Below, piece after piece: positions 1 through 64,000 of a stretch of DNA of 64,000 bases. The notes under the pieces are model-generated. The model ran no database searches. It was not told where the DNA came from and worked only from the letters and a program-made list of their open reading frames with translations. Source of the stretch: Macrostomum lignano (taxonomy: Eukaryota); contig NIVC01002732.1 in assembly GCA_002269645.1 (NCBI GenBank), positions 81,522-145,521 of the forward strand, read 5' to 3'. The position numbers were made by a program, and so were the translations under genes. How positions within the stretch are numbered: position 1 is the first letter of the stretch; every line of letters begins with the position of its first letter.

Positions 1-788
1 CAGAATCGTCCCTAATCACCCTACAGAATTGCCCCAAATCACCCTACAGAATCACCCCTAATCACCCTACAGAATCACCCCTAATCACCCTACAGAATCG
101 CACCTAATCACCCTACAGAATCGCCCCTAATCACCCTACAGAATCGTCCCTAATCACCCTACAGAATTGCCCCAAATCACCCTACAGAATCACCCCTAAT
201 CACCCTACAGAATCGCCCCTAATCACCCTACAGAATCACCCCTAATCACCCTACAGAATCGCACCTAATCACCCTACAGAATTGCCCCAAATCACCCTAC
301 AGAATCACCCCTAATCACCCTACAGAATCGCCCCTAATCACCCTACAGAATTGCCCCAAATCACCCTACAGAATCACCCCTAATCACCCTACAGAATCAC
401 CCCTAATCACCCTACAGAATTGCCCCAAATCACCCTACAGAATCACCCCTAATCACCCTACAGAATTGCCCCAAATCACCCTACAGAATCACCCCTAATC
501 ACCCTACAGAATCACCCCTAATCACCCTACAGAATCACCCCTAATCACCCTAAAGAATCACCCCTAATCACCCTACAGAATCACCCCTAATCACCCTACA
601 GAATCACCCCTAATCACCCTACAGAATCACCCCTAATCACCCTACAGAATCACCCCTAATCACCCTACAGAATCGCTCCAAATCACCTACAGAATCACCC
701 CTAATCACCCTACAGAATCGCTCCAAATCACCTACAGAATCACCCCTAATCACCCTACAGAATCGCCCCTAATCACCTACAGAATCGC
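1..788. repeat. 23-bp minisatellite (CAGAATCACCCCTAATCACCCTA)n, about 34 copies, runs off the window start
   Basis: Direct periodicity read from the sequence. Confidence 0.95.
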
Positions 789-845
789 CTTTATAATTAT
801 GTAAAAATAATATATGATCCAACTTATTCAATACGGATATCCCAG

Positions 846-3800
846 TTCGCCCAAGAGTCCGACCAGCCCGACACCAAGGATGGCGTCCTGGTTGCCTACA
901 AGCAGTTCGAGCAGCTGCTGGAGACGCTGCCCCGCCTAATGAAAGCATTGCTACCTTCGTCAGAAGGGCCCGGCGCAGCTGAGACCCTGCTGGATCAGCT
1001 GACCGTTGGAACCGGTAAGACGGCCAAAGTTCTCCAACAACTCAGTGGCCTCCAGTCATCTGATGACGACAAAGAAAATGATTTAAATGACGTAGCGGAC
1101 GCTGGAGCTTCGGCGGAATCGGTTAATCCTGATCAGGTGCGTTTCTTGTGTCAAAGTGCCAATATTTATAGTACACGTATATGAATCAATAGCCATTGGA
1201 GCTTTGTTCACGTCGAAGATCTCTAATCACCCATTCCACTCCATTCACGCACCTAACTCTGTTCACCCACCACAATCAGACTCAGTTCACCCACCTCATT
1301 CCATTCACCCACCCCACTCCGTTCACCCACACCACTCCGTTCACCCACCTCATTCCATTCACCCACCCCACTCCAGTCACCCACACTACTCCGTTCACCC
1401 ACCAAACTCCGTTCACCCATCTCATTCCATTCACTCACCCAACTCCGTTTTCCCACCTCATTCCATTCACCCACCCACTCCGTTCACCCACCTCCTTCCA
1501 TTCACCCACCCACTCCGTTCACCCACCTCATTCCATTCATCCACCCTACTCCGTTCACCCACCCACTCTATTCACCCATTCCACTCCATTCACCCACCCC
1601 ACTCCAATCACACACCCACTCTTCACCCACCCACTCTAATCACGCACCCACTACATTCACCGATGCCACTTCACAGTCACCTAATGCACCCCAGGTACCC
1701 ATTTTAAGAATAAATGCAATCATTAAACTATTGATGCTCGGCATTCAATCAACTGCATCTCTAAACCTTACCCCTTGCCAATAATCAGCAACAGGAAGCT
1801 GTACAACAAGTCTGCAACCCTACAACAACTGGTGTTGAAGATTTTCCCCGAGATTCACAACAATCAGAGCAACAACAGGAGCAACATGAAGAGCAGACTG
1901 CTAATATTGAGCAGGAGAAACACGAATTCACCGACACTTCATTGGCGATGACTCATTCCGATGATGAAGGTAAAAATTTTAATTATGATTTTATTTATTC
2001 TTATATATGCTTTGGCGCCTAAGAATTAAAGTAGACAATATTTATTTATTCATTAAAATTCAAGTTTATATTTGACACTGTAACTGACTTTCGGGGTGGC
2101 GTGATTATCATTATTAAGCTCCCAGGGGAAACCTACGCTCGTAATTATAATTGAGCCATCCAATAAAATTTGACCTTCAAATCTACCCAATCAAATTTGG
2201 CCTTCAAGGCCACTCAATAAAATTTGACCTTGAAATCTACCCAATCAAATTTGGCCTTCAAGGCCAACCAATAAAATTTGATCTTGAAATCTACCCAATC
2301 AAATTTGACCTTCTAGGCCACCCAATAAAAATTGATCTTCAAAGCCACCCAATAAAATTTGACCCTTAGAATCAACCCAATTAAATTTTACCTTTAAGGC
2401 CACCCACAGATACTAGAATAACTAGATGGGCCACTCAGCACATTTGCGTGTAAGCTACTTTCAGTTCAGTAGCAAGTTAAACTGAGGCATTTTACGATAA
2501 GGCGCATTTATTGGCTCTTCCCCCCCAGCTTAAACCCTCAAACTTCACGCAGAACCTCTACCCCCGCCCCGCCGCCCAATTTTTATTACTTTCCTCCGTT
2601 GTTCCAGTCTAAAGCTGCCATGTACATTTCAATGGACTGGCTAATGTACATTATTGCTGAACCAATAAGCAAGCTGGTTACGCCTGCAAGCTTGGGCTTC
2701 TAAACTTATCAAAGTCATTTCAGCTGTATTCTTCTTTGCTACTGAACTAAAAAGTAGAAAGCTGTTTTACTAAGTTACTAATATACGCCTGAGTGGCCCA
2801 TCTAGTTATTTTTAGTATCTGTCAGGCCACCCAATCAAATTTGACCTTTAAGGCCACCCAATCAAATTTGACCTTTAAGGCCACCCAATCAAATTTGACC
2901 TTTAAGGCCACCCAGTCAAATTTGACCTTTAAGGCCACCCAATCAAATTTGACCTTTAAGGCCACCCAATCAAATTTGACCTTTAAGGCCACCCAATCAA
3001 ATTTGATCTTTAAGGCCACCCAATCAAATTTGACCTTTAAGGCCACCCAATCAAATTTGACCTTTAAGGCCACCCAATCAAATTTGATCTTTAAGGCCAC
3101 CCAGTCAAATTTGACCTTTAAGGCCACCCAATCAAATTTGACCTTTAAGGCCACCCAATCAAATTTGACCTTTAAGGCCACCCAATCAAATTTGACCTTT
3201 AAGGCCACCCAATCAAATTTGACCTTTAAGGCCACCCAATCAAATTTGACCTTTAAGGCCACCCAGTCAAATTTGACCTTTAAGGCCACCCAATCAAATT
3301 TGACCTTTAAGGCCACCCAATCAAATTTGACCTTTAAGGCCACCCAGTCAAATTTGACCTTTAAGGCCACCCAATCAAATTTGACCTTTAAGGCCACCCA
3401 ATCAAATTTGACCTTTAAGGCCACCCAGTCAAATCTGACCTTAAAACCTGCACAATCAAATTTGATGAAGAGTTCGCTTTAGCACACTAGAGAGAGAGGG
3501 AAAGAGAGAGAGAGAAAGAGAAGAGAGAGAGAAATTAATCTAGTGTCTAAACGCACGAACTCCAACTTCCAGACCTCAAGCCTGGGAACAAGGTTCAGTG
3601 TTCACTTACTGATGCGGGCTCCTCTTCTTTGTCGGGCAGGTTCTCCGAGCTCGTCTCTTCAAATATTCTTCCTCCGGAGTAGTCTTGAATTATAGAATCG
3701 GCCGAATATGAGAGCTTAATAACTTAGTCCGTCGACGTCAATATATTCCTCGAGTGCAGAAATCAATATATTCCTCGAGTGCAGAGATGCGCCCTAATAA

Positions 3801-5727
3801 CAAAGTCAATTCTATAACAATAACGAGGTCCTCCGAAAGGGCGTCTTCTTCTAGAAATAACGGAATCGGAGTCGTTTGCTCCTATCGGTTACTCTAGGGT
3901 ACCAAAATCAATCAATCAGTAATCGACTAAGAGTATCGGAATCGGTCCGCAGATCCTATCCAATCCCTTAGGAATAGGGAGGCCTCAAATTCAATAACTC
4001 AATAAATCGACTTATCAGTAACGGCCGGCAATGACACAGCTCTCAATAATCGAATAACAAAGACTTCAAATAACAAAGACTCTAACAAAGGCTTACCAAT
4101 TGGTGTTTGTCTCTCTCAGAGATATAGCCTTGCTTGGTAACTCTGGCTAAGCCTAAGATCTCTTAAGGCTGCTCCGAGTCTGAGGTTTCAGCTCGGATTT
4201 TTGCTTGTATTTTTACACGATTTCATTCGACCTTGAGCTTCAAACTGGTTTTATTGATAAGAATCAAAAGATGGACTTTGTCTCTTGACCGGTGGGGTTT
4301 TACATAGAAAGGGGTGAAGCCTAAATCGCATTTAACTTGACCTTTACCATATTTGGAAATTTAGGTTGAAAACCGGTTTTTTGGACTATGTAACGATCAC
4401 TCGCTGTTTACGTGATACTGCATGCATTACTGAAAATAGAGTATGACGCATGTTAATTTTAAATACGAGCCGTAGTATTCATGTTTTTATCTTGCTACTT
4501 TTAGTAGCCTACTATGCTTGGAGATCTCTACATTGACAAATTTGAAATTTGATTAGTACGCTAAAATCAAATCGTCTCCACCTATCCTTAATCTGTTTAA
4601 TCATATTTATTTTCTTTTTCTTTAAATTGCTAAAAGCAACAACAAAAGCAGAAACGGTGGGCGACTCAAGCGGGCTGGATTCTGCTCAGAGTGAATTGTT
4701 TAGTTTGTCTATTGAAAAGGCGTCTGGGTAAGCTGAGGTCTCAATTATCACAACTATTGTTCAGCTTTGTAGTAAATAACTTGCTTAATGAACATTACAA
4801 TGTTAATTATCTTAATTTATTATCTGCCGTGATTGAATTATATCCCAATTTAACCTGTTTATATTAGATTTGCTCAATCCTCATCTTTAATTTGCAGACG
4901 AAGGATACAGTTTTCACTTTTCAAGTAATTTGTTTCATATTTTAAATATCCCCTTTTATTATATTGGATTTTTGGATAATCGCATTTCCTCATCAACCAA
5001 ATTAATCAGAATCACCTGATGAAAATTTTGCTTGCCAGAAATTACTTTTAAACAATCTGGAATTTCTAGTTTTAACAAAAATTTAGAATATCTAGTTAAA
5101 CAGTGATAAATTTAGTTTCGATTTGAGTAGAAAACTCACTTTTGCATTGATTTTATTCCTTCATCCAATTAATTTCACTTTTTCATATTTATATTGTAGT
5201 TTTGCTAATATGCTTTTGAATTGGAACGGCTAACTCTGCTGATTGTAAACTTTTTCAACACTTTAAGTCAATCTCCAATTACGAGGGTAGCCTCATTTCT
5301 TTTAATTATCTAAACACCCAAACACCCACCTCCCTCCTCCAGTCACCCACCCCACTCCATTCACCCACCCCACTCCATTCACCCACCTCCAGTCACCCAC
5401 CCCACTCCATTCACCCACCCCACTCTATTCACCCACACCACTCCATTCACCCACACCACTCCATTCACCCACCCCATTCCATTCACCCACCCCACTCCAT
5501 TCACCCACCTCCAGTCACCCACCTCACTCCAGTCACCCACCCACTCCATTCACCCACCCCACTCCAGTCACCCACCCCACTCCGCCCGCAGGCCTGACCT
5601 CTTCAGCGGGCAGCCGCCGCTGGTCGACGGAGACGCAGACGCCGCCCCCAGCAGCGGGCATTGTGAGCCGCAGGCGCAGCTACCTGACGCCCAGGCTGAT
5701 TCGAACGAGCTCGGCCACGCTGATTAG
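846..5727 (+). CDS. 3' part of a spliced gene, acidic low-complexity protein of unknown function; exons 846-1136, 1789-1969, 4637-4727, 5592-5727(stop); 5' exons lie outside the window
   Basis: Each exon is bounded by AG/GT and the phases chain (0,1,2) into one open frame: FAQESDQPDTKDGVLVAYKQFEQLLETLPRLMKALLP...NPDQ|QQEAVQQV...HSDDE|ATTKAETV...EKAS|GPDLFSGQ...ELGHAD*. No domain recognised. Confidence 0.6.
1225..1700. repeat. Degenerate ~18-bp C-rich minisatellite (CACTCCRTTCACCCACCC-like), intronic
   Basis: Direct periodicity. It produces the spurious His/Pro-rich ORFs at 1156-1707 and 1196-1639. Confidence 0.9.
2153..3465. repeat. 27-bp minisatellite (GGCCACCCAATCAAATTTGACCTTTAA)n; degenerate at 2153-2405, homogeneous at 2824-3465, interrupted by a MITE
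   Basis: Direct periodicity; 9-aa repeats in the ORF track. Confidence 0.95.
2406..2823. mobile_element. MITE (non-autonomous DNA transposon), about 418 bp
   Basis: ~32-bp TIRs (CAGATACTAGAATAACTAGATGGGCCACTCAG and CTGAGTGGCCCATCTAGTTATTTTTAGTATCTG), a second subterminal inverted pair (~2455-2478 / ~2735-2758), and an 8-9-bp TSD AGGCCACC(C) at 2397-2405 and 2824-2832 whose removal restores the satellite unit. Confidence 0.85.
3489..3533. repeat. (GA)n microsatellite
   Basis: Direct. Confidence 0.85.
5325..5583. repeat. ~18-bp C-rich minisatellite, same family as 1225-1700, ending at the 3' splice site of the last exon
   Basis: Units CCACTCCATTCACCCACC. Confidence 0.9.
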
Positions 5728-6569
5728 AAACCTGGCTGCTCCAAACTTTGCCAATCCGAATTCTGGCGTGCCTTAGAGAAAGAAAGGAAGAAACTGTAAA
5801 TCTACATTAGTATCGTCGCATTGCTACTTGCAGTAGCTTTCGTGTTTTGTGCAGATTAATGTATTGTATTACGATTTTTTGTATTTTTTTTCAATTCAAA
5901 CATTTGTGCTCGATTGTATTTTTTGCTACTTCGAAGTGGCTCATATTGTTTCTACTCTGCTCACGATATTTCTCTAAACTAAGTAGTCAACTCTGCGGTT
6001 GGAATATTAAATTTGCGCCAAATTTGTTTTACTTGTTATAAAAAATAATAGTTTCTGCTGGGAGTCATTATATAAGTATTGTATTAATCTTTGTGCTATG
6101 AAATATTTTGGAAGATAATTAAATTAGTTCATGATAATTAAAGTGCAGTCATGTACTATTAATACTGACCTTTAATATAACCTATTTGAAGTTCCTTTCT
6201 CGATATTTTTCTGCTAAATTCTGCTCATTATTTTTCTAATGATTTATGATTACTGTACTAAATATTTATACTCGTAAGCTTGTTCGGGCACTTAGTGCTG
6301 TATGATATTCATTAATTTTCTCGAACATTCTCAAAATAAATCCAAATTGTAATTTACTTTTTGAAATTTTTGTCTAAGTTATAAGGTAATTGTCCAGCGC
6401 CAAGTCATCAAGTTAAAGCCCAATTCTTTTGCTTTACAATACTATAACAATGTATACAATCTGCGCTGTGAGTTTATTTTGCGTCCTTTTCTATACACTG
6501 CCACACGTCTGTTGCCAATATTGCACATTCCATGCCATCTTGTTCGATCGAAACCCGTTCCAATCCTCA

Positions 6570-6748
6570 CCTATTCCAACCCACCACCCCATTCTCACCC
6601 ACCACCCCATTCTCACCCACCATCCCATTCTCACCCACCACCCCATTCTCACTCACCACCCCGTTCTCACCCACCACCCCATTCTCACCCACCACCCCAT
6701 TCTCACCCACCACCCCATTCTCACCCACCACCCCATTCTAACCCAGCA
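6570..6748. repeat. 18-bp minisatellite (CCACCACCCCATTCTCAC)n
   Basis: Direct periodicity. Confidence 0.9.
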
Positions 6749-7055
6749 GCCTAGTGGTTAGAGCGTCGGACTCACGACTTGAAGGTCGGGGGTTCGATTC
6801 CCGATCCCACTGAAACAATTTGTGTCCTTGAGCAAGACACTGTAGCTCTGCATTGCTTCAGTTCACCCAGCTGTAAAATGGGTGCCAGCATTAGCTGGGG
6901 TAATTGAGGGTGTGTGGTGCCCCCCCTCCCAGTCCTTGGACTGAACAGCCGTACGCAGCCTTCAGATGCGCCGCGCAATAGCTGCGGCTGAGCTGTCGGT
7001 TGCACATCTGCCCTTTGTGGCAGGTCTAATCAATTATTATTATTATTATTATTAT
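6749..7055 (+). mobile_element. tRNA-derived SINE with a CORE-like central domain and (TTA)n tail
   Basis: A-box-like TAGTGGTTAGAG, B-box GGTTCGATTCC, central GTGTCCTTGAGCAAGACAC...CAGCTGTAAAATGGG resembling the MIR/CORE domain, 10-bp TSD TAACCCAGCA (6739-6748, 7056-7065), and a second copy at 16104-16287. Confidence 0.85.
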
Positions 7056-8482
7056 TAACCCAGCACCCCAATCCAACCCACACTACCCCACTCTAAACCA
7101 CCACCCCACCAAAACTCACCACCCCATTCCTATCCATTAACAGTTTATTCCTAATTTTAAATCTACCTGTGCTCATTTTTCACTGTAATCTTTCGGCCTT
7201 AAAAGTCCACAGTCTACTGTGTAACTCTTACACAATAAGCCAATACAAGTACCAATGAAATTTAATTAAAGGTGTAATGTGTACTTGTATATGATACTTA
7301 ATGCTAATACTGCACTGTATATGCATAGGTAATATTTGCCTAGGATATTTTCACAGGCATTTTGTGTGACTTGCTCCTGCGTGTACCTTTACCTAAATAC
7401 CGCCTAAATTTGTGTTTTTTTGCTCTCTTATCTAATATATATATACATAAACATATCAGAAGCACAGATATCCTGAATAAGTCAATACTACATATTTAAC
7501 GTACGATTCACACCTCAATTTCACAGCATCATTGATTTTTTGTGGCCAATTGTTTTCTGATTTTAACAAATGCCCAGTCAACTACTCGCTCTGCATTGCG
7601 CTGAAATTTAAATTGATTGTTCCGTAATTGAACTCTTAGTAATAAATTTATTTAATATTCCAAATGTTCTACTTAAATTCGTATTGAATAGTAGTGCAAT
7701 GCGCACATTGAAAGTAATTTTCAAACCATTGTAACAAAACAACATCTGGAAATTGAATTGCAATTCAACTGCCTCGCCAAGTTGAAGTGATTAACTACGA
7801 GTAGAATATTTTGAAAGATTACTAATCGATAATATCGACATACATTCGCACAATTGATTGTCGCGTCTTTCATCTTGTTGGCAACTCAATATTCTCTCCG
7901 CTTCGATTGCTTCCTTCCTTCCTTCCTTCCTGTCTTGCTGCCCTCTTCAAATGCGCCTGCTACACTCTACTATTCAAGTTAGTAGTAAGATAGGTAAACT
8001 TGTTCTTTTTCGTTTATTGTATCAATTTGTTTTTAAGCTCCCGCCATTGCTTAATATGCTGTTGCTATTTAATATTGTTCATACATGCATACGTATGATT
8101 ATAAATATAATTATATATATTGCTGGCATTAACTTCAGTCTGGTTATTTATCAATTGATTTTTTGTTTAACTGTTCGCCTCAATTTCTTGTAGGCCATGT
8201 CTTATAGAGCAAATTATCCTATAGCTTCAGAGTTGGAACTGCAAATTTGAAAATTTTAATTGCATCATTCATTACCTATCTGTGTGCAGTGTTTTTTTTC
8301 AGTTGGCTAATTACTTTCTACGAATGAACTACGCGTGTCTTTCAATTTGTAAACTCTACTCGATTTGAAGCTCCAGAAAATGGACAAAATTTTATGCGCA
8401 GATGAGGCCAATTAGGAGAGCTGCTTTCATGGTAATTGCTGGAACAGAGCGCAACTGTGCATTGTTCTCCGACTCTGCTGAG

Positions 8483-9620
8483 CCACAGAATATCGCCACT
8501 AATCCACCCTGAGAATCGCCACTAATCCACCTTGAAGATCGCCCCTAATCCATCCTGAGAATCGCCCCTAATCCACCCTGAGAATCGCCACTAATCCACC
8601 TGGAAAAGCGCCCTAATCCATCCTAAGAATCGCCCCTAATCCACCTTAAAAATCGCCACTAAACCACCTGAGAATCGCCACCAAAATAGCCTAAGAATCG
8701 CCCCTAATCCACCTTGAGAATCGCCACCAAAATAGCCTAAGAATCGCCCCTAATCCACCCTGAGAATTTCCACTAATCCACCTTGAAGATCGCCCCTAAT
8801 CCATCCTGAGAATCGCCCCTAATCCACACTGAGGATCGCCCCTAATCCACTCTGAGAATCGCCCCTAATCCACTCTGAAAATCGCCCCTAATCCACACTG
8901 AGAATCGCCCCTAATCCATCCTGAGAATCGCCCCTAATCCACCCTGAGAATCGCCACTAATCCACCTTGAAAAGCGCCCTAATTCATCCTAAGAATCGCC
9001 CCTAATCCACTTTAAAAATCGCCACTAAACCAACTGAGAATCGCCACCAAAATAGCCTAAGAATCGCCCCTAATCCACCTTGAGAATCGCCACCAAAATA
9101 GCCTAAGAATCGCCCCTAATCCACTCTGAGAATCGCCCCTAATCCACCCTGAGAATCGCCCCTAATCCACCCTGAGAATCGCCCCTAATCCACCCTGAGA
9201 ATCGCCACTAATCCACCTTGAAGATCGCCCCTAATCCATCCTGAGAATCGCCCCTAATCCACCCTGAGAATCGCCACTAATCCACCTTGAAAAGCGCCCT
9301 AATCCATCCTAAGAATCGCCCCTAATCCACCTTAAAAATCGCCACTAAACCACCTGAGAATCGCCACCAAAATAGCCTGAGGATCGCCCCTAATCCACAC
9401 TGAGGATCGCCCCTAATCCACTCTGAGAATCGCCCCTAATCCACACTGAGAATCGCCCCTAATCCACACTGAGAATCGCCACTAATCTATCTTGAGATTC
9501 GTCCCGAATCCACCTTGAGAATCGCCACTAATCCACCTTCGAATCGCCCCTATCCATCCACCCTGAGAATCGCCACTAACCCACCCTGAGAATTGCATCT
9601 AAGCTGCCATGATAATCGCC
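8483..9620. repeat. 23-bp minisatellite (GAGAATCGCCCCTAATCCACCCT)n, related to the array at 1-788
   Basis: Direct periodicity; shares the AGAATCRCCCCTAATC core. Confidence 0.95.
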
Positions 9621-10034
9621 CTTAAACCAAAGCTGAATATAGAAGTAATTTACCATGGGAAATCGAGTGCTATCGTAAAAAGTTGATTTTGAAATGCGCA
9701 GGCGTGGCCATTCTCAACTTAATTATTTACAGAAGTGGAAAGCAGCCGCCTCACCTGGCCAATTTACTGGTGCAATTAATACAACTTTTCTGCGCAAAAA
9801 ATTCCACAAATTACTTTCTTCGTAGCTAATTTTCTTTCTTACAAAAGATGAGAATGCGGTGGTCGATGGATCGTGAGACTAAAAAAGTATATATTGCCGG
9901 TATCGGTGTAGAAAATTTAGATAACATCTTGCTTGAAGAAAGCCAGCGTTGCTTTTATGCAATCATTTTCGCCGTTCATTTGACTTTATTAACTGTAAGT
10001 TTGTATTGCATTTGGCATCTGGGCGTATTGCACA

Positions 10035-10436
10035 CGTCTGACACAAACACGATTGCTGACACACCTGTCTGACATAGAGAGACCATCTCTCTGATTGCTG
10101 ACACACCTGTCTGACGTAGAGAGACCATCTCTCTGATTGCTGACACACCTGTCTGACATAGAGAGACCATCTCTCTGATTGCTGACACACCTGTCTGACA
10201 TAGAGAGACCATCTCTCTGATTGCTGACACACCTGTCTGACATAGAGAGACCATCTCTCTGATTGCTGACACACCTGTCTGACATAGAGAGACCATCTCT
10301 CTGATTGCTGACACACCTGTCTGACATAGACCATCTCTCTGATTGCTGACACACCTGTCTGACATAGAGAGACCATCTCTCTGATTGCTGACACACCTGT
10401 CTGACATAGAGAGACGATCTCTGATTGCTGACACAC
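10035..10436. repeat. 42-bp minisatellite (TGACACACCTGTCTGACATAGAGAGACCATCTCTCTGATTGC)n
   Basis: Direct periodicity; each unit has a small AGAGAGA..TCTCTCT hairpin. Confidence 0.95.
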
Positions 10437-10490
10437 AGAGGCAGTCTAATTAGTGACACAGGTTTCTAACATCCTCAGCTCAGACAGGTC

Positions 10491-10805
10491 ATGTCGGAGC
10501 TGGCACTCCGTTCGAATGTGTTCTGCCTGCCGCCGTTCGCTAACAAGCCAGCTGCGGCCTCATCAAGCCAGGCAGCTGAGGCCTACAAACCCCTGCTGTC
10601 CCGGCACGGCAATCTTCGATCCGTGAACCAAGAATCCAGCGGCGGTCCGGTGTCGCACTATCGACCGTCGGTGAAAACATTTAAAGAAGCTGGGGAAAAT
10701 TCCAACAGCAGGTGTCAACAGTACATGGCTGATGAGGCGCTGCAGGACCGGCAGAGACAGCCGCACCTGTGCCAGAGGCGTCAGTTTCCTGGAAAGCAAC
10801 GCTAG
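10491..10805 (+). CDS. Possible short ORF or terminal exon, unknown product (104 aa)
   Basis: Non-repetitive, GC-richer open frame with an upstream CAG acceptor. No domain recognised and no partner exons established. Confidence 0.25.
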   Translation: MSELALRSNVFCLPPFANKPAAASSSQAAEAYKPLLSRHGNLRSVNQESSGGPVSHYRPSVKTFKEAGENSNSRCQQYMADEALQDRQRQPHLCQRRQFPGKQR

Positions 10806-11124
10806 ACAAGTTTCTCTCTCGCCCCCACCCCCCAATGCAAGGGGGGCTGTTTGACTGACAAGTTGGAATTAGCTTGGGGTTGTTGCTCAGTTTTTTTCAC
10901 ATCATATAGCTAACACGTTAGCTGTATCTTAACCGGACTCGTATTATTAATATTTCTTGTGCCCACACCCTAAAATGTCAATAATTATTGACTAATTTGT
11001 TTAAGCTGCTGGTCTATCAATAAATCATAAAATATTTATAATCATCTATGCTCATTATTCCTATGTCATCAGCAATAAGTTCTGACTGTGCTAGTAAATG
11101 TGATCGTAAAGTCAGAGATTTGAT

Positions 11125-12305
11125 TCAGTGACAAAAGAACAGAGATTAGAGATTCAATGACACAATAAGAGAGATTAGAGATTCAGTGACACAAGAACAG
11201 AGATTAGAGATTCAATGATACAATAAGAGAGATTAGAGATTCAGTAACGCAAGAAGAGAGAGTTGAGATTCAGTGACGCGAGAAGAGAGAGATTAGAGAT
11301 TCAGTGACGCGAGAAGAGAGAGATTAGAGATTCAGTGACGCAAGAAGAGAGAGTTGAGATTCAGTGACACGAGACGAGAGAGATTAGAGATTCAGTGACA
11401 CGAGAAGAGAGAGATTAGAGATTCAGTGACACGAGAAGAGAGAGATTAGAGATTCAGTGACACAAGAAGAGAGAGATTAGAGATTCAGTGACGCGAGAAG
11501 AGAGAAATTAGAGATTCAGTGACACAAGAAGAGAGAGATTAGAGATTCAGTGACGCGAGAAGAGAGAGATTAGAGATTCAGTGACACGAGACGAGTGAGA
11601 TTAGAGATTCAGTGACACGAGAAGAGAGAGATTAGAGATTCAGTGACACGAGAAGAGAGATTAGAAATTCAGTGACACTAGAAGAGAGAGATTAGAGATT
11701 CAATGACACAAGAAGAGAGATTAGAGATTCAGTGACGCAAGAAGAGAGAGAGATTAGAGATTCAGTGACACGAGAAGAGAGAGATTAGAGATTCAGTGAC
11801 GCGAGAAGAGAGAGATTAGAGATTCAGTGACACGAGACGAGTGAGATTAGAGATTCAGTGACACGAGAAGAGAGAGATTAGAGATTCAGTGACACGAGAA
11901 GAGAGAGATTAGAGATTCAGTGACACGAGACGAGTGAGATTAGAGATTCAATGACACAAGAAGAGAGAGATTAGAGATTCAGTGACGCGTGAAGAGAGAG
12001 ATTAGAGATTCAGTGACGCGAGAAGAGAGAGATTAGAGATTCAATGACACGAGAAGAGAGAGATTAGAGATTCAGTGACACGAGAAGAGAGAGATTAGAG
12101 ATTCAGTGACACAAGAAGAGAGAGATTAGAGATTCAATGACACAAGAAGAGAGATTAGAGATTCAGTGACACGAGAAGAGAGAGATTAGAGATTTAGTGA
12201 CACGTGAAAAGAGCGATTAGAGATTCTATATGTTATTCAAGGGATTTGAAGAGAGATTAGAGACTTTGTGCCATGAGAAAAGAATAGAGATTAGAGATTC
12301 AGCGT
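11125..12305. repeat. ~31-bp minisatellite (GAGATTAGAGATTCAGTGACACGAGAAGAGA)n
   Basis: Direct periodicity, with unit length varying in the GA run. Confidence 0.95.
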
Positions 12306-12674
12306 AAAAACGAGAAGTCAATTAGGGAGTTGGAGCAATGCTTTTACCAAAAGCATCACTAAGCTGTAAAAATGTCCGCAGAGCATGAAAACTCTGCAGC
12401 CAGCAAGAAAATTAACTTACCTGGTAATCAGGTATGAAGTCCCGGCTTCTGGAGTTGGCCACAAAAATTCATTTCTCTATTGGGAATTCCCGGCAAAGTG
12501 CATAAGCATAAATTAGATTAACAATTCTTGCCCGGAAAGCCTCGATGTAGCTTAGCTGCCGTTGGATAATTTCAGCCGAACTTCGGCTTTTTATTGCCCG
12601 ATTTTTTATTAGCGGGATTTGTCACTTTGCTTTCTTAGATTTGTAACATACAGTCACTATAGACGGTTAGACTC

Positions 12675-12816
12675 ACAAACAGACAGACAAACAGACATGC
12701 AGACAGAGAGATAGACACTAAGATAGACAGACACAGACAGACAGACAGAGACAGACAGACAGAAAGACAGACAGACAGACAGACAGACACTAAGACAGAC
12801 AGACAGACAGACAGAA

Positions 12817-12871
<55 letters not shown>

Positions 12872-13058
12872 TAGATAGACACTAAGACACATAAGACGGA
12901 CAGACAGACAGACAGACAGAAAGACAGACAGACAGACAGACAGAAAGACAGACAGACAGACAGACAGAAAGGCAGACAGACAGACAGACAGACGGACAGA
13001 CAGACAGATAGATAGACACTAAGACACATAAGACGGACAGACAGACAGACAGACAGAA

Positions 13059-13137
<79 letters not shown>

Positions 13138-13138
13138 A

Positions 13139-13189
<51 letters not shown>

Positions 13190-13330
13190 TAGATAGACAC
13201 TGAGACACATAAGACGGACACTGAGACACTCAGATGGACACTGAGACACTCAGATGGACACTGAGACACTCAGATGGACACTGAGACACTCAGATGGACA
13301 CTGAGACACATAAGACGGACACTGAGACAG
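12675..13330. repeat. (GACA)n microsatellite with recurring GATAGATAGACACTAAGACACATAAGACG inserts and a terminal 20-bp repeat
   Basis: Direct. Confidence 0.95.
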
Positions 13331-14688
13331 CCGGAACGACACCACAGCTAAGTGCGCCGAGAAAGTGACAATCCCCGAATTCTGTTGGCTATTAAAAGTG
13401 CATTCGCAGGACAAAATTCTGCTGACGTCAGAGGCTGCACAGCGGTAGCAATGCAGGTTGCCCTGGATTGTCCATGAATGACCAATTATCCTGCTAGAAA
13501 CTTATAGGAAGAGGATCGGAGCGAAAGCATTGTAAAAAAGGCGAGCGAGAGCCGCAGAAGGGACCTTAGAAAGTTTCCTTCGCATCCCGCAACTCCTCTC
13601 CAGTCGAAGTCTGTGCAGGCTTTCCTCTGACGCGTCCTAAAGTGCAGTCAGTAGTTGGCCTATTTTTAGCCAGCAACCCAGGGCACCGGAGTCGTGGAAT
13701 ACTGCTCCTTGTGATCTGGGGAGGGACACCGTTTCAGCTACCAGTTCCAACTCTTCCTGAAGCTGCTTTCCTTTATATTTTTCACACTTTTACTCGTAGC
13801 CGATGAGTTCGGTGTCTGCTGGAAGACCTATTGCACCCTGTTCCCGCACTTGTTCCTGACTTGAGTTGCCACTAAGCTGGATGTGAAGTGGATGAAGAAG
13901 TTACCTGGATTAAATATCTTTCCAGAAACTCCGCATATTGTCCCAATGGAAAACCATTGCTGCTCAAGCTGACCAAGCAGTTTAATTGTCGCTGGTCTTC
14001 GGTATCAAATCCGGTCTTTCACCTGCCGGATTAGTAGGTAGATGTCTCCCCGAAAGCTGATTGTCTGGGTGGGCTTTGGACAGGGCGTCCTTGATTTTCC
14101 AATCCAGATGTTGTTAACACGAGAGCTCCAGGAGCATTTCGGATAGGGCAGTATGTGTACTGCAAATGATAATAAATATTCCCAATACACACTCGATCCG
14201 TTTAATCGCCAAGTTCCCACCAGCCTGAAGTGGAAAATCTTTTTTAGACCACCATCGCCCTCGATAAGCCCCTGCCTTACCCCCCCCCCACCCTCCATTC
14301 TGGGCCTCTCTCGCCTGCGCAATTGGAAAAGATTTCTTCACCAAGCCGAGGAACCCAAAAAGGCAATGCAAGCGGAGCGCGTTGCTTTTTATACTTCCGG
14401 GATTGCGTTTGCTTGAACGGCCGTTGGGTTGGGAGAAAGGCGCTGTGGGGTAAGCGGGGTCAGAAATCCAGGGCCTTGTCCGAGCCAATTGGGGTTGAAG
14501 GAATTAGAGGAACACAAATTCGACTGCGGGTATATCTCTGTATGTGTGTCCAAATCCGCTGGAGGGAGTGGGGCAGGACTTTTGCACTTTTAGCTCGTAT
14601 AAGTCGCAGATCCCAAAGCGCGTTGCATGGTCTCGGGATGGATTTTAGAAAAAGGATCATTGTAGCCCGTCTTCTTCTGGCGCAGGCC

Positions 14689-14715
14689 TAGGGTTAGGGT
14701 TAGGGTTAGGGTTAG
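14689..14715 (+). repeat. Short interstitial telomere-type repeat (TTAGGG)~4
   Basis: TAGGGTTAGGGTTAGGGTTAGGGTTAG, about 200 bp upstream of the F-box ATG. Confidence 0.85.
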
Positions 14716-14914
14716 CCCCAAGCAGGAAGTTTGGCGTTCTTCCGCGTGTCTGAAAAAAGGAATCGACAAAACTGGTCGGTCGAATTCTACTGGACGCGAA
14801 GGCTGCACGAGAGGGCTCGCCCAGCCCCACCGCCGCCTCCCCGGTGGGGATAAATTATAACTCTCTATTTCCCGTGTCTAGGTCGATAACACGTCACAGT
14901 TCAATTCCCTAATA

Positions 14915-15877
14915 ATGGGCTCCAGCAGCTCAGCATTGAGTAGGCGTACTCAACAGTTGTCAATATTGGACGAGTTTCAAGTTCAATCGATGAGATCAGA
15001 CGAACTCGATGGCTTGGAGGTGGCAACAGCAGGTGACGATCAACAACAATTCGAGTTTTCCCTGAGCCGCTTACCCTACGAGTGTCTGTGTAGGATCTCT
15101 TCTCATTTGAGCAGCGACGACTTGCTCAGCCTGTGCCAGACCAGCCCGGAGAACTGCAGACTGTTCGGCGCCGAGGTGTTCTGGACGTCGGCTGGACCGC
15201 GATCCAGCTCCAGAGAATCGCTGTACGAATCATTGAACCACGCGTTGGAACGGAAGCTCTGCATCCCTGTGGAGAGTCTAAACAATGGCACCTACCTGCC
15301 GTCGCTTGAAGAAGCAGACAGCTACTCTGGGCGAGTTGTCTACCTGCACGATTTGAACTGCCGCAATGCAGCGGTTGTCGCGGGCTCCGGCAGGTCCGGC
15401 ATCGGATCAGAGGGCAGCCGTCTGAGCATTCACGACTACGTGCCGGGCCTGCCTAAAGGCACCTATCAGGTGACTCTGCGGGCGAAACTCGGTGCTCACT
15501 GGCGCCTACAGGGTGTCACTGAGGTGCTGCTGGTGCCGGATGCGCCCAGGCTCGACTGCCTGCTCCGAGCTCGCATTCCCGAGCGGAAGTGGCGCAGTCT
15601 GGCCTTCAGACACGGCTTCGAGCGCTGGTTCTGCCTTCGACTCGGCCGCCTGAGCCTGCCGCGCTGCAGCGGCATCCGAGTACAGATTGTCAACAGCCGG
15701 ATTAGCAAGAGCCATCTGAAGGAGGGCGTCTATTTGGACTGCATCGAGCTGACGCCGCTGGACTGCCCCGTCGCTGAGTTTGTCGGCTATCGTCGGACGA
15801 GACGAAAAGATGAAGCAGGCGCCGCCGCCGTCGCCGCCACGGATGCTGCAGCAGAAGCTTATTGCCAGGTGTTGTGA
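14915..15877 (+). CDS. Intronless F-box protein (320 aa) with a C-terminal PP2 (phloem protein 2)-like beta domain
   Basis: F-box motif LSRLPYECLCRISSHLSSDDLLSLCQTS. C-terminal motifs LPKGTYQVTLRAKL, RWFCLRLGRL and KEGVYLDCIELTP resemble PP2 motifs (LSPxTxYxxYLVFKL, GWMEIELGEF, KSGLIxEGIEIRP). F-box call is strong; PP2 call is moderate (by eye). Confidence 0.75.
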   Translation: MGSSSSALSRRTQQLSILDEFQVQSMRSDELDGLEVATAGDDQQQFEFSLSRLPYECLCRISSHLSSDDLLSLCQTSPENCRLFGAEVFWTSAGPRSSSRESLYESLNHALERKLCIPVESLNNGTYLPSLEEADSYSGRVVYLHDLNCRNAAVVAGSGRSGIGSEGSRLSIHDYVPGLPKGTYQVTLRAKLGAHWRLQGVTEVLLVPDAPRLDCLLRARIPERKWRSLAFRHGFERWFCLRLGRLSLPRCSGIRVQIVNSRISKSHLKEGVYLDCIELTPLDCPVAEFVGYRRTRRKDEAGAAAVAATDAAAEAYCQVL

Positions 15878-16103
15878 CAACTAACTGCTATTGCGTTGGA
15901 GCGACTTTTCCTAGTGACACGCGGATGTCACTTGGGAGCAAATTTGCTTAAACCTGGGTTAGACTGACTTCAGCCAGCTAAACTAGGGTATGCCATGGTA
16001 AAACTTGGGTAAACTGACATAAATCATGATTAAACCTGGGAGTACACTAGCGTAAACTGGGGTAGACTATGGTAGACTGCTGTAAACTACTGGTTAGTTA
16101 TGT

Positions 16104-16287
16104 AATAACAAATAATTGATTACACCTGCCATCTGAACAGCTGCGTACTGGGGGGTCGCCAAAAACACCCTCAATTACCCATTTTACAGCTGGGTGAACT
16201 GAAGCAATGTAGAGTTAAGTGTCTTGCTCAAGGACACAAATTGTTCCGAGCGGGTCAATAATCGAACCCCGACCTTTCAATCGTAAG
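16104..16287 (-). mobile_element. 5'-truncated, internally deleted copy of the CORE-type SINE
   Basis: Reverse complement matches 6770-7040 (GGTTCGATT...GTGTCCTTGAGCAAGACAC...CAGCTGTAAAATGGG...CAATTATT). Confidence 0.85.
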
Positions 16288-17159
16288 GTTGTTCGCGTAG
16301 ATTTTAAAGTCAATGTCAAACTGGAGCATCACACACAGGAAGTTCAGACTACAATTATGTATCGTAGATAGTTGGAAGGAGAGCATTTTCGGGGCTAAAC
16401 GATTTTTGTGGAATACGTAGCTTTACCTGTAGTTATAGGTACGCATAAGGAATGTAGAAAGAGGTGCGTTGTAAAAAAGTCACATTTGGAAGCAGACGGT
16501 TCAAATGTTTTGTAATTTTAACACTGGCGCTTTGTTACAACTTTTAGATTTTAATAATGTTTGCGTCAAGTCCCTTTTAAATGTTCCTTCCATAGTTTTT
16601 GTATATTCTCCACAGCCTCTACTTGCTACTGAATGCGATGAGTAGACGACTCGCGTGTTCGCATAGATTTTAGATAAGACTTGGTTTCGTAGAAATTAAA
16701 ATTATGTATTTTTCTAAGTCTACTGCAAAGCTTTACAAATAAATAAAAATATTTAAGACTATCGTTTATGTGGCTTTTCTACGAAATAAAACTAAATATT
16801 TCAATTTTCATTATTGATTATTATATCAATTGTAGGAATTATGCATGCCCATTACTTTATTGTTTTTCCATAATTATAACAAAATAGTATTTTGCTTATG
16901 AAACAGAAGAAATTATTGTGAAACCTGATGCACGATTACTACTACTACTACTATTACTACTACTAGCTCGTAAATGTAATATACCTACTGTAAAATGCAT
17001 CATATCAGTTACTTTAATCACGCACGCGACTTTAGCATGACCTCATTAACTCACAAATCCAGTGCTCAAGGCAACAGTAAACTACCCAGCAGCCAACGAG
17101 CAGTCAAGTCCATCCCGCTGACCCCGAGCACGCCACATAGATAAAGCACTCAGACACAC

Positions 17160-17301
17160 CTCGCACATGGTGTACAGCGGCGCAGGCTTGTACACTTTCT
17201 GAGCTTGGGGCTTGGCTATGTAGTACTCGTGCCTGTGAGTCCCATACATTTGATCCACTCGGCTGGGATTATGCAATACACGATTGTTCGGGTGCAGCAG
17301 A
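17160..17301 (-). CDS. Possible isolated internal exon (LLHPNNRVLHNPSRVDQMYGTHRHEYYIAKPQAQKVYKPAPLYTMCE)
   Basis: Open frame between an AG acceptor and a GT donor on the minus strand. No neighbouring exons confirmed. Confidence 0.3.
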
Positions 17302-17506
17302 CTTAAGCAGGCTTAAGGAATGAAAACTGATTCCCGAAGCAGTCAGCTGTTCCACCACCTGCTTCATTTAATATTACTTTTTTTCTAAACAGAATTTATA
17401 TGAGGAATATTCATTAACTAGAAAAAATAAGAAAGAAATAGTTATGTGCACCCCTAAGTGTTTTCTCAGAATCTTTAATGTAGAAATTAAATTAAACCTG
17501 TGTAAC

Positions 17507-17905
17507 AAGTGACACTATCCTGTCTAACAGGTGACACTATCCTGTCTAACAGGTGACACTATCCTGTCTAACAGGTGACACTATCCTGTCTAACAGGTGA
17601 CACTATCCTGTCTAACAGGTGACACTATCCTGTCTAACAGGTGACACTATTCTGTCTAACAGGTGACACTATCCTGTCTAACAGGTGACACTATTCTGTC
17701 TAACAGGTGACACTATCCTGTCTAACAGGTGACACTATTCTGTCTAACAGGTGACACTGTCCTGTCTAACAGGTGACACTATCCTGTCTAACAGGTGACA
17801 CTATCCTGTCTAACAGGTGACACTATCCTGTCTAACAGGTGACACTATTCTGTCTAACAGGTGACACTGTCCTGTCTAACAGGTGACACTGACCTGTCTA
17901 ACAGG
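17507..17905. repeat. 22-bp minisatellite (ACAGGTGACACTATCCTGTCTA)n
   Basis: Direct periodicity. Confidence 0.95.
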
Positions 17906-18264
17906 TGAGGCAATGAAGATAAAGTTGTTAATGCATCATCCGGACCGCCGACAAGACAGATTCCATTTTCCTCTACACGAAATGGCAAGCCAAGCGATTC
18001 AGTTAGGCAAACAGAAGACTAAAACAAATTATTTTGGCCGCCTATGCAAACATGGCTTAACCATCTTTTCTATCTTTTTCTCCAGTGCAGCAGCCTGCTC
18101 TGGTGTTTACCCGAGTTAAGTGTTTGCGAAGTCTTGAAGGTTCGCATTTCCTGGAAAGACCGAATGCTCAAGCAAGCAGCATAGAGAGGCACAGACCTAC
18201 ACATTTCTCTAGAGCTAACAAGTGAAACAAAAGTCTAATTACGAAAGCAGTAACACGTTGAACA

Positions 18265-19042
18265 ATGAGAAACATCTGAGAGAGACACATGAATCAGTGA
18301 GAAACATCTGAGAGAGACACACGAATCAGTGAGAAACATCTGAGAGAGACACATGAATCAGTGGGAAACATCTGAGAGAGACACATGAATCAGTGGGAAA
18401 CATCTGAGAGAGACACACGAATCAGTGAGAAACATCTGAGAGAGACACACGAATCAGTGAGAAACATCTGAGAGAGACACACGAATCAGTGAGAAACATC
18501 TGAGAGAGACACACGAATCAGTGAGAAACATCTGAGAGAGACACACGAATCAGTGAGAAACATCTGAGAGAGACACACGAATCAGTGAGAAACATCTGAG
18601 AGAGACACACGAATCAGTGAGAAACATCTGAGAGAGACACACGAATCAGTGAGAAACATCTGAGAGAGACACATGAATCAGTGAGAAACATCTGAGAGAG
18701 ACACATGAATCAGTGAGAAACATCTGAGAGAGACACACGAATCAGTGAGAAACATCTGAGAGAGACACACGAATCAGTGAGAAACATCTGAGAGAGACAC
18801 ACGAATCAGTGAGAAACATCTGAGAGAGACACACGAATCAGTGAGAAACATCTGAGAGAGACACACGAATCAGTGAGAAACATCTGAGAGAGACACACGA
18901 ATCAGTGAGAAACATCTGAGAGAGACACATGAATCAGTGAGAAACATCTGAGAGAGACACATGAATCAGTGAGAAACATCTGAGAGAGACACACGAATCA
19001 GTGAGAAACATCTGAGAGAGACACACGAATCAGTGAGATACA
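18265..19042. repeat. 32-bp minisatellite (GAATCAGTGAGAAACATCTGAGAGAGACACAC)n
   Basis: Direct periodicity. Confidence 0.95.
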
Positions 19043-19442
19043 TCACAGCGGGCATGAAAGGTGAGTTAAAAGTGCTAATACAACATACGCGGTGAGATAG
19101 AAAGATATGGAGCAGGTTCTCAGAGGGGTAGACTCAATTCTTTCTGTACCTTTTCAATTCATTTTCATTGTCCTTTTGCTCAACCGCCTGTCCATGCCGC
19201 CGAAGCGCTTAATTAGCATTTATCTGCGTGCAGCCGATTCCATCTCTTATCTTATCTTGAAGCCGCTGTGCTAATTGTCCCGTTTACCGCAGCGGTAGCA
19301 CAGCTCTAAAAAACTACGATATAAAAGTTCTTCAAAGCGTCGCATTTTTTGTTGCCTAATTTGCACTGGATGAAAATTAATAGATAAGGCCCTAACCTCT
19401 CTGGGTAGATTTGATTCTAGCTCTGAGTATATTCACTCTGAA

Positions 19443-20355
19443 GTGTAGATAGACACACTCTAATGTGTAGATAGACACACTCTAATGTGTAGGTAGACAC
19501 ACTCTAATGTGTAGGTAGACACACTCTAATGTGTAGATAGACACACTCTAATGTGTAGATAGACACACTCTAATGTGTAGATAGACACACTCTAATGTGT
19601 AGATAGACACACTCTAATGTGTAGGTAGGCACACTCTAATGTGTAGATAGACACACTCTAATGTGTAGATAGACACACTCTAATGTGTAGGTAGACATAC
19701 TCTAATGTGTAGGTAGACGCACTCTAATGTGTAGGTAGACACACTCTAATGTGTAGGTAGACACACTCTAATGTGTAGATAGACACACTCTAATGTGTAG
19801 ATAGACACACTCTAATGTGTAGATAGACACACTCTAATGTGTAGATAGACACACTCTAATGTGTAGGTAGACACACTCTAATGTGTAGGTAGACACACTC
19901 TAATGTGTAGGTAGACACACTCTAATGTGTAGGTAGACACACTCTAATGTGTAGGTAGACACACTCTAATGTGTAGGTAGACACACTCTAATGTGTAGGT
20001 AGACACACTCTAATGTGTAGGTAGACACACTCTAATGTGTAGATAGACACACTCTAATGTGTAGATAGACACACTCTAATGTGTAGGTAGACACACTCTA
20101 ATGTGTAGGTAGACACACTCTAATGTGTAGGTAGACACACTCTAATGTGTAGGTAGACACGCTCTAATGTGTAGGTAGACACACTCTAATGTGTAGGTAG
20201 ACACACTCTAATGTGTAGATAGACACACTCCAATGTGTAGATAGACACACTCTAATGTGTAGGTAGACACACTCTAATGTGTAGGTAGACACACTCTAAT
20301 GTGTAGGTAGACATACTCTAATATGCAGGTAGGGACACTCTAATCTGTAGATAGA
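19443..20355. repeat. 22-bp minisatellite (TAGACACACTCTAATGTGTAGR)n
   Basis: Direct periodicity. Confidence 0.95.
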
Positions 20356-20852
20356 TTAACTCCAATGAGTAGATTAATTTTAATCGTGAATGGGGTAGAA
20401 TCGCTCTTGGCCCATGCATGCTGCAGAATGTTTAGAACTTTAAAGCAGCACTTATCAGCACTCGCTAAAAGAGTAGCTCTTAGAGTAAACTCTTGCCTTC
20501 TATTGTTGTGTGGCCAACTCAGTTGCTATGCAAATAGTTCACCTTGCAGATGAGCTCCACAATTGATTTCTTTTCATGAGTGCCATTGTGAGCGCTTGGT
20601 AACCATTTTAATGGGAAGCTCCATCGTTGCGACGCCTGACTGCCCCACCATTGTGAGGGGATTTCAAATCCTCTTTCTTCTGGCTTCAAGCATTGTGAAA
20701 GAGAGCGTGACAGCTTGGCGCTTTTTGACTGAACTCGTCACTTTTCTATATGCTGTTGAGATGTGATAGTAAACCCGTATTCATAACATTTTACTAGTGT
20801 ACATAGGTATGTAGGTATGCCAAGGTAGCCTAGCTATGAACTCAATAGTCCA

Positions 20853-21690
20853 TATCTGTCACTCTAAGCTCCGCATCTGTCACTCTAAGCTCCGTATCTG
20901 TCACTCTAAGCTCCGCATCTGTCACTCTAAGCTCCGTATCTGTCACTCTAAGCTCCGTATCTGTCTCTCTATGCTCCGTATCTGTCTCTCTAAGCTCCGT
21001 ATCTGTCACTCTAAGCTCCGTATCTGTCACTCTAAGCTCCGTATCTGTCACTCTAAGCTCCGTATCTTTCACTCTAAGCTCCGTATCTGTCTCTCTAAGC
21101 TCCGTATCTGTCACTCTAAGCTCCATATCTTTCACTCTAAGCTCCGTATCTGTCTCTCTAAGCTCCGCATCTGTCACTCTAAGCTCCGTATCTGTCACTC
21201 TAAGCTCCGTATCTGTCACTCTAAGCTCCGTATCTTTCACTCTAAGCTCCGTATCTTTCACTCTAAGCTCCGTATCTTTCACTCTAAGCTCCGTATCTGT
21301 CTCTCTAAGCTCCGCATCTGTCACTCTAAGCTCCGTATCTGTCACTCTAGGCTCCGTATCTGTCACTCTAAGCTCCGTATCTTTCACTCTAAGCTCCGTA
21401 TCTGTCACTCTAAGCTCCGCATCTGTCACTCTAAGCTCCGTATCTGTCTCTCTAAGCTCCGTATCTGTCACTCTAAGCTCCGTATCTGTCACTCTAAGCT
21501 CCGTATCTGTCACTCTAAGCTCCGTATCTGTCGCTCTAAGCTCCGTATCTGTCACTCTAAGCTCCGTATCTGTCACTCTAAGCTCCGTATCTGTCACTCT
21601 AAGCTCCGTATCTGTCACTCTAAGCTCCGTATCTGTCACTCTAAGCTCCGTATCTGTCACTCTAAGCTCAGTATCTGTCGCTCTAAGCTC
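20853..21690. repeat. 21-bp minisatellite (CTCTAAGCTCCGTATCTGTCA)n
   Basis: Direct periodicity; source of the 7-aa repeat ORFs. Confidence 0.95.
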
Positions 21691-22117
21691 TGATCGTCCA
21701 ATTTCTAAAATTCTAGGGTCTATACGAAAATCGGAGGCAAGAATTCAACCGAGACTATGCTGAGAACAACTAAATTAATGATTGGACAGTAGCCAACCAC
21801 GTGTCTGACTGTGAACTGTGAGCTGCAAATTTTATGAGCCATGCAGAACGCGGAGCTAGATCTGCTGAGTAGCTAGCTAATACGCATTCCCAGCTGATTG
21901 AAACTCCAATTGCACTTTCCTTTTCTATAGCAGTTCTACTAATATATTTCTGACGATTCCACCGATTACGTCTGTCTGTTTTGGGATGTACTTGTGATAG
22001 ATGCCTCTAGACATTTTCTCAGGCCATTGGCGAAAAGTTCAAGGTATTGTTTTGGCAATGACAGTGAGTGTCCACGGGACTGACAAAGATGCGTCTCGCT
22101 CCTGTAACTCTCCAATT

Positions 22118-22975
22118 ATCTACCCACCTCTCTACCCACCTCTCTACCCATCTCTCTACCCATCTCTCTACCCTTCTCTCTACCTATCTCTCTACCTATC
22201 TCTCTACCCTTCTCTCTACCTATCTCTCTACCCTTCTCTCTGCCCTTCTCTCTACCCACCTCTCTACCCATCTCTCTACCCATCTCTCTACCCACCTCTC
22301 TACCCATCTCTCTACCCATCTCTCTACCCATCTCTCTACCCATTTCTCTACCCATCTCTCTACCCATCTCTCTACCCATCTCTCTACCCATCTCTCTACC
22401 CATCTCTCTACCCATCTCTCTACCCATCTCTCTACCCATCTCTCTACCCATCTCTCTACCCACCTCTCTACCCACCTCTCTACCCATCTCTCTACCCATC
22501 TCTCTACCCTTCTCTCTACCTATCTCTCTACCTATCTCTCTACCCTTCTCTCTACCTATCTCTCTACCCTTCTCTCTACCTATCTCTCTACCTATCTCTC
22601 TGCCCTTCTCTCTACCCACCTCTCTACCCATCTCTCTACCCATCTCTCTACCTATCTCTCTACCTATCTCTCTACCTATCTCTCTACCCATCTCTCTACC
22701 CACCTCTCTACCCACCTCTCTACCCATCTCTCTACCCATCTCTCTACCCTTCTCTCTACCTATCTCTCTACCTATCTCTCTACCCTTCTCTCTACCTATC
22801 TCTCTACCCTTCTCTCTGCCCTTCTCTCTACCCACCTCTCTACCCATCTCTCTACCCATCTCTCTACCTATCTCTCTACCCATCTCTCTACCCTTCTCTC
22901 TACCCATCTCTCTACCTATCTCTCTACCTATCTCTCTACCCACCTCTCTACCCATCTCTCTACCCGTCTTTACCC
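22118..22975. repeat. 12-bp minisatellite (CTCTCTACCCAT)n
   Basis: Direct periodicity. Confidence 0.95.
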
Positions 22976-23758
22976 ATATCTCTTTTCTCTTAGCTTCAAA
23001 CTTGGCTTCGTATTCGCCACTTGGCTGGGCTCCAAAAAACAGGATTTCGACTGCAATAGTAAAAACTCCGTCAGCTCCAGTTAGGCGCAAACTTCTACTA
23101 CAAACCGCATTGTTACTTCAGCTAACTATTGCCTGTACCTACCCAAGAAAACCTAGTCTGTTTTCACTCACACATCTAGTAGCCACACTCTCTGTAAGAG
23201 AAATAACAGTTATCATTTTGTATGTTTCAACCCAACGTTTTGTGTGCAAAGCTATTTTTTTCTAATCATTCAACATGCGCTTCTAGAACCACGCATTTTT
23301 AGGAGACGAAATGAACTTCTCTCTCTATCTATAGGTGCTTAATAACCCAAGCCCTCCCATTGAGCATTCGTGTATATTTATCTGAGGCCAACCTGCAGCA
23401 GTAGCTATGCTATGCTTTGTTATTCAGTACACTTCTCAATTCTGAGAGACAGGCATGGATGCTGGGCCACCCCATCAACAAAGTCTGTTATATCTTCTCT
23501 TTCTGTGCTGAAAACTTCTGACCGTTGCCTTCTCCCTCTCTCTCCCCTCCCTCCCTCTCTCTTTCCCTTCCATTGGAGGCGTCCATAGCAACAGCTTCTC
23601 CAGTAGTATTCTCAGCCACTCAGGGCATTATTAAGCATTATTAGAACGCCGGACTGCAGCTCGAAGCCCGTGACAGAGAAACAGACTAGCCAAGCAAACC
23701 TTAGAACTAAATATTTAAAAAATAACAAATAGAATTATAACAAAGAATAGCAAGAAAA

Positions 23759-26700
23759 ATGCCATCCTCGAATGGCGAATTAGTCAAAGCGTTTCGTGAA
23801 ATTTCGCACGAATTTAAAACGCTTCAACAGACTCGATTGAATGGACGAAGCGATCAAGGAGTGGCCAGATTGAGCAGTTTGGATGTGGAAGATTTGGCTG
23901 ACAGGCTGGAGCAGCTGAGGTCAAGCCTGGCTGAGTGCCTGACCGAAGTTGAGGGACAGCTGCGGGAGAGTCAGCTGGCAGCGGCAGACGCTCGCAACTT
24001 CTACAGGGCGCTCGGCGAGGCAGTGGGGGCTGATGAAGAAGCGCTGCGGCGACGCGACGGTGAGAGTGACAAATGAGTGAATAATGAGAGTGACAAATGA
24101 GTGAATGATGAGATTGACAAATGAGTGAATGATGGGAGTGAATAATAAGTGAATAATGAGAGTGAATAATGAGAGTGACAAATGAGAGTGACAAATGAGT
24201 GAATAATGAGAGTGAATAATAAGTGAATAATGAGAGTGAAAATGAGTGAATAATGAGAGTGACAAATGAGTGAATAATGAGAGTGAATAATAAGTGAATA
24301 ATGAGAGTGAAAAATGAGTGAATAATGAGAGTGACAAATGAGTGAATAATGAGAGTGAATAATAAGTGAATAATGAGAGTGAAAAATGAGTGAATAATGA
24401 GAGTGACAAATAAGTGAATAATGAGAGTGACAAATGAGTGAATAATGATAGTGACAAATGAGTGAATAATGAGAGCGACAAATGAGTGAATGATGGGAGT
24501 GAATAATAAGTGAATAATGAGAGTGACAAATGAGTGAATAATGATAGTGACAAATGAGTGAATAATGAGAGTGACAAATGAGTGAATGATGGGAGTGAAT
24601 AATAAGTGAATAATGAGAGTGACAAATGAGTGAATAATGATAGTGACAAATGAGTGAATAATGAGAGTGATAAATGAGTGAATGATGAGAGTGACAAATG
24701 AGTGAATGATGGGAGTGAAAAATGAGTGAATAATGAGAGTGACAAATGAGTGAATAATGAGAGTGACAAATGAGGGAATAATGATAGTGACAAATGAGTG
24801 AATAATGAGAGTGACAAATGAGGGAATAATGAGAGTGACAAATGAGTGAATAATGAGAGTGATAAATGAGTGAATAATGATGGACATTGGATTAGAGACT
24901 ATAACCATGAGACGTAGTGAAAACACAAGCTACACAGGTGCCAGTGGATTAAGTACAGTTGAGGCATTACTTAAATAATTAATTGTTTGGCCACACAGAA
25001 TAATATCAATATAACTAGTCATCACTCACTGGTAAGGGATACTTTCCCACTTACGGGGGGCGGTCTGTACGCATTTCTATGGGATTACATCTGCATCAGA
25101 TGAAGCTGATTTCTTGAGTCTTCATCCCTATTTCTGTCTCCACCCGCGTCTCCCTGCGCATCAACTTGGTTGCCATGGGGGAGGACAGAATCCGCTTGCA
25201 GACGAGAGAGGCGAGGTTGGAAGATGAGTGGAGGATTTCGCGAGAATGGGAGAAATTCTGAATCCCTAACGCTGGGCTAAAAAAATTGCTACAAAAGTGC
25301 GCGCTGGAATGAAAAATTATAATTGGCAACTGTTTCACATTCTGTCGATAAAATCTTTTTATTTCCACACCCGCGTTCTGTCAGTAAAGTTTTTGACAGT
25401 CGCAAAATGCTTTTTGATGCTTTTTCCAGGAAGAATTGGCTGCTGCTCTAAAGAAGACATGAATAGCTTGGAAGAGAGAAATGCTTTGTAGGGAGACACA
25501 AAGTTAGATGCGAGAGAATGGTGGAAAGAATTGCGAAGAGAACAGAGAGGAGATGGTGATAGAAGGGCTGCAAGGAGGGACAGAGGGGAAGAAGGAGAGT
25601 AAGACGAGATGGAGATAGAAGAAGGAGAGGGAGAGAAAGGAGAGGGTGGGAAGGAGAGGGTGAGAAGGAGAGGGAGAGAAGGGAGGGAGAGGGAGAGGGA
25701 GAGGGTGGGAAGGAGAGGGAGAGGGAGAGAAGGAGAGGGAGAGGCAGAGAAGGAGAGGGAGAGAAGGAGAGGGAGAGGGAGAGAAGGAGAGGGAGAGAAG
25801 GGGAGGGAGAGGGAGAGGGTGGGAAGGAGAGGGTGAGAAGGAGAGGGAGAGAAGGGGAGGGAGAGGAGAGGGTGGGAAGGAGAGGGTGAGAAGGAGAGGG
25901 AGAGAAGGGGAGGGAGAGGGAGAGAAGGAGAGGGAGAGAAGGTGAGGGAGAGGGAGACAAGGAGAGGGAGAGGAGGAGAGGGAGAGAAAGAGAGCGAGAG
26001 GATAGGGGATAGAGAAGGGGAGATGGAGAGGGAGAGGCGGAGTGAGAGGAGGGAGAGAGGTGAGAGAGATGAGAAGGAAGGAGAAAAACAGAGGTAGTGA
26101 GATGAAGGAAGCAAAAGTGAGACCGATGCGAGACTCAGGTGCAATAAAAAGCGTAAAAAAATTTAAGTGCGCCAGTTATAAAGATGCAGCACACTGAAAA
26201 TCGGATATAAAAACAGATGCTCAACATTCAGCCGATCCCAATTCTCATCCCAACTCCGTCGCGACCACTTCAGAGGCGATCAACTCCATAGAGGACCACC
26301 GGGAGCTGGACGAGCGAGCGGCAGCAAGCGAAGAGGAGAACAAGCAGTTGGCCAACGGCCTGCGATTGAAGTCCACGGTTGCAGACATTGGCGACCAGTT
26401 TCAAAGGCTTGAAAACACCCTGAAGGAGAGCGCAATCAATTGCACTAAGGCGAGGAAAAGGGCTGCCGCTATTCAAGAAGAGGTGAGGCTTTGTTTACAA
26501 AAAGTATCCTTCAGATTCTCAAAAACGTCATTAAGGTCACTAGAGTAACGCGTGTCTGTAAAGTGCTACTGAAGTGCTACTAAAGTGCTACTGAAGTGCT
26601 ACTGAAGTGCTACTGAAGTGTTACTAAAGTGTTACTGAAGTGTTACTAAAGTGTTACTGAAGTGCTACTGAAGTGCTACTGAAGTGTTACTAAAGTGTTA

Positions 26701-29700
26701 CTGAAGTGTTACTAAAGTGTTACTGAAGTGCTACTGAAGTGCTACTGAAGTGTTACTAAAGTGTTACTGAAGTGTTACTAAAGTGTTACTGAAGTGTTAC
26801 TTAAGTGCTACTGAAGTGCTACTGAAGTGTTACTAAAGTGTTACTAAAGTGTTACTGAAGTGCTACTGAAGTGCTACTGAAGTGTTACTAAAGTGTTACT
26901 GAAGTGTTACTAAAGTGTTACTGAAGTGTTACTAAAGTGTTACTGAAGTGCTACTGAAGTACTACTAAAGTGTTACTGAAGTGCTACTGAAGTGCTACTG
27001 AAGTGTTACTAAAATTTCCCTGAAGCGTAGCTGAAGCGACTCTGTCCTGATCAATCAGCTCAGCTCACCTCCCCTTCCGACGTCGCCAGCTTGAAGAGGC
27101 GAAACGGCGCGAAGAGGAGCGCCAGCGCCAGGAGGCCGAAGAGGCGGAGCGCCGGCGCCAGGAGGAGCTCCGGCGGCGCCAGGCGGACGAGGCTGCGGCT
27201 GCAAAAGCGGCCGCCGCCGAAGAGGCCAAACGTCGGCGCCGCGCCGAGGAGGCGGCCGGCGAAGACTCGGACGGCGACGACGGCAGCGGCGGTCGGCACC
27301 GTCGAAAGTCGTCGTCGAGGCGCCGAGCGCGCGCCCGCGCCGAAGCCGAGGCGCAGCGGAAACGCGAGGCTGAAGCGGCCGCGGCCGCGGCCGCGGCGGA
27401 GGAGGCGGAGCGTCGCTGGCGGCCGGTGGTGCTCGCTGCCTCGATGGCCGACGAATCCGACGACGCCTCCGCCGCAGAAGCCGACAACGCCGCCTGCGCG
27501 ATTCGAGCTCCGGACGGTGCGGTACAGCCGGACGACTTTAAGTGCACGCTGGTGCCGCTCGACCAGGCCGACGTCGGTTCGATTCCGCCAGGTGACGAGC
27601 TGGTCAGCGGCGTGGTGCGATTGGAACCGGCAGGGCTGTCCCGGGTGCAGATCAGCGGCGGGGGCGAGGGCCGGCGGCACTGGTACTTCATGCTGCCGCA
27701 CTGCGCTCAGCGGCAAGCGGCCAGGGAAACCGTGGTCTACGTGAGTGAGATGGGTGCAGGCTGAGCTGCTCTAAGTAAAACGAAATCGATTTGCATTCTA
27801 AGAAATGGTCGCTAATTGTGTATTCCAAATCAAGAATGAGCCGTCTAGCAAATCAAATCGTTTTTTATAAAAGCATTTTCTATGAGATGGGTTTGTTTTT
27901 TAGGAATTTGATGTACTTTCTTGGAATCCAAGTTGTTTTCTAGGAAATGGGTTTGCTTCCTAGAAATTTGATGTATTCTCGGAAATAGGTTTTCTTCTAG
28001 GGAATGAATTTGCTTTCTACGAAATCGGTTTGTGTTTTGAAAGAATCAGCTTTCTCGGAAAAAAAATTCTTTGAGGAGAATGGCTTCTTTATTTCCTAAT
28101 CGGTTGGTTAATATTTAGAAAATAGATTGTTTCTAGGGAAGAATCTGCCTTTCTACGAATAGGCTTATATTTCTAAAAATCTTTTGGTAGGCTTACTATT
28201 TAACTTTATAGCACTTAGATTTAACTTGGCAATCGGAGACTTTTTGTGCCTAATTCTAATAAAAATTTTTATGTGCATTTATTTACCAACGGATTAGCAT
28301 TTCTAAGAAACTTTAAAAATAGCTTTCTATCTCAAAGAAACTTATTTATCGTCTTAGACGAAGCTTACTGAGTTTCCAAGAATGGTTCTATATTTCTAAG
28401 AAATTTTTTTTGATTCCCAAGAATGGGATGGCATTCTATAAGAAACATATTCGTATTCTAAGAATACGTTTCCATTTCTAGGAAACTTATTTTGATTCCC
28501 AAGAATGGGATGGCATTCTATAAGAAACATATTCGTATTCTAAGAATACGTTTCCATTTCTAGGAAACTTATTTTGATTCCCAAGAATGGGATGGCATTC
28601 TATAAGAAACATATTCGTATTCTAAGAATACGTTTCCATTTCTAGGAAACTTATTTTGATTCCCAAGAATTGGATGGCATTCTATAAGAAACATATTCGT
28701 ATTCTAAGAATACGTTTCCATTTCTAGGAAACTTATTTTGATTCCCAAGAATGGGATGGCATTCTATAAGAAACATATTCGTATTCTAAGAATACGTTTC
28801 CATTTCTAGGAAACTTTTTTTGATTCCCAAGAATTGGATGGCATTCTATAAGAAACATATTCGCATTCTAAGAATACGTTTCCATTTCTAGGAAACTTAT
28901 TTTGATTCCCAAGAATTGGATGGCATTCTATAAGAAACATATTCGCATTCTAAGAATACGTTTCCATTTCTAGGAAACTTATTTTGATTCCCAAGAATGG
29001 GATGGCATTCTATAAGAAACATATTCGTATTCTAAGAATACGTTTCCATTTCTAGGAAACTTATTTTGATTCCCAAGAATTGGATGGCATTCTATAAGAA
29101 ACATATTCGTATTCTAAGAATACGTTTCCATTTCTAGGAAACTTATTTTGATTCCAAGAATGGGATGGCATTCTATAAGAAACATATTCGTATTCTAAGA
29201 ATACGTTTCCATTTCTAGGAAACTTTTTTTGATTCCCAAGAATGGGATGGCATTCTATAAGAAACATATTCGTATTCTAAGAATACGTTTCCATTTCTAG
29301 GAAACTTATTTTGATTCCCAAGAATTGGATGGCATTCTATAAGAAACATATTCGCATTCTAAGAATACGTTTCCATTTCTAGGAAACTTATTTTGATTCC
29401 CAAGAATTGGATGGCATTCTATAAGAAACATATTCGCATTCTAAGAATACGTTTCCATTTCTAGGAAACTTATTTTGATTCCCAAGAATTGGATGGCATT
29501 CTATAAGAAACATATTCGTATTCTAAGAATACGTTTCCATTTCTAGGAAACTTATTTTGATTCCCAAGAATTGGATGGCATTCTATAAGAAACATATTCG
29601 CATTCTAAGAATACGTTTCCATTTCTAGGAAACTTATTTTGATTCCCAAGAATTGGATGGCATTCTATAAGAAACATATTCGTATTCTAAGAATACGTTT

Positions 29701-32700
29701 CCATTTCTAGGAAACTTATTTTGATTCCCAAGAATGGGATGGCATTCTATAAGAAACATATTCGTATTCTAAGAATACGTTTCCATTTCTAGGAAACTTA
29801 TTTTGATTCCCAAGAATGGGATGGCATTCTATAAGAAACATATTCGTATTCTAAGAATACGTTTCCATTTCTAGGAAACTTATTTTGATTCCCAAGAATT
29901 GGATGGCATTCTATAAGAAACATATTCGTATTCTAAGAATACGTTTCCATTTCTAGGAAACTTATTTTGATTCCCAAGAATGGGATGGCATTCTATAAGA
30001 AACATATTCGTATTCTAAGAATACGTTTCCATTTCTAGGAAACTTATTTTGATTCCCAAGAATTGGATGGCATTCTATAAGAAACATATTCGCATTCTAA
30101 GAATACGTTTCCATTTCTAGGAAACTTATTTTGATTCCCAAGAATTGGATGGCATTCTATAAGAAACATATTCGTATTCTAAGAATACGTTTCCATTTCT
30201 AGGAAACTTATTTTGATTCCCAAGAATGGGATGGCATTCTATAAGAAACATATTCGCATTCTAAGAATACGTTTCCATTTCTAGGAAACTTATTTTGATT
30301 CCCAAGAATTGGATGGCATTCTATAAGAAACATATTCGTATTCTAAGAATACGTTTCCATTTCTAGGAAACTTATTTTGATTCCCAAGAATGGGATGGCA
30401 TTCTATAAGAAACATATTCGTATTCTAAGAATACGTTTCCATTTCTAGGAAACTTATTTTGATTCCCAAGAATTGGATGGCATTCTATAAGAAACATATT
30501 CGTATTCTAAGAATACGTTTCCATTTCTAGGAAACTTATTTTGATTCCCAAGAATGGGATGGCATTCTATAAGAAACATATTCGCATTCTAAGAATACGT
30601 TTCCATTTCTAGGAAACTTATTTTGATTCCCAAGAATTGGATGGCATTCTATAAGAAACATATTCGTATTCTAAGAATACGTTTCCATTTCTAGGAAACT
30701 TATTTTGATTCCCAAGAATGGGATGGCATTCTATAAGAAACATATTCGTATTCTAAGAATACGTTTCCATTTCTAGGAAACTTATTTTGATTCCCAAGAA
30801 TTGGATGGCATTCTATAAGAAACATATTCGTATTCTAAGAATACGTTTCCATTTCTAGGAAACTTATTTTGATTCCCAAGAATTGGATGGCATTCTATAA
30901 GAAACATATTCGCATTCTAAGAATACGTTTCCATTTCTAGGAAACTTATTTTGATTCCCAAGAATTGGATGGCATTCTATAAGAAACATATTCGCATTCT
31001 AAGAATACGTTTCCATTTCTAGGAAACTTATTCGGAGTCTGCATTTCTAAGAAACCTATGTTACTTCTATATACTAAAATTCTATCAGATCTACGAAGAC
31101 GGTCGCTGGCAGGAGCGCCCATCGGCTGAGACGCACATCGATATGCAGGGCCTTCCAGCCCGCTGGGTGGAGACCAAAATCACGGACACTTCAGTCACTG
31201 CGGTGGCGGTGAACAAACTCAAAACGGACAGATTCAGCGTTGGCAAACCCGGCATCCGGTACAGCAGCTCCGTTGACAACAGAATTTGCCTCACCGTGCC
31301 TGAGGACGCGTTAAAAATCCAGCTTGACCAAACCATTGAAGTTCAGCCCGTTGACTCCTCGACTCTGGCTGTCATCAAGTCTCAGCTGCCGCGGGAGACT
31401 CACGGCCTGCTCACCTGCAGCTCCATCATTCAGCACAGTGAGTTCACTGTTCAGGATGTGACTGTCTCTCTCCTTAAATTCCGCCTCAAACTCTACTTTA
31501 CGAGCGTGTCTACTCAGGATCTACTTTAGGCTCTACTTTATCTACTCAGAAGCTACTCCAGACTCTACTTTATCTACTCAGAATCTACTTCAGGCTTTAA
31601 TTTATCTACTCAGAATCTACTTCAGACTCTACTTTATCTACTCAGAATCTACCTCGGGCTCTACTTTATCTACTCAGAATCTAGCTCGGGCTCTACTTTA
31701 TCTACTCAGAATCTACCTCGGGCTCTACTTTATCTACTCAGAATCTACCTCGGGCTCTACTTTATCTACTCAGAATCTAGCTCGGGCTCTACTTTATCTA
31801 CTCAGAATCTACCTCGGGCTCTACTTTATCTACTCAGAATCTAGCTCGGGCTCTACTTTATCTACTCAGAATCTAGCTCGGGCTCTACTTTATCTACTCA
31901 GAATCTACCTCGGGCTCTACTTTATCTACTCAGAATCTACCTCGGGCTCTACTTTATCTACTCAGAATCTACCTCGGGCTCTACTTTATCTACTCAGAAT
32001 CTACCTCTTACTCTACTTTATCTTACTCAACCTCGGACTCTACCTTATCTGCTCAGAATCTACCTCGGGCTCTACTTTACGCTCGTATCTACTCAGAAAC
32101 CGCCCCAATCTCCAGCAAGAATGCAACACCAGACGCTCACCAAAAAATCAATCCACCCGCAGCCTCGATCTGCAAGAACACTCTGCGGCCGGTCACCTTC
32201 AACTTCCAGCTGCCGCTGAACCCGGCTGGCGCGAAGAAGACCCGACCGGGCACCGCTGGTGCAGCTGGCGGCGCCGCGTCCTCCGTGGTTGCTTCCGGCC
32301 GCCCGATGACGGCGAAGCCAAAGGCGACGCCAAACAGCGACGAGGAAGACGAGCTCGTCGTGCTGCTCGGCTGCGACGGGCAGCGTCGATGCGTCGGTGT
32401 CGGTGGCAGCGGTGGCGGCAGCTGGAGCGTCCTCGACCAGCTCGACATTGAGGAGGAGCCCGGAAAGGATATTGTGGGCTTCAGGACAACTCGATTCTAC
32501 GATAGACGGTAAACAATTTTGTTGCTTGTTTAAATCCTCGATCCTAATCCTAAATCCCCTAATCCCAAATCCCCAAATCCCAAATCCCCTAATCCCAAAT
32601 CCCCTAATCCCAAATCCCCTAATTCCAAATCCCCTAATTCCAAATCCCCTAATTCCAAATCCCCTAATCCCAAATCCCCTAATCCCAAATCCCCTAATTC

Positions 32701-35700
32701 CAAATCCCCTAATTCCAAATCCCCTAATCCCAAATCCCCTAATCCCAAATCCCCTAATCCCAAATCCCCTAATCCCAAATCCCCTAATTCCAAATCCCCT
32801 AATTCCAAATCCCCTAATTCCAAATCCCCTAATTCCAAATCCCCAAATCCCCAATCCCCTAATCCCAGAGCCCCTAATCCCAAATCCCCAAATCCCTATT
32901 CCCCTAATCCCAAATCCCCAAATCCCAAATCCCCTAATCCCAAATCCCCTAATTCCAAATCCCCTAATTCCAAATCCCCTAATTCCAAATCCCCTAATTC
33001 CAAATCCCCAAATCCCAAATCCCCTAATCTCAAATCCCCTAATCCTAAATCCCCTAATCCCCAATCCCCTAATCCCAAAGCCCCTAATCCCAAATCCCCA
33101 AATCCCTATTCCCCTAATTCCAAATCCCCAAATCCCAAATCCCCTAATCTCAAATCCCCTAATCCTAAATCCCCTAATCCCCAATCCCCTAATCCCAAAG
33201 CCCCTAATCCCAAATCCCCAAATCCCTATTCCCCTAATCCCAATTCCCCAAATCCAAAATTCTTATCAAATCCCTAAAACTCTAGTCCCTAGGCTTTAAT
33301 TTCCAAGTCTTTAGTTCTGTAATAAAAGACACAACAAATCGATATAACAAAATCTTAAATCTCAAATCCCCGAATTCTCTGAATCGCTAATCCTCCTTAT
33401 CTCTAATCACCTAATCCTCTAAAGCTTTAATCCCACTCTGCCACATTGTACCCAATTCAAATGCAGCATAAGCCCCCTTCAACTAAAGGAGCCCTAACTC
33501 CAACACAGCAGCCACATACCGCTCCCACAATTAACCCGCAGGTTTATCGCATTCCGAGTAAAGCCCGAGTTCAACACGGACACAGCGAGTCGAATTTGCG
33601 AAGCAATCGAGACCAATCTGGAAGACAAATCGGCCTGCTTTGTTCTGCGTCAAAAGTCGGATAATTTGACCGAGGTTTGTTATTTTTAGAGGCATGGGGG
33701 CTGCTTGGGCTTGGGGAGGCCCACAAGCGCGCGGATACGTACGCAGTCATACGCACAGGCACACACTCACACAGGAGTGTACAGCGGCCCTAACTTTATT
33801 TATCGTTAGGCATGTACACTTCACTGTGCGTTGGGGGTTGGCCCTCAAGGCCGTTAATTGCACGAGCAGAGCCAAGCCGAGATTCCAATTCAGCCCCAAA
33901 TTAATGTGACTGAACTTGGAATCGAGCCTGGACCGCTGGCACATCAGAGCCCCAGGTTAGACCACGACTACGACCCTACTAACTGTTGACTATGGCCAGT
34001 GTGAAATCCAACTATACTAAATCTCTACATATAAAAATCAAAACTCTGTCTGTGTGTCTGTGTGTCTGTGGACAATTTTGTTCGTTTTGTTTTGTTAGAA
34101 GAGAAATGAGAGATAAGAGAGCAAAGACGAGACAGAAGGGAGGTGAGGGAAGAGACGATAGAAGAGATTAGAGGAGAGAGTGGACAGAGGAGAGAAAAGA
34201 GTTCAGAGAAGAGAGGAAAAAGGAGAGAGTAGAGATAAGGAAAGTGTTGAGAGAGGGTAGAGTAAGGAGTGAGAAGAGAGGTGAGGGAAGAGAGAGCACA
34301 GAGCAGAGGGAAGAGAGAGTAGAGAGCAGAGAGAAATGAGAAGAGATAAAAGAGGAGAAGCCATGCAGAGAGACCAGAAAGACCAGAGACCAGAGCAAAG
34401 AGAGGAGAGGAGAGAGAAAAGAATAGAGAGGAGAGGGAAGAGACGAGAGAGGAGAGAGGACAGAGGAGAGAAAAAAGAAGATATAAGAGGGGAGAGAGAG
34501 AAGAGACGAGAGAGAAGATAGGAAACAGAAAAGAAGATGGAAGTTTCAAAGGATGCAAAAGGACATAGGGAGAGGCAGAGGTAGAGGCCACAGTTTGCCT
34601 GACATTCTGCGCAGCACCCCAGCCAACAATATCAATGTTTGCCTCAAATCCTAATTTTACATGAATGTACACTATTTTATGTTTAACTCTATCCCAGCTA
34701 TTAACAAGTTTTTGTTTGAGTTTGACCTCAGATTTTAGAATACATGCAAAAATAATTCTGGGGAATGGAGTTCCCCGGGTTCAAAATCCGCGGGTTTCAA
34801 CAGCTTGTCTTCCATCTAATAAAAATGGTTTGTCGGTACAGGTAGAGCAACTACAGATGGCAACATCAATTAGTTCATTTTGAGAACTGTTAATTTTACT
34901 CATTTTATATCAATTCTAATCACGTTGCTTTTGTCTTGTGCAAATATTATAGCTACAAGTCGTGCTAACCAGACCATTATTCTTAGAAGCTTTCTGGTAA
35001 GGTTGCTAAACACGCAAACGAATAATATTTGTTATGCGCTGGGTTCATCTGGGTCTGCACTGATGAGGAAACTGCCGGCGTGATGAAATAGTCCTCATCC
35101 ACTCTCGTAATAGTTCCTAAAATAATAAATCTGCCTCGGAGTCTACAGTAACCGTAACAACCTCTTCATCGGTCTCGGGATCTTAAAGTACACAACCTTT
35201 TGCTGCCACACCTGACCAAACTTGCAGCGATGCCAGAGATTTCCTCTGATTTTAACTTTTCAGGGTATACTAGCCAATCCCTCACCTTCGTGGTCACTAA
35301 AGTACGAGCTATATTGGGGGTCGTAAATATCAGGGCCTTAGATAATATTCTGTCGGGTTGAACCTAATTATTTCCTTACAACTTACAAGTTCTAGGAACA
35401 TGCACTGCTGATTATAAGGGTACTGTTGCACTACAAGGGTACTGAAGCAAATTAAGTCTCTGATACAAGCTACTGTAAAACTATGGTGTGTTCAGTTGCA
35501 ACAATCTACAATCTCAAGAGTTTGCGGACACTTCGTCTTTTCATCCGGGACACTTCGTCCAGCTTTTTTATCCAAGTCATATCGTCCGAAAATCAAGAAA
35601 TTTTGTCCGATATCTCTAGGTATTGTACGAGTATATAAGAAGTTAAATTGGTGTCCTGTGTAAGATACATATGCACACTCTATAACGAAACTTTGATTTC

Positions 35701-38579
35701 AGTAAAATATCGTCATAACATTACTTTAAGTAGCAAGTATCAAAAAACACCGGACTAATTGTTTTGGTTTCCGAAGTACTCCCGGACGAAAAATGTTCTG
35801 CACACCGATGGAGCTAGGTGGATGCTGTTGCAGCTCAGCACACCGATGGAGGTGGATGCTGTTGCAGCTCAGCACACCGATGGAGGTGGATGCTGTTGCA
35901 GCTCAGCACACCAATGGAGGTGGATGCTGTTGCAACTCAACATACCAATGGAGGTGGATGCTGTTGCAACTCAACACACCAATGGAGGTGGATGCTGTTG
36001 CAACTCAACACACCAATGGAGGTGGATGCTGTTGCAACTCAACACACCAATGGAGGTGGATGCTGTTGCAACTCAACATACCAATGGAGGTGGATGCTGT
36101 TGCAACTCAACACACCAATGGAGGTGGATGCTGTTGCAAATCAACACACCAATGGAGGTGGATGCTGTTGCAACTCAACATACCAATGGAGGTGGATGCT
36201 GTTGCAACTCAACATACCAATGGAGGTGGATGCTGTTGCAACTCAACATACCAATGGAGGTGGATGCTGTTGCAACTCAACACACCAATGGAGGTGGATG
36301 CTGTTGCAACTCAACACACCAATGGAGGTGGATGCTGTTGCAACTCAACATACCAATGGAGGTGGATGCTGTTGCAACTCAACACAGCAATGAAGGTGGA
36401 TGATGTTGCAACTCAACACACCAATGGAGGTGGATGATGTCGCAACTTAACACACCGATAGAGGTGGTTGATGTTGCAACTGAAGACACCGATTCAGGCG
36501 GGTTTTCGCCCTTTAAGGACAACAATGGTTAGCTGAAAATGTAATGTTAATTTTCAAACTACAAAATTAGTTACAAACAATTACCCGCAGGTGTCTCTGG
36601 CACTCATAGCCAGCGGTCGCCTTGATCGGACTCTGAAGCAGCTTCAAGAAGCCGGCTATGACTATGACGGAATCTCTGGCGGTCTTGGCGGTGGCGGCGG
36701 TGGCAGCAACGGCCCCGGCGTCAGCGAAGACATTCGAGTTCGCGAGAGGCAGCAATTTCGATTAAGATTCCGCGGCAACATCATCTGCGAGGATGACGAC
36801 CCGGACAGGCCGTCAGAGTTTGTGCTGCACTTTAATTCTCAGATGAAGAATCGACTCGAGCTTTCGTGAGTGTCTGTGGACTCTGGTAGGGTATTTATAA
36901 ATACTTTAGATACTATATGGGATATTGGTAGATTCAGCCGTAGGGTATTGGAAGAGACTATGTTAGTATGTTGCAGACTAAATAGAAAAATCCAGTTTTA
37001 GGATACTTGTATTGGTACGCTCTAAGTTATTGGTAGCCTCTAGCTGTTGTAGTCTTTTAAGGGGACCACGAGAATTTCCCGTAGGAAGCTTTCCCGCGGC
37101 GAGGTTTTCCCGCAGGAGGTTTTCCTGCAAGAGTTTTCCCGCCGAGGTTTTCCGGCTGGGTTTTTACAGTCGGAATTTCTAGTCAAATCCAGTCTATGGT
37201 CCCCAGTCTAGTCCAGAACTAGCTCGACTAGATTAGAACTAGCCTAGAATATACTAGACTAGACTAGACTAGGCTATATTAAACTAGACTATATTAAAAA
37301 CTAGACTAGATTAAAGGCTAGACTAGATTAGAACTAGACTAGATTAGATTTCAAATCCAATTCCGACTGTAAAAACCCTGCGGGAAAACCTCGCCGCAGG
37401 AAAATCTCGCGGGAAAATCTCGCTGTGAAAACATCCTGCGGGAAAACCTTACTGCGGGAGAACTTCATAGACCTGTTTTAAGGATTCGAACGTGGAAGAA
37501 GCTATAGCTCAACCTTTCAATCACTATAGATGGTTTTATACATTTTCTTCGGAACTTATTGGTTACTGTTAGTAGTAAGCTTTGCCTTTCAAAACTATGC
37601 AGCGTTACGGAACGAGATCGCTTTGCCCAGCGAGCTCTTGACCAGTTCCGCGGCTATATCGAGGTCACTACGGACATGGCGGTGCAGAAGCCAGTAAAGG
37701 ACGCAAAGAAGGGAAACCCTCATCAGACAGTGACTGTGATGGAGGAGGCTGTGGTTGCTAAGATGCTCATCTGCGTGCCCAAATCTGAGGAGGAGTTGCG
37801 AGTCAAGTCGCCTAGGGCAACGCCTTTTGTCTTCAAATCGAAAGGTAAGACCTTCTGATAGCTAAGTAAGCTAGGAATGTTTATCAAGAGTACAAACTGA
37901 TCGATTTTTATTTATAGACTCGGTGACAATGGAATATCTTCGCGATCTTGCTGAACTTGTCTGCGACAATTGGGAATTGCTGGCCGATAAGTTGGAGGTT
38001 TCTAAGAAACGATGCTCAGTTATTAAGAAGACGAGCGAGTCACAGGAGACCCAAGCCTATGATATGTTAATTACCTGGGTTAAGAAGCTGCCCGTGTTGA
38101 AAAATAAGGTGAGAAATCATTTTCTTTGATTGCAAGTAAACTTGCTTGCATTTGTACTTTGAGAAGTACCCTCGTGTAATCATAACTGCATTTTCTTAAC
38201 CAGTTAGTCGCTGGCGACAATATAATGGCTCATATACTGCAGTAGCCCAAGTATAGGCTCGCCAAGCTGTCTTCCATAAAGCCCCCGCCCAATGGGGGCA
38301 GTACACTAGTCCACAAAACTAATTGGCGTTGAAATTGTATTTGTCTGACTATTATTTAAAGTATATTATTATTATTCTGCAGCATCAATTCGATGGCGAC
38401 AAGTCCTTGCTGACATGCTGATATAATGCTCACTAATCATAAATTTCATTGGCTCGCGCCAGGTTCTGATCCTCTGCAGGGCGCTGAATGCATCGGGTTA
38501 TCCCCATCTGGCGGCCAGCTTGAGGGACGCCGAACGAGAGCGCAGACTGCGAGTCGAGAACGGCGATGACTACGATTGA
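23759..38579 (+). CDS. DTHD1: DTHD1-like protein: N-terminal coiled coil and ER/K helix, ZU5-ZU5, UPA, death domain; exons 23759-24059, 26232-26482, 27090-27740, 31089-31437, 32163-32508, 33542-33674, 36591-36865, 37603-37844, 37918-38108, 38463-38579(stop)
   Basis: All 10 exons have AG/GT ends and chain in phase (1,0,0,1,2,0,2,1,0). ZU5-like segments (CAIRAPDGAV...ELVSGVVRLEP...FMLPHCA; FSVGKPGIRYSSSVDNRICLTVPEDA...VQPVD), a UPA-like segment (IRVRERQQFRLRFRGNI...LHFNSQMKNRLEL) and a death domain (LRDLAELVCDNWELLADKL...QAYDMLITW...LCRALNASGYPHLAASL) follow the DTHD1 layout as I recall it. Orthology is not tested. Confidence 0.75.
24060..24880. repeat. 24-bp minisatellite (GAGTGAATAATGAGAGTGACAAAT)n beginning at the splice donor of exon 1
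   Basis: Direct periodicity. Confidence 0.95.
25540..26110. repeat. Purine-rich (GA/GGA) low-complexity tract
   Basis: Direct. Confidence 0.85.
26558..27013. repeat. 11-bp minisatellite (AAGTGYTACTR)n
   Basis: Direct periodicity. Confidence 0.95.
27090..27740 (+). CDS. Exon 3 of the DTHD1-like gene: E/R-rich helix plus first ZU5 domain
   Basis: Frame LEEAKRREEERQRQEAEEAERRRQEE...RETVVY; only its 3' part appears in the ORF track (27426-27764). Confidence 0.8.
28400..31035. repeat. 82-bp satellite, about 32 highly similar copies, intronic
   Basis: Unit GATTCCCAAGAATGGGATGGCATTCTATAAGAAACATATTCGTATTCTAAGAATACGTTTCCATTTCTAGGAAACTTATTTT (starts at 28412, 28494, ...). Confidence 0.95.
31490..32097. 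repeat. 32-bp minisatellite (TACTCAGAATCTACCTCGGGCTCTACTTTATC)n
   Basis: Direct periodicity. Confidence 0.95.
32540..33270. repeat. 15-bp minisatellite (AATCCCAAATCCCCT)n
   Basis: Direct periodicity; source of the IPNPL/GFGIR ORFs. Confidence 0.95.
33681..33968 (-). mobile_element. tRNA-derived SINE, family 2, diverged and internally deleted copy
   Basis: About 200 bp of strong similarity to 59565-59780; lies a few bp downstream of the donor site at 33675. Confidence 0.75.
34100..34545. repeat. Purine-rich (GA) low-complexity tract
   Basis: Direct. Confidence 0.85.
35800..36495. repeat. 34-bp minisatellite (CACCAATGGAGGTGGATGCTGTTGCAACTCAACA)n, about 20 copies
   Basis: Direct periodicity; open in all three + frames. 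Confidence 0.95.
37062..37471. mobile_element. Foldback-like MITE with TIRs built of short subrepeats
   Basis: Left arm (TTTTCCCGC)n-like, right arm (GCGGGAAAA)n-like, perfect inner inverted 20-mer GGGTTTTTACAGTCGGAATT / AATTCCGACTGTAAAAACCC, and a CTAGA-rich centre. Ends are approximate. Confidence 0.7.
37918..38579 (+). CDS. Death-domain exons (37918-38108 and 38463-38579) of the DTHD1-like gene
   Basis: W..LA..L and MLxxW death-domain pattern, followed by the stop codon. Confidence 0.8.
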
Positions 38580-38970
38580 AATTCAGCCTCAAATACGGAA
38601 GCTTAAAACTGTCTAGATTTATATATTGTTATTATTATATAAATAATATATATTGTTTTTAATCTACTACACATATATCTGTAATCATAGAGAGATTATC
38701 AAACTTGACAAATTATCAGTTGAGCTGCGATACAAGCGAACAATTTATTTTTTGTTTTTCTTCTATTGTCGTCCTTATTTTTTGCTGTGTATTACCGTCG
38801 ACTATCATTTTCCGATGCAACGATTTGATTGCTTATTGAACTTTGTACTTAAATATTTTCAATTTCCTAGATTGTCTCAGGCAATGATATCAAATAATTA
38901 CTCGATCAGATTTCCTGATAATAACATATTAAATGGTTTTGATCCTATTAACGTATTTTGCTTTTCTTCT

Positions 38971-39369
38971 ACGTATTAAACATTCGCCGACACTTGTTCG
39001 GACGCTTCTACAGACACTTTGGTTTCTGTCGAACGAATCGTAGGAACAAGCATTAAATTTGTTTATTCCTCACAAACTACCAGTAAATTGCTTTATTTTA
39101 AGCTTTTTTGCTTTATTTTATTAAATATGAATTAGGAAGTGTCCTGGACAAATTTAACATTCTTCTTCACGTGAAGAGAACCTATGCAGAATAACAAATT
39201 TCATGATTCATATTTAATAAAATAAAGCAAAAAAAAGCTTGAAATAAAGCAGTTTACTAGTAGTTTGTGAGGAATAAACAAATTTAATGCTTGTTCCTAC
39301 GATTCGTTCGACAGAAACTGGAGTGTCTGTAGAAGTGTCTGAGTGGGTGTCGGCGAATGTTTCATACGT
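38971..39369. mobile_element. MITE with ~140-bp TIRs and an 8(-9)-bp TSD
   Basis: ACGTATTAAACATTCGCCGACAC... and ...GTGTCGGCGAATGTTTCATACGT; TSD TTTCTTCT at 38963-38970 and 39370-39377. Confidence 0.9.
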
Positions 39370-39864
39370 TTTCTTCTCAACCTTTATGCAAATTTGACCT
39401 TCAAAAATGACACTTGCAATGAAAAAATATAATATTTAACCTACTGAAACAAACTGTCTAATTCGACGATTGGTTTCCATGAAATGAAAATTATTTTTCA
39501 AGACAGAAAGTAGTTCTGAACGGAAACCATGCAGAATTGAATGCACGTTGTTTGTAATAATTTACATTTTTTTAATCGTTTGGAATCATTTACAAGTATG
39601 AGATTAATGTCACTCGCGATGTTATAATGACGAAACAAAAACCAATGCGAATCACTTAGAGATGTATCTAGAATTCATGGAGTCCTGGAATCCTGGTGAC
39701 TCCCAACTGAGGTGGTATTCTTTACCGGCTCCTTTTTCAAACCGATCGGTCGACTATCAAAGTTATAGCACTGACTATGGTTAACAAAGTATTCTTAAGG
39801 CTCTGTCATTCATATGCACTTGCGTTAGGAGAATTCACAGGTACCAATGACGATTAGCTTTCAC

Positions 39865-39985
39865 TGCTAATTTAGAAACATAATGAAGAAATTCGGTTGA
39901 GCCGTTTTTGCTGAAACCGATCACATACCGACAGACAAACATACGTAGATACCGACAAACCATTTTTAGTATGTTGGATTGAGTC
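39865..39985 (-). mobile_element. Possible non-autonomous Helitron 5' relic
   Basis: Minus strand reads ATACTAAAAATGGTTTGTCGGTAT...TGTGATCG...AAACGGCTCAACCGAATT, similar to 61299-61350 and to typical Helitron-N 5' ends. Confidence 0.3.
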
Positions 39986-42900
39986 TGCTGAAGTTTTATA
40001 AGGCATAAATATGGTTGAGTCTAGTATAGAAATTACGATTTTTACTATAAAAAGCTTCACTAGCTAACAGTCTATTTCAGAAAGCATCGAATGAAATTGA
40101 GCTGAATAACTAGGTAGGTCGTAAAATGATGTTTTCATATTATTAGTACAGGCGTACAAGGTTGTACCTTGGAAATTAAAGCTCTCAAAGAGACGCTTGT
40201 GTACCATTTAGACAAGCTGTCGTTTGTAGTATTTTGCTGGCATCTGCACTAACCTGTCCAGATGTTTCTCTGTGATTTCCATGTTACAGTGAAGTCTAAA
40301 AATTTCCCGTTAGGTAAACTCTAAAAAGACCTGAAATCTTTGCTTCGTTTGGCCACCTCTCTAGATGACAGAATGCACCAATCTAAACTCACTCCGAGGA
40401 ATTTCCATGCAAACCGTAATGTCAGGACCCCATGGGTTGTCACCGTGCGCTTTAGTGAGTGTCCACGAGCCGCGAGTCCTAACAACAATGACATCTTTCA
40501 TCGACAGTCCACGGTGCAAAACAGCGACGATACGCGGTCAATCGCGTACCGAAAATTGCGGCGCCATTCTAGCTGAACTCCAGCAACCGAAATGTAATGA
40601 AATCGTCTTGTTGTCGTCTTTGTGGAAAACTCAAATCATTCCAAATAGCATGACAAATAGACTTTTCTATGGCTTACTTTCTTGAGGTGATTCAACGTTC
40701 CGGTTTGCGTGCCCTCTGTTCCACAAGGCACGACAGAAGCTATACTAAATCAATACACTAATTAACGAGCTTGCGCAAGCCACGTAGCTACGGTAAACTT
40801 CACCAAAAACTAAGCCAGAAAGCTTGTTTACCGTACGACATACACCTTGACGGTATTTGGTTCTCTGATTTTTAGGGTCGATGGATCTCTGTTCTCTGAA
40901 TCATTAGGGAGTATATAAGTGGACTATTGTGCAGTTGTTTTATTGAAAAGAATTTAAAAATGCATTTTGACATGAAGGCAACAAACTAAATGTCATTTTT
41001 TGTTATATTTTTGTCAATTCTCACAAAATAGCGCGATCTAAAAGATTTATTCAGTAATTATTTACAATAGATAGTTATGTGATGATAGGAGGACGCTTAG
41101 AAAACTTTTGCTTTCTCATTACTCGAAAATTTTTCATTTTTTGAAAAGACTTCGCGTCTAAATACCGGTACAAAAGCAGGAGTTCATTGAGCTATTCAAC
41201 GCAATTAAATACTTGTTTAACATTTGAATGCTTTCTTGATTTGCCAAAAAGTAAAAGTGGTGAAAAAGAAGATTTACTCGTAGTATACACATTAGTAAGG
41301 TACACACAAAAAGTCAAAGGTGGTTCATAAGGTCAATTGTTACCCATTGTTACGTATTTAGTAGAATGTAGATCCGATTGAAAATATTCTGAGTAATCGT
41401 CATTTGGCACAGTCTGGATTCGTAGCAAAGCAAAATTGAAGTATGCAAGCGTTTACTCGATATGCATGTTGCAGCTGTAAAAACGGATGGTTGAGATAAT
41501 CTGGTATAAATTCTATTCAGATGGGGGATTATCCACTCAAATACCTGCTACTACAATCACCAATATCGACTTGTTTGTTGGCTACTCACTTTACCGGATT
41601 ACAATCGTCCAGATGATCCCAATGTTGCCTTGATCACCATCGCCCGGTCCAGTGTTTTTTGGTGGATCCATTTTCAATGAAAAAAGTACGCGCACTAATA
41701 CGAGTAAGTGCCTTGACTATGGCCTGCTAGTATACTTGTGCCCCTACCGTTATACTAGTATATATACAGTTCTGTTGGGTCTCTACATAGGTACTAATGA
41801 CGCCTGCTAGATTAAATTAGCCATTAGGGACGAGCTACGTATGACTAATTTAGTGTTAGATAATCGTAAATGTAGGAATTAAGTATCCATATTTATAAAT
41901 TACAAACGTGTTACCTTTGAAATAGTCAAAATATTTGAGAACGGGTTGACTGAGACGGCACAAAAGGATGATTATCTATTATCAGTACAAGGTTGTGCCA
42001 ACTGCATTTTTTTAACTGAGATTTTTGGCTCGTATATGTGCTATTGTCTGGTCTCTACATACTTTTAATAATTACTCTAGACGTATTCTGTCTCAGTAGT
42101 ACCGCTTTTAACAAAAAAATCATTTAATATCTGCTACAGACCTACTGTCAGTAGTTTGCACAGCATTGCTTTTTCGCTATCACGCTACCAATGTATATCC
42201 GAAGCATACCAATATGGATAGACTGCAGAGGACTAAACTGTTGAGGTGTTATGCTCGATTCTGATAATGTCTACGGTAAAGCAGCTTAGCAGCGGGGTCA
42301 AGGGGCGCTAGTGGCCTAACATCGATTCATGCGAGAATTCAGGATTTTATTAATTTAGACTAGCGAGAATAAATGTTTCTAACATATCATTGATTTGCAT
42401 CTTACACACGAGTATAATTGGAGCTTGTTTACGAAACTTGCGTGCTTCCGTGCGCCAGGGTATCAAGAACCCTCCTGCAGATATTTTATTATTCATATTT
42501 TGAGTTTTCTTTGCATAGTGTCCTAGTTAGATATTTAATTCTTCACACCATTGGCAAATCTATATTTAATAATATTGTAGTAGGGCATAATTTAGTAACG
42601 GGATAATATTTGCTTTTACACTACTGACAGTAGTTTTCAGGTGCAGAAGCATTATTAATTAGGGTAGTTGGGGTTTTACGGGATTCTTTATTAATAAAAA
42701 GCAGTTGGGCTCTCGAAACTAAGTTTGCGGTCCTCCTCTCTTAGGAAAATTTAACCAAAAAGCATCGTTGGGGCCTCTGCCTCTGCCTCTGCCGCTGGAT
42801 ATAGTAGGGGCCATACTACCAGAGGCATAAAGCCCGAGAGGCCCAGATTGGGACCAGGACTCGGGGCCTAGTTAAATAGCCTTATTGGTGCTACTAGCCC

Positions 42901-43134
42901 AAGCCTATGGGGACACCGCCAACCCAACGGTGGAATCAGAGGACGGGTCCCTAACCCGAGTGTGCGGATTTCTGGAAAGCGGTCCGAGAGCGGGAAACCC
43001 GTGTCTACGGAAATGGTTTTAAGATTGGAGCGAGTCCATGCAGCTTATTTACCAAGGGCGCGTTTAGTTTAACAGTTTAACAGTTTAACGTCATCAAAAT
43101 CTGACCCTAGATCCTAAACCCTAGACAATTTTTT

Positions 43135-43334
43135 AAAATCTGTGTAACTCTATCGTCATGCACATTGTTTGAAATCAGTTGCTGCTTGTTTAAAACTTGA
43201 TGTTATAATATTTTTTTCGACAATAAATCAGAGCTAATAGTTTAGTTGCCAAGTTACGAAAATCGCAATGAAATCAGAGCAGCATTGCAAGAGCTATGTT
43301 CAAAAGGGAAAGGACTTTTGGAACACCCCTCGTA
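43135..43334. mobile_element. Possible mariner-type terminal fragment
   Basis: Ends in ACTTTTGGAACACCCCTCGTA, like a mariner right TIR followed by TA. No partner TIR seen; left boundary is a guess. Confidence 0.25.
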
Positions 43335-44069
43335 CTAGGATTAGGGAGTAGTATCACGAAACCTGGTGGCAGCAACCTACCAAAATCAAACTAGTTAAAA
43401 TTCTAAAGAATAATTATAATGAACCAGTAGCCTAAACCGCAGGATCCACGAGACCAATATTAACTTCGTAATCAGAAGCTAAGCTTAAAATTTGTGCTTA
43501 ATCTGAAAACTCATCTTCACCTCTCTCCATCTTCTTACTTTTTCTTTCCAGAACAAGCTTCCGTTGAAATTGTTTGCCTTAAATATTTACAGATGTCAAA
43601 TTATAATCTGATAAAAGTAGTGGAGCTCTGCCAATCGGATGCTATTTTGTTTACTTGATCGCAATTTCAAATGCTCCCTTTGATGGTAGACAAGGGCCGT
43701 GTTTCCGGTTGACAAATATTTAACAAGTTTCGGCACTCCAAAAGGTTAAAAAATCGCAAACCTCACCAGAAAGACAGATGGGTACTCTAGATTAGGGCTC
43801 GGGCGCTGGCCTGCTTAAACTGATAAATCACTGGCCACTCTAATGTAATTAGTTAGGGTTAATAATTAGTTAACCCTTTCGAACTTGGATTTAATCAGGC
43901 CATCAGCGTTGTTCATTCATGGAGGTCTATACATAGCTACCTGGAATGGTTTTACTTTTTCTCAGACCTGTTTTACATATAAGTACAGATTTTGGAATTC
44001 GTCTTATCCTTTCTATTAGAGAACGAAACTATTGCCCACAACGGCAAGAACAACAACGACAACAACAAT

Positions 44070-44325
44070 AACAGTCTGGCTGTACTCCACATCCACTCCG
44101 CACGATGGAAAAGATGATGTTCGGGTTTCTCACCAGAGCTCGGACTCACTGGAAGGAAAGACTACGGAAGGGAAATGATGATGTTTGAGTTCCTGAGGAA
44201 GGCCCACCCGGAATGGCTGGTCTGATCTCGGAGACTCGTTCCGATGACACACACACACACACAATAACAAAAACAACAACAACAACAACAAAAACAAAAA
44301 TAACAACAACAACAACAACAACAAA
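44070..44325 (+). mobile_element. Probable 3' remnant of a non-LTR retrotransposon with (CA)n/(CAA)n tail
   Basis: Degenerate frame ending MMFEFLRKAHPEWLV* followed by a simple-repeat tail; flanked by (CAA)n on both sides. Confidence 0.35.
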
Positions 44326-44327
44326 AA

Positions 44328-44440
44328 TACGTTTTCAGCCAGTCAGGCGTAAGACTACGTCACAGGGCTTGGGCGCAAACGTAGGACGCACCGCCGGTAG
44401 TGTCGAGCAGGCAGTCGACGAAACACCGAGCGGTCCTTCG
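44328..44440 (-). mobile_element. Short 3' end of an RTE-like element
   Basis: Shares CGTCACAGGGC...GCAGGCAGTCGACGAAAC with 63125-63225; (TTG)n tail on the minus strand. Confidence 0.55.
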
Positions 44441-45122
44441 GATCTACTCTAATCACATGCCCGACCGCATCAGGTGTCTCACCGACTCCCAGGCGCTTCT
44501 CCGCTCCCTCCAGCGAGGCCCTGCAAAAGCGCGCTCTCCGGGCTGCTGTACGATCTGGGAACTCCTCGTCTCCATCTCGGCCTCCACGCACGTAGATCTT
44601 CAATGGGTGCCAGGACACGCTGGACTCCGCCTCAACGACCTGGCGGACGCCACCGCCAAAGCTGGATCGGCTCTTGACCAGACTCACGCAAAAATCAGCC
44701 TGGCCGCTGCTAAAGCGGCGATCGACCGATCAGCCAAGTCTACCGAGCGGACCCGCACTGCATCACTCACCGCCTAACCACCGGGGACGGCGCCAAAATC
44801 AAGAGATATCTCCCCAGACATGACGAGATCTCCCTCGCCCAACTCCGGACTGGTCACTCCCCCTTGCTCCAGCAGTACCGTCACCGCATTGGCCAAGCCG
44901 ACAGCCCCTACGTGCCCGCACTGCGGCGAAGCCGATGAGGACCTGGAGCACCTGATCAAGGTTTGCCGCTCTCACCAACAGGCCAGAGACCGGCACCTCG
45001 GCGAAAACCCGAGCCTCCAGACGCTCAGCAACATCAGCAGGCAGGTGATAGACTTCTTAAAGGAGGTCGGGGCTCAGACCCGCCCCCGGACTGACCGGTC
45101 GGAAATAACAACAACAACAACG
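44441..45122 (+). mobile_element. 3' fragment of an RNase H-containing non-LTR retrotransposon (degenerate, in-frame stop at 44775-44777)
   Basis: RNase H motifs CLTDSQALL and LQWVPGHAGLRLNDLADATAK, a CCHC knuckle CPHCGEADEDLEHLIKVC, and an (ACA)n tail. Confidence 0.85.
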
Positions 45123-45535
45123 AAACACCGAGTGCGCACCTGCTCCTCCTGCACCAATTGCGGGCAGCACGGCTCGGATGATATGGCCTGCCAAGTCGCC
45201 GACGGCGCAACAGTTCGCTGGGACGGGGCAGGGATAGAGTGCCGCATTGGTGACTCGCTCGTAGCCGATCTTAAAGGCGGCGCGCAGCAGGCCAGCGTGC
45301 GCCGCATCGACCAGCCGTTCGAGCGAATCCGTCAGCGACCAGGTCTCGGCGTTGAAGAACAGGACGGTCTCGATCACCGACAAGAACAACGCCGCCCTCG
45401 GGCGGTCAGGTAGGGCCTCGGACTGCTGGACAGCCCTCACAGAACGGAAGACAGCCCAGGCAAGTTTACGACGACGTCGTAAATCCTCGCGAACGTCAGG
45501 CACCAGACTGCCGAAGTAGACGAACTGCTGTCCAC
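45105..45535 (-). mobile_element. 5'-truncated RTE-clade non-LTR retrotransposon fragment
   Basis: QQFVYFGS...REDLRRRRKLAWAVF...IETVLFFNAETWSLT...GHIIRA, typical of the RTE post-RT region; (TTG)n tail; paralogous to 63090-63795. Confidence 0.8.
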
Positions 45536-45989
45536 ATCACTATCTTACGGTTCAGAAAGTATCTACTCTAGTTTTAATGCGTATTAAACTGTTACTTTTC
45601 GATAATTTACACTCCGATATAAGGTTCATCTCAGTATAGGTGCAGTTGGCATCATCAAATATTTAGGATATCAAAGATGAATAGAAATTAGGATAGTAGT
45701 GATATAAAGGTAGCAGCTTGGGTGAAAGTAGGGGTTTTGGGGTTCTTGGTGTGGTAGGGATTTAAGTTCGCGGGATCAGGGTCCCGAGAAATGTTCAGGA
45801 TAGGGTTCGGGGTGGAATTCTAGAACGTGATTTTCGGGAATTCACAAATTTTCTGAATTCCCCTGGAATTTTGTCCGTCAAACAAACAACTTGTAGTGAC
45901 TGGCTGCTAAATGGCTATTCAGCAGCACTCACTAGCTTTTCCTAAGAGCGCTGTGACTGTGCACGCTAGTTTTGCGTGGCAGCTGACCT

Positions 45990-46145
45990 TGAGTCACACC
46001 ACAGCAGCGTGAAAGGGTTACCTTATTTGGGAGTTGGCCTTGGATCACGCATCTCTCGCATGATTCCGAAGTCCAAATAAGGAAGTTTCACGCGCTCACC
46101 GCATGAAACTCACGTGACTTTTGGGGGTCTGCTCGGCTATAAATA
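45990..46145 (+). promoter_or_regulatory. Promoter-like cluster: AP-1 site, two inverted CArG boxes, TATA box
   Basis: TGAGTCA 45990-45996; CCTTATTTGG 46021-46030 and CCAAATAAGG 46073-46082; TATAAATA 46138-46145, about 850 bp upstream of the signal-peptide ATG. Could be a host promoter or an LTR U3. Confidence 0.45.
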
Positions 46146-46997
46146 AAGAGCATCTGGGAGCCGTTTTTCCCCAGACCTGCGTTCGGGAGCTTCCTCGACC
46201 GGAGCCGCCTCTCTGCCTCCGAGCTCTCCTCTCTCATTTCAGGATTTTCAGGTTTTCAGGTTCGAGCAACATCTACTAGAACGATCAACTGTCGAGACAT
46301 TTTCAGATTTGCCTTTGCTCCGAGCGACTTCGTTATTTTATTTCAGGTGACGGATAGACAACTCTGCCGACGCGTCGAGTCCGCACACCAAGGTGGAAGC
46401 AACCCTACCAAGTCTATGGCTAACGTTTTAGGTTCCTTTTTCGGCAAATCGATAGGTAGTACAACGGTACTATCTAGCTACTTCCGGAGCAGCGAGTTCA
46501 ATTTTAGGAACATCTTCAAGAACTCGGGAAGAAGCAAAACAAACTCATAATGCTAGTCAGTCCATCGGTATTTTTCAACCTGGCACTAGAGGCCTTTAGA
46601 GGCTCCGTTAAACTCATTATCGATGCTTGTTCATTTATATGGTGGTCAAACCCTGGCTCTACAGTCGAAGGGTCACCGAGTGCAATGCACAGTTTACTTC
46701 GCTAACACAAGAGTCGCGATGCAGTCTAATCGCCAATTTCCATCGCGGCGGCTAAGAGAATTCGCTTTCAACACGCGTGATTTCGGCATAGTTATCATTG
46801 CAGATCGCACCGAGATGCCCTATCCCTAAGAGTACTACGTGTATCCAGGGCTCACAAAAAGCTGAAAACTCGCGTAAAAATTGTTATGGAAATTTCCGGA
46901 GCTTCACGTGGGCCCTGGGCTTTAAATGTTTATAAATATTATGCGGGTCAACCTGCAGCACCAGAGCCCTAAGAAACTCTTGTGCAGCAACCAGCAA

Positions 46998-49900
46998 ATG
47001 GATTTGCTGCAACTGATACTCGCTGCCTTCCTAGGCAGCCTCTTGGCATTTGAAACCGGCTCTGCTGTCGCGGGTGAGTCTGATTGCTGCTGCCAACATT
47101 TCAAATGCGTCGCATCATAATGCTAGGGACTGCGAACTGCAGCCTCTGATCGAGTTTGATTTTCGACCGACTGGCTGACCGTAATGTGATGTTTTGAAGC
47201 CATTGATAACATGCGCTTGATGGTGTTATCAATAACAGGTAGGACTTGTATTTATGACTGAGTTCTTCCATGGCTGTTTGCTCTCATCCCTGATCGATGG
47301 GTTGATCCAAATATCAGTTTTAAAACGGTACTAAAATGCTCTAGTAAATGTACTACATAAATACAAATTTACAAATCCAAGAAACAAAATATTGTTTCTG
47401 CCAACAGCGTTAGACTCTTATCTCTAGACTCTCAGCAGCAGTCACTAACCCAGGTCCTAGCATGTAGAATTAGGGGTACCGGAGTAGTCAGTTACTGACC
47501 CAAATTTATTCGTGACAGATATTTGTAGTTTCCTACTTTTATAGATGTACTGGTAAGTTTTGCTGACTATTTACTTTCAATTGCTATGTCGAAAAATAGA
47601 AATTCTATGTCGAAGAACTAATTAATCGTCCTATTTGCAAATCGTGAAGCGATCATGTGCTCTTCCGGGGTTTATTTAAGGGTTTCTGAAGCTACAATTT
47701 AAAAAGTTACCTTATCAAAATGATGTATGTTTCCCACTTATCTGGATTATCTGGCGGACAATTTACGAGCGTACTTACCTGGGGAAATGCAAGGCAAAAT
47801 GGGTGATATTCGTTATAAATATTGATACAGAAAGCTACCTCAAAAGTGCGTTTTTTTTCTACAGAAACATTCCAGAGAAGCAACAATAGTTTTCATCGTT
47901 ATAGACATATTTCTTGACAAATTTCACAAATTGATCAAGGTGAAACCTCACCTTACGGCTTTCAATAAAACGCTTTTATGCAGTTATACTGTCTGTCTGT
48001 CTGTATGCGTATGCCATATTTACTTCTATCCTGTCATATGATGAAGAGCTATGTTAAAATGTTAAAGAGAATGTTAAAACGCTTTATTAATGTTATCAGT
48101 AGCTATTCGTTGGAAATATACTAATTGTGTTGCAATCGTCATAAACAGTCAGAATTCGGATCCCGAATTTCACTGCCGATAATTTAGGCTAGGGCCGGCG
48201 GTCAATTTGTAGCAGTTAAAGTGTTGGCTGACAGACAAGATGAGGCAGTCAAAATTCGTAAAACCATCAAAAGTTCTAGACTGTTTTGCAATTAAAGCAG
48301 TTCTGTGAGCACTGTTTCTCCAAGTACTGATGTGGTCCCTGATCCACAGTTTCAGTCCCGGCCGACACTGGAACAATTCAGTGTCCGGAAAACTTCGGGG
48401 AGCCCGGCGTCATCTATGAGAACTCCAAAGTCTACAACTGGACCATTCGCGGGCCGAAGGTTGTAGCCATTCGATTCCACTTTGTGGAACTGGAGACCCC
48501 ATACGACCGCTTGGAGATTTTCGAGAGTACGGACGATCTCGAAACAACGTATCTCAGGACTCCGAAATTCCGAATCGATCCTAATAACGCTACATCCCAA
48601 GTGCTTGTGCTTATTGCTCCTGTGCTAATTCGATTTAGCACAGATAGTAGCGTCGGAGAGAGGGGATTCAACCTAACCTACACGCTTGAGGAATCATTGG
48701 GTGAGTAACGTTGTTGTCAGGCTATTGTCTCACGAGTTATTCAATGATGGCTAAAAGGATAAAAATAATTGGAATTAGTATACGTGGTCGAGCTGATAGT
48801 TGACTAGCTACCCAATTTTCGCAATTTTAGTTCGATACAGAACTTTCACCGAGCCCAGCGACGACGCAATCTGCTCAGAGCTGGAAATCTCGGATCGAGA
48901 CACCAGCAGTGTTAGCATCGAATACCAGTGGCTCATTGACCGACCCGGGAGAATCGACCTCAAGCTGTCCTTCTCTGACCTCGCTCGGATCTACCAGATG
49001 ACGACAACTCCAGACAAGGAGCCCGTCTTCACCGATGGACCAAAGGAGAGAGAAGGGACGTCGCGTTTCCGACTGTTCGGTCCTGTGCTGGTGCAGATTA
49101 CGAGGAAAAAAACAAGGGGACGAGTTTTTAGGCTGTCCTACAGCAGTAGCGACGAAGGTAATTCTGGACTTAAAGTGACTTGCTAAAGTTTAGGGTGACT
49201 CTGCTTTCAGACCATTCCAATGATTATTCCATTCTCACTTCAGATCTGGAAATGCCTACTGAAATAATCAAAAATGAAGAGGGAGAGAGAATCTGTTACC
49301 AAAGTAAAGGTACCGACATCGCTGTGAGCAACGTCGCAACAAGAGCATGGTCTATCGCCGTGAATCCCCAGCAAATCGTTGAGCTCGAGCTATTTGATGC
49401 CGATGGAAGTCAGCCTCATACGGATACGATAAGCGTGTATAATGGCGTTCGTCCTCTGCTGAGCGAGTCCCCGATATTCAGTCAGACTGGACTACTTGGT
49501 GAGAGGAAGGCCGTGAGAGCGAACGGATTCGTCACTGTGGTGCTGACGACAGAAGCCAGACGATCACGACGTGGGCTCGGTCTCTCCTACACTGTGTACA
49601 GCAGTAAGAATCGTTTTGAACTATGATAATCGAAGTGCAAAGAAAAGCTTAGCATATAGTGCGATGTAGGGCATAATAGCCAAATGCGTGAGTCACATAA
49701 ATCAGGTAAAAGTGAATCAGAATATACACAGTCAATACAATGACAATTTCAACAACTTTGTTGGTGACTAAAACTCAATCAGTAATATTTCCACACTTTC
49801 ATTAAGCTTCTCAAGAGGAACCGAGTGGGCGGATAGAGTTCCCCAAGGGCTCAGCGGAGTTCAACAGCGACATAGATTACCGCTGGTTCATTAGCAGAGA

Positions 49901-52900
49901 CATTAGACTCAGCATCCGATTCACCTCCATAAGCCTCCATCCCAATGGCAAGCTGTACATCTACGAGAACACAACGTCTGAGGACGAATCGGCTCTGAGA
50001 TTCCTGGTGACGGATGCGAGCTCCAGAGAGTCGGAGTTCCGTCTGTCCGGTCCCGTCATGATTCGATTAGTTGCCAGCGGAGACGGCGAGTCGAGAGGCT
50101 TTCGGCTGTCGTACGCAGCTGACCAGTCGGCCAGTGAGTGACAATTTCCTAAAAATTTGTCTTCGCTGTCTCTTTGGTGACAAGCATAGATATGCGATTG
50201 ACGCAACTGCTTGTGTGACACTGCAGATACTGACATGGCTGTTGAGCTGATTGACGGCTATCGAGGCTCGAGATCTCTTATCCCCGAGAACGGGTCGCCT
50301 ACTGCATGGGTCATTGCAGCCAAGCCCGGGCGCTCAGTTCTGTTGAACCTGCCAGAGCTACCAGTGGTGTCAGGAATCGCAATAAGTCTCTATGAGGGAG
50401 CCGTCACCAGCTTGTCGAGTTCTGAGCTACTCCAGCGGATCCCGTATGCGAGCATCGTCAGGTACAACGGTCCTCTGACTGTGGTTTATCGACCAAGGGC
50501 TTCGAGCTTCATTAGATTTCAGCAAGAGTTCAAGTTTCAGTTAGCAAACGGTAATGAATGTTAGCATTTTTACGTATTGATGCAGTCATTGTCTTCTATA
50601 AGTAGTAATTTGCAATGTTGTTTAATGAAATTCTCAAAATGCGTTCAGATTTTAGTCGAATTTTATTTCACTGGCAAGCAGCTAAGAGCAACGTTGTTTT
50701 TCTTTCTTTTTTTTCAGCTCAAGAGCCTCTCATAAAAGATTCGGGGTCAATTCGATGTCCTCAGGTGTCTGGTGAGACCTACGAGAGCGAAATGGAGTAC
50801 AGATGGACAGTCAACCGGCTTAACTTAGTTGTTATCGAGGTCACAACCGTGGACATTGGGAGTGGCGTCATCGAGCTGTACGAGGAGACCTACCTGACCG
50901 ACGAGCCACAGCAGGCCAAGCTGAAGTTCGTTCTGACTCAGTCGAATGCTACAGCACGGGGGGCCTACCGACTGCCGGGTCCAGTCATGGTCCGGTTCGT
51001 CACGGGCAAAGATTTTGTTGGTCAGGGATTCAATCTGTCCTACACTACTGAAGAGCGGACTTGTAAGTCAGAATATTCATTTCATTGAGTTGCATCTTTA
51101 GGGTCATATTGAATTGTCGATTCTTATCTCAGCATGTTCATTTCATTGAGTTGTGACTTTAGGGTCTTATCGAATTGCCGATTCTTATCTCAGCAAGTCC
51201 ATTTCATTGAGTTGTGACTTTAGGGTCTTATCGAATTGCCGATTCTTATCTCAGCATGTTCATTTCATTGAGTTGTGACTTTAGGGTCTTATCGAATTTC
51301 CGATTCTTATCTCAGCATGTTCATTTCATTGAATTGTGACTAGGGTCTTATCGAATTTCCGATTCTTATCTCAGCAAGTTCATTTCATTGAGTTGTGACT
51401 TTGAGGTCTTATCGAATTGTCGATTCTTATCTCAGCAAGTTCATTTCATTGAGTTGTGACTTTGAGGTCTTATCAAATTGCCGATTCTTATCTCAGCAAG
51501 TTCATTTCATTGAGTTGTGACTTTAGGGTCTTATCTTTAGGGTCTTATCTTTAGGGTCTTATCTTTAGGGTCTTATCTTGATATCCACCAGAAAACTGGT
51601 GGATATCAAGAATTCCAATTCTTTTGAATTCTCTTTAAGCTACTAACTGAGAGATGATTATAGCTAGCATAAAACTTACTGTGTAGAAATACTCTCATTT
51701 ACGTTTTGCAGTACACCGAATGTTGAATTATGACTCCGGCAATATTTTCTGCCCCGAGACCGCACTGGTGAACTATGAGAAGTCCATGGACTACCGATGG
51801 ACAATCAATCGAAAAAGCATCATCGTCATTCGGTTCGACTTTATTGACATTCAAGACACCATCGAGTTCTATGAGAAGGTCGATGAGAGTGGAGAGCCAG
51901 ATCGGCAGAGATGGAAGCTCAATGTGACTCAGGAGGCTGCAGAAGCGTCGAATATTACGCTGGTTGGACCAGTGCTCATCCGGTTCAGAACGAACTCTCA
52001 AGTTACTGCTCCCGGCTTTCAGCTCTACTATCAGGCTGGCAGAAAAATCTGTAAGCATCCAATTCGCAATGTTTCCGTGAAATTTGTTAGCACATATTGC
52101 CTAAAAGCTTTCAGTCTTTCTGGGAATATTTTGTCTGCACATACTAAACAACCGCTTTTTACTCGTTATTATATTTTCCTTAAATCCTTCCAGTGGACAG
52201 TGGAAACCTTTCATATCCGGAGAACTATGGATACTCTAAGTACGATAACAACGTTGACTACGAGTGGAGCATCAATGAGCAGAAACCGGTGGTGCTTACG
52301 TTCATTCGCTATGATACTGAGAGAATTTATGATTGGATCGGCTTGTACGAAAACTCACCGGTGCATGAGAAGCCTGACGAAAATAAACTAAAGTACAGGC
52401 TTACAGGGAGCGGATACGGTGAAACATACACCTTGAAGGGACCAGTGCTCATCAGGTTCAAAACTGACGGCAGTACCAATCGTGACGGGTTTCGCATGAC
52501 ATACTATCTAGAAGAAACCTCAAGTAAGAAATAATTAGTATAGTAATTTTCTATCAAAGTTTGATTATAATTTGATTTTAATTAGAATTTAGGAGTTCAT
52601 GATAGATTTCTGCATTGTCTTACCTGGTTCGTAAAAATTAAAAATTTATGTATTCACGGCAAACAGTAGTTCATTATTTTTATATTCATGAAAGCTGCTT
52701 CATAAGACGAGTTAAAAATTTGAATTCGAACTTTCAGGTCTGTCAGGCGACTCGGGTGAAGTTCGGTGGGTGAACCCGCCATCATTCACCAAAGCCCAGG
52801 TAAACTACATTTGGAAAATCGACCGAAAGGCAGCTGTGGCAGTCAAATTCAGTGGGGTGGAAATCTCAGACTGCTGCGACAAAATCCAGTTATGGAGAAA

Positions 52901-55900
52901 GGACTCGTCAACTGCAAACATTACACTGACGAAGGGGAATGCTACTTCATCTACATACAGACTGATCGGACCTGGTATGATCAAGTTAGTTACAGCTGGT
53001 CGGCCAATGCAAAGAGCTCTAAACTTTTCCTATGAAATAGGAGACCAATTCGGTATGCTGATGTCACTTTGATGTTTTTGATCCCATCTTCGCGTCTTTG
53101 GTATTTTCTATTGTCTGAAAATAATGCACGGTTTCTATAATATTTTAGTAATATCCAGTGTTCTGACACAGACTCAAGGTGAAATTGGAGTGCAGTCAAG
53201 CAACTTGAGGAATGCCATTGGGCTGGATGTCTGCGATACTGATGGCTACGACATGCAGATTGACCGCAGGTGGGTTGTCGACACAACAGCGGCGGTCAGC
53301 ATTCGATTCGTGCAGGCTCAATTGCTAAGCGGTTGCGACAAGCTAGAGCTGCACGAGAGGACGAAGATCCCAACTCCAAGGAGTCGCGTGTTCTCCCTGA
53401 CTGATGCACCGCTCAGCGATTTGATGTCTACCGAGTTCAAACTAAGAGGCCCAGCAGTTGTTCGGCTTCAATCGCGAAGGATGAGGCCGACGATAGTGCC
53501 GTTCGGGGCGACGTTCAGTGTCAACCGACAAAGTGAGGCAGTCTGAAAGCGACAATCAATTTGTATCTCTAGATAGGAACAGTGACTTTTCTAAATAACT
53601 TCCCCGCAGATTTATCGATGACGACTGCGCTTTTGCGAAACTTGAACGGACTGCAGGGCTGCCTCATGCCCGATGGTCGAAGCAGCTGCGGACCGAGTTC
53701 CGCAAGAGCCTGGTCCATCGCTGTGAGCCCTCAACAGACTGTGGAGCTGCAGCTCTTTGATGCCGAAGGAGGCCAGCCGCATGGCGATACAGTCAGTGTG
53801 TACACGGGAGTTGAGCCCAGGCTCAGCGAGTCTCCCATTTTCAGTCAGACTGGCCTACTTGGCGAGAGGAAGACCCTGAGAGCGAGCGGATTCGTCACCG
53901 TAGTGCTGAGAACCGACGACGCCAATGAAGCAAAGCGAGGGTTCGGCCTCAAGTATTCAGTGGAAAACGGTAATTACACATACTTTGTTTTCATTTTTTA
54001 ACAATAACTAATGTAAAAATATAGTCATACTACTTTAGTCTGCAAGATCTATTCTTCTTTGCACTTAAAGTTTTACTGTCGGGACGATCCGGAGAAATCA
54101 GGTTCCCTCAAAACTCGTCGGCGGATAGTTCAGCTTTCGACTTGGACATGGATTACAGCTGGATCATTCAAAGCAGCGGTTCTGTTCGCATCAATGTTCG
54201 TTCCCTCAATCTCCAGAACGGAGACAAGCTTCATCTGTACGAAAACACCACGTCCAAGGATGAGCTCAAGAGAAGATTTGTGCTAACAGATGCGAGTGCC
54301 AGCGAGTCGGAGTTCTGGCTGAGAGGATCTGTTTTGATTCGCATCACGGCAGCGGGAGACGGCAGCCCGAGAAGCTTCCGGCTGGCATATCAGTCAGATC
54401 CCGATTTGAAGTGTAAGCCTTTAGAGAAGTCGCGTGCATATTAAAACTAAAACTACATGTACGTAATCGTGAACCATTTTTATCCCAATCAAACCTTGCA
54501 GTGGAAAATGCGGTTGAAGTAGTGAAGAGCAGTCGAGGTACCAGATGGAGCTTCCCTAAATTTGATACCACCGACAGGAGTGAAAGAGCAAAAATTGTTT
54601 GGGTCATTGCGCCAAAGCCGAGTCATGAATTCACCGTTCATATTCTTTTCAAAGTAGAAGGATTTTTTGAATTTTTTCCCGGTTCGTATACCTGCGGTTG
54701 GTTCGTTTATGCTGGAAATTGGCTTACTCAGAGACTCTCCAATGATAGCTTTGAGGCTCAGTTCAAAGGACTGACACAGCACGTCAGTCAAAGTGGACCT
54801 GTTTCCGTTTACTGGGAACAGATACAAGAGTCTCATATTGCTTCCCGCTGTACTGATTTGGTCTTTCAATTCGATTATCAAATCAGAAACGGTGAGCTCT
54901 TGCCCTTTTCAGTGCACAGTGAGACCATGGTGAGACCATAAGCCTTACTTCCTTTCAGTGCATCGCTACCTTAGCGAGGACTCTGGAAGCCTTCGCTGTC
55001 CAGAGGAATCCAGCTCGACTTACGCTAACGAGATGGAGTACAGATGGACCATCAACAGAAGGAATTTCGTCCTCATCACTGTCACATCTGCTGACATTGG
55101 CTACGGAAATGACATCATCCAGTTGTACGAGATGACTGATGGAGAAACCGATGAGCCAGAAGAGAGCAAGCTGAGGTTCACACTGACGCAGGCGAATGCG
55201 ACATCGGCAACGTATAAGTTGATTGGTCCCGTGCTGATCCGGTTTAGCACGGATGAGTCTCTTGTTGGCCAAGGCTTCAATTTGTCTTATGCTGTTGAGG
55301 AACGAACTTGTGAGCCATTTTGGTGTTTTATGCATTTACTTGGTTTAAAATTTTGAGTTCATGGTGTAAAATTTAGTAGCTCTGCGTATTCCGACGCTCG
55401 GTTTTTATGCACGTGAGTGTTTCTCCACCAAGCCACTTCTTTTAAATTTTTAGTTTCCCGTAATCTGCTGAACGATTCGGGCAGCATCAGGTGTCCGAAT
55501 GAAGAGTATGAAGCCTACGAGCATCAGATGGACTATCGTTGGTACATCCCATCGAGCAGAGTTGTCTTTTTGACAGTTAGAAGCATGGGCATTCAGGACG
55601 CAAACGATGTGGTTGAATTCTATGAAAAGACTGACTCTTCGGCGGAACCGCAGACTGAGAACAGAAAATACACACTGACTGGAGACAGCTGGAGCTCAAG
55701 AAAGTATGTTTTGATTGGACCTGCGTTGATCCAGTTTAAAACTGATCGTCAGAACGCGTCAAGAGGCTTTATAATCGATTATTATCTCGATCGATACGTG
55801 GGTGAGTTTCGAATTCCTGAGTTCCAGATACTCTCATTACTGTTTATAGTAATTGGTAATGTTAATTATTATTATTTAAGTTAAATTTTAGCATGCAAGG

Positions 55901-58900
55901 TGGGTCTAAATTTGAGCCAATGCAAAGCATCTGATGTCTATTCAATTTTCGATGCCTTTTCAGTCGACTCAGGAAAGCTTCAATGCCCAGAGAACTTCGG
56001 CAGTGGCAACTATTTAAACAGCAAAACGTACGCCTGGTGGATCGGCGATCTGAGCCTGCTCGAGATTAAGGTTGACTCGTATGACGTTGAAGCGGGAATC
56101 GATAAAATCAGTTTCTATGAGAAGACTCAGCTTTCTGAAGATGCTCAGGATTCTGAGAAAGTGTTTACTGTGACAAGAAATAACAAAACAGCCCAGGTCG
56201 TTGGTCCGGTGCTGATCCAATTCGTTACTGACTACAGTGTCACCAAGGCGGGCTTCAACTTATCTTACTCGGCTCTTGACAGCAGAAGTAAGTTGTTGTT
56301 AATTAAGTCAGTCAGTAAACATTTACAGAGAGTGACAAAACAAAGCAAAACAAAACAAACAGAAAGTGAAGTTACTGTTTCCGTCAACCTACTAATTTAC
56401 ATCTTTAATATTCGTATCATTCCTCAGTACGCTCTGAATGAAACCGTTTTAGTAAAATCGAGAAACCTGACAGACGAAAAAGCCGATGTTGTCTGCTCTG
56501 AAGGCGAGCAGCTTCCTGCGGAAGAAGAGATGAAGTATGACCTCGAGACTGACTACAGGTGGCTCATTGATCGTCAAGGCTGGGTCTCGCTGAAGCTGTC
56601 TCACGCAGATATTGTCAGACTGTACGAGATGACTGCTGACCCCAGCGAGGACAGGCTGGCCTTCGTCTCTGAGCACAGGTCAATGACGAACGCGACCTCT
56701 GTAGAGTTCAGGCTGAGAGGTCCCGTGCTGGTTCGAGTCACCACAAAGCGGGTCAGTGGCAACATCTTCAAGCTGTCGTATCAGAGCGGGAGCGAAGGTA
56801 AAATATGATCATTTTCCATCTATTCATCATTTAAAGGAAATATTATAAATAAGCTTTTGAGTCCCAGATAAATGATTGTTCAACTGCTCAAACACGTTTA
56901 ATAAGTATAAACACGCCTTCATTACAGAGCATTCAATGTGTACAGACGCTTGATATGCTTAAGGTCGGTTTGCCATGGACAACTGAAGTGAACGGCACAC
57001 TCGATTCTTTTAGAAATGAGGTGCACGCTTGTAAAGATAGAATATTTTCCGAATCGCTAGAGAGTGCACGGCTCTGAAGGGGGCTTTGCTATAGAATGAT
57101 TCGGTCGAAAAAACCCTGCGATAGAAAATCCGACTTCTCGAGAGCAAAAGCACTAGCGATGCGACAATTATACTCGTACTATATGTTCCTTACCTTCAGC
57201 TCATTTCTGGGAAAATCGATTTAGCGTCTTTCTACTGTACTTCAATTTTCAATGCGGTTCGCACTGCCGTTGGTGACTCAGTGGCTCCATTATTGGTCAA
57301 ATCAATGAAAAATTATTTCTAAACTAATTCACTCCAGTTTATGGGATATATCAACCGCGGAAATGACAACGACAGTTCGGACCGTGTTTATGTTCAGCAA
57401 TAGCATGTAGGGCGGATAGACGAAACTGGGCGGGCAGTCACCACAGATTATACGACAGCGGGTAATAATATACCTTTTTACGTTCTATTTGATAAAAACT
57501 GCAACCAATTTGGCCACGGCTCAGCCTGACCATAGACATAGAATTTTCCATAGACAGCCACCGCTGGCGGCAGCCAATTTGGTGAAAACTGCGAGCTATT
57601 TTTCCAGCTTGAAGATAGCAGCTGCTCTGATGGCGAATCGTGGGCCGTACCAAAAGATAAGTCAGCTGGATCGAGAGCGAATCGTGAGAGCGTACAGGAG
57701 TGGCGACGACTGGAGAGAGCTTGGCAGAATGATGGGGATGAAGAAACCGACAGTGAGGAACATCGTGACCACGTATGAACGAACTGGTAGAGTTGGCAGA
57801 TACTGGACTGGCTGCTGCAGCAGGTGCGACACTGCATCAGCACAGGATGCGCATTCTGAAGAGAGAAGTGCAGCAAGCACTGAACTGCATCACGCCTCTC
57901 AAGTGCCTGCGCTGGATCAACCATTCCCAGACGTACTTCAATCGGTGCTTGAATGCTGAGGACATAATGTTCTGACTTCGTGCATGTATTGTTAACATTC
58001 TTTATCGTTATTGTTATGCTATTGAGCTGCTATCTTCAAGCTGGCAAAATAGCTCGCAGTTTTTACCAAATTGGTTGCCGCTAGCGGTGGCTGTCTATGG
58101 AAAATTGCTGCGGCTGCGTCAGGCTGAGCCGTGGCCAAATTGGTTGCAGTTTTTATCAAATAGAACGTAAAAAGGTATATATAGTGTCTTCGATAGGAAA
58201 CGATGATTAATTGCCGAGTTCAGTGTAACAAACTTAACCAGCGAACACATTCTTACACCTTTTCACGTTCAATTTTGATCAAAGTCCAGTTGGGCCCAGT
58301 CTAACCCCAGTTCAAAACATTCTAACCGAAGTAAGGTTTAGCCATAGACAAAATTATCCTCAGTCTGAATTGAATTTCCGCTAGTTTTTTTAGAACTGGA
58401 CTTTGATCAAAATTGAACGTGAAAAGGTGTAGTATCGCCAGCACTCTTGCCTTTCACTGTTTGCTAATGGCCGGATAATAGCTGGACTCATATTTACCCT
58501 CGCATTATCCCAGAACTACCGATGCCGACTGAACTCATCAAAAACATTGAGGGAAGCAAAGCAATTTATCCGTCCAGAGGACCATTGGGCTCATCGAGAG
58601 CCTGGTCCATCGCTGTGAACCCTCAACAGACGGTTGAGTTGCAGCTCTTTGATGCCGAGGGAGGCCAGCCCCATGACGATACAGTCAATGTGTACACGGG
58701 AGTTGAGCCCAGGCTCAGCGAGTCTCCCATATTCAGTCAGACTGGCCTACTTGGCGAGAGGAAGACCCTGAGAGCGAGCGGATTCGTCACCGTGGTGTTG
58801 AGAACTGGAGCCAGCGGAGACAAACTCGGCTTGAGGTTCACCTACTCCGTTGGGAATGGTGAGTTGAGTCCGAAGTCTGCTGCGTCTTTGTCATCTAAGT

Positions 58901-61900
58901 AGTTCCACCCTTTCCTCTTATTGCATCTTATAGTTCAAAGCAGGCCGCTTTGACCTCTAGATTTGACCTCCTAAACGCCTGCCACAAATTTCAGTTTCTC
59001 TGAGTGATGCCGAAGGAGAAATCAGTTACTCCTCGCAAAGTGAAGCAACTGTTGGCAACCTGGACCATCGATGGATCATCGACAGAAGCGGCACGGTTCG
59101 CATCAGGTTCAGCTCCATCAATCTTCCTGCTGGGGACAAAGTGTACCTGTACCAAAACACGAGGTCTGAGACGGAGGACAATCTGAAATTTGTGGTTTCC
59201 GATTCGAGTGCCAGCCAGTCAGAGTTCCGACTGTCCGGTCCCGTGCTGCTTCGGTTCACAGCCAACAGCGACGGCAGCCGCAGGGACTTCAAGCTCACTT
59301 ACACAGCTGATGGTTCGGCTGAAGGTAATTCCTTGTTTTGCTGAAGATTCAGAAAACTTCCTACTCAGAGATCACCTTTTTAAGTTAACACCTTAGCCAT
59401 TTCTTACATCCAAGTACGCCCTCATTCAAGGATTATGAGCTTTATATTATTTTTTTATTAGAGGCAGGGGGGTTGTGAGCACCCTGGAGCACTTTAAGCG
59501 ACATAGGCACACAACCGGCGAGAGGCATTACTGCCCATTCCGCCGACTCCCCTGAGCAGGCATACAAGCGCGCGGATACGTACGCAGGCACACATTCAAA
59601 CATGAGTGTACAGCGGCCCTAACTTATTTTATCGTTAGGCATGTACACTTCACTGCGCCTTGGGGGGTTGGCTCTCAAGGGCGTTAATTGCACGAGCAGA
59701 GCCAAGCCGAGATTCCAATTCAGCCCCAAATTAATGTGACTGCACTTGGAATCGAGCCTGGGTCGCTGGCACACTAGAGCCTGCGCTGGACCGCTGGGCT
59801 ACGCCCCCCCAGGATTATGAGCTTACCATTATTGTGACTGCATCGCCAAGAAAAATCTGGCCAGAACCTCCGTCTCAGTCATTTGATTCCAAAGACCACC
59901 AAATCATGAGCACTGAAACACAACTGAATCTTTCAGAGGCTTCACCAGCAACCGAGGTGATCAGGGGCAGCAGAGGCATGAGACTCTGCAATCCGGCGGA
60001 AGGATCTACCGTCCTCCCGAGACCTTCGAGCACAAAGTGGATTGTTGCACCAACTGGTTCTCATGATTTCCTGACGCACGTCATCTTTAACCGTATCACG
60101 ACTTCATCTTCTGTAGAGATATTCGCTGGCGACATGGATCTGCTAAGCAGCCCAGCGATGCTGAGAAGCGCGAGACGGATCCCATTTGCGAATCACGTGA
60201 CGCACAAAGGCATCCTTGCAGTTGTATATTCGTCCAACAACTCTGCTTCGGCGAGCGGTCAAGTTGTTTTCGATTATCAGATCAGAAGTGGTGAGAATTA
60301 TTTAGTTGCACATTGTATTGCGATAATATTAATCTGCTGATTGGCACTAAGTTCCTACTTTGCACAATGTGGGCAATGTGGTGCTTAAAATTTATTCACA
60401 TTTTCAGTGCACGTTGCCATGACCAATGACTCTGGTAGCTTTAGTTGTCCCGAAGAGACTGGCTCGACTTACGCTAACGAGATGGAGTACAGATGGACCA
60501 TCAACAGAAGGAATTTCGTCCTCATCACTGTCACATCTGCTGACATTGGCTACGGAAATGACATCATCCAGTTGTACGAGATGACTGATGGAGAAACCGA
60601 TGAGCCAGAAGAGAGCAAGCTGAGGTTCACACTGACGCAGGCGAACGCGACATCGGCAACGTATAAGTTGATTGGTCCCGTGCTGATCCGGTTTAGCACG
60701 GATAAACGGCTAGTCGGTCAGGGCTTCGACTTGTCCTATTCCATCGAGCCTAGGACTGGTAATTGCACTTTTTACACTTCCTCTGACTTTTTCCAATCAT
60801 CTCTGATCCCCGCTACTTTCAAACAGTTTCAGTTATCGCCAATCAGTCCCAAAGTTTTGCAATGATTCAGTGCCCAAACGATACCAACAGTACAATGGAG
60901 AAGTGGATGGAGTATAAGTGGCTGATTCCGGGCAAATATGTTTACAAGCTGGCTTTCAACCGGTCGAATCTCGGAGCAGATGGAAGCTTTATTGAAGTAT
61001 TTGCAATTTCTGATCAAGAAAGCGCCGATGCCGATGAGCAAAACTTGCTGTTCATTCTAACTGACGCGAATGCCACGTCAGCGGACTTTGTCCTGACGGG
61101 ACCCCTGCTGATTAGAGTTAAAACTGGCAGACGCTTTGATGGTCGGGCATTGCGTTCTCTTACAGACGCGGACCGGTTGTAGGTGAGCTTGAGGTGTTGA
61201 ATTTTTTACGATTGCATTCACCACTGAGAGGATTAAATATGTACTTCGCTTGATTTCATTCGACTGCAGCTCTAATCTAAATATACTAAATCCACCTATA
61301 CTAAAAATGGTTTTTCGGTAGGTATGTGTGTGCGTTTGTGTGTGATCGTTTTACTCAAACTTGCTAATTGAGTGCGAGAGTAACACGAGAGTACTTTTGT
61401 CTGAGCAAAGACCACTAGGAACATTTCGTCTAGTAGTCCTCGTCTCTGAGTAGAAGTGTAAGCTACTTTAAGAGTAAAAGGGTAGTCGTAGGTGTATAAG
61501 GTAATTAATAGTGTAGAATTTAATTTGATCAGTTTCGTTATTAGTAGTCGCAACTTTACGATGTACACAATGGCTTTAGAATGTAAATCGGGTGCAAATT
61601 GACCGCATTTCTTTCAGTTTCGGAGGACTTGGGCACGATCAAGTGTCCAAGCAACTATGGATCGTCGATGTACGCTAATAGCAAAGACTACCAATGGCTG
61701 ATCGACACGACGGCCCCGCCCCGTCAACATCCGGATGGAAGAAGTGGACATTGAGAACTGCTGTGACAAAATCTTCATATACGACAGATTCAGCATCTCT
61801 GATGAGGTAGACGATAGCAAGCTGACAACGAGTCTGGTTAACAACAATGCCACCGGAGTTTCACTAAGCCTGCAAGGTCCTGTGCTGGTTCGATTCAAAA

Positions 61901-62082
61901 CTGACTCAAGCGTTACTTCGAGAGGATTCCGCCTGATTTATTCTACACAAAGTCTGGACGGTGAGTTTTCTAAACTTTTGAGCAAATCAAATCGCTATTG
62001 AGGCACTAGTCAGTCACTTATATGATAAATAACTCTCGTACATTGTTCCTTTTCAGTCGGAAATACCACCAACCGGATATGA
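46998..62082 (+). CDS. Large predicted secreted multi-CUB-like protein (~2,680 aa, cubilin-like architecture): signal exon 46998-47073; 23 domain exons 48350-48700, 48831-49157, 49244-49603, 49816-50133, 50227-50550, 50718-51062, 51712-52050, 52194-52523, 52738-53052, 53149-53532, 53610-53969, 54071-54412, 54502-54891, 54959-55309, 55454-55801, 55964-56287, 56453-56797, 58514-58858, 58995-59324, 59937-60290, 60408-60758, 60827-61182, 61618-61960; terminal exon 62057-62082
   Basis: Signal peptide MDLLQLILAAFLGSLLAFETGSAVA. Each exon is AG/GT-bounded and phase 1-1; 21 of 23 have lengths divisible by 3. Recurrent CUB pattern DSGxIxCP..Y.N..YxWxI...D.I.xYE...GPVLIRFxTDxS...GFxLxY. No EGF or transmembrane exon found. 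Some acceptors could shift by one or two codons. Confidence 0.85.
48350..52050 (+). CDS. CUB-like cassette 1 (7 exons, types a-b-c-d-e-f-g)
   Basis: See the gene-level feature; exon types assigned by sequence similarity across cassettes. Confidence 0.8.
51075..51578. repeat. 61-bp intronic minisatellite (about 7 copies) followed by (TTAGGGTCTTATCT)x4
   Basis: TTCATTG recurs at 51081, 51142, 51203... Confidence 0.9.
52194..55801 (+). CDS. CUB-like cassette 2 (8 exons: a, extra, b-like, c, d, e, f, g)
   Basis: 53610 exon resembles 49244; 54071 resembles 49816; 54959 resembles 50718. Confidence 0.8.
55964..61960 (+). CDS. CUB-like cassette 3 (a-g) plus a final a-type exon; the last two exons are frameshifted as assembled
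   Basis: 56453 resembles 48831; 58514 resembles 53610; 58995 resembles 49816; 60408 resembles 54959. Confidence 0.75.
57471..58177 (+). mobile_element. Internally deleted IS630/Tc1-mariner-like DNA transposon
   Basis: ~155-bp TIRs starting TACCTTTTTACGTTC, TA TSDs (57469-70, 58178-79), N-terminal HTH remnant MANRGPYQKISQLDRERIVRAYRSGDDWRELGRMMGMKKPTVRNIVTTYERTGRV, and C-terminal remnant QALNCITPLKCLRWINHSQTYFNRCLNAEDI. The DDE core is absent. Confidence 0.85.
58256..58429. mobile_element. Tc1/mariner-type MITE (174 bp)
   Basis: Perfect 36-bp TIR CACCTTTTCACGTTCAATTTTGATCAAAGTCCAGTT with TA TSDs. Confidence 0.9.
59443..59810 (-). mobile_element. Full-length tRNA-derived SINE, family 2
   Basis: Minus strand GGGGGGGCGTAGCCCAGCGG (A box)...GGCTCGATTCC (B box), A-rich tail, and a 14-bp TSD AGGATTATGAGCTT (59429-59442, 59811-59824). 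Confidence 0.85.
61291..61433 (+). mobile_element. Possible short non-autonomous Helitron
   Basis: A|TC...CTAG|T ends and a TATACTAAAAATG + GT-rich 5' part shared with 39865-39985; subterminal hairpin is not convincing. Confidence 0.3.
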
Positions 62083-63089
62083 TCGGACACTTGCCTAATG
62101 CATAAAGCATGATTGATCAAAGATTGGTAAACACCGATCAGATGCAAATTAGCTAATCCAAAGAAAGACAAACTGAAGTGCTTTAGCGGACACTAAACGT
62201 TATCCGATATTCTAATCGTTTTCTTCATTAAGATATCATCTGCAGTTGATAATTTGTCCCACTTTGAGCAAATAACTCAACAATTATTTACTTTCACCTG
62301 TTGCTAGATTTTGCACGTGGGATTAAACGATTATTAGACGTGTGAAAGGATAAAAGATTATAATCTATAGGCATTATCTCATCATATTTTTGGATAATCA
62401 CCATGTCGCGTTTTTTCACATGCGAAGCAAGAACTTTAAATGATAATCAAAAGACTACTACGATTTGATGATTCTATATTGTATTATCATTTGAGCTGGC
62501 GATCCGTTTTTTTCTAATTTTACACAACTCCCTATTGACTCAAGCAATATTTTATATAGTTTACACGTTTACTTTGGCACTAAGCTGTGCTGTCCTGAAA
62601 CTAATAGTTTCCTGTTGGTACGCATCGACAATAGAAATGCTCTCTTCGACCATTTTCAATATAGAAATATAGCTAGCTATGACTAAAATTCTAAAGCAGT
62701 CCTTGAAAAACCGAATATGCATCTAACTGAGGGTTCACTTTATGCCTTGGAAAACTTTCTTCAACTTAAAAATCTATTTTAAGTCATTAACATCGGCCTT
62801 CTGATGGCTAATTAGTCAGTTTGCCGGGGCCTCTGGGTGGAAGTCAGCAAGTCAGCGAGGACACAAGCAGTCAGGCTCATTCCGCTGACCCTGGGTACTG
62901 TGATGCGAGAGTCGTACGCGTTAACTACCGCTGATCCAGTCCCGGCTTCTTTGATAGCGTTTCACTCTTAGAGTGTGCACGTTTTGGACTAACTTTTCAG
63001 TTTAAATATCCTATGTTTCGCCCAGATTATCTGGGTATACTTTAAATTTAATGAAAGCTACCTGTATTGCTAAAATATATATTAGTGGG

Positions 63090-63795
63090 AAGCAACAACA
63101 ACAACAACAACAGAATACGCCGTTCAGCGTCACAGGGCGCGTCAAGGCCATTGCGAATGAACGCCACGCCGCCGGCCGAATTCTCGGGCGCCGGCGTCAG
63201 CCAGCAGGCAGTCGACGAAACGCCGAGTGCGGGCCTGCCCCCGCCGGTTAGGGTGTCTGCAGCGATAGCAGCACCACCTCCTGCACCGGTTGCGGGCAGT
63301 ACGACGCGGCGTGAATGATGTGGCCTGCCAGCTGGAGTCGCCGACGGCGCAACAGGTCGCTTGGACAGACCAGGCCGGCGCGGCGATACAAAGTCGCGTT
63401 GGTCACTCGCTCGTAGACGATCTTGAAGGCGGCGCGCAGCAGGCCACCGTGCGCCGCGTCAACTTGTTGCTCGAGCGACTCCGTCAGCGTCCAGGTCTCG
63501 GCGTTGTACAGCAGGACGGTCTCGATCAGCGCCTGGAACAACGCCGCCCTCTTGGCGGTCAGGTAAGGCCTCTGACTGCAGGACTGCCCTCACAGAACGA
63601 AAGGCAGCCCAGGCAAGCCCGCAGCGACGCCGCAAATCCTCGCGGACGCGGGAACCAGACCGCCGAGGTAGACGAGCTGCTGACAACGCGGAAGCTCTGT
63701 CGCCTGTCCATCAGCGCCTCGGCACGAAATCGCAGCCTCGATGTCGTCCGGCACGCAGAGCACGACGGTCTTCTGAGTGTTGACCACCAGTTGAT
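63090..63795 (-). mobile_element. 5'-truncated, frameshifted RTE-clade non-LTR retrotransposon
   Basis: VNTQKTVVL...QQLVYLGG / REDLRRRCGLAWAAF / FQALIETVLLYNAETWTLT...LQLAGHII; (TTG)n tail at 63092-63112. Confidence 0.85.
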
Positions 63796-64000
63796 GTGTT
63801 CCTTACTACCAAGAATTCTAAGTAATCAAGGAACAATCACTTCTAGCTACTGCTAGGCAACCCAGTAATCAAATGAAGGTATCTCTTACTTGAGTTCTGA
63901 TCAGTAAATCTCTTCGCGTGCGTAGTTCTCTGTCTCAATCCGTTCAGACGTCTTGATCTAGTTGTTCTGATCCAGGTTCCATTTTAATTTCAACGAAGTT

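What the first reader, a model, noticed from the sequence alone, without database searches (positions are those of the whole stretch)
48350..61960. Seven-domain higher-order cassette repeated three times in the CUB-like gene
Exons fall into types: a (48350, 52194, 55964, 61618), b (48831, 56453, loosely 53149), c (49244, 53610, 58514), d (49816, 54071, 58995), e (50227, 54502, 59937), f (50718, 54959, 60408) and g (51712, 55454, 60827), plus one extra exon (52738). The order is abcdefg / a+bcdefg / abcdefg / a, or 7+8+7+1 = 23. Introns show no visible similarity, so the duplications are old but the order was kept. This implies a 7-domain structural or functional period, such as a super-helical repeat with periodic binding sites.
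Basis: partly seen in the sequence, partly recalled or inferred. Interest (0 to 1): 0.7.

Follow-up and report, generated by a model that had tools for sequence, protein, structure and literature searches.

The report
Flatworm 23-CUB gene, seven-domain cassette tripled
This is a real, already catalogued but unstudied gene of the flatworm Macrostomum lignano for a secreted protein of 23 CUB-like domains, built by an ancient triplication of a seven-exon block; this is an ordinary way for such genes to grow, and it does not by itself show a structural period.

Summary
On the + strand, 46998-62083 is one complete gene: a signal-peptide exon, 23 one-domain exons (all introns phase 1) and a 9-codon terminal exon. 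The domains follow the order abcdefg / a+x+bcdefg / abcdefg / a. With x removed, mean Smith-Waterman score is 218 at lag 7 and 216 at lag 14, against 56-89 at other lags; 0 of 100,000 order shuffles reach this. Types a, c, d, e, f and b1/b3 are supported. Type g cannot be told from f, and b2 is weak.

The cassettes are old: synonymous sites are saturated and no intron matches another cassette's intron. Two exon-internal gene-conversion tracts (f2/f3, c2/c3) show recombination still occurs between cassettes.

The gene is Macrostomum lignano "CUB domain-containing protein" (UniRef A0A1I8JLF6; PAA83892.1). A diverged second copy in the species has the same 23-domain order. No relative outside the species was found, and no paper mentions the gene.

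The domains are cysteine-poor CUB folds. Only the four a-type domains (positions 1, 8, 16, 23) keep the full Ca2+-binding CUB signature.

Best reading: tandem block duplication, as in the seven-domain repeats of complement receptor 1, giving a multivalent secreted binder. A strict structural ruler is unsupported and is weakened by the conserved eight-domain middle cassette.

The parts
46998..47073 (+). Exon 1: start codon and signal peptide MDLLQLILAAFLGSLLAFETGSAVA, with phase-1 donor GCGG|gtgagt. A TATA-like tataaata lies about 60 bp upstream.
   Evidence: Sequence read. The same N-terminus is joined to a1 in P0001, P0002, P0155 and P0156.
48350..48700 (+). a1. Tandem acceptors at 48350 and 48356. 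The only domain above Pfam's CUB gathering score. Full Y/E/D/D Ca2+ signature.
48831..49157 (+). b1
49244..49603 (+). c1
49807..50133 (+). d1.
50227..50550 (+). e1
50718..51062 (+). f1
51712..52050 (+). g1. f-like by sequence; type g by position only.
52194..52523 (+). a2, with full Ca2+ signature.
52738..53052 (+). x2: extra CUB-like domain of unresolved origin that keeps a CCDK motif. 99% identical in the second copy P0001.
53149..53532 (+). b2. Weak assignment; scores slightly better as d.
53610..53969 (+). c2
54071..54412 (+). d2
54502..54891 (+). e2
54959..55309 (+). f2
55454..55801 (+). g2 (f-like)
55964..56287 (+). a3, with full Ca2+ signature.
56453..56797 (+). b3. Alternative acceptors: 56453 (P0155) and 56474 (P0001, P0002).
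58514..58858 (+). c3. The AlphaFold2 model is a CUB jelly roll.
58995..59324 (+). d3
59937..60290 (+). e3
60408..60758 (+). f3
60827..61181 (+). g3. Database proteins use acceptor 60833. The reading frame is broken in the window by one missing G in a G run near 61143-61146. Donor is GTTGTAG|gtgagc.
61618..61960 (+). a4, with full Ca2+ signature. The frame is broken in the window near 61695-61710: GCCCCGCCCC where the intact proteins require six bases.
62057..62083 (+). Terminal mini-exon, ...VGNTTNRI then stop. ATTAAA at 62322.
   Evidence: The same C-terminus occurs in P0002.
55013..55254 (+). Gene-conversion tract inside f2. 242 nt with 1 mismatch to f3 60462-60703. The remaining 109 nt of the same exon pair have 43 mismatches.
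53705..53913 (+). Probable older conversion tract inside c2. 209 nt, 94.7% identical to c3 58597-58805. The exon ends and introns are unrelated.

Best explanation
Window 46998-62083 (+) is a complete Macrostomum lignano gene for a secreted protein of about 2,690 residues. It has a signal peptide, 23 consecutive CUB-like domains with one domain per exon, no other domain type and no membrane anchor.

All domain exons are symmetrical (phase 1 at both ends), so any block of them can be duplicated in frame. A block of seven already differentiated domains (a b c d e f g) was duplicated in tandem twice, most simply by unequal crossing-over. The a-type domain at both ends of the array (N cassettes plus one a) is what recombination between a-type repeats would leave. 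One further domain (x2) was added to, or retained only in, the middle cassette.

The events are old. Since then every type has been under purifying selection and has kept its own character. Short exon-internal gene conversions between cassettes 2 and 3 still occur.

Function (inferred): an elongated, N-glycosylated, multivalent extracellular binder. The four a-type domains at positions 1, 8, 16 and 23 are the canonical Ca2+-dependent ligand-binding CUB modules. The six or seven degenerate, cysteine-poor CUB-like domains between them act as type-specific spacer or accessory modules. This is the layout of complement receptor 1, where seven-domain repeats each carry a binding site at their start.

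Shown: the gene model, the periodicity, the age, selection, conversion, the fold, and the distribution of the Ca2+ signature. Inferred: secretion, Ca2+ and ligand binding, the unequal crossing-over mechanism, and the spacer role. The confidence given applies to the whole statement; the origin by block duplication alone I would put near 0.9, the functional reading near 0.4.
For: Gene model:
- 21 exons splice to 2410 codons without a stop.
- The signal-peptide exon and terminal exon were read.
- The model is 99.9% identical to PAA55601.1 (P0156), 98.1% to PAA83892.1 (P0155) and 94.6% to UniRef A0A1I8JLF6 (P0001).

Periodicity: lag-7 and lag-14 peaks, 0 of 100,000 permutations; tree; 18 of 22 domains correct in the leave-one-out test. 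All full-length copies in the species show the same 23-domain order, including one 86-99% identical per domain.

Age: dS >1.2 or not computable for all same-type pairs except f2-f3 (0.35) and c2-c3 (0.55). No intron-intron similarity between cassettes.

Selection: dN/dS is 0.13-0.34 where it can be estimated.

Conversion: a 242-nt tract with 1 mismatch, flanked in the same exon by 61% identity; the c2/c3 core is 94.7% identical.

Fold:
- The 23-domain profile hits PCPE-1 CUB2 (E 1e-8), cubilin and enteropeptidase over its full length.
- 9 of 23 domains hit Pfam CUB at E<=1 (best 2.2e-6; a1 scored 8.3e-6, 26.5 bits against the 21.4 cutoff).
- The divergent c type models at pLDDT 86.5, pTM 0.83. 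Its best structural matches are CUB domains of neuropilin-2, C1r, TSG-6 and PCPE-1, with TM about 0.7.
- The c/e class aligns colinearly to the other domains in hhalign, E 1.3e-4.

Ca2+ signature: E46, D50 and D96 are invariant in a1-a4 and align to the E of DLE, the D of YD and the D of SD in PCPE-1 CUB2. The full Y/E/D/D set occurs only in a1-a4. Acidic residues in loops L5/L9 form the Ca2+ site, and that site forms the ligand site in tandem CUB proteins (PMC8051872).

CR1 parallel: seven-SCR units arose by duplication and carry binding sites at SCR 1-3, 8-10 and 15-17 (PMC5612547).
Against: - Nothing is known about expression, tissue or ligand. No paper or searched supplement mentions the gene.
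- The a clade has only 10% bootstrap support. Type g is not separable from f.
- The order of the two duplications cannot be recovered: the c and f types say (1,(2,3)), b says (2,(1,3)), and d and e are uninformative.
- The origin of x2 is unresolved.
- The Ca2+ signature in the a type could simply be ancestral retention. Type a is also the least conserved type between the two copies in the species (86-94%).
- The canonical CUB disulfides are absent (0-3 Cys per domain), so stability and Ca2+ binding may differ from characterised CUB domains.
- The window copy has two frame breaks, in g3 and a4.
Confidence: 0.6

Rival explanations
1. One reading: structural ruler or super-helical repeat. Seven consecutive domains form one turn or one structural unit of a higher-order assembly, or match the period of a partner polymer, as titin and nebulin super-repeats do. 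Selection for that period is why the order is kept.
For: - Each domain type has kept its identity under purifying selection across cassettes despite saturated synonymous sites. Type c is 58-74% identical between cassettes.
- The same order is kept in the diverged second copy.
- Established knowledge: titin A-band super-repeats of 7 and 11 domains and nebulin 7-module super-repeats match filament periods.
Against: - The middle cassette has eight domains, and the extra x2 is among the best conserved domains between copies (99%). The spacing of a domains is therefore 7, 8, 7, not constant.
- Retention of order needs no selection after a tandem block duplication.
- No inter-domain structural evidence exists. 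The cassette-scale model failed (pLDDT 30, pTM 0.27).
- No partner polymer is known.
Confidence: 0.12
2. Pure history, no positional function. The cassette is only the footprint of two old block duplications. All 23 domains serve the same generic role, for example bulk structural or secretory glycoprotein. The Ca2+ signature of type a is merely the least-eroded ancestral state.
For: - Outside the species, only a-type domains find similar sequences, at about 30% identity to ordinary CUB domains. Type a therefore looks ancestral rather than specialised.
- a-type domains evolve fastest between the two copies in the species (86-94%).
- Ongoing gene conversion is a mechanical by-product of repeated DNA.
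Against: - dN/dS of 0.13-0.34 with very different type-specific conservation (c and f high, e and g low) argues that positions are not equivalent.
- The Y/E/D/D residues are invariant in all four a domains here and in P0001, although the rest of those domains diverges.
Confidence: 0.25
3. Assembly artefact. The threefold repeat arises from mis-assembly of a repeat-rich long-read genome rather than from the real gene.
For: - The window is very rich in tandem repeats.
- The copy here has two frame breaks, one in a G run and one in a C-rich run.
- f2 and f3 share a near-identical 242-nt tract.
Against: - Cassettes differ at saturated synonymous divergence and have unrelated introns, which collapse or duplication errors cannot produce.
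- Five independent database entries from other contigs, plus a UniRef entry 94.6% identical, have the same 23-domain order.
Confidence: 0.02

Closest known systems
Complement receptor 1 (CR1/CD35) long homologous repeats
   Same: - Many small extracellular domains of one fold in tandem, organised in higher-order units of seven that arose by duplication of a seven-domain block.
- Binding sites recur at the start of the units: SCR 1-3, 8-10 and 15-17 (PMC5612547). Here the Ca2+-signature a domains sit at 1, 8, 16 and 23.
   Different: - The CR1 domains are CCP/sushi, not CUB.
- CR1 is membrane-anchored.
- CR1 repeats are young, highly similar at DNA level and copy-number polymorphic. Here the cassettes are saturated at synonymous sites and share no intron similarity.
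- One cassette here has eight domains.
Titin and nebulin super-repeats (established knowledge)
   Same: Higher-order periodicity of 7 (or 11) domain types in a very long chain of one-fold domains. Position-specific conservation exceeds conservation between neighbouring domains.
   Different: Those are intracellular proteins whose period matches a known filament lattice. Here there is a signal peptide, no known partner lattice, only three cassettes, and an irregular 7/8/7 spacing.
Cubilin (27 CUB domains) and other multi-CUB proteins (CSMD1-3, PCPE-1, tolloids)
   Same: - A long run of CUB domains in a secreted or peripheral protein.
- The domain profile matches cubilin and PCPE-1 CUB domains.
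- A subset of domains carries the Ca2+-binding signature that those proteins use for ligand binding (PMC8051872).
   Different: - No EGF, sushi or protease domains.
- The two canonical CUB disulfides are missing (0-3 Cys per domain).
- Only 1 of 23 domains passes Pfam's CUB threshold.
- There is a seven-type higher-order order.
- No orthology: identity is about 30% and only to type a.
Macrostomum lignano database entries: A0A1I8JLF6, A0A1I8GGR3, PAA83892.1, PAA92424.1, PAA55601.1 (BOX15_Mlig033186 / Mlig028314)
   Same: They are the same gene or its near-identical copies in the species: 94.6-99.9% identity and the same 23-domain order.
   Different: - They are annotated only as 'CUB domain-containing protein' or 'hypothetical protein'. 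No description of the cassette organisation was found.
- The g3 and a4 frames are intact in those entries but broken in the window.

Membership tests
CUB domain (Pfam PF00431) | Sequence match to the family profile above the curated threshold | tested here: inconclusive
   - a1 passes (26.5 bits against the 21.4 cutoff, E 8e-6).
- 9 of 23 domains match at E<=1, but the others are below threshold.
- A profile of all 23 domains matches solved CUB domains over its full length: PCPE-1 E 1e-8, cubilin 1.4e-6.
CUB domain (Pfam PF00431) | Beta-sandwich jelly-roll fold of about 110 residues | tested here: met
   - The AlphaFold2 model of the divergent c3 domain has pLDDT 86.5, pTM 0.83 and nine strands.
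- Its best Foldseek matches in the PDB are CUB domains: neuropilin-2, C1r, TSG-6, PCPE-1, MASP; TM 0.6-0.73, E down to 1e-5.
- The e type was not modelled. It is linked to c by a tree bootstrap of 1.0 and to the rest by hhalign E 1.3e-4.
CUB domain (Pfam PF00431) | Four conserved cysteines forming two disulfides (established knowledge of the family) | tested here: not met
   - 0-3 cysteines per domain, 23 in the whole 2,689-residue protein. No domain has the canonical four.
- Only x2, b2 and a4 keep a Cys at the C-x-(Y)D position.
Ca2+-binding CUB subset (cbCUB) | Tyr, Glu, Asp, Asp signature in loops L3/L5/L9 | tested here: met
   - Met in a1, a2, a3 and a4 only.
- Partial in c2 (E, D, D) and in f2, f3 and g2 (Y, D, D).
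- Absent elsewhere.
- Actual Ca2+ binding cannot be tested here.
Higher-order (super-)repeat proteins of the CR1-LHR kind | Domain similarity peaks at a fixed lag greater than 1, with colinear domain types in each unit | tested here: met
   Lag-7/14/21 peaks, 0 of 100,000 permutations. 18 of 22 leave-one-out assignments are correct.
Higher-order (super-)repeat proteins of the CR1-LHR kind | Units similar at DNA level including introns, with copy-number polymorphism | tested here: not met
   - No intron similarity between cassettes. Exon DNA is only 65-78% identical outside two conversion tracts.
- All full-length copies seen have the same number of cassettes.
Titin/nebulin-type structural ruler | Repeat period matches the period of a partner lattice; constant unit length | tested here: not met
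   - Unit lengths are 7, 8 and 7 domains, and x2 is conserved at 99% between copies.
- A partner lattice cannot be tested with these tools.
Cubilin | N-terminal EGF repeats followed by 27 CUB domains; orthology | tested here: not met
   - No EGF or any other domain type: the signal peptide joins directly to a1.
- Similarity to outside proteins is about 30% and limited to type a.

The most novel reading that the evidence does not exclude
A Macrostomum-restricted, cysteine-free branch of the CUB fold has diversified into seven fixed subtypes. Together these form a defined seven-domain functional module: one Ca2+-dependent binding domain plus six specialised accessory domains. The module is used three times in one secreted giant protein, for example as a multivalent cross-linker in a secretion such as adhesive, eggshell, seminal fluid or extracellular matrix. 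On this reading the cassette, not the single domain, is the unit of function.
Probability: 0.2. Interest if true: 0.5.

Novelty: new member of a known kind. Interest (0 to 1): 0.3.

Why it matters
The locus is a clean example of how symmetrical phase-1 domain exons let a whole block of differentiated domains be copied in frame. The result is a CR1-like higher-order repeat in a different fold (CUB) and a different phylum.

It also flags an unstudied, apparently lineage-restricted giant secreted protein in a laboratory flatworm in which RNAi, in situ hybridisation and transgenesis are available.

The four a-type domains give a concrete hypothesis that can be tested by mutation: Ca2+-dependent binding sites spaced by six or seven degenerate domains.

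It does not open a long-standing question, and the mechanism of origin is textbook.

Tried and rejected
1. Word-indexed protein search with the spliced cassette 1 (787 aa) and with the c3 exon: no hits at E<=0.001 either time. The M. lignano entries do exist in the collection, so that route seems blind to them.
I used an alignment of single-exon translations instead.
3. Biopython bootstrap run: timed out. Replaced by my own NJ bootstrap.
4. Structure of more than one cassette: P0153, 1191 aa, b1 to d2, single sequence. Result pLDDT 30.3, pTM 0.27, which is unusable. It says nothing for or against a super-helical arrangement.
5. c/e-class profile against PDB sequences: only chance-level hits, E>0.3. 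The CUB assignment of c rests on the fold comparison instead.
6. Literature and supplements:
   - 'Mlig033186' occurs in no paper.
   - Mlig033186, Mlig028314 and Mlig029297 are absent from the held supplements of PMC5816591, PMC5730564 and PMC7336406. No expression data were obtained.
7. Origin of x2 (degenerate a domain at a duplication junction, or a copy of f): scores are too close to decide (f 50.5, a 47.4, d 44.2 bits).
8. Order of the two duplications: the domain types disagree with each other, partly because of gene conversion. Not resolvable.
9. Assembly artefact: rejected (see rivals).
Full report
WHAT IS THERE. The window is eukaryotic. Between 46998 and 62083 on the + strand lies one complete gene.

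Exon 1 (46998-47073) encodes MDLLQLILAAFLGSLLAFETGSAVA, a typical signal peptide by inspection. It ends in a phase-1 donor, GCGG|gtgagt.

Twenty-three exons of 315-390 bp follow. Each starts at an AG acceptor with two bases completing a split codon and ends one base into a codon before GT. Every intron is therefore phase 1 and every exon is symmetrical. Introns are 67-1716 bp.

Exons a1 to f3 splice to 2410 codons without a stop. A last mini-exon (62057-62083) adds VGNTTNRI and a stop.

An HMM built from seven clear domains finds copies only in 48364-61950 on the + strand. So the 23 domains are the whole family in the window, and the protein has no other domain type and no membrane anchor.

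IDENTITY. An exhaustive profile search with the 23 exon translations returned two outstanding hits: P0001 (2681 aa, 23 matched stretches, 2096 bits) and P0002 (1932 aa, 1530 bits). The next hit scores 464 bits and is a protein of near-identical canonical CUB repeats.

P0001 and P0002 and their cluster mates are Macrostomum lignano entries. These are UniRef A0A1I8JLF6 and A0A1I8GGR3, 'CUB domain-containing protein', and PAA83892.1, PAA92424.1 and PAA55601.1, 'hypothetical protein BOX15_Mlig033186 / Mlig028314'.

My model is 99.9% identical to PAA55601.1 over a1-e2, 98.1% to PAA83892.1 and 94.6% to A0A1I8JLF6. Those entries confirm the signal-peptide-to-a1 junction, the terminal exon and all exon junctions. 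There are four small differences in acceptor choice: 48356 as well as 48350, 49807 for d1, 56474 as well as 56453, and 60833 for g3.

No paper mentions the gene, and three supplement sets do not list it.

CHECK OF THE OBSERVATION. I translated each exon and compared all against all.
- Same-type identities: c 58-74%; f 57-87%; d 45-49%; b1/b3 40%; a 32-42%; e 28-30%; g 25-37%.
- Unrelated pairs are mostly 5-35%.
- With x2 removed, the mean Smith-Waterman score is 218 at lag 7, 216 at lag 14 and 190 at lag 21, against 56-89 at every other lag. No permutation of domain order out of 100,000 reaches this.
- An NJ tree recovers a(1-4), c, d, e, f and b1+b3. Support is strong for e (0.98), fair for c, f and b1b3 (0.71-0.75) and d (0.56), and poor for a (0.10).
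- In a leave-one-out test with type HMMs, 18 of 22 domains fall in their own positional type. g1, g2 and g3 all score best as f, and b2 scores best as d.

So the cassette is real. The doubt about g was justified, because g is an f-like domain defined by position. b2 is indeed loose. x2 has no clear parent.

blastn of the locus against itself gives no intron-intron match between cassettes.

AGE, SELECTION, RECOMBINATION. Synonymous divergence between same-type exons is saturated (dS 1.2-3.2 or not computable). The exceptions are f2-f3 (0.35) and c2-c3 (0.55). Where dN/dS can be computed it is 0.13-0.34.

The two exceptions are mosaics.
- f2 and f3 share 242 nt with a single mismatch (55013-55254 and 60462-60703). 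The other 109 nt of the same exon pair have 43 mismatches, and the introns are unrelated.
- c2 and c3 share a 209-nt core at 94.7% identity, with diverged exon ends. At its N-terminus c3 resembles c1 rather than c2.

These are short ectopic gene-conversion tracts. They also explain why different domain types give conflicting cassette trees.

FOLD.
- a1 passes Pfam CUB, and 9 of 23 domains hit it at E<=1.
- The 23-domain profile aligns end to end with PCPE-1 CUB2 (E 1e-8), cubilin and enteropeptidase CUB domains.
- The c and e types are a separate, mutually related class (bootstrap 1.0). They align colinearly to the rest only at hhalign E 1.3e-4 and have no sequence hit in the PDB.
- An AlphaFold2 model of c3 (pLDDT 86.5, pTM 0.83) is a nine-strand sandwich. 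Its best structural neighbours are CUB domains, TM about 0.7.

All 23 domains are therefore CUB-fold, but atypical. They have 0-3 cysteines instead of the canonical four. Many share an N-A-T sequon in the same loop.

WHERE THE TYPES DIFFER FUNCTIONALLY. In tandem CUB proteins, acidic residues of loops L5 and L9 bind Ca2+ and form the ligand site (PMC8051872, read, citing Gaboriaud et al. 2011).

In the a-type alignment Glu46, Asp50 and Asp96 are invariant. They align to the E of DLE, the D of YD and the D of SD in PCPE-1 CUB2.

Tabulating those columns over all 23 domains shows the following:
- The complete Tyr/Glu/Asp/Asp set occurs only in a1, a2, a3 and a4.
- f2, f3 and g2 lack the Glu.
- c2 lacks the Tyr.
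- b, d and e have lost the signature.

The same residues are kept in P0001, although a-type domains are the least conserved between the two copies (86-94%). Outside the species, only a-type domains find similar sequences, at about 30% identity.

INTERPRETATION. Symmetrical phase-1 exons allow in-frame duplication of any block. The array is N cassettes plus one a. That is what unequal crossing-over between a-type repeats of an a-b-c-d-e-f-g-a ancestor would give; this is an inference.

Order is retained by default, so it is not evidence for a structural period.
- The middle cassette has eight domains.
- x2 is 99% conserved between the copies.
- My only cassette-scale model was useless.

The idea is therefore unsupported, and a strict form of it is unlikely.

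Type-specific purifying selection does show that positions are not equivalent. The a-type signature at positions 1, 8, 16 and 23 gives a CR1-like picture. In CR1, seven-domain units arose by duplication and carry binding sites at SCR 1-3, 8-10 and 15-17 (PMC5612547).

I therefore favour a secreted, glycosylated, multivalent Ca2+-dependent binder with spacer or accessory modules. Its biological role is unknown.

STATE OF THIS COPY. Relative to P0001 and P0002, the window lacks one G in a G run at about 61143-61146 (g3). It also has GCCCCGCCCC where six bases are required at about 61695-61710 (a4). Both breaks lie in the last two domain exons, while the preceding 2410 codons are open. They may be long-read assembly errors or a real 3'-truncating allele. 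I cannot tell which.

VERDICT. The gene is already in databases but uncharacterised, and the cassette organisation has apparently not been described. The origin by tandem block duplication is ordinary. The functional reading is a testable inference. Interest is modest.

Noticed in passing
window 61143-61146 and 61695-61710: Two frame breaks relative to the intact database proteins: one missing G in a G run in g3, and a 4-nt surplus (GCCCCGCCCC) in a4. Both lie in the last two domain exons, while the preceding 2410 codons are open. This is either assembly error or a real truncating allele followed by decay.
   Followed up: partly
window 1-36500: Almost continuous minisatellite arrays with periods of 11-82 bp. 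Examples: 82 bp x32 at 28392-31032; 23 bp x50 at 8492-9629; 15-bp CCTAATCCCAAATCC x48 at 32543-33260. Strand composition skews are strong.
   Followed up: no
window 37923-38129 (+), with possible upstream exons 36591-37858: An ORF with a Death domain (Pfam PF00531, E 8e-5). It is probably the last exon of a separate + strand gene upstream of the CUB gene.
   Followed up: no
window 44400-45503 and 63051-63856: Retroelement debris flanks the gene on both sides. There is an RNase H match at 44400-44777 (+) (PF00075, E 4e-6). Two minus-strand ORFs, 45057-45503 and 63251-63589, share a reverse-transcriptase-tail-like motif ...NAETW.LT.SLE..VDAAH.GLLRAAFKI.
   Followed up: no
window 57420-57956 (+), inside the 1716-bp b3-c3 intron: A Tc1/mariner-type transposase helix-turn-helix fragment (Sleeping Beauty HTH, E 5e-7, below Pfam's cutoff). 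It explains why this intron is ten times longer than the others.
   Followed up: partly
window 51068-51535 (f1-g1 intron): A 61-bp tandem repeat, 7.6 copies, 93% matches. It accounts for the 649-bp length of this intron.
   Followed up: no
window 48344-48356 and 60821-60833: The a1 and g3 exons both have tandem acceptors 6 nt apart with the same ...cagTTTCAG| sequence. Database proteins use both at a1, which adds or drops Ser-Val. Alternative acceptors 21 nt apart are also seen at b3 (56453 and 56474).
   Followed up: partly
protein searches (versus 40, 43): The word-indexed protein search returned nothing for sequences that are 95-100% identical to entries which the cluster look-up shows are in the same collection. 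Absence of hits from that tool is therefore not evidence of absence for this organism.
   Followed up: no

What the first reader, a model, noticed from the sequence alone, without database searches (positions are those of the whole stretch)
46998..62082. Giant secreted protein built only of 23 atypical CUB-like domains, one exon per domain
A signal peptide is followed by 23 symmetric phase-1 exons of 315-390 bp and a 9-codon terminal exon. No EGF, protease, transmembrane or GPI segment is visible. Cubilin (27 CUBs) is the established comparator but has an N-terminal coiled coil and EGF repeats and disulfide-bonded CUBs, none of which is seen here. This is the best candidate in the window for an undescribed lineage-specific extracellular system, such as a mucus, adhesive, egg-coat, gamete-recognition or multivalent ligand-capture protein. 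Function is inference only.
Basis: partly seen in the sequence, partly recalled or inferred. Interest (0 to 1): 0.8.

Follow-up and report, generated by a model that had tools for sequence, protein, structure and literature searches.

The report
Flatworm giant secreted all-CUB protein gene
This is a real, transcribed gene of the flatworm Macrostomum lignano that encodes a secreted protein of about 300 kDa made only of 23 cysteine-poor CUB domains; it already sits in public databases as an unstudied "CUB domain-containing protein", so it is a curious but not startling orphan.

Summary
Window 46998-62082 (+) carries a signal-peptide exon, 23 domain-sized phase-1 exons with GT-AG introns, and a short terminal exon.

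- **Source:** the window is the last 64 kb of GenBank contig NIVC01002732.1 (M. lignano assembly Mlig_3_7).
- **Existing models:** two other loci of that assembly carry RNA-seq-derived 2,689-aa models of the same gene (PAA92424.1, PAA83892.1; UniProt A0A1I8JLF6). They end at the equivalent stop, with no EGF, transmembrane or protease part. It is therefore not a cubilin orthologue, but it is also not unpredicted.
- **Damage in this copy:** exon 22 lacks 1 nt and exon 23 has 4 extra nt, which gives a stop at codon 2547. Both sites lie 2.3-2.9 kb from the contig end and are probably consensus errors.
- **Domains:** there are five types in the order D, (E-A-B-C-D-D-D-D), (E-A-B-C-D-D-D), (E-A-B-C-D-D-D). 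All are CUB by Pfam, profile comparison or predicted fold. None has the canonical four cysteines.
- **Calcium sites:** domains 1, 8, 16 and 23 keep the Tyr-Glu-Asp-Asp calcium site.
- **Relatives:** I found no orthologue outside M. lignano and no functional literature.

My best guess, which is inference only, is a glycosylated extracellular rod that binds partner lysines or arginines through calcium at regularly spaced domains.

The parts
46998..47073 (+). Exon 0: start codon and 25-residue signal peptide, phase-1 donor
   Evidence: Published models begin with the same MDLLQL....
48356..48700 (+). Exon 1 = domain 1, type D. Pfam CUB 26.4 bits. Full Tyr-Glu-Asp-Asp calcium site. A tandem alternative acceptor lies at 48350.
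48831..49157 (+). Exon 2 = domain 2, type E
49244..49603 (+). Exon 3 = domain 3, type A
49807..50133 (+). Exon 4 = domain 4, type B
50227..50550 (+). Exon 5 = domain 5, type C. This is the domain modelled with AlphaFold2.
50718..51062 (+). Exon 6 = domain 6, type D
51712..52050 (+). Exon 7 = domain 7, type D
52194..52523 (+). Exon 8 = domain 8, type D. Pfam CUB 28.4 bits. Full calcium site, including the stabilising Tyr.
52738..53052 (+). Exon 9 = domain 9, type D (degenerate; has a vicinal Cys-Cys)
53149..53532 (+). Exon 10 = domain 10, type E
53610..53969 (+). Exon 11 = domain 11, type A
54071..54412 (+). Exon 12 = domain 12, type B
54502..54891 (+). Exon 13 = domain 13, type C. The GenBank model for this contig (PAA55601.1) breaks off inside this exon at 54856.
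54959..55309 (+). Exon 14 = domain 14, type D
55454..55801 (+). Exon 15 = domain 15, type D
55964..56287 (+). Exon 16 = domain 16, type D. Tyr-Glu-Asp-Asp site present.
56474..56797 (+). Exon 17 = domain 17, type E
58514..58858 (+). Exon 18 = domain 18, type A
58995..59324 (+). Exon 19 = domain 19, type B
59937..60290 (+). Exon 20 = domain 20, type C
60408..60758 (+). Exon 21 = domain 21, type D. 91% nt identity to exon 14, in the exon only.
60833..61182 (+). Exon 22 = domain 22, type D. 350 nt here against 351 nt at the other loci. A 1-nt deletion in the G run at 61145-61147 leads to an in-frame TAG at 61180-61182.
61618..61960 (+). Exon 23 = domain 23, type D. Tyr-Glu-Asp-Asp site present. 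4 extra nt within 61712-61723 (GGCCCCGCCCCG against GGGCCCCG at the other loci).
62057..62082 (+). Terminal exon: completes a Val codon, then GNTTNRI and TGA. Hydrophilic, so no GPI-type tail.
51068..51535 (.). Tandem repeat of about 61 nt inside intron 6. Not coding.
57468..58180 (.). Tc1/mariner-like remnant inside intron 17. It has 93%-identical inverted ends (57468-57623 and 58025-58180) and a Sleeping-Beauty-type HTH reading frame. The matching intron has the same length in locus L002 and is about 1 kb shorter in L003.

Best explanation
**What it is (shown).** This is one of at least three near-identical loci of a Macrostomum lignano gene (transcript clusters Mlig033186, Mlig028314, Mlig029297). 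It encodes a signal peptide followed by 23 contiguous CUB domains and nothing else.
- The corrected product is 2,668 aa. The mature chain is about 297 kDa, pI 5.2, with 35 N-glycosylation sequons and only 0.87% cysteine.
- Each domain is one phase-1 exon.
- The array was built by an old triplication of a seven-to-eight-domain block. The order is D1, then (E-A-B-C-D-D-D-D), (E-A-B-C-D-D-D), (E-A-B-C-D-D-D).
- All five domain types are CUB folds that have lost the two canonical disulfides.

**How it most likely works (inferred).** The protein is secreted and N-glycosylated, and forms a stiff beads-on-a-string rod with very short linkers.
- Domains 1, 8, 16 and 23, that is one per block plus the first, keep the Tyr/Glu/Asp/Asp calcium site.
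- In PCPE-1, cubilin, C1r/C1s, MASPs and neuropilins this site clamps a lysine or arginine of the ligand.
- The protein would therefore act as a multivalent, calcium-dependent binder or cross-linker of extracellular partner proteins. The other 19 domains would serve as spacers or secondary contact surfaces.

**The two frameshifts in this contig's copy** are most likely consensus errors near the end of a PacBio/Canu contig.
For: **Identity**
- The window equals NIVC01002732.1, with 0 mismatches over 27 kb.
- Exon peptides are 98-100% identical to M. lignano models.
- Full-length models PAA92424.1, PAA83892.1 and A0A1I8JLF6 are 94-98% identical over 2,665 aligned residues.
- Those GenBank models come from a genome-guided RNA-seq assembly, so the gene is transcribed and the transcript stops where the window model stops.

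**CUB nature**
- Pfam CUB scores 67 and 80 bits on the two halves, and 8 of 23 domains hit on their own.
- Profile comparison against type D gives 99.6% for type B, 98.6% for type E and 64% for type A.
- AlphaFold2 models were built only from each type's own three copies. Type C gave pLDDT 75 and type A 78.
- Both models hit neuropilin, Neto2, PCPE-1, MASP, C1r, TSG-6 and spermadhesin CUB domains, with query TM-scores mostly about 0.55-0.69.
- One Trp is invariant across all 23 domains, and the alignment is in register throughout.

**Selection**
- Rate ratio 0.42-0.44 between loci, with no stop in exons 0-21 of any copy.
- Rate ratio 0.13-0.36 between internal duplicates, with synonymous divergence above 1 for most pairs and no intron similarity.

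**Calcium site**
- The invariant E46, D50 and D96 of domains 1, 8, 16 and 23 align with Glu183, Asp191 and Asp233 of PCPE-1 CUB2, and Y20 aligns with its coordinating Tyr.
- The residue roles are taken from PMC6372009.

**Secretion**
- The signal peptide is the only hydrophobic segment.
- An N-x-S/T sequon is conserved at the same column in most D-type domains.

**Frameshifts as errors**
- They are unique to this contig and lie in G and C runs 2.3-2.9 kb from the contig end.
- The assembly is PacBio CLR + Canu + Pilon in a neopolyploid genome.
Against: - I found no expression site, proteomic detection or phenotype. The gene identifiers appear in no searchable paper text or in the supplements I could read.
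- Calcium binding is inferred from four aligned residues only. 19 of 23 domains lack a complete site.
- A between-locus rate ratio of about 0.43 is fairly relaxed.
- The 4-nt insertion in exon 23 is not a simple homopolymer slip, so real decay of this copy cannot be dismissed.
- Profile comparison alone does not link type C to CUB (0.3%). That link rests on a medium-confidence model and on context.
Confidence: 0.6

Rival explanations
1. This particular copy is a freshly disabled paralogue. On this reading the two indels are real, the transcript carries a premature stop at codon 2547 upstream of two more introns, and only the sister loci make the full protein.
For: - Both indels are absent from loci L002 and L003 and from every published model.
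- The exon-23 change is a complex +4 nt event rather than a one-base slip.
- M. lignano is a neopolyploid with redundant copies (and the abstracts listed), so loss of one copy would be tolerated.
- GenBank annotates only a truncated 1,515-aa model on this contig.
Against: - The other 2,427 codons are fully open and 99-100% identical to L002 in many exons.
- Both defects cluster in the last 3 kb of a long-read contig.
- The net length change of the two indels is +3 nt.
Confidence: 0.25
2. It is a structural secretion, such as an egg-shell, cement, rhabdite, mucus or other matrix component, whose CUB domains mainly self-associate rather than capture specific ligands.
For: - It is very large, repetitive, glycosylated, secreted and lineage-specific.
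- CUB proteins recur in invertebrate adhesive and pedal-disc secretomes (titles and abstracts listed).
Against: - It has no Ser/Thr/Pro-rich mucin region, no cysteine-rich polymerisation modules and almost no free linkers.
- The recurrent cysteine column is occupied by Phe, Leu, Tyr, Trp, Ile or, in one domain, Ser in the other domains, so it is probably a buried position and not a cross-link site.
- The proven M. lignano adhesives are other proteins.
Confidence: 0.2
3. It is a fast-evolving reproductive protein, a seminal-fluid or gamete- or egg-coat-binding factor, functionally akin to the single-CUB spermadhesins.
For: - The between-locus rate ratio of about 0.43 is high for a structural gene.
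- No orthologue is detectable outside the species.
- Spermadhesins are among the fold matches.
Against: - No expression data exist.
- It was not found in the supplements of the reproduction-related gene study that I could search.
- The fold matches are generic CUB matches.
Confidence: 0.1
4. It is the flatworm cubilin, an endocytic multi-ligand receptor.
For: - Cubilin CUB5-8 (3KQ4) is the best solved-structure sequence match to the D-type profile (E 3.4e-7).
- Both have a long CUB array with calcium sites.
Against: - It has no N-terminal amnionless-binding region and no EGF repeats.
- It has 23 CUBs, not 27, and no canonical disulfides.
- The similarity is at domain level only.
Confidence: 0.03

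Closest known systems
Cubilin (27 CUB domains; structure 3KQ4)
   Same: Both have a long uninterrupted array of CUB domains and calcium-site CUBs used for ligand capture. Cubilin is the best sequence match among solved structures for the D-type profile.
   Different: Cubilin has an N-terminal amnionless-binding stretch, 8 EGF repeats and disulfide-bonded CUBs. This protein has none of these, has 23 domains, and has five diverged sub-types in a threefold super-repeat.
PCPE-1 CUB1-CUB2, representing the calcium-binding CUB subset (also C1r/C1s, MASPs, neuropilins, TSG-6)
   Same: Domains 1, 8, 16 and 23 align residue for residue with the Glu, Asp, Asp and Tyr calcium ligands of PCPE-1 CUB2. Domains 1 and 8 also keep the stabilising Tyr next to the first Asp.
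   Different: PCPE-1 has two CUBs plus an NTR domain, and it has disulfides. Here only 4 of 23 domains keep the site, and no ligand is known.
M. lignano PAA76314.1 (BOX15_Mlig014562g1, 759 aa)
   Same: It is the nearest protein that is not a copy of the gene itself. It has a B-like plus C-like CUB pair in the same order, 28% identical (E 8e-11).
   Different: It has only two CUBs. They retain some cysteines and are followed by a non-CUB region and a C-terminal membrane span. Its second CUB matches Pfam CUB_M02D8_5_3rd.
Spermadhesins (single-CUB seminal plasma proteins)
   Same: They are secreted proteins made only of CUB, and they are among the fold matches for types A and C.
   Different: They have one domain of about 110 residues with two disulfides, and they are restricted to mammals.

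Membership tests
CUB domain superfamily (Pfam PF00431) | Profile match above the curated cut-off (21.4 bits) | tested here: met
   67.1 and 80.2 bits for the two halves. Of the four type-D domains scored individually, domain 1 (26.4 bits) and domain 8 (28.4 bits) pass alone; domains 14 and 16 do not. 8 of 23 domains hit at E <= 0.1 on their own.
CUB domain superfamily (Pfam PF00431) | Beta-sandwich (jelly-roll) fold of about 110 residues | tested here: met
   AlphaFold2 models of the two most divergent types (C: pLDDT 74.8; A: 77.9) match solved CUB domains at Foldseek probability 1.0, with query TM-scores mostly about 0.55-0.69. Types B and E are linked by profile comparison at 99.6% and 98.6%.
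CUB domain superfamily (Pfam PF00431) | Four conserved cysteines forming two disulfides | tested here: not met
   Each domain has 0-3 cysteines, and none is at a canonical position. The C2 position is Tyr or Arg ('YRW', 'RAW'), and C3 and C4 are absent. This is typical of the family but not obligatory for it, because C1r, C1s and MASP CUB1 lack one disulfide (my own knowledge).
Calcium-binding CUB subset | Tyr + Glu + Asp + Asp calcium-coordinating residues | tested here: inconclusive
   All four residues are present in domains 1, 8, 16 and 23, by alignment to PCPE-1 CUB2 and cubilin CUB8. The set is partial in domains 11, 14, 15 and 21 and absent elsewhere. Actual calcium binding cannot be tested with these tools.
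Cubilin | N-terminal amnionless-binding region followed by 8 EGF repeats | tested here: not met
   The signal peptide is spliced directly to CUB domain 1 in the window and in all published models. There is no EGF hit in Pfam.
Cubilin | 27 CUB domains and orthology across animals | tested here: not met
   There are 23 domains. The search of 1.84 billion representatives, run with a four-domain E-A-B-C block, gave no orthologue-level hit outside M. lignano.
M02D8.5-like multi-CUB membrane proteins (Pfam PF23062, PF23064) | Match to the family-specific CUB profiles, and a membrane span | tested here: not met
   There is only a sub-threshold hit for domain 8 (11.9 bits against a cut-off of 32) and no membrane span.
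[quoted passage not shown] | Lys/Arg-rich repeats, von Willebrand D, C8, TIL, EGF, thrombospondin and lectin domains | tested here: not met
   The domain lists come from PMC6410801. None of these domains is present here.

The most novel reading that the evidence does not exclude
This could be a Macrostomum-specific extracellular system in which a 23-module rod of disulfide-free CUBs uses four evenly spaced calcium sites (domains 1, 8, 16 and 23) as a molecular ruler. It would cross-link or array a partner protein in a secretion such as egg shell, seminal fluid, gut lumen or epidermal coat. That would be a use of CUB arrays with no described counterpart.
Probability: 0.12. Interest if true: 0.6.

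Novelty: new member of a known kind. Interest (0 to 1): 0.3.

Why it matters
If the inferred mechanism holds, this would be the first CUB-only giant secreted protein with a defined role. It would also be a natural example of CUB domains that fold without any disulfide, which is useful for understanding what the CUB fold really needs and for engineering calcium-dependent binding modules.

For M. lignano biology it is a tractable candidate, because transgenesis, RNAi and in situ hybridisation are routine in this animal. It could explain a lineage-specific secretion.

More practically, the GenBank annotation on contig NIVC01002732.1 covers only the first 13 of 23 domains. The contig also carries two probable consensus errors that break the reading frame.

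Tried and rejected
- **Literature.** Searches for 'Macrostomum lignano' with 'CUB domain', for the gene identifiers Mlig033186, Mlig028314 and Mlig029297, and for flatworm, planarian or cubilin CUB proteins found nothing on this gene. The 'CUB' hits in Macrostomum papers checked in one of them were Current Biology DOIs ('j.cub').\n- **Supplements.** The supplements of four M. lignano expression or genome papers held no entry for the gene. Long tables are truncated in the library, so this is weak negative evidence.\n- **Adhesive hypothesis.** Mlig-ap1 and Mlig-ap2 have no CUB domains.\n- **Domain-profile search.** A word-indexed search with the profile of all 23 domains returned nothing at E <= 0.001. 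I used the equivalent block of UniProt A0A1I8JJS4 instead.\n- **Type C.** Profile comparison of type C against type D was negative. The question was settled by structure prediction instead.\n- **Alternative splice sites.** I looked for sites that would rescue exons 22 and 23. Only a weak donor at 61141 exists for exon 22, and nothing rescues exon 23.\n- **Other flatworms.** The protein libraries seem to hold no transcriptome-derived proteins of other Macrostomum species, because not even M. lignano RNA-seq contigs turned up. Absence of congeneric orthologues is therefore untested.
Full report
**1. What is in the sequence.**

On the + strand, an ATG at 46998 opens a typical signal peptide (MDLLQLILAAFLGSLLAFETGSAVA). 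It ends at a phase-1 donor, CGG|GTGAGT, at 47073.

Twenty-three domain-sized open stretches follow. Each is bounded by a pyrimidine-rich AG acceptor and a GTRAG donor, and all are in phase 1. A last exon, 62057-62082, supplies (V)GNTTNRI and the stop codon.

- Exons 1-21 are 315-390 nt, and every one is a multiple of three.
- Introns are mostly 67-214 nt.
- The longer introns are 1,282, 649, 1,716, 612 and 435 nt.

**2. Where it comes from and what is already on record.**

A word-indexed protein search returned only four hits, all Macrostomum lignano 'CUB domain-containing protein' entries. The window's exon peptides are 98-100% identical to them.

A cluster look-up showed full-length entries:
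- UniProt A0A1I8JLF6, 2,681 aa;
- GenBank PAA92424.1 and PAA83892.1, 2,689 aa, named 'hypothetical protein BOX15_Mlig033186g2' and 'g1'.

Fetching the locus of PAA55601.1 showed where the window sits. It is exactly the last 64,000 nt of contig NIVC01002732.1 of assembly Mlig_3_7. 27,027 nt were compared with 0 mismatches.

On this contig GenBank annotates only a partial 1,515-aa model. That model leaves the gene inside exon 13, so exons 14-24 are unannotated here.

The GenBank models derive from a genome-guided RNA-seq assembly made with StringTie and TACO (PMC5730564). The gene is therefore transcribed. The transcripts of the sister loci end at the equivalent stop, with no further exons.

**3. 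The two defects in this copy.**

With consensus splice sites, exon 22 is 350 nt and exon 23 is 343 nt. Both sister loci (L002 on NIVC01000397.1, L003 on NIVC01000052.1) have 351 and 348 nt.

- The window reads GGTCGGGCATT where they read GGTCGGGGCATT.
- The window reads ACGACGGCCCCGCCCCGTC where they read ACGACGGGCCCCGTC.

Taken literally, the reading frame stops at codon 2547. After repairing both sites the product is 2,668 aa. It aligns end to end with A0A1I8JLF6 at 94.4% identity and with PAA83892.1 at 97.6%.

Both sites lie in G or C runs 2.3-2.9 kb from the contig end. The assembly is PacBio CLR + Canu + Pilon, from a genome full of near-identical duplicates. I therefore rate consensus error as more likely than real decay, at roughly 70:25, but the sequence alone cannot settle it.

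**4. Domain analysis.**

Pairwise identities sort the 23 domains into five types.

| Type | Domains |
|---|---|
| D | 1, 6-9, 14-16, 21-23 |
| E | 2, 10, 17 |
| A | 3, 11, 18 |
| B | 4, 12, 19 |
| C | 5, 13, 20 |

The order is D, then (E-A-B-C-D-D-D-D), (E-A-B-C-D-D-D), (E-A-B-C-D-D-D).

The triplication is old.
- DNA similarity between repeat copies is confined to exons.
- Synonymous divergence between most copies is saturated, and the non-synonymous to synonymous rate ratio is 0.13-0.36.

Evidence that all five types are CUB:
- Pfam CUB is significant for the whole protein (67 and 80 bits) and for 8 of 23 single domains at E <= 0.1.
- Against the D profile, type B scores 99.6%, type E 98.6%, type A 64% (E 6e-5, full-length register) and type C 0.3%.
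- For the two doubtful types I predicted structures from their own three copies only, to avoid bias. Type C gave pLDDT 74.8 and pTM 0.72. Type A gave pLDDT 77.9 and pTM 0.73.
- Both models are all-beta. Their top Foldseek matches in the PDB are CUB domains of neuropilin-2, enteropeptidase, Neto2, PCPE-1, MASPs, C1r, TSG-6 and the spermadhesins, with query TM-scores mostly about 0.55-0.69.
- A 23-way alignment has one invariant Trp and a nearly invariant Gly and Tyr in register.

So every exon encodes a CUB-type jelly roll.

**5. How these domains differ from textbook CUBs.**

None of the 23 has the four canonical cysteines.
- The position of the second cysteine is Tyr or Arg ('YRW', 'RAW').
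- The third and fourth are absent.

The whole mature chain has 23 cysteines, or 0.87%. Fourteen domains carry a single Cys at one column ('CPE'). In eight of the other nine domains that column holds Phe, Leu, Tyr, Trp or Ile, and in domain 13 it holds Ser. I read this as a buried core position rather than a cross-linking thiol. That reading is inference.

**6. Calcium sites.**

A profile of domains 1, 8, 16 and 23 finds PCPE-1 CUB2 as its best solved relative (E 5e-8).

- In that alignment the invariant E46, D50 and D96 fall on the Glu of 'FDLE', the Asp of 'RYD' and the Asp of 'VSD'.
- By counting, these are Glu183, Asp191 and Asp233 of PCPE-1.
- Y20 falls on the coordinating Tyr.

PMC6372009 reports that Glu183 and Asp233 coordinate calcium and form salt bridges to a procollagen lysine. 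It also reports that three conserved acidic residues plus a Tyr define the calcium-binding CUB subset, and that Tyr190 stabilises the bound lysine. That the third acidic ligand in CUB2 is Asp191 is my inference from the alignment and from general knowledge of the subset, not a statement of that paper.

- Domains 1 and 8 also keep that stabilising Tyr ('PYD', 'IYD').
- Domains 16 and 23 do not, and neither do cubilin or TSG-6.
- The other 19 domains lack at least one ligand.

The complete sites sit at positions 1, 8, 16 and 23. That is one per super-repeat plus the first domain.

**7. Other properties.**

- The only hydrophobic segment is the signal peptide, and the C-terminus is hydrophilic. 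There is no membrane span or GPI-type tail.
- There are 35 N-x-S/T sequons. One recurs at the same column in most D domains ('NATS'), which fits passage through the secretory pathway.
- Linkers are 0-10 residues, and there is no low-complexity or Ser/Thr/Pro-rich region.

**8. Distribution.**

I ran a full HMMER scan of 1.84 billion representative proteins with an E-A-B-C block.
- It gave 22 hits at E <= 0.001.
- The two strong hits are copies of the gene itself.
- The next (E 8e-11) is another M. lignano protein, PAA76314.1, a 759-aa membrane protein with a B-like plus C-like CUB pair.
- The rest are weak generic CUB matches, several of them bacterial.

No orthologue is therefore visible in the flatworm proteomes held in UniProt. 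Other Macrostomum species seem not to be represented in the library, so the depth of the lineage restriction is unknown.

**9. Copies and selection.**

- The three loci share all exons in the same order.
- Synonymous divergence is 0.022 (window against L002) and 0.064 (window against L003). The rate ratio is 0.42-0.44, and there is no stop in 2,425 shared codons.
- Intron 17 has the same length in L002 (1,722 against 1,716 nt), consistent with a shared Tc1-like insertion, and is about 1 kb shorter in L003.
- L002 has a 10.3-kb insertion in intron 18.
- Identity between the window and L002 is mosaic, at 100% in some exons and 87-97% in others. This suggests gene conversion or collapsed assembly.

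**10. Interpretation.**

Shown:
- a transcribed, selected gene for a secreted, CUB-only, disulfide-free array of 23 domains;
- it is restricted, as far as can be seen, to M. lignano;
- it is not cubilin and not the known adhesives.

Inferred:
- N-glycosylated rod;
- calcium-dependent capture of basic side chains at four spaced domains;
- a multivalent binder or cross-linker in some secretion or extracellular coat.

I found no data on tissue, partners or phenotype.

**11. Verdict.**

Its exclusion of cubilin is right. Its claim that the gene is undescribed is only half right: the gene is predicted but unstudied.

It is a new member of the multi-CUB extracellular protein kind with some unusual traits. 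It is worth an in situ and RNAi experiment, but it is not a surprise to a specialist.

Noticed in passing
window 1-64000: The window is the terminal 64 kb of GenBank contig NIVC01002732.1 (M. lignano DV1, assembly Mlig_3_7). Window position 64000 is the contig end.
   Followed up: yes
window 46974-54856: The deposited annotation (BOX15_Mlig028314g1, PAA55601.1) covers only domains 1-13. It ends with a divergent '...QESPLY' tail inside exon 13. Ten further CUB exons on the contig are unannotated.
   Followed up: yes
window about 36500-38579 (+): This is the 3' part of an upstream gene whose 937-aa product has a weak Death-domain hit, as shown in the called-gene table of locus L001.
   Followed up: no
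window 14882-15874 (+): A 331-codon open frame has an F-box domain (Pfam 22.9 bits, cut-off 20.5). It may be a single-exon F-box gene.
   Followed up: partly
window 1100-1800, 2790-3480, 5200-5800, 6400-6760, 9960-10470, 12600-13270, 20800-21760, 22000-23260, 23800-24930, 25360-26180, 31460-33300, 34000-34800, 35730-36430: More than a dozen long minisatellite or tandem arrays are open in several frames on both strands and have strong GC skew (-0.5 to +0.6 per 2 kb). This is typical of the repeat-rich M. lignano genome.
   Followed up: no
window 44385-45536 and 63051-63853: These are fragments of non-LTR retrotransposons: an RNase H hit at 44385-44774, and reverse-transcriptase-like C-terminal frames on the - strand. 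They flank the CUB gene on both sides.
   Followed up: partly
window 57468-58180 (intron 17): An internally deleted Tc1/mariner-type element has 93%-identical inverted ends and a Sleeping-Beauty-like HTH frame. The matching intron has the same length in sister locus L002 and is about 1 kb shorter in L003.
   Followed up: partly
window 51068-51535 (intron 6): About 7-8 copies of a 61-nt tandem repeat, roughly 91% identical to each other.
   Followed up: partly
L002 21895-32226: Sister locus L002 has a 10.3-kb insertion in the intron that is 136 nt long in the window (intron 18).
   Followed up: no
window exons against L002 exons: The identity pattern is mosaic. Exons 3, 4, 15-17 and 19 are 100% identical, while exon 13 is 87% and exons 8, 11, 12 and 14 are about 97%. 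This suggests gene conversion between copies or chimeric consensus in the assembly.
   Followed up: partly
window 48347-48355: Tandem CAG acceptors lie 6 nt apart in front of exon 1. GenBank models use the upstream one ('AVAVSVPADT') and UniProt models use the downstream one ('AVAVPADT').
   Followed up: partly
window 23741-27761 (+): Several open stretches have coiled-coil-like, Glu/Arg-rich sequence (for example 27051-27761) between the tandem arrays. They may be exons of another gene.
   Followed up: no
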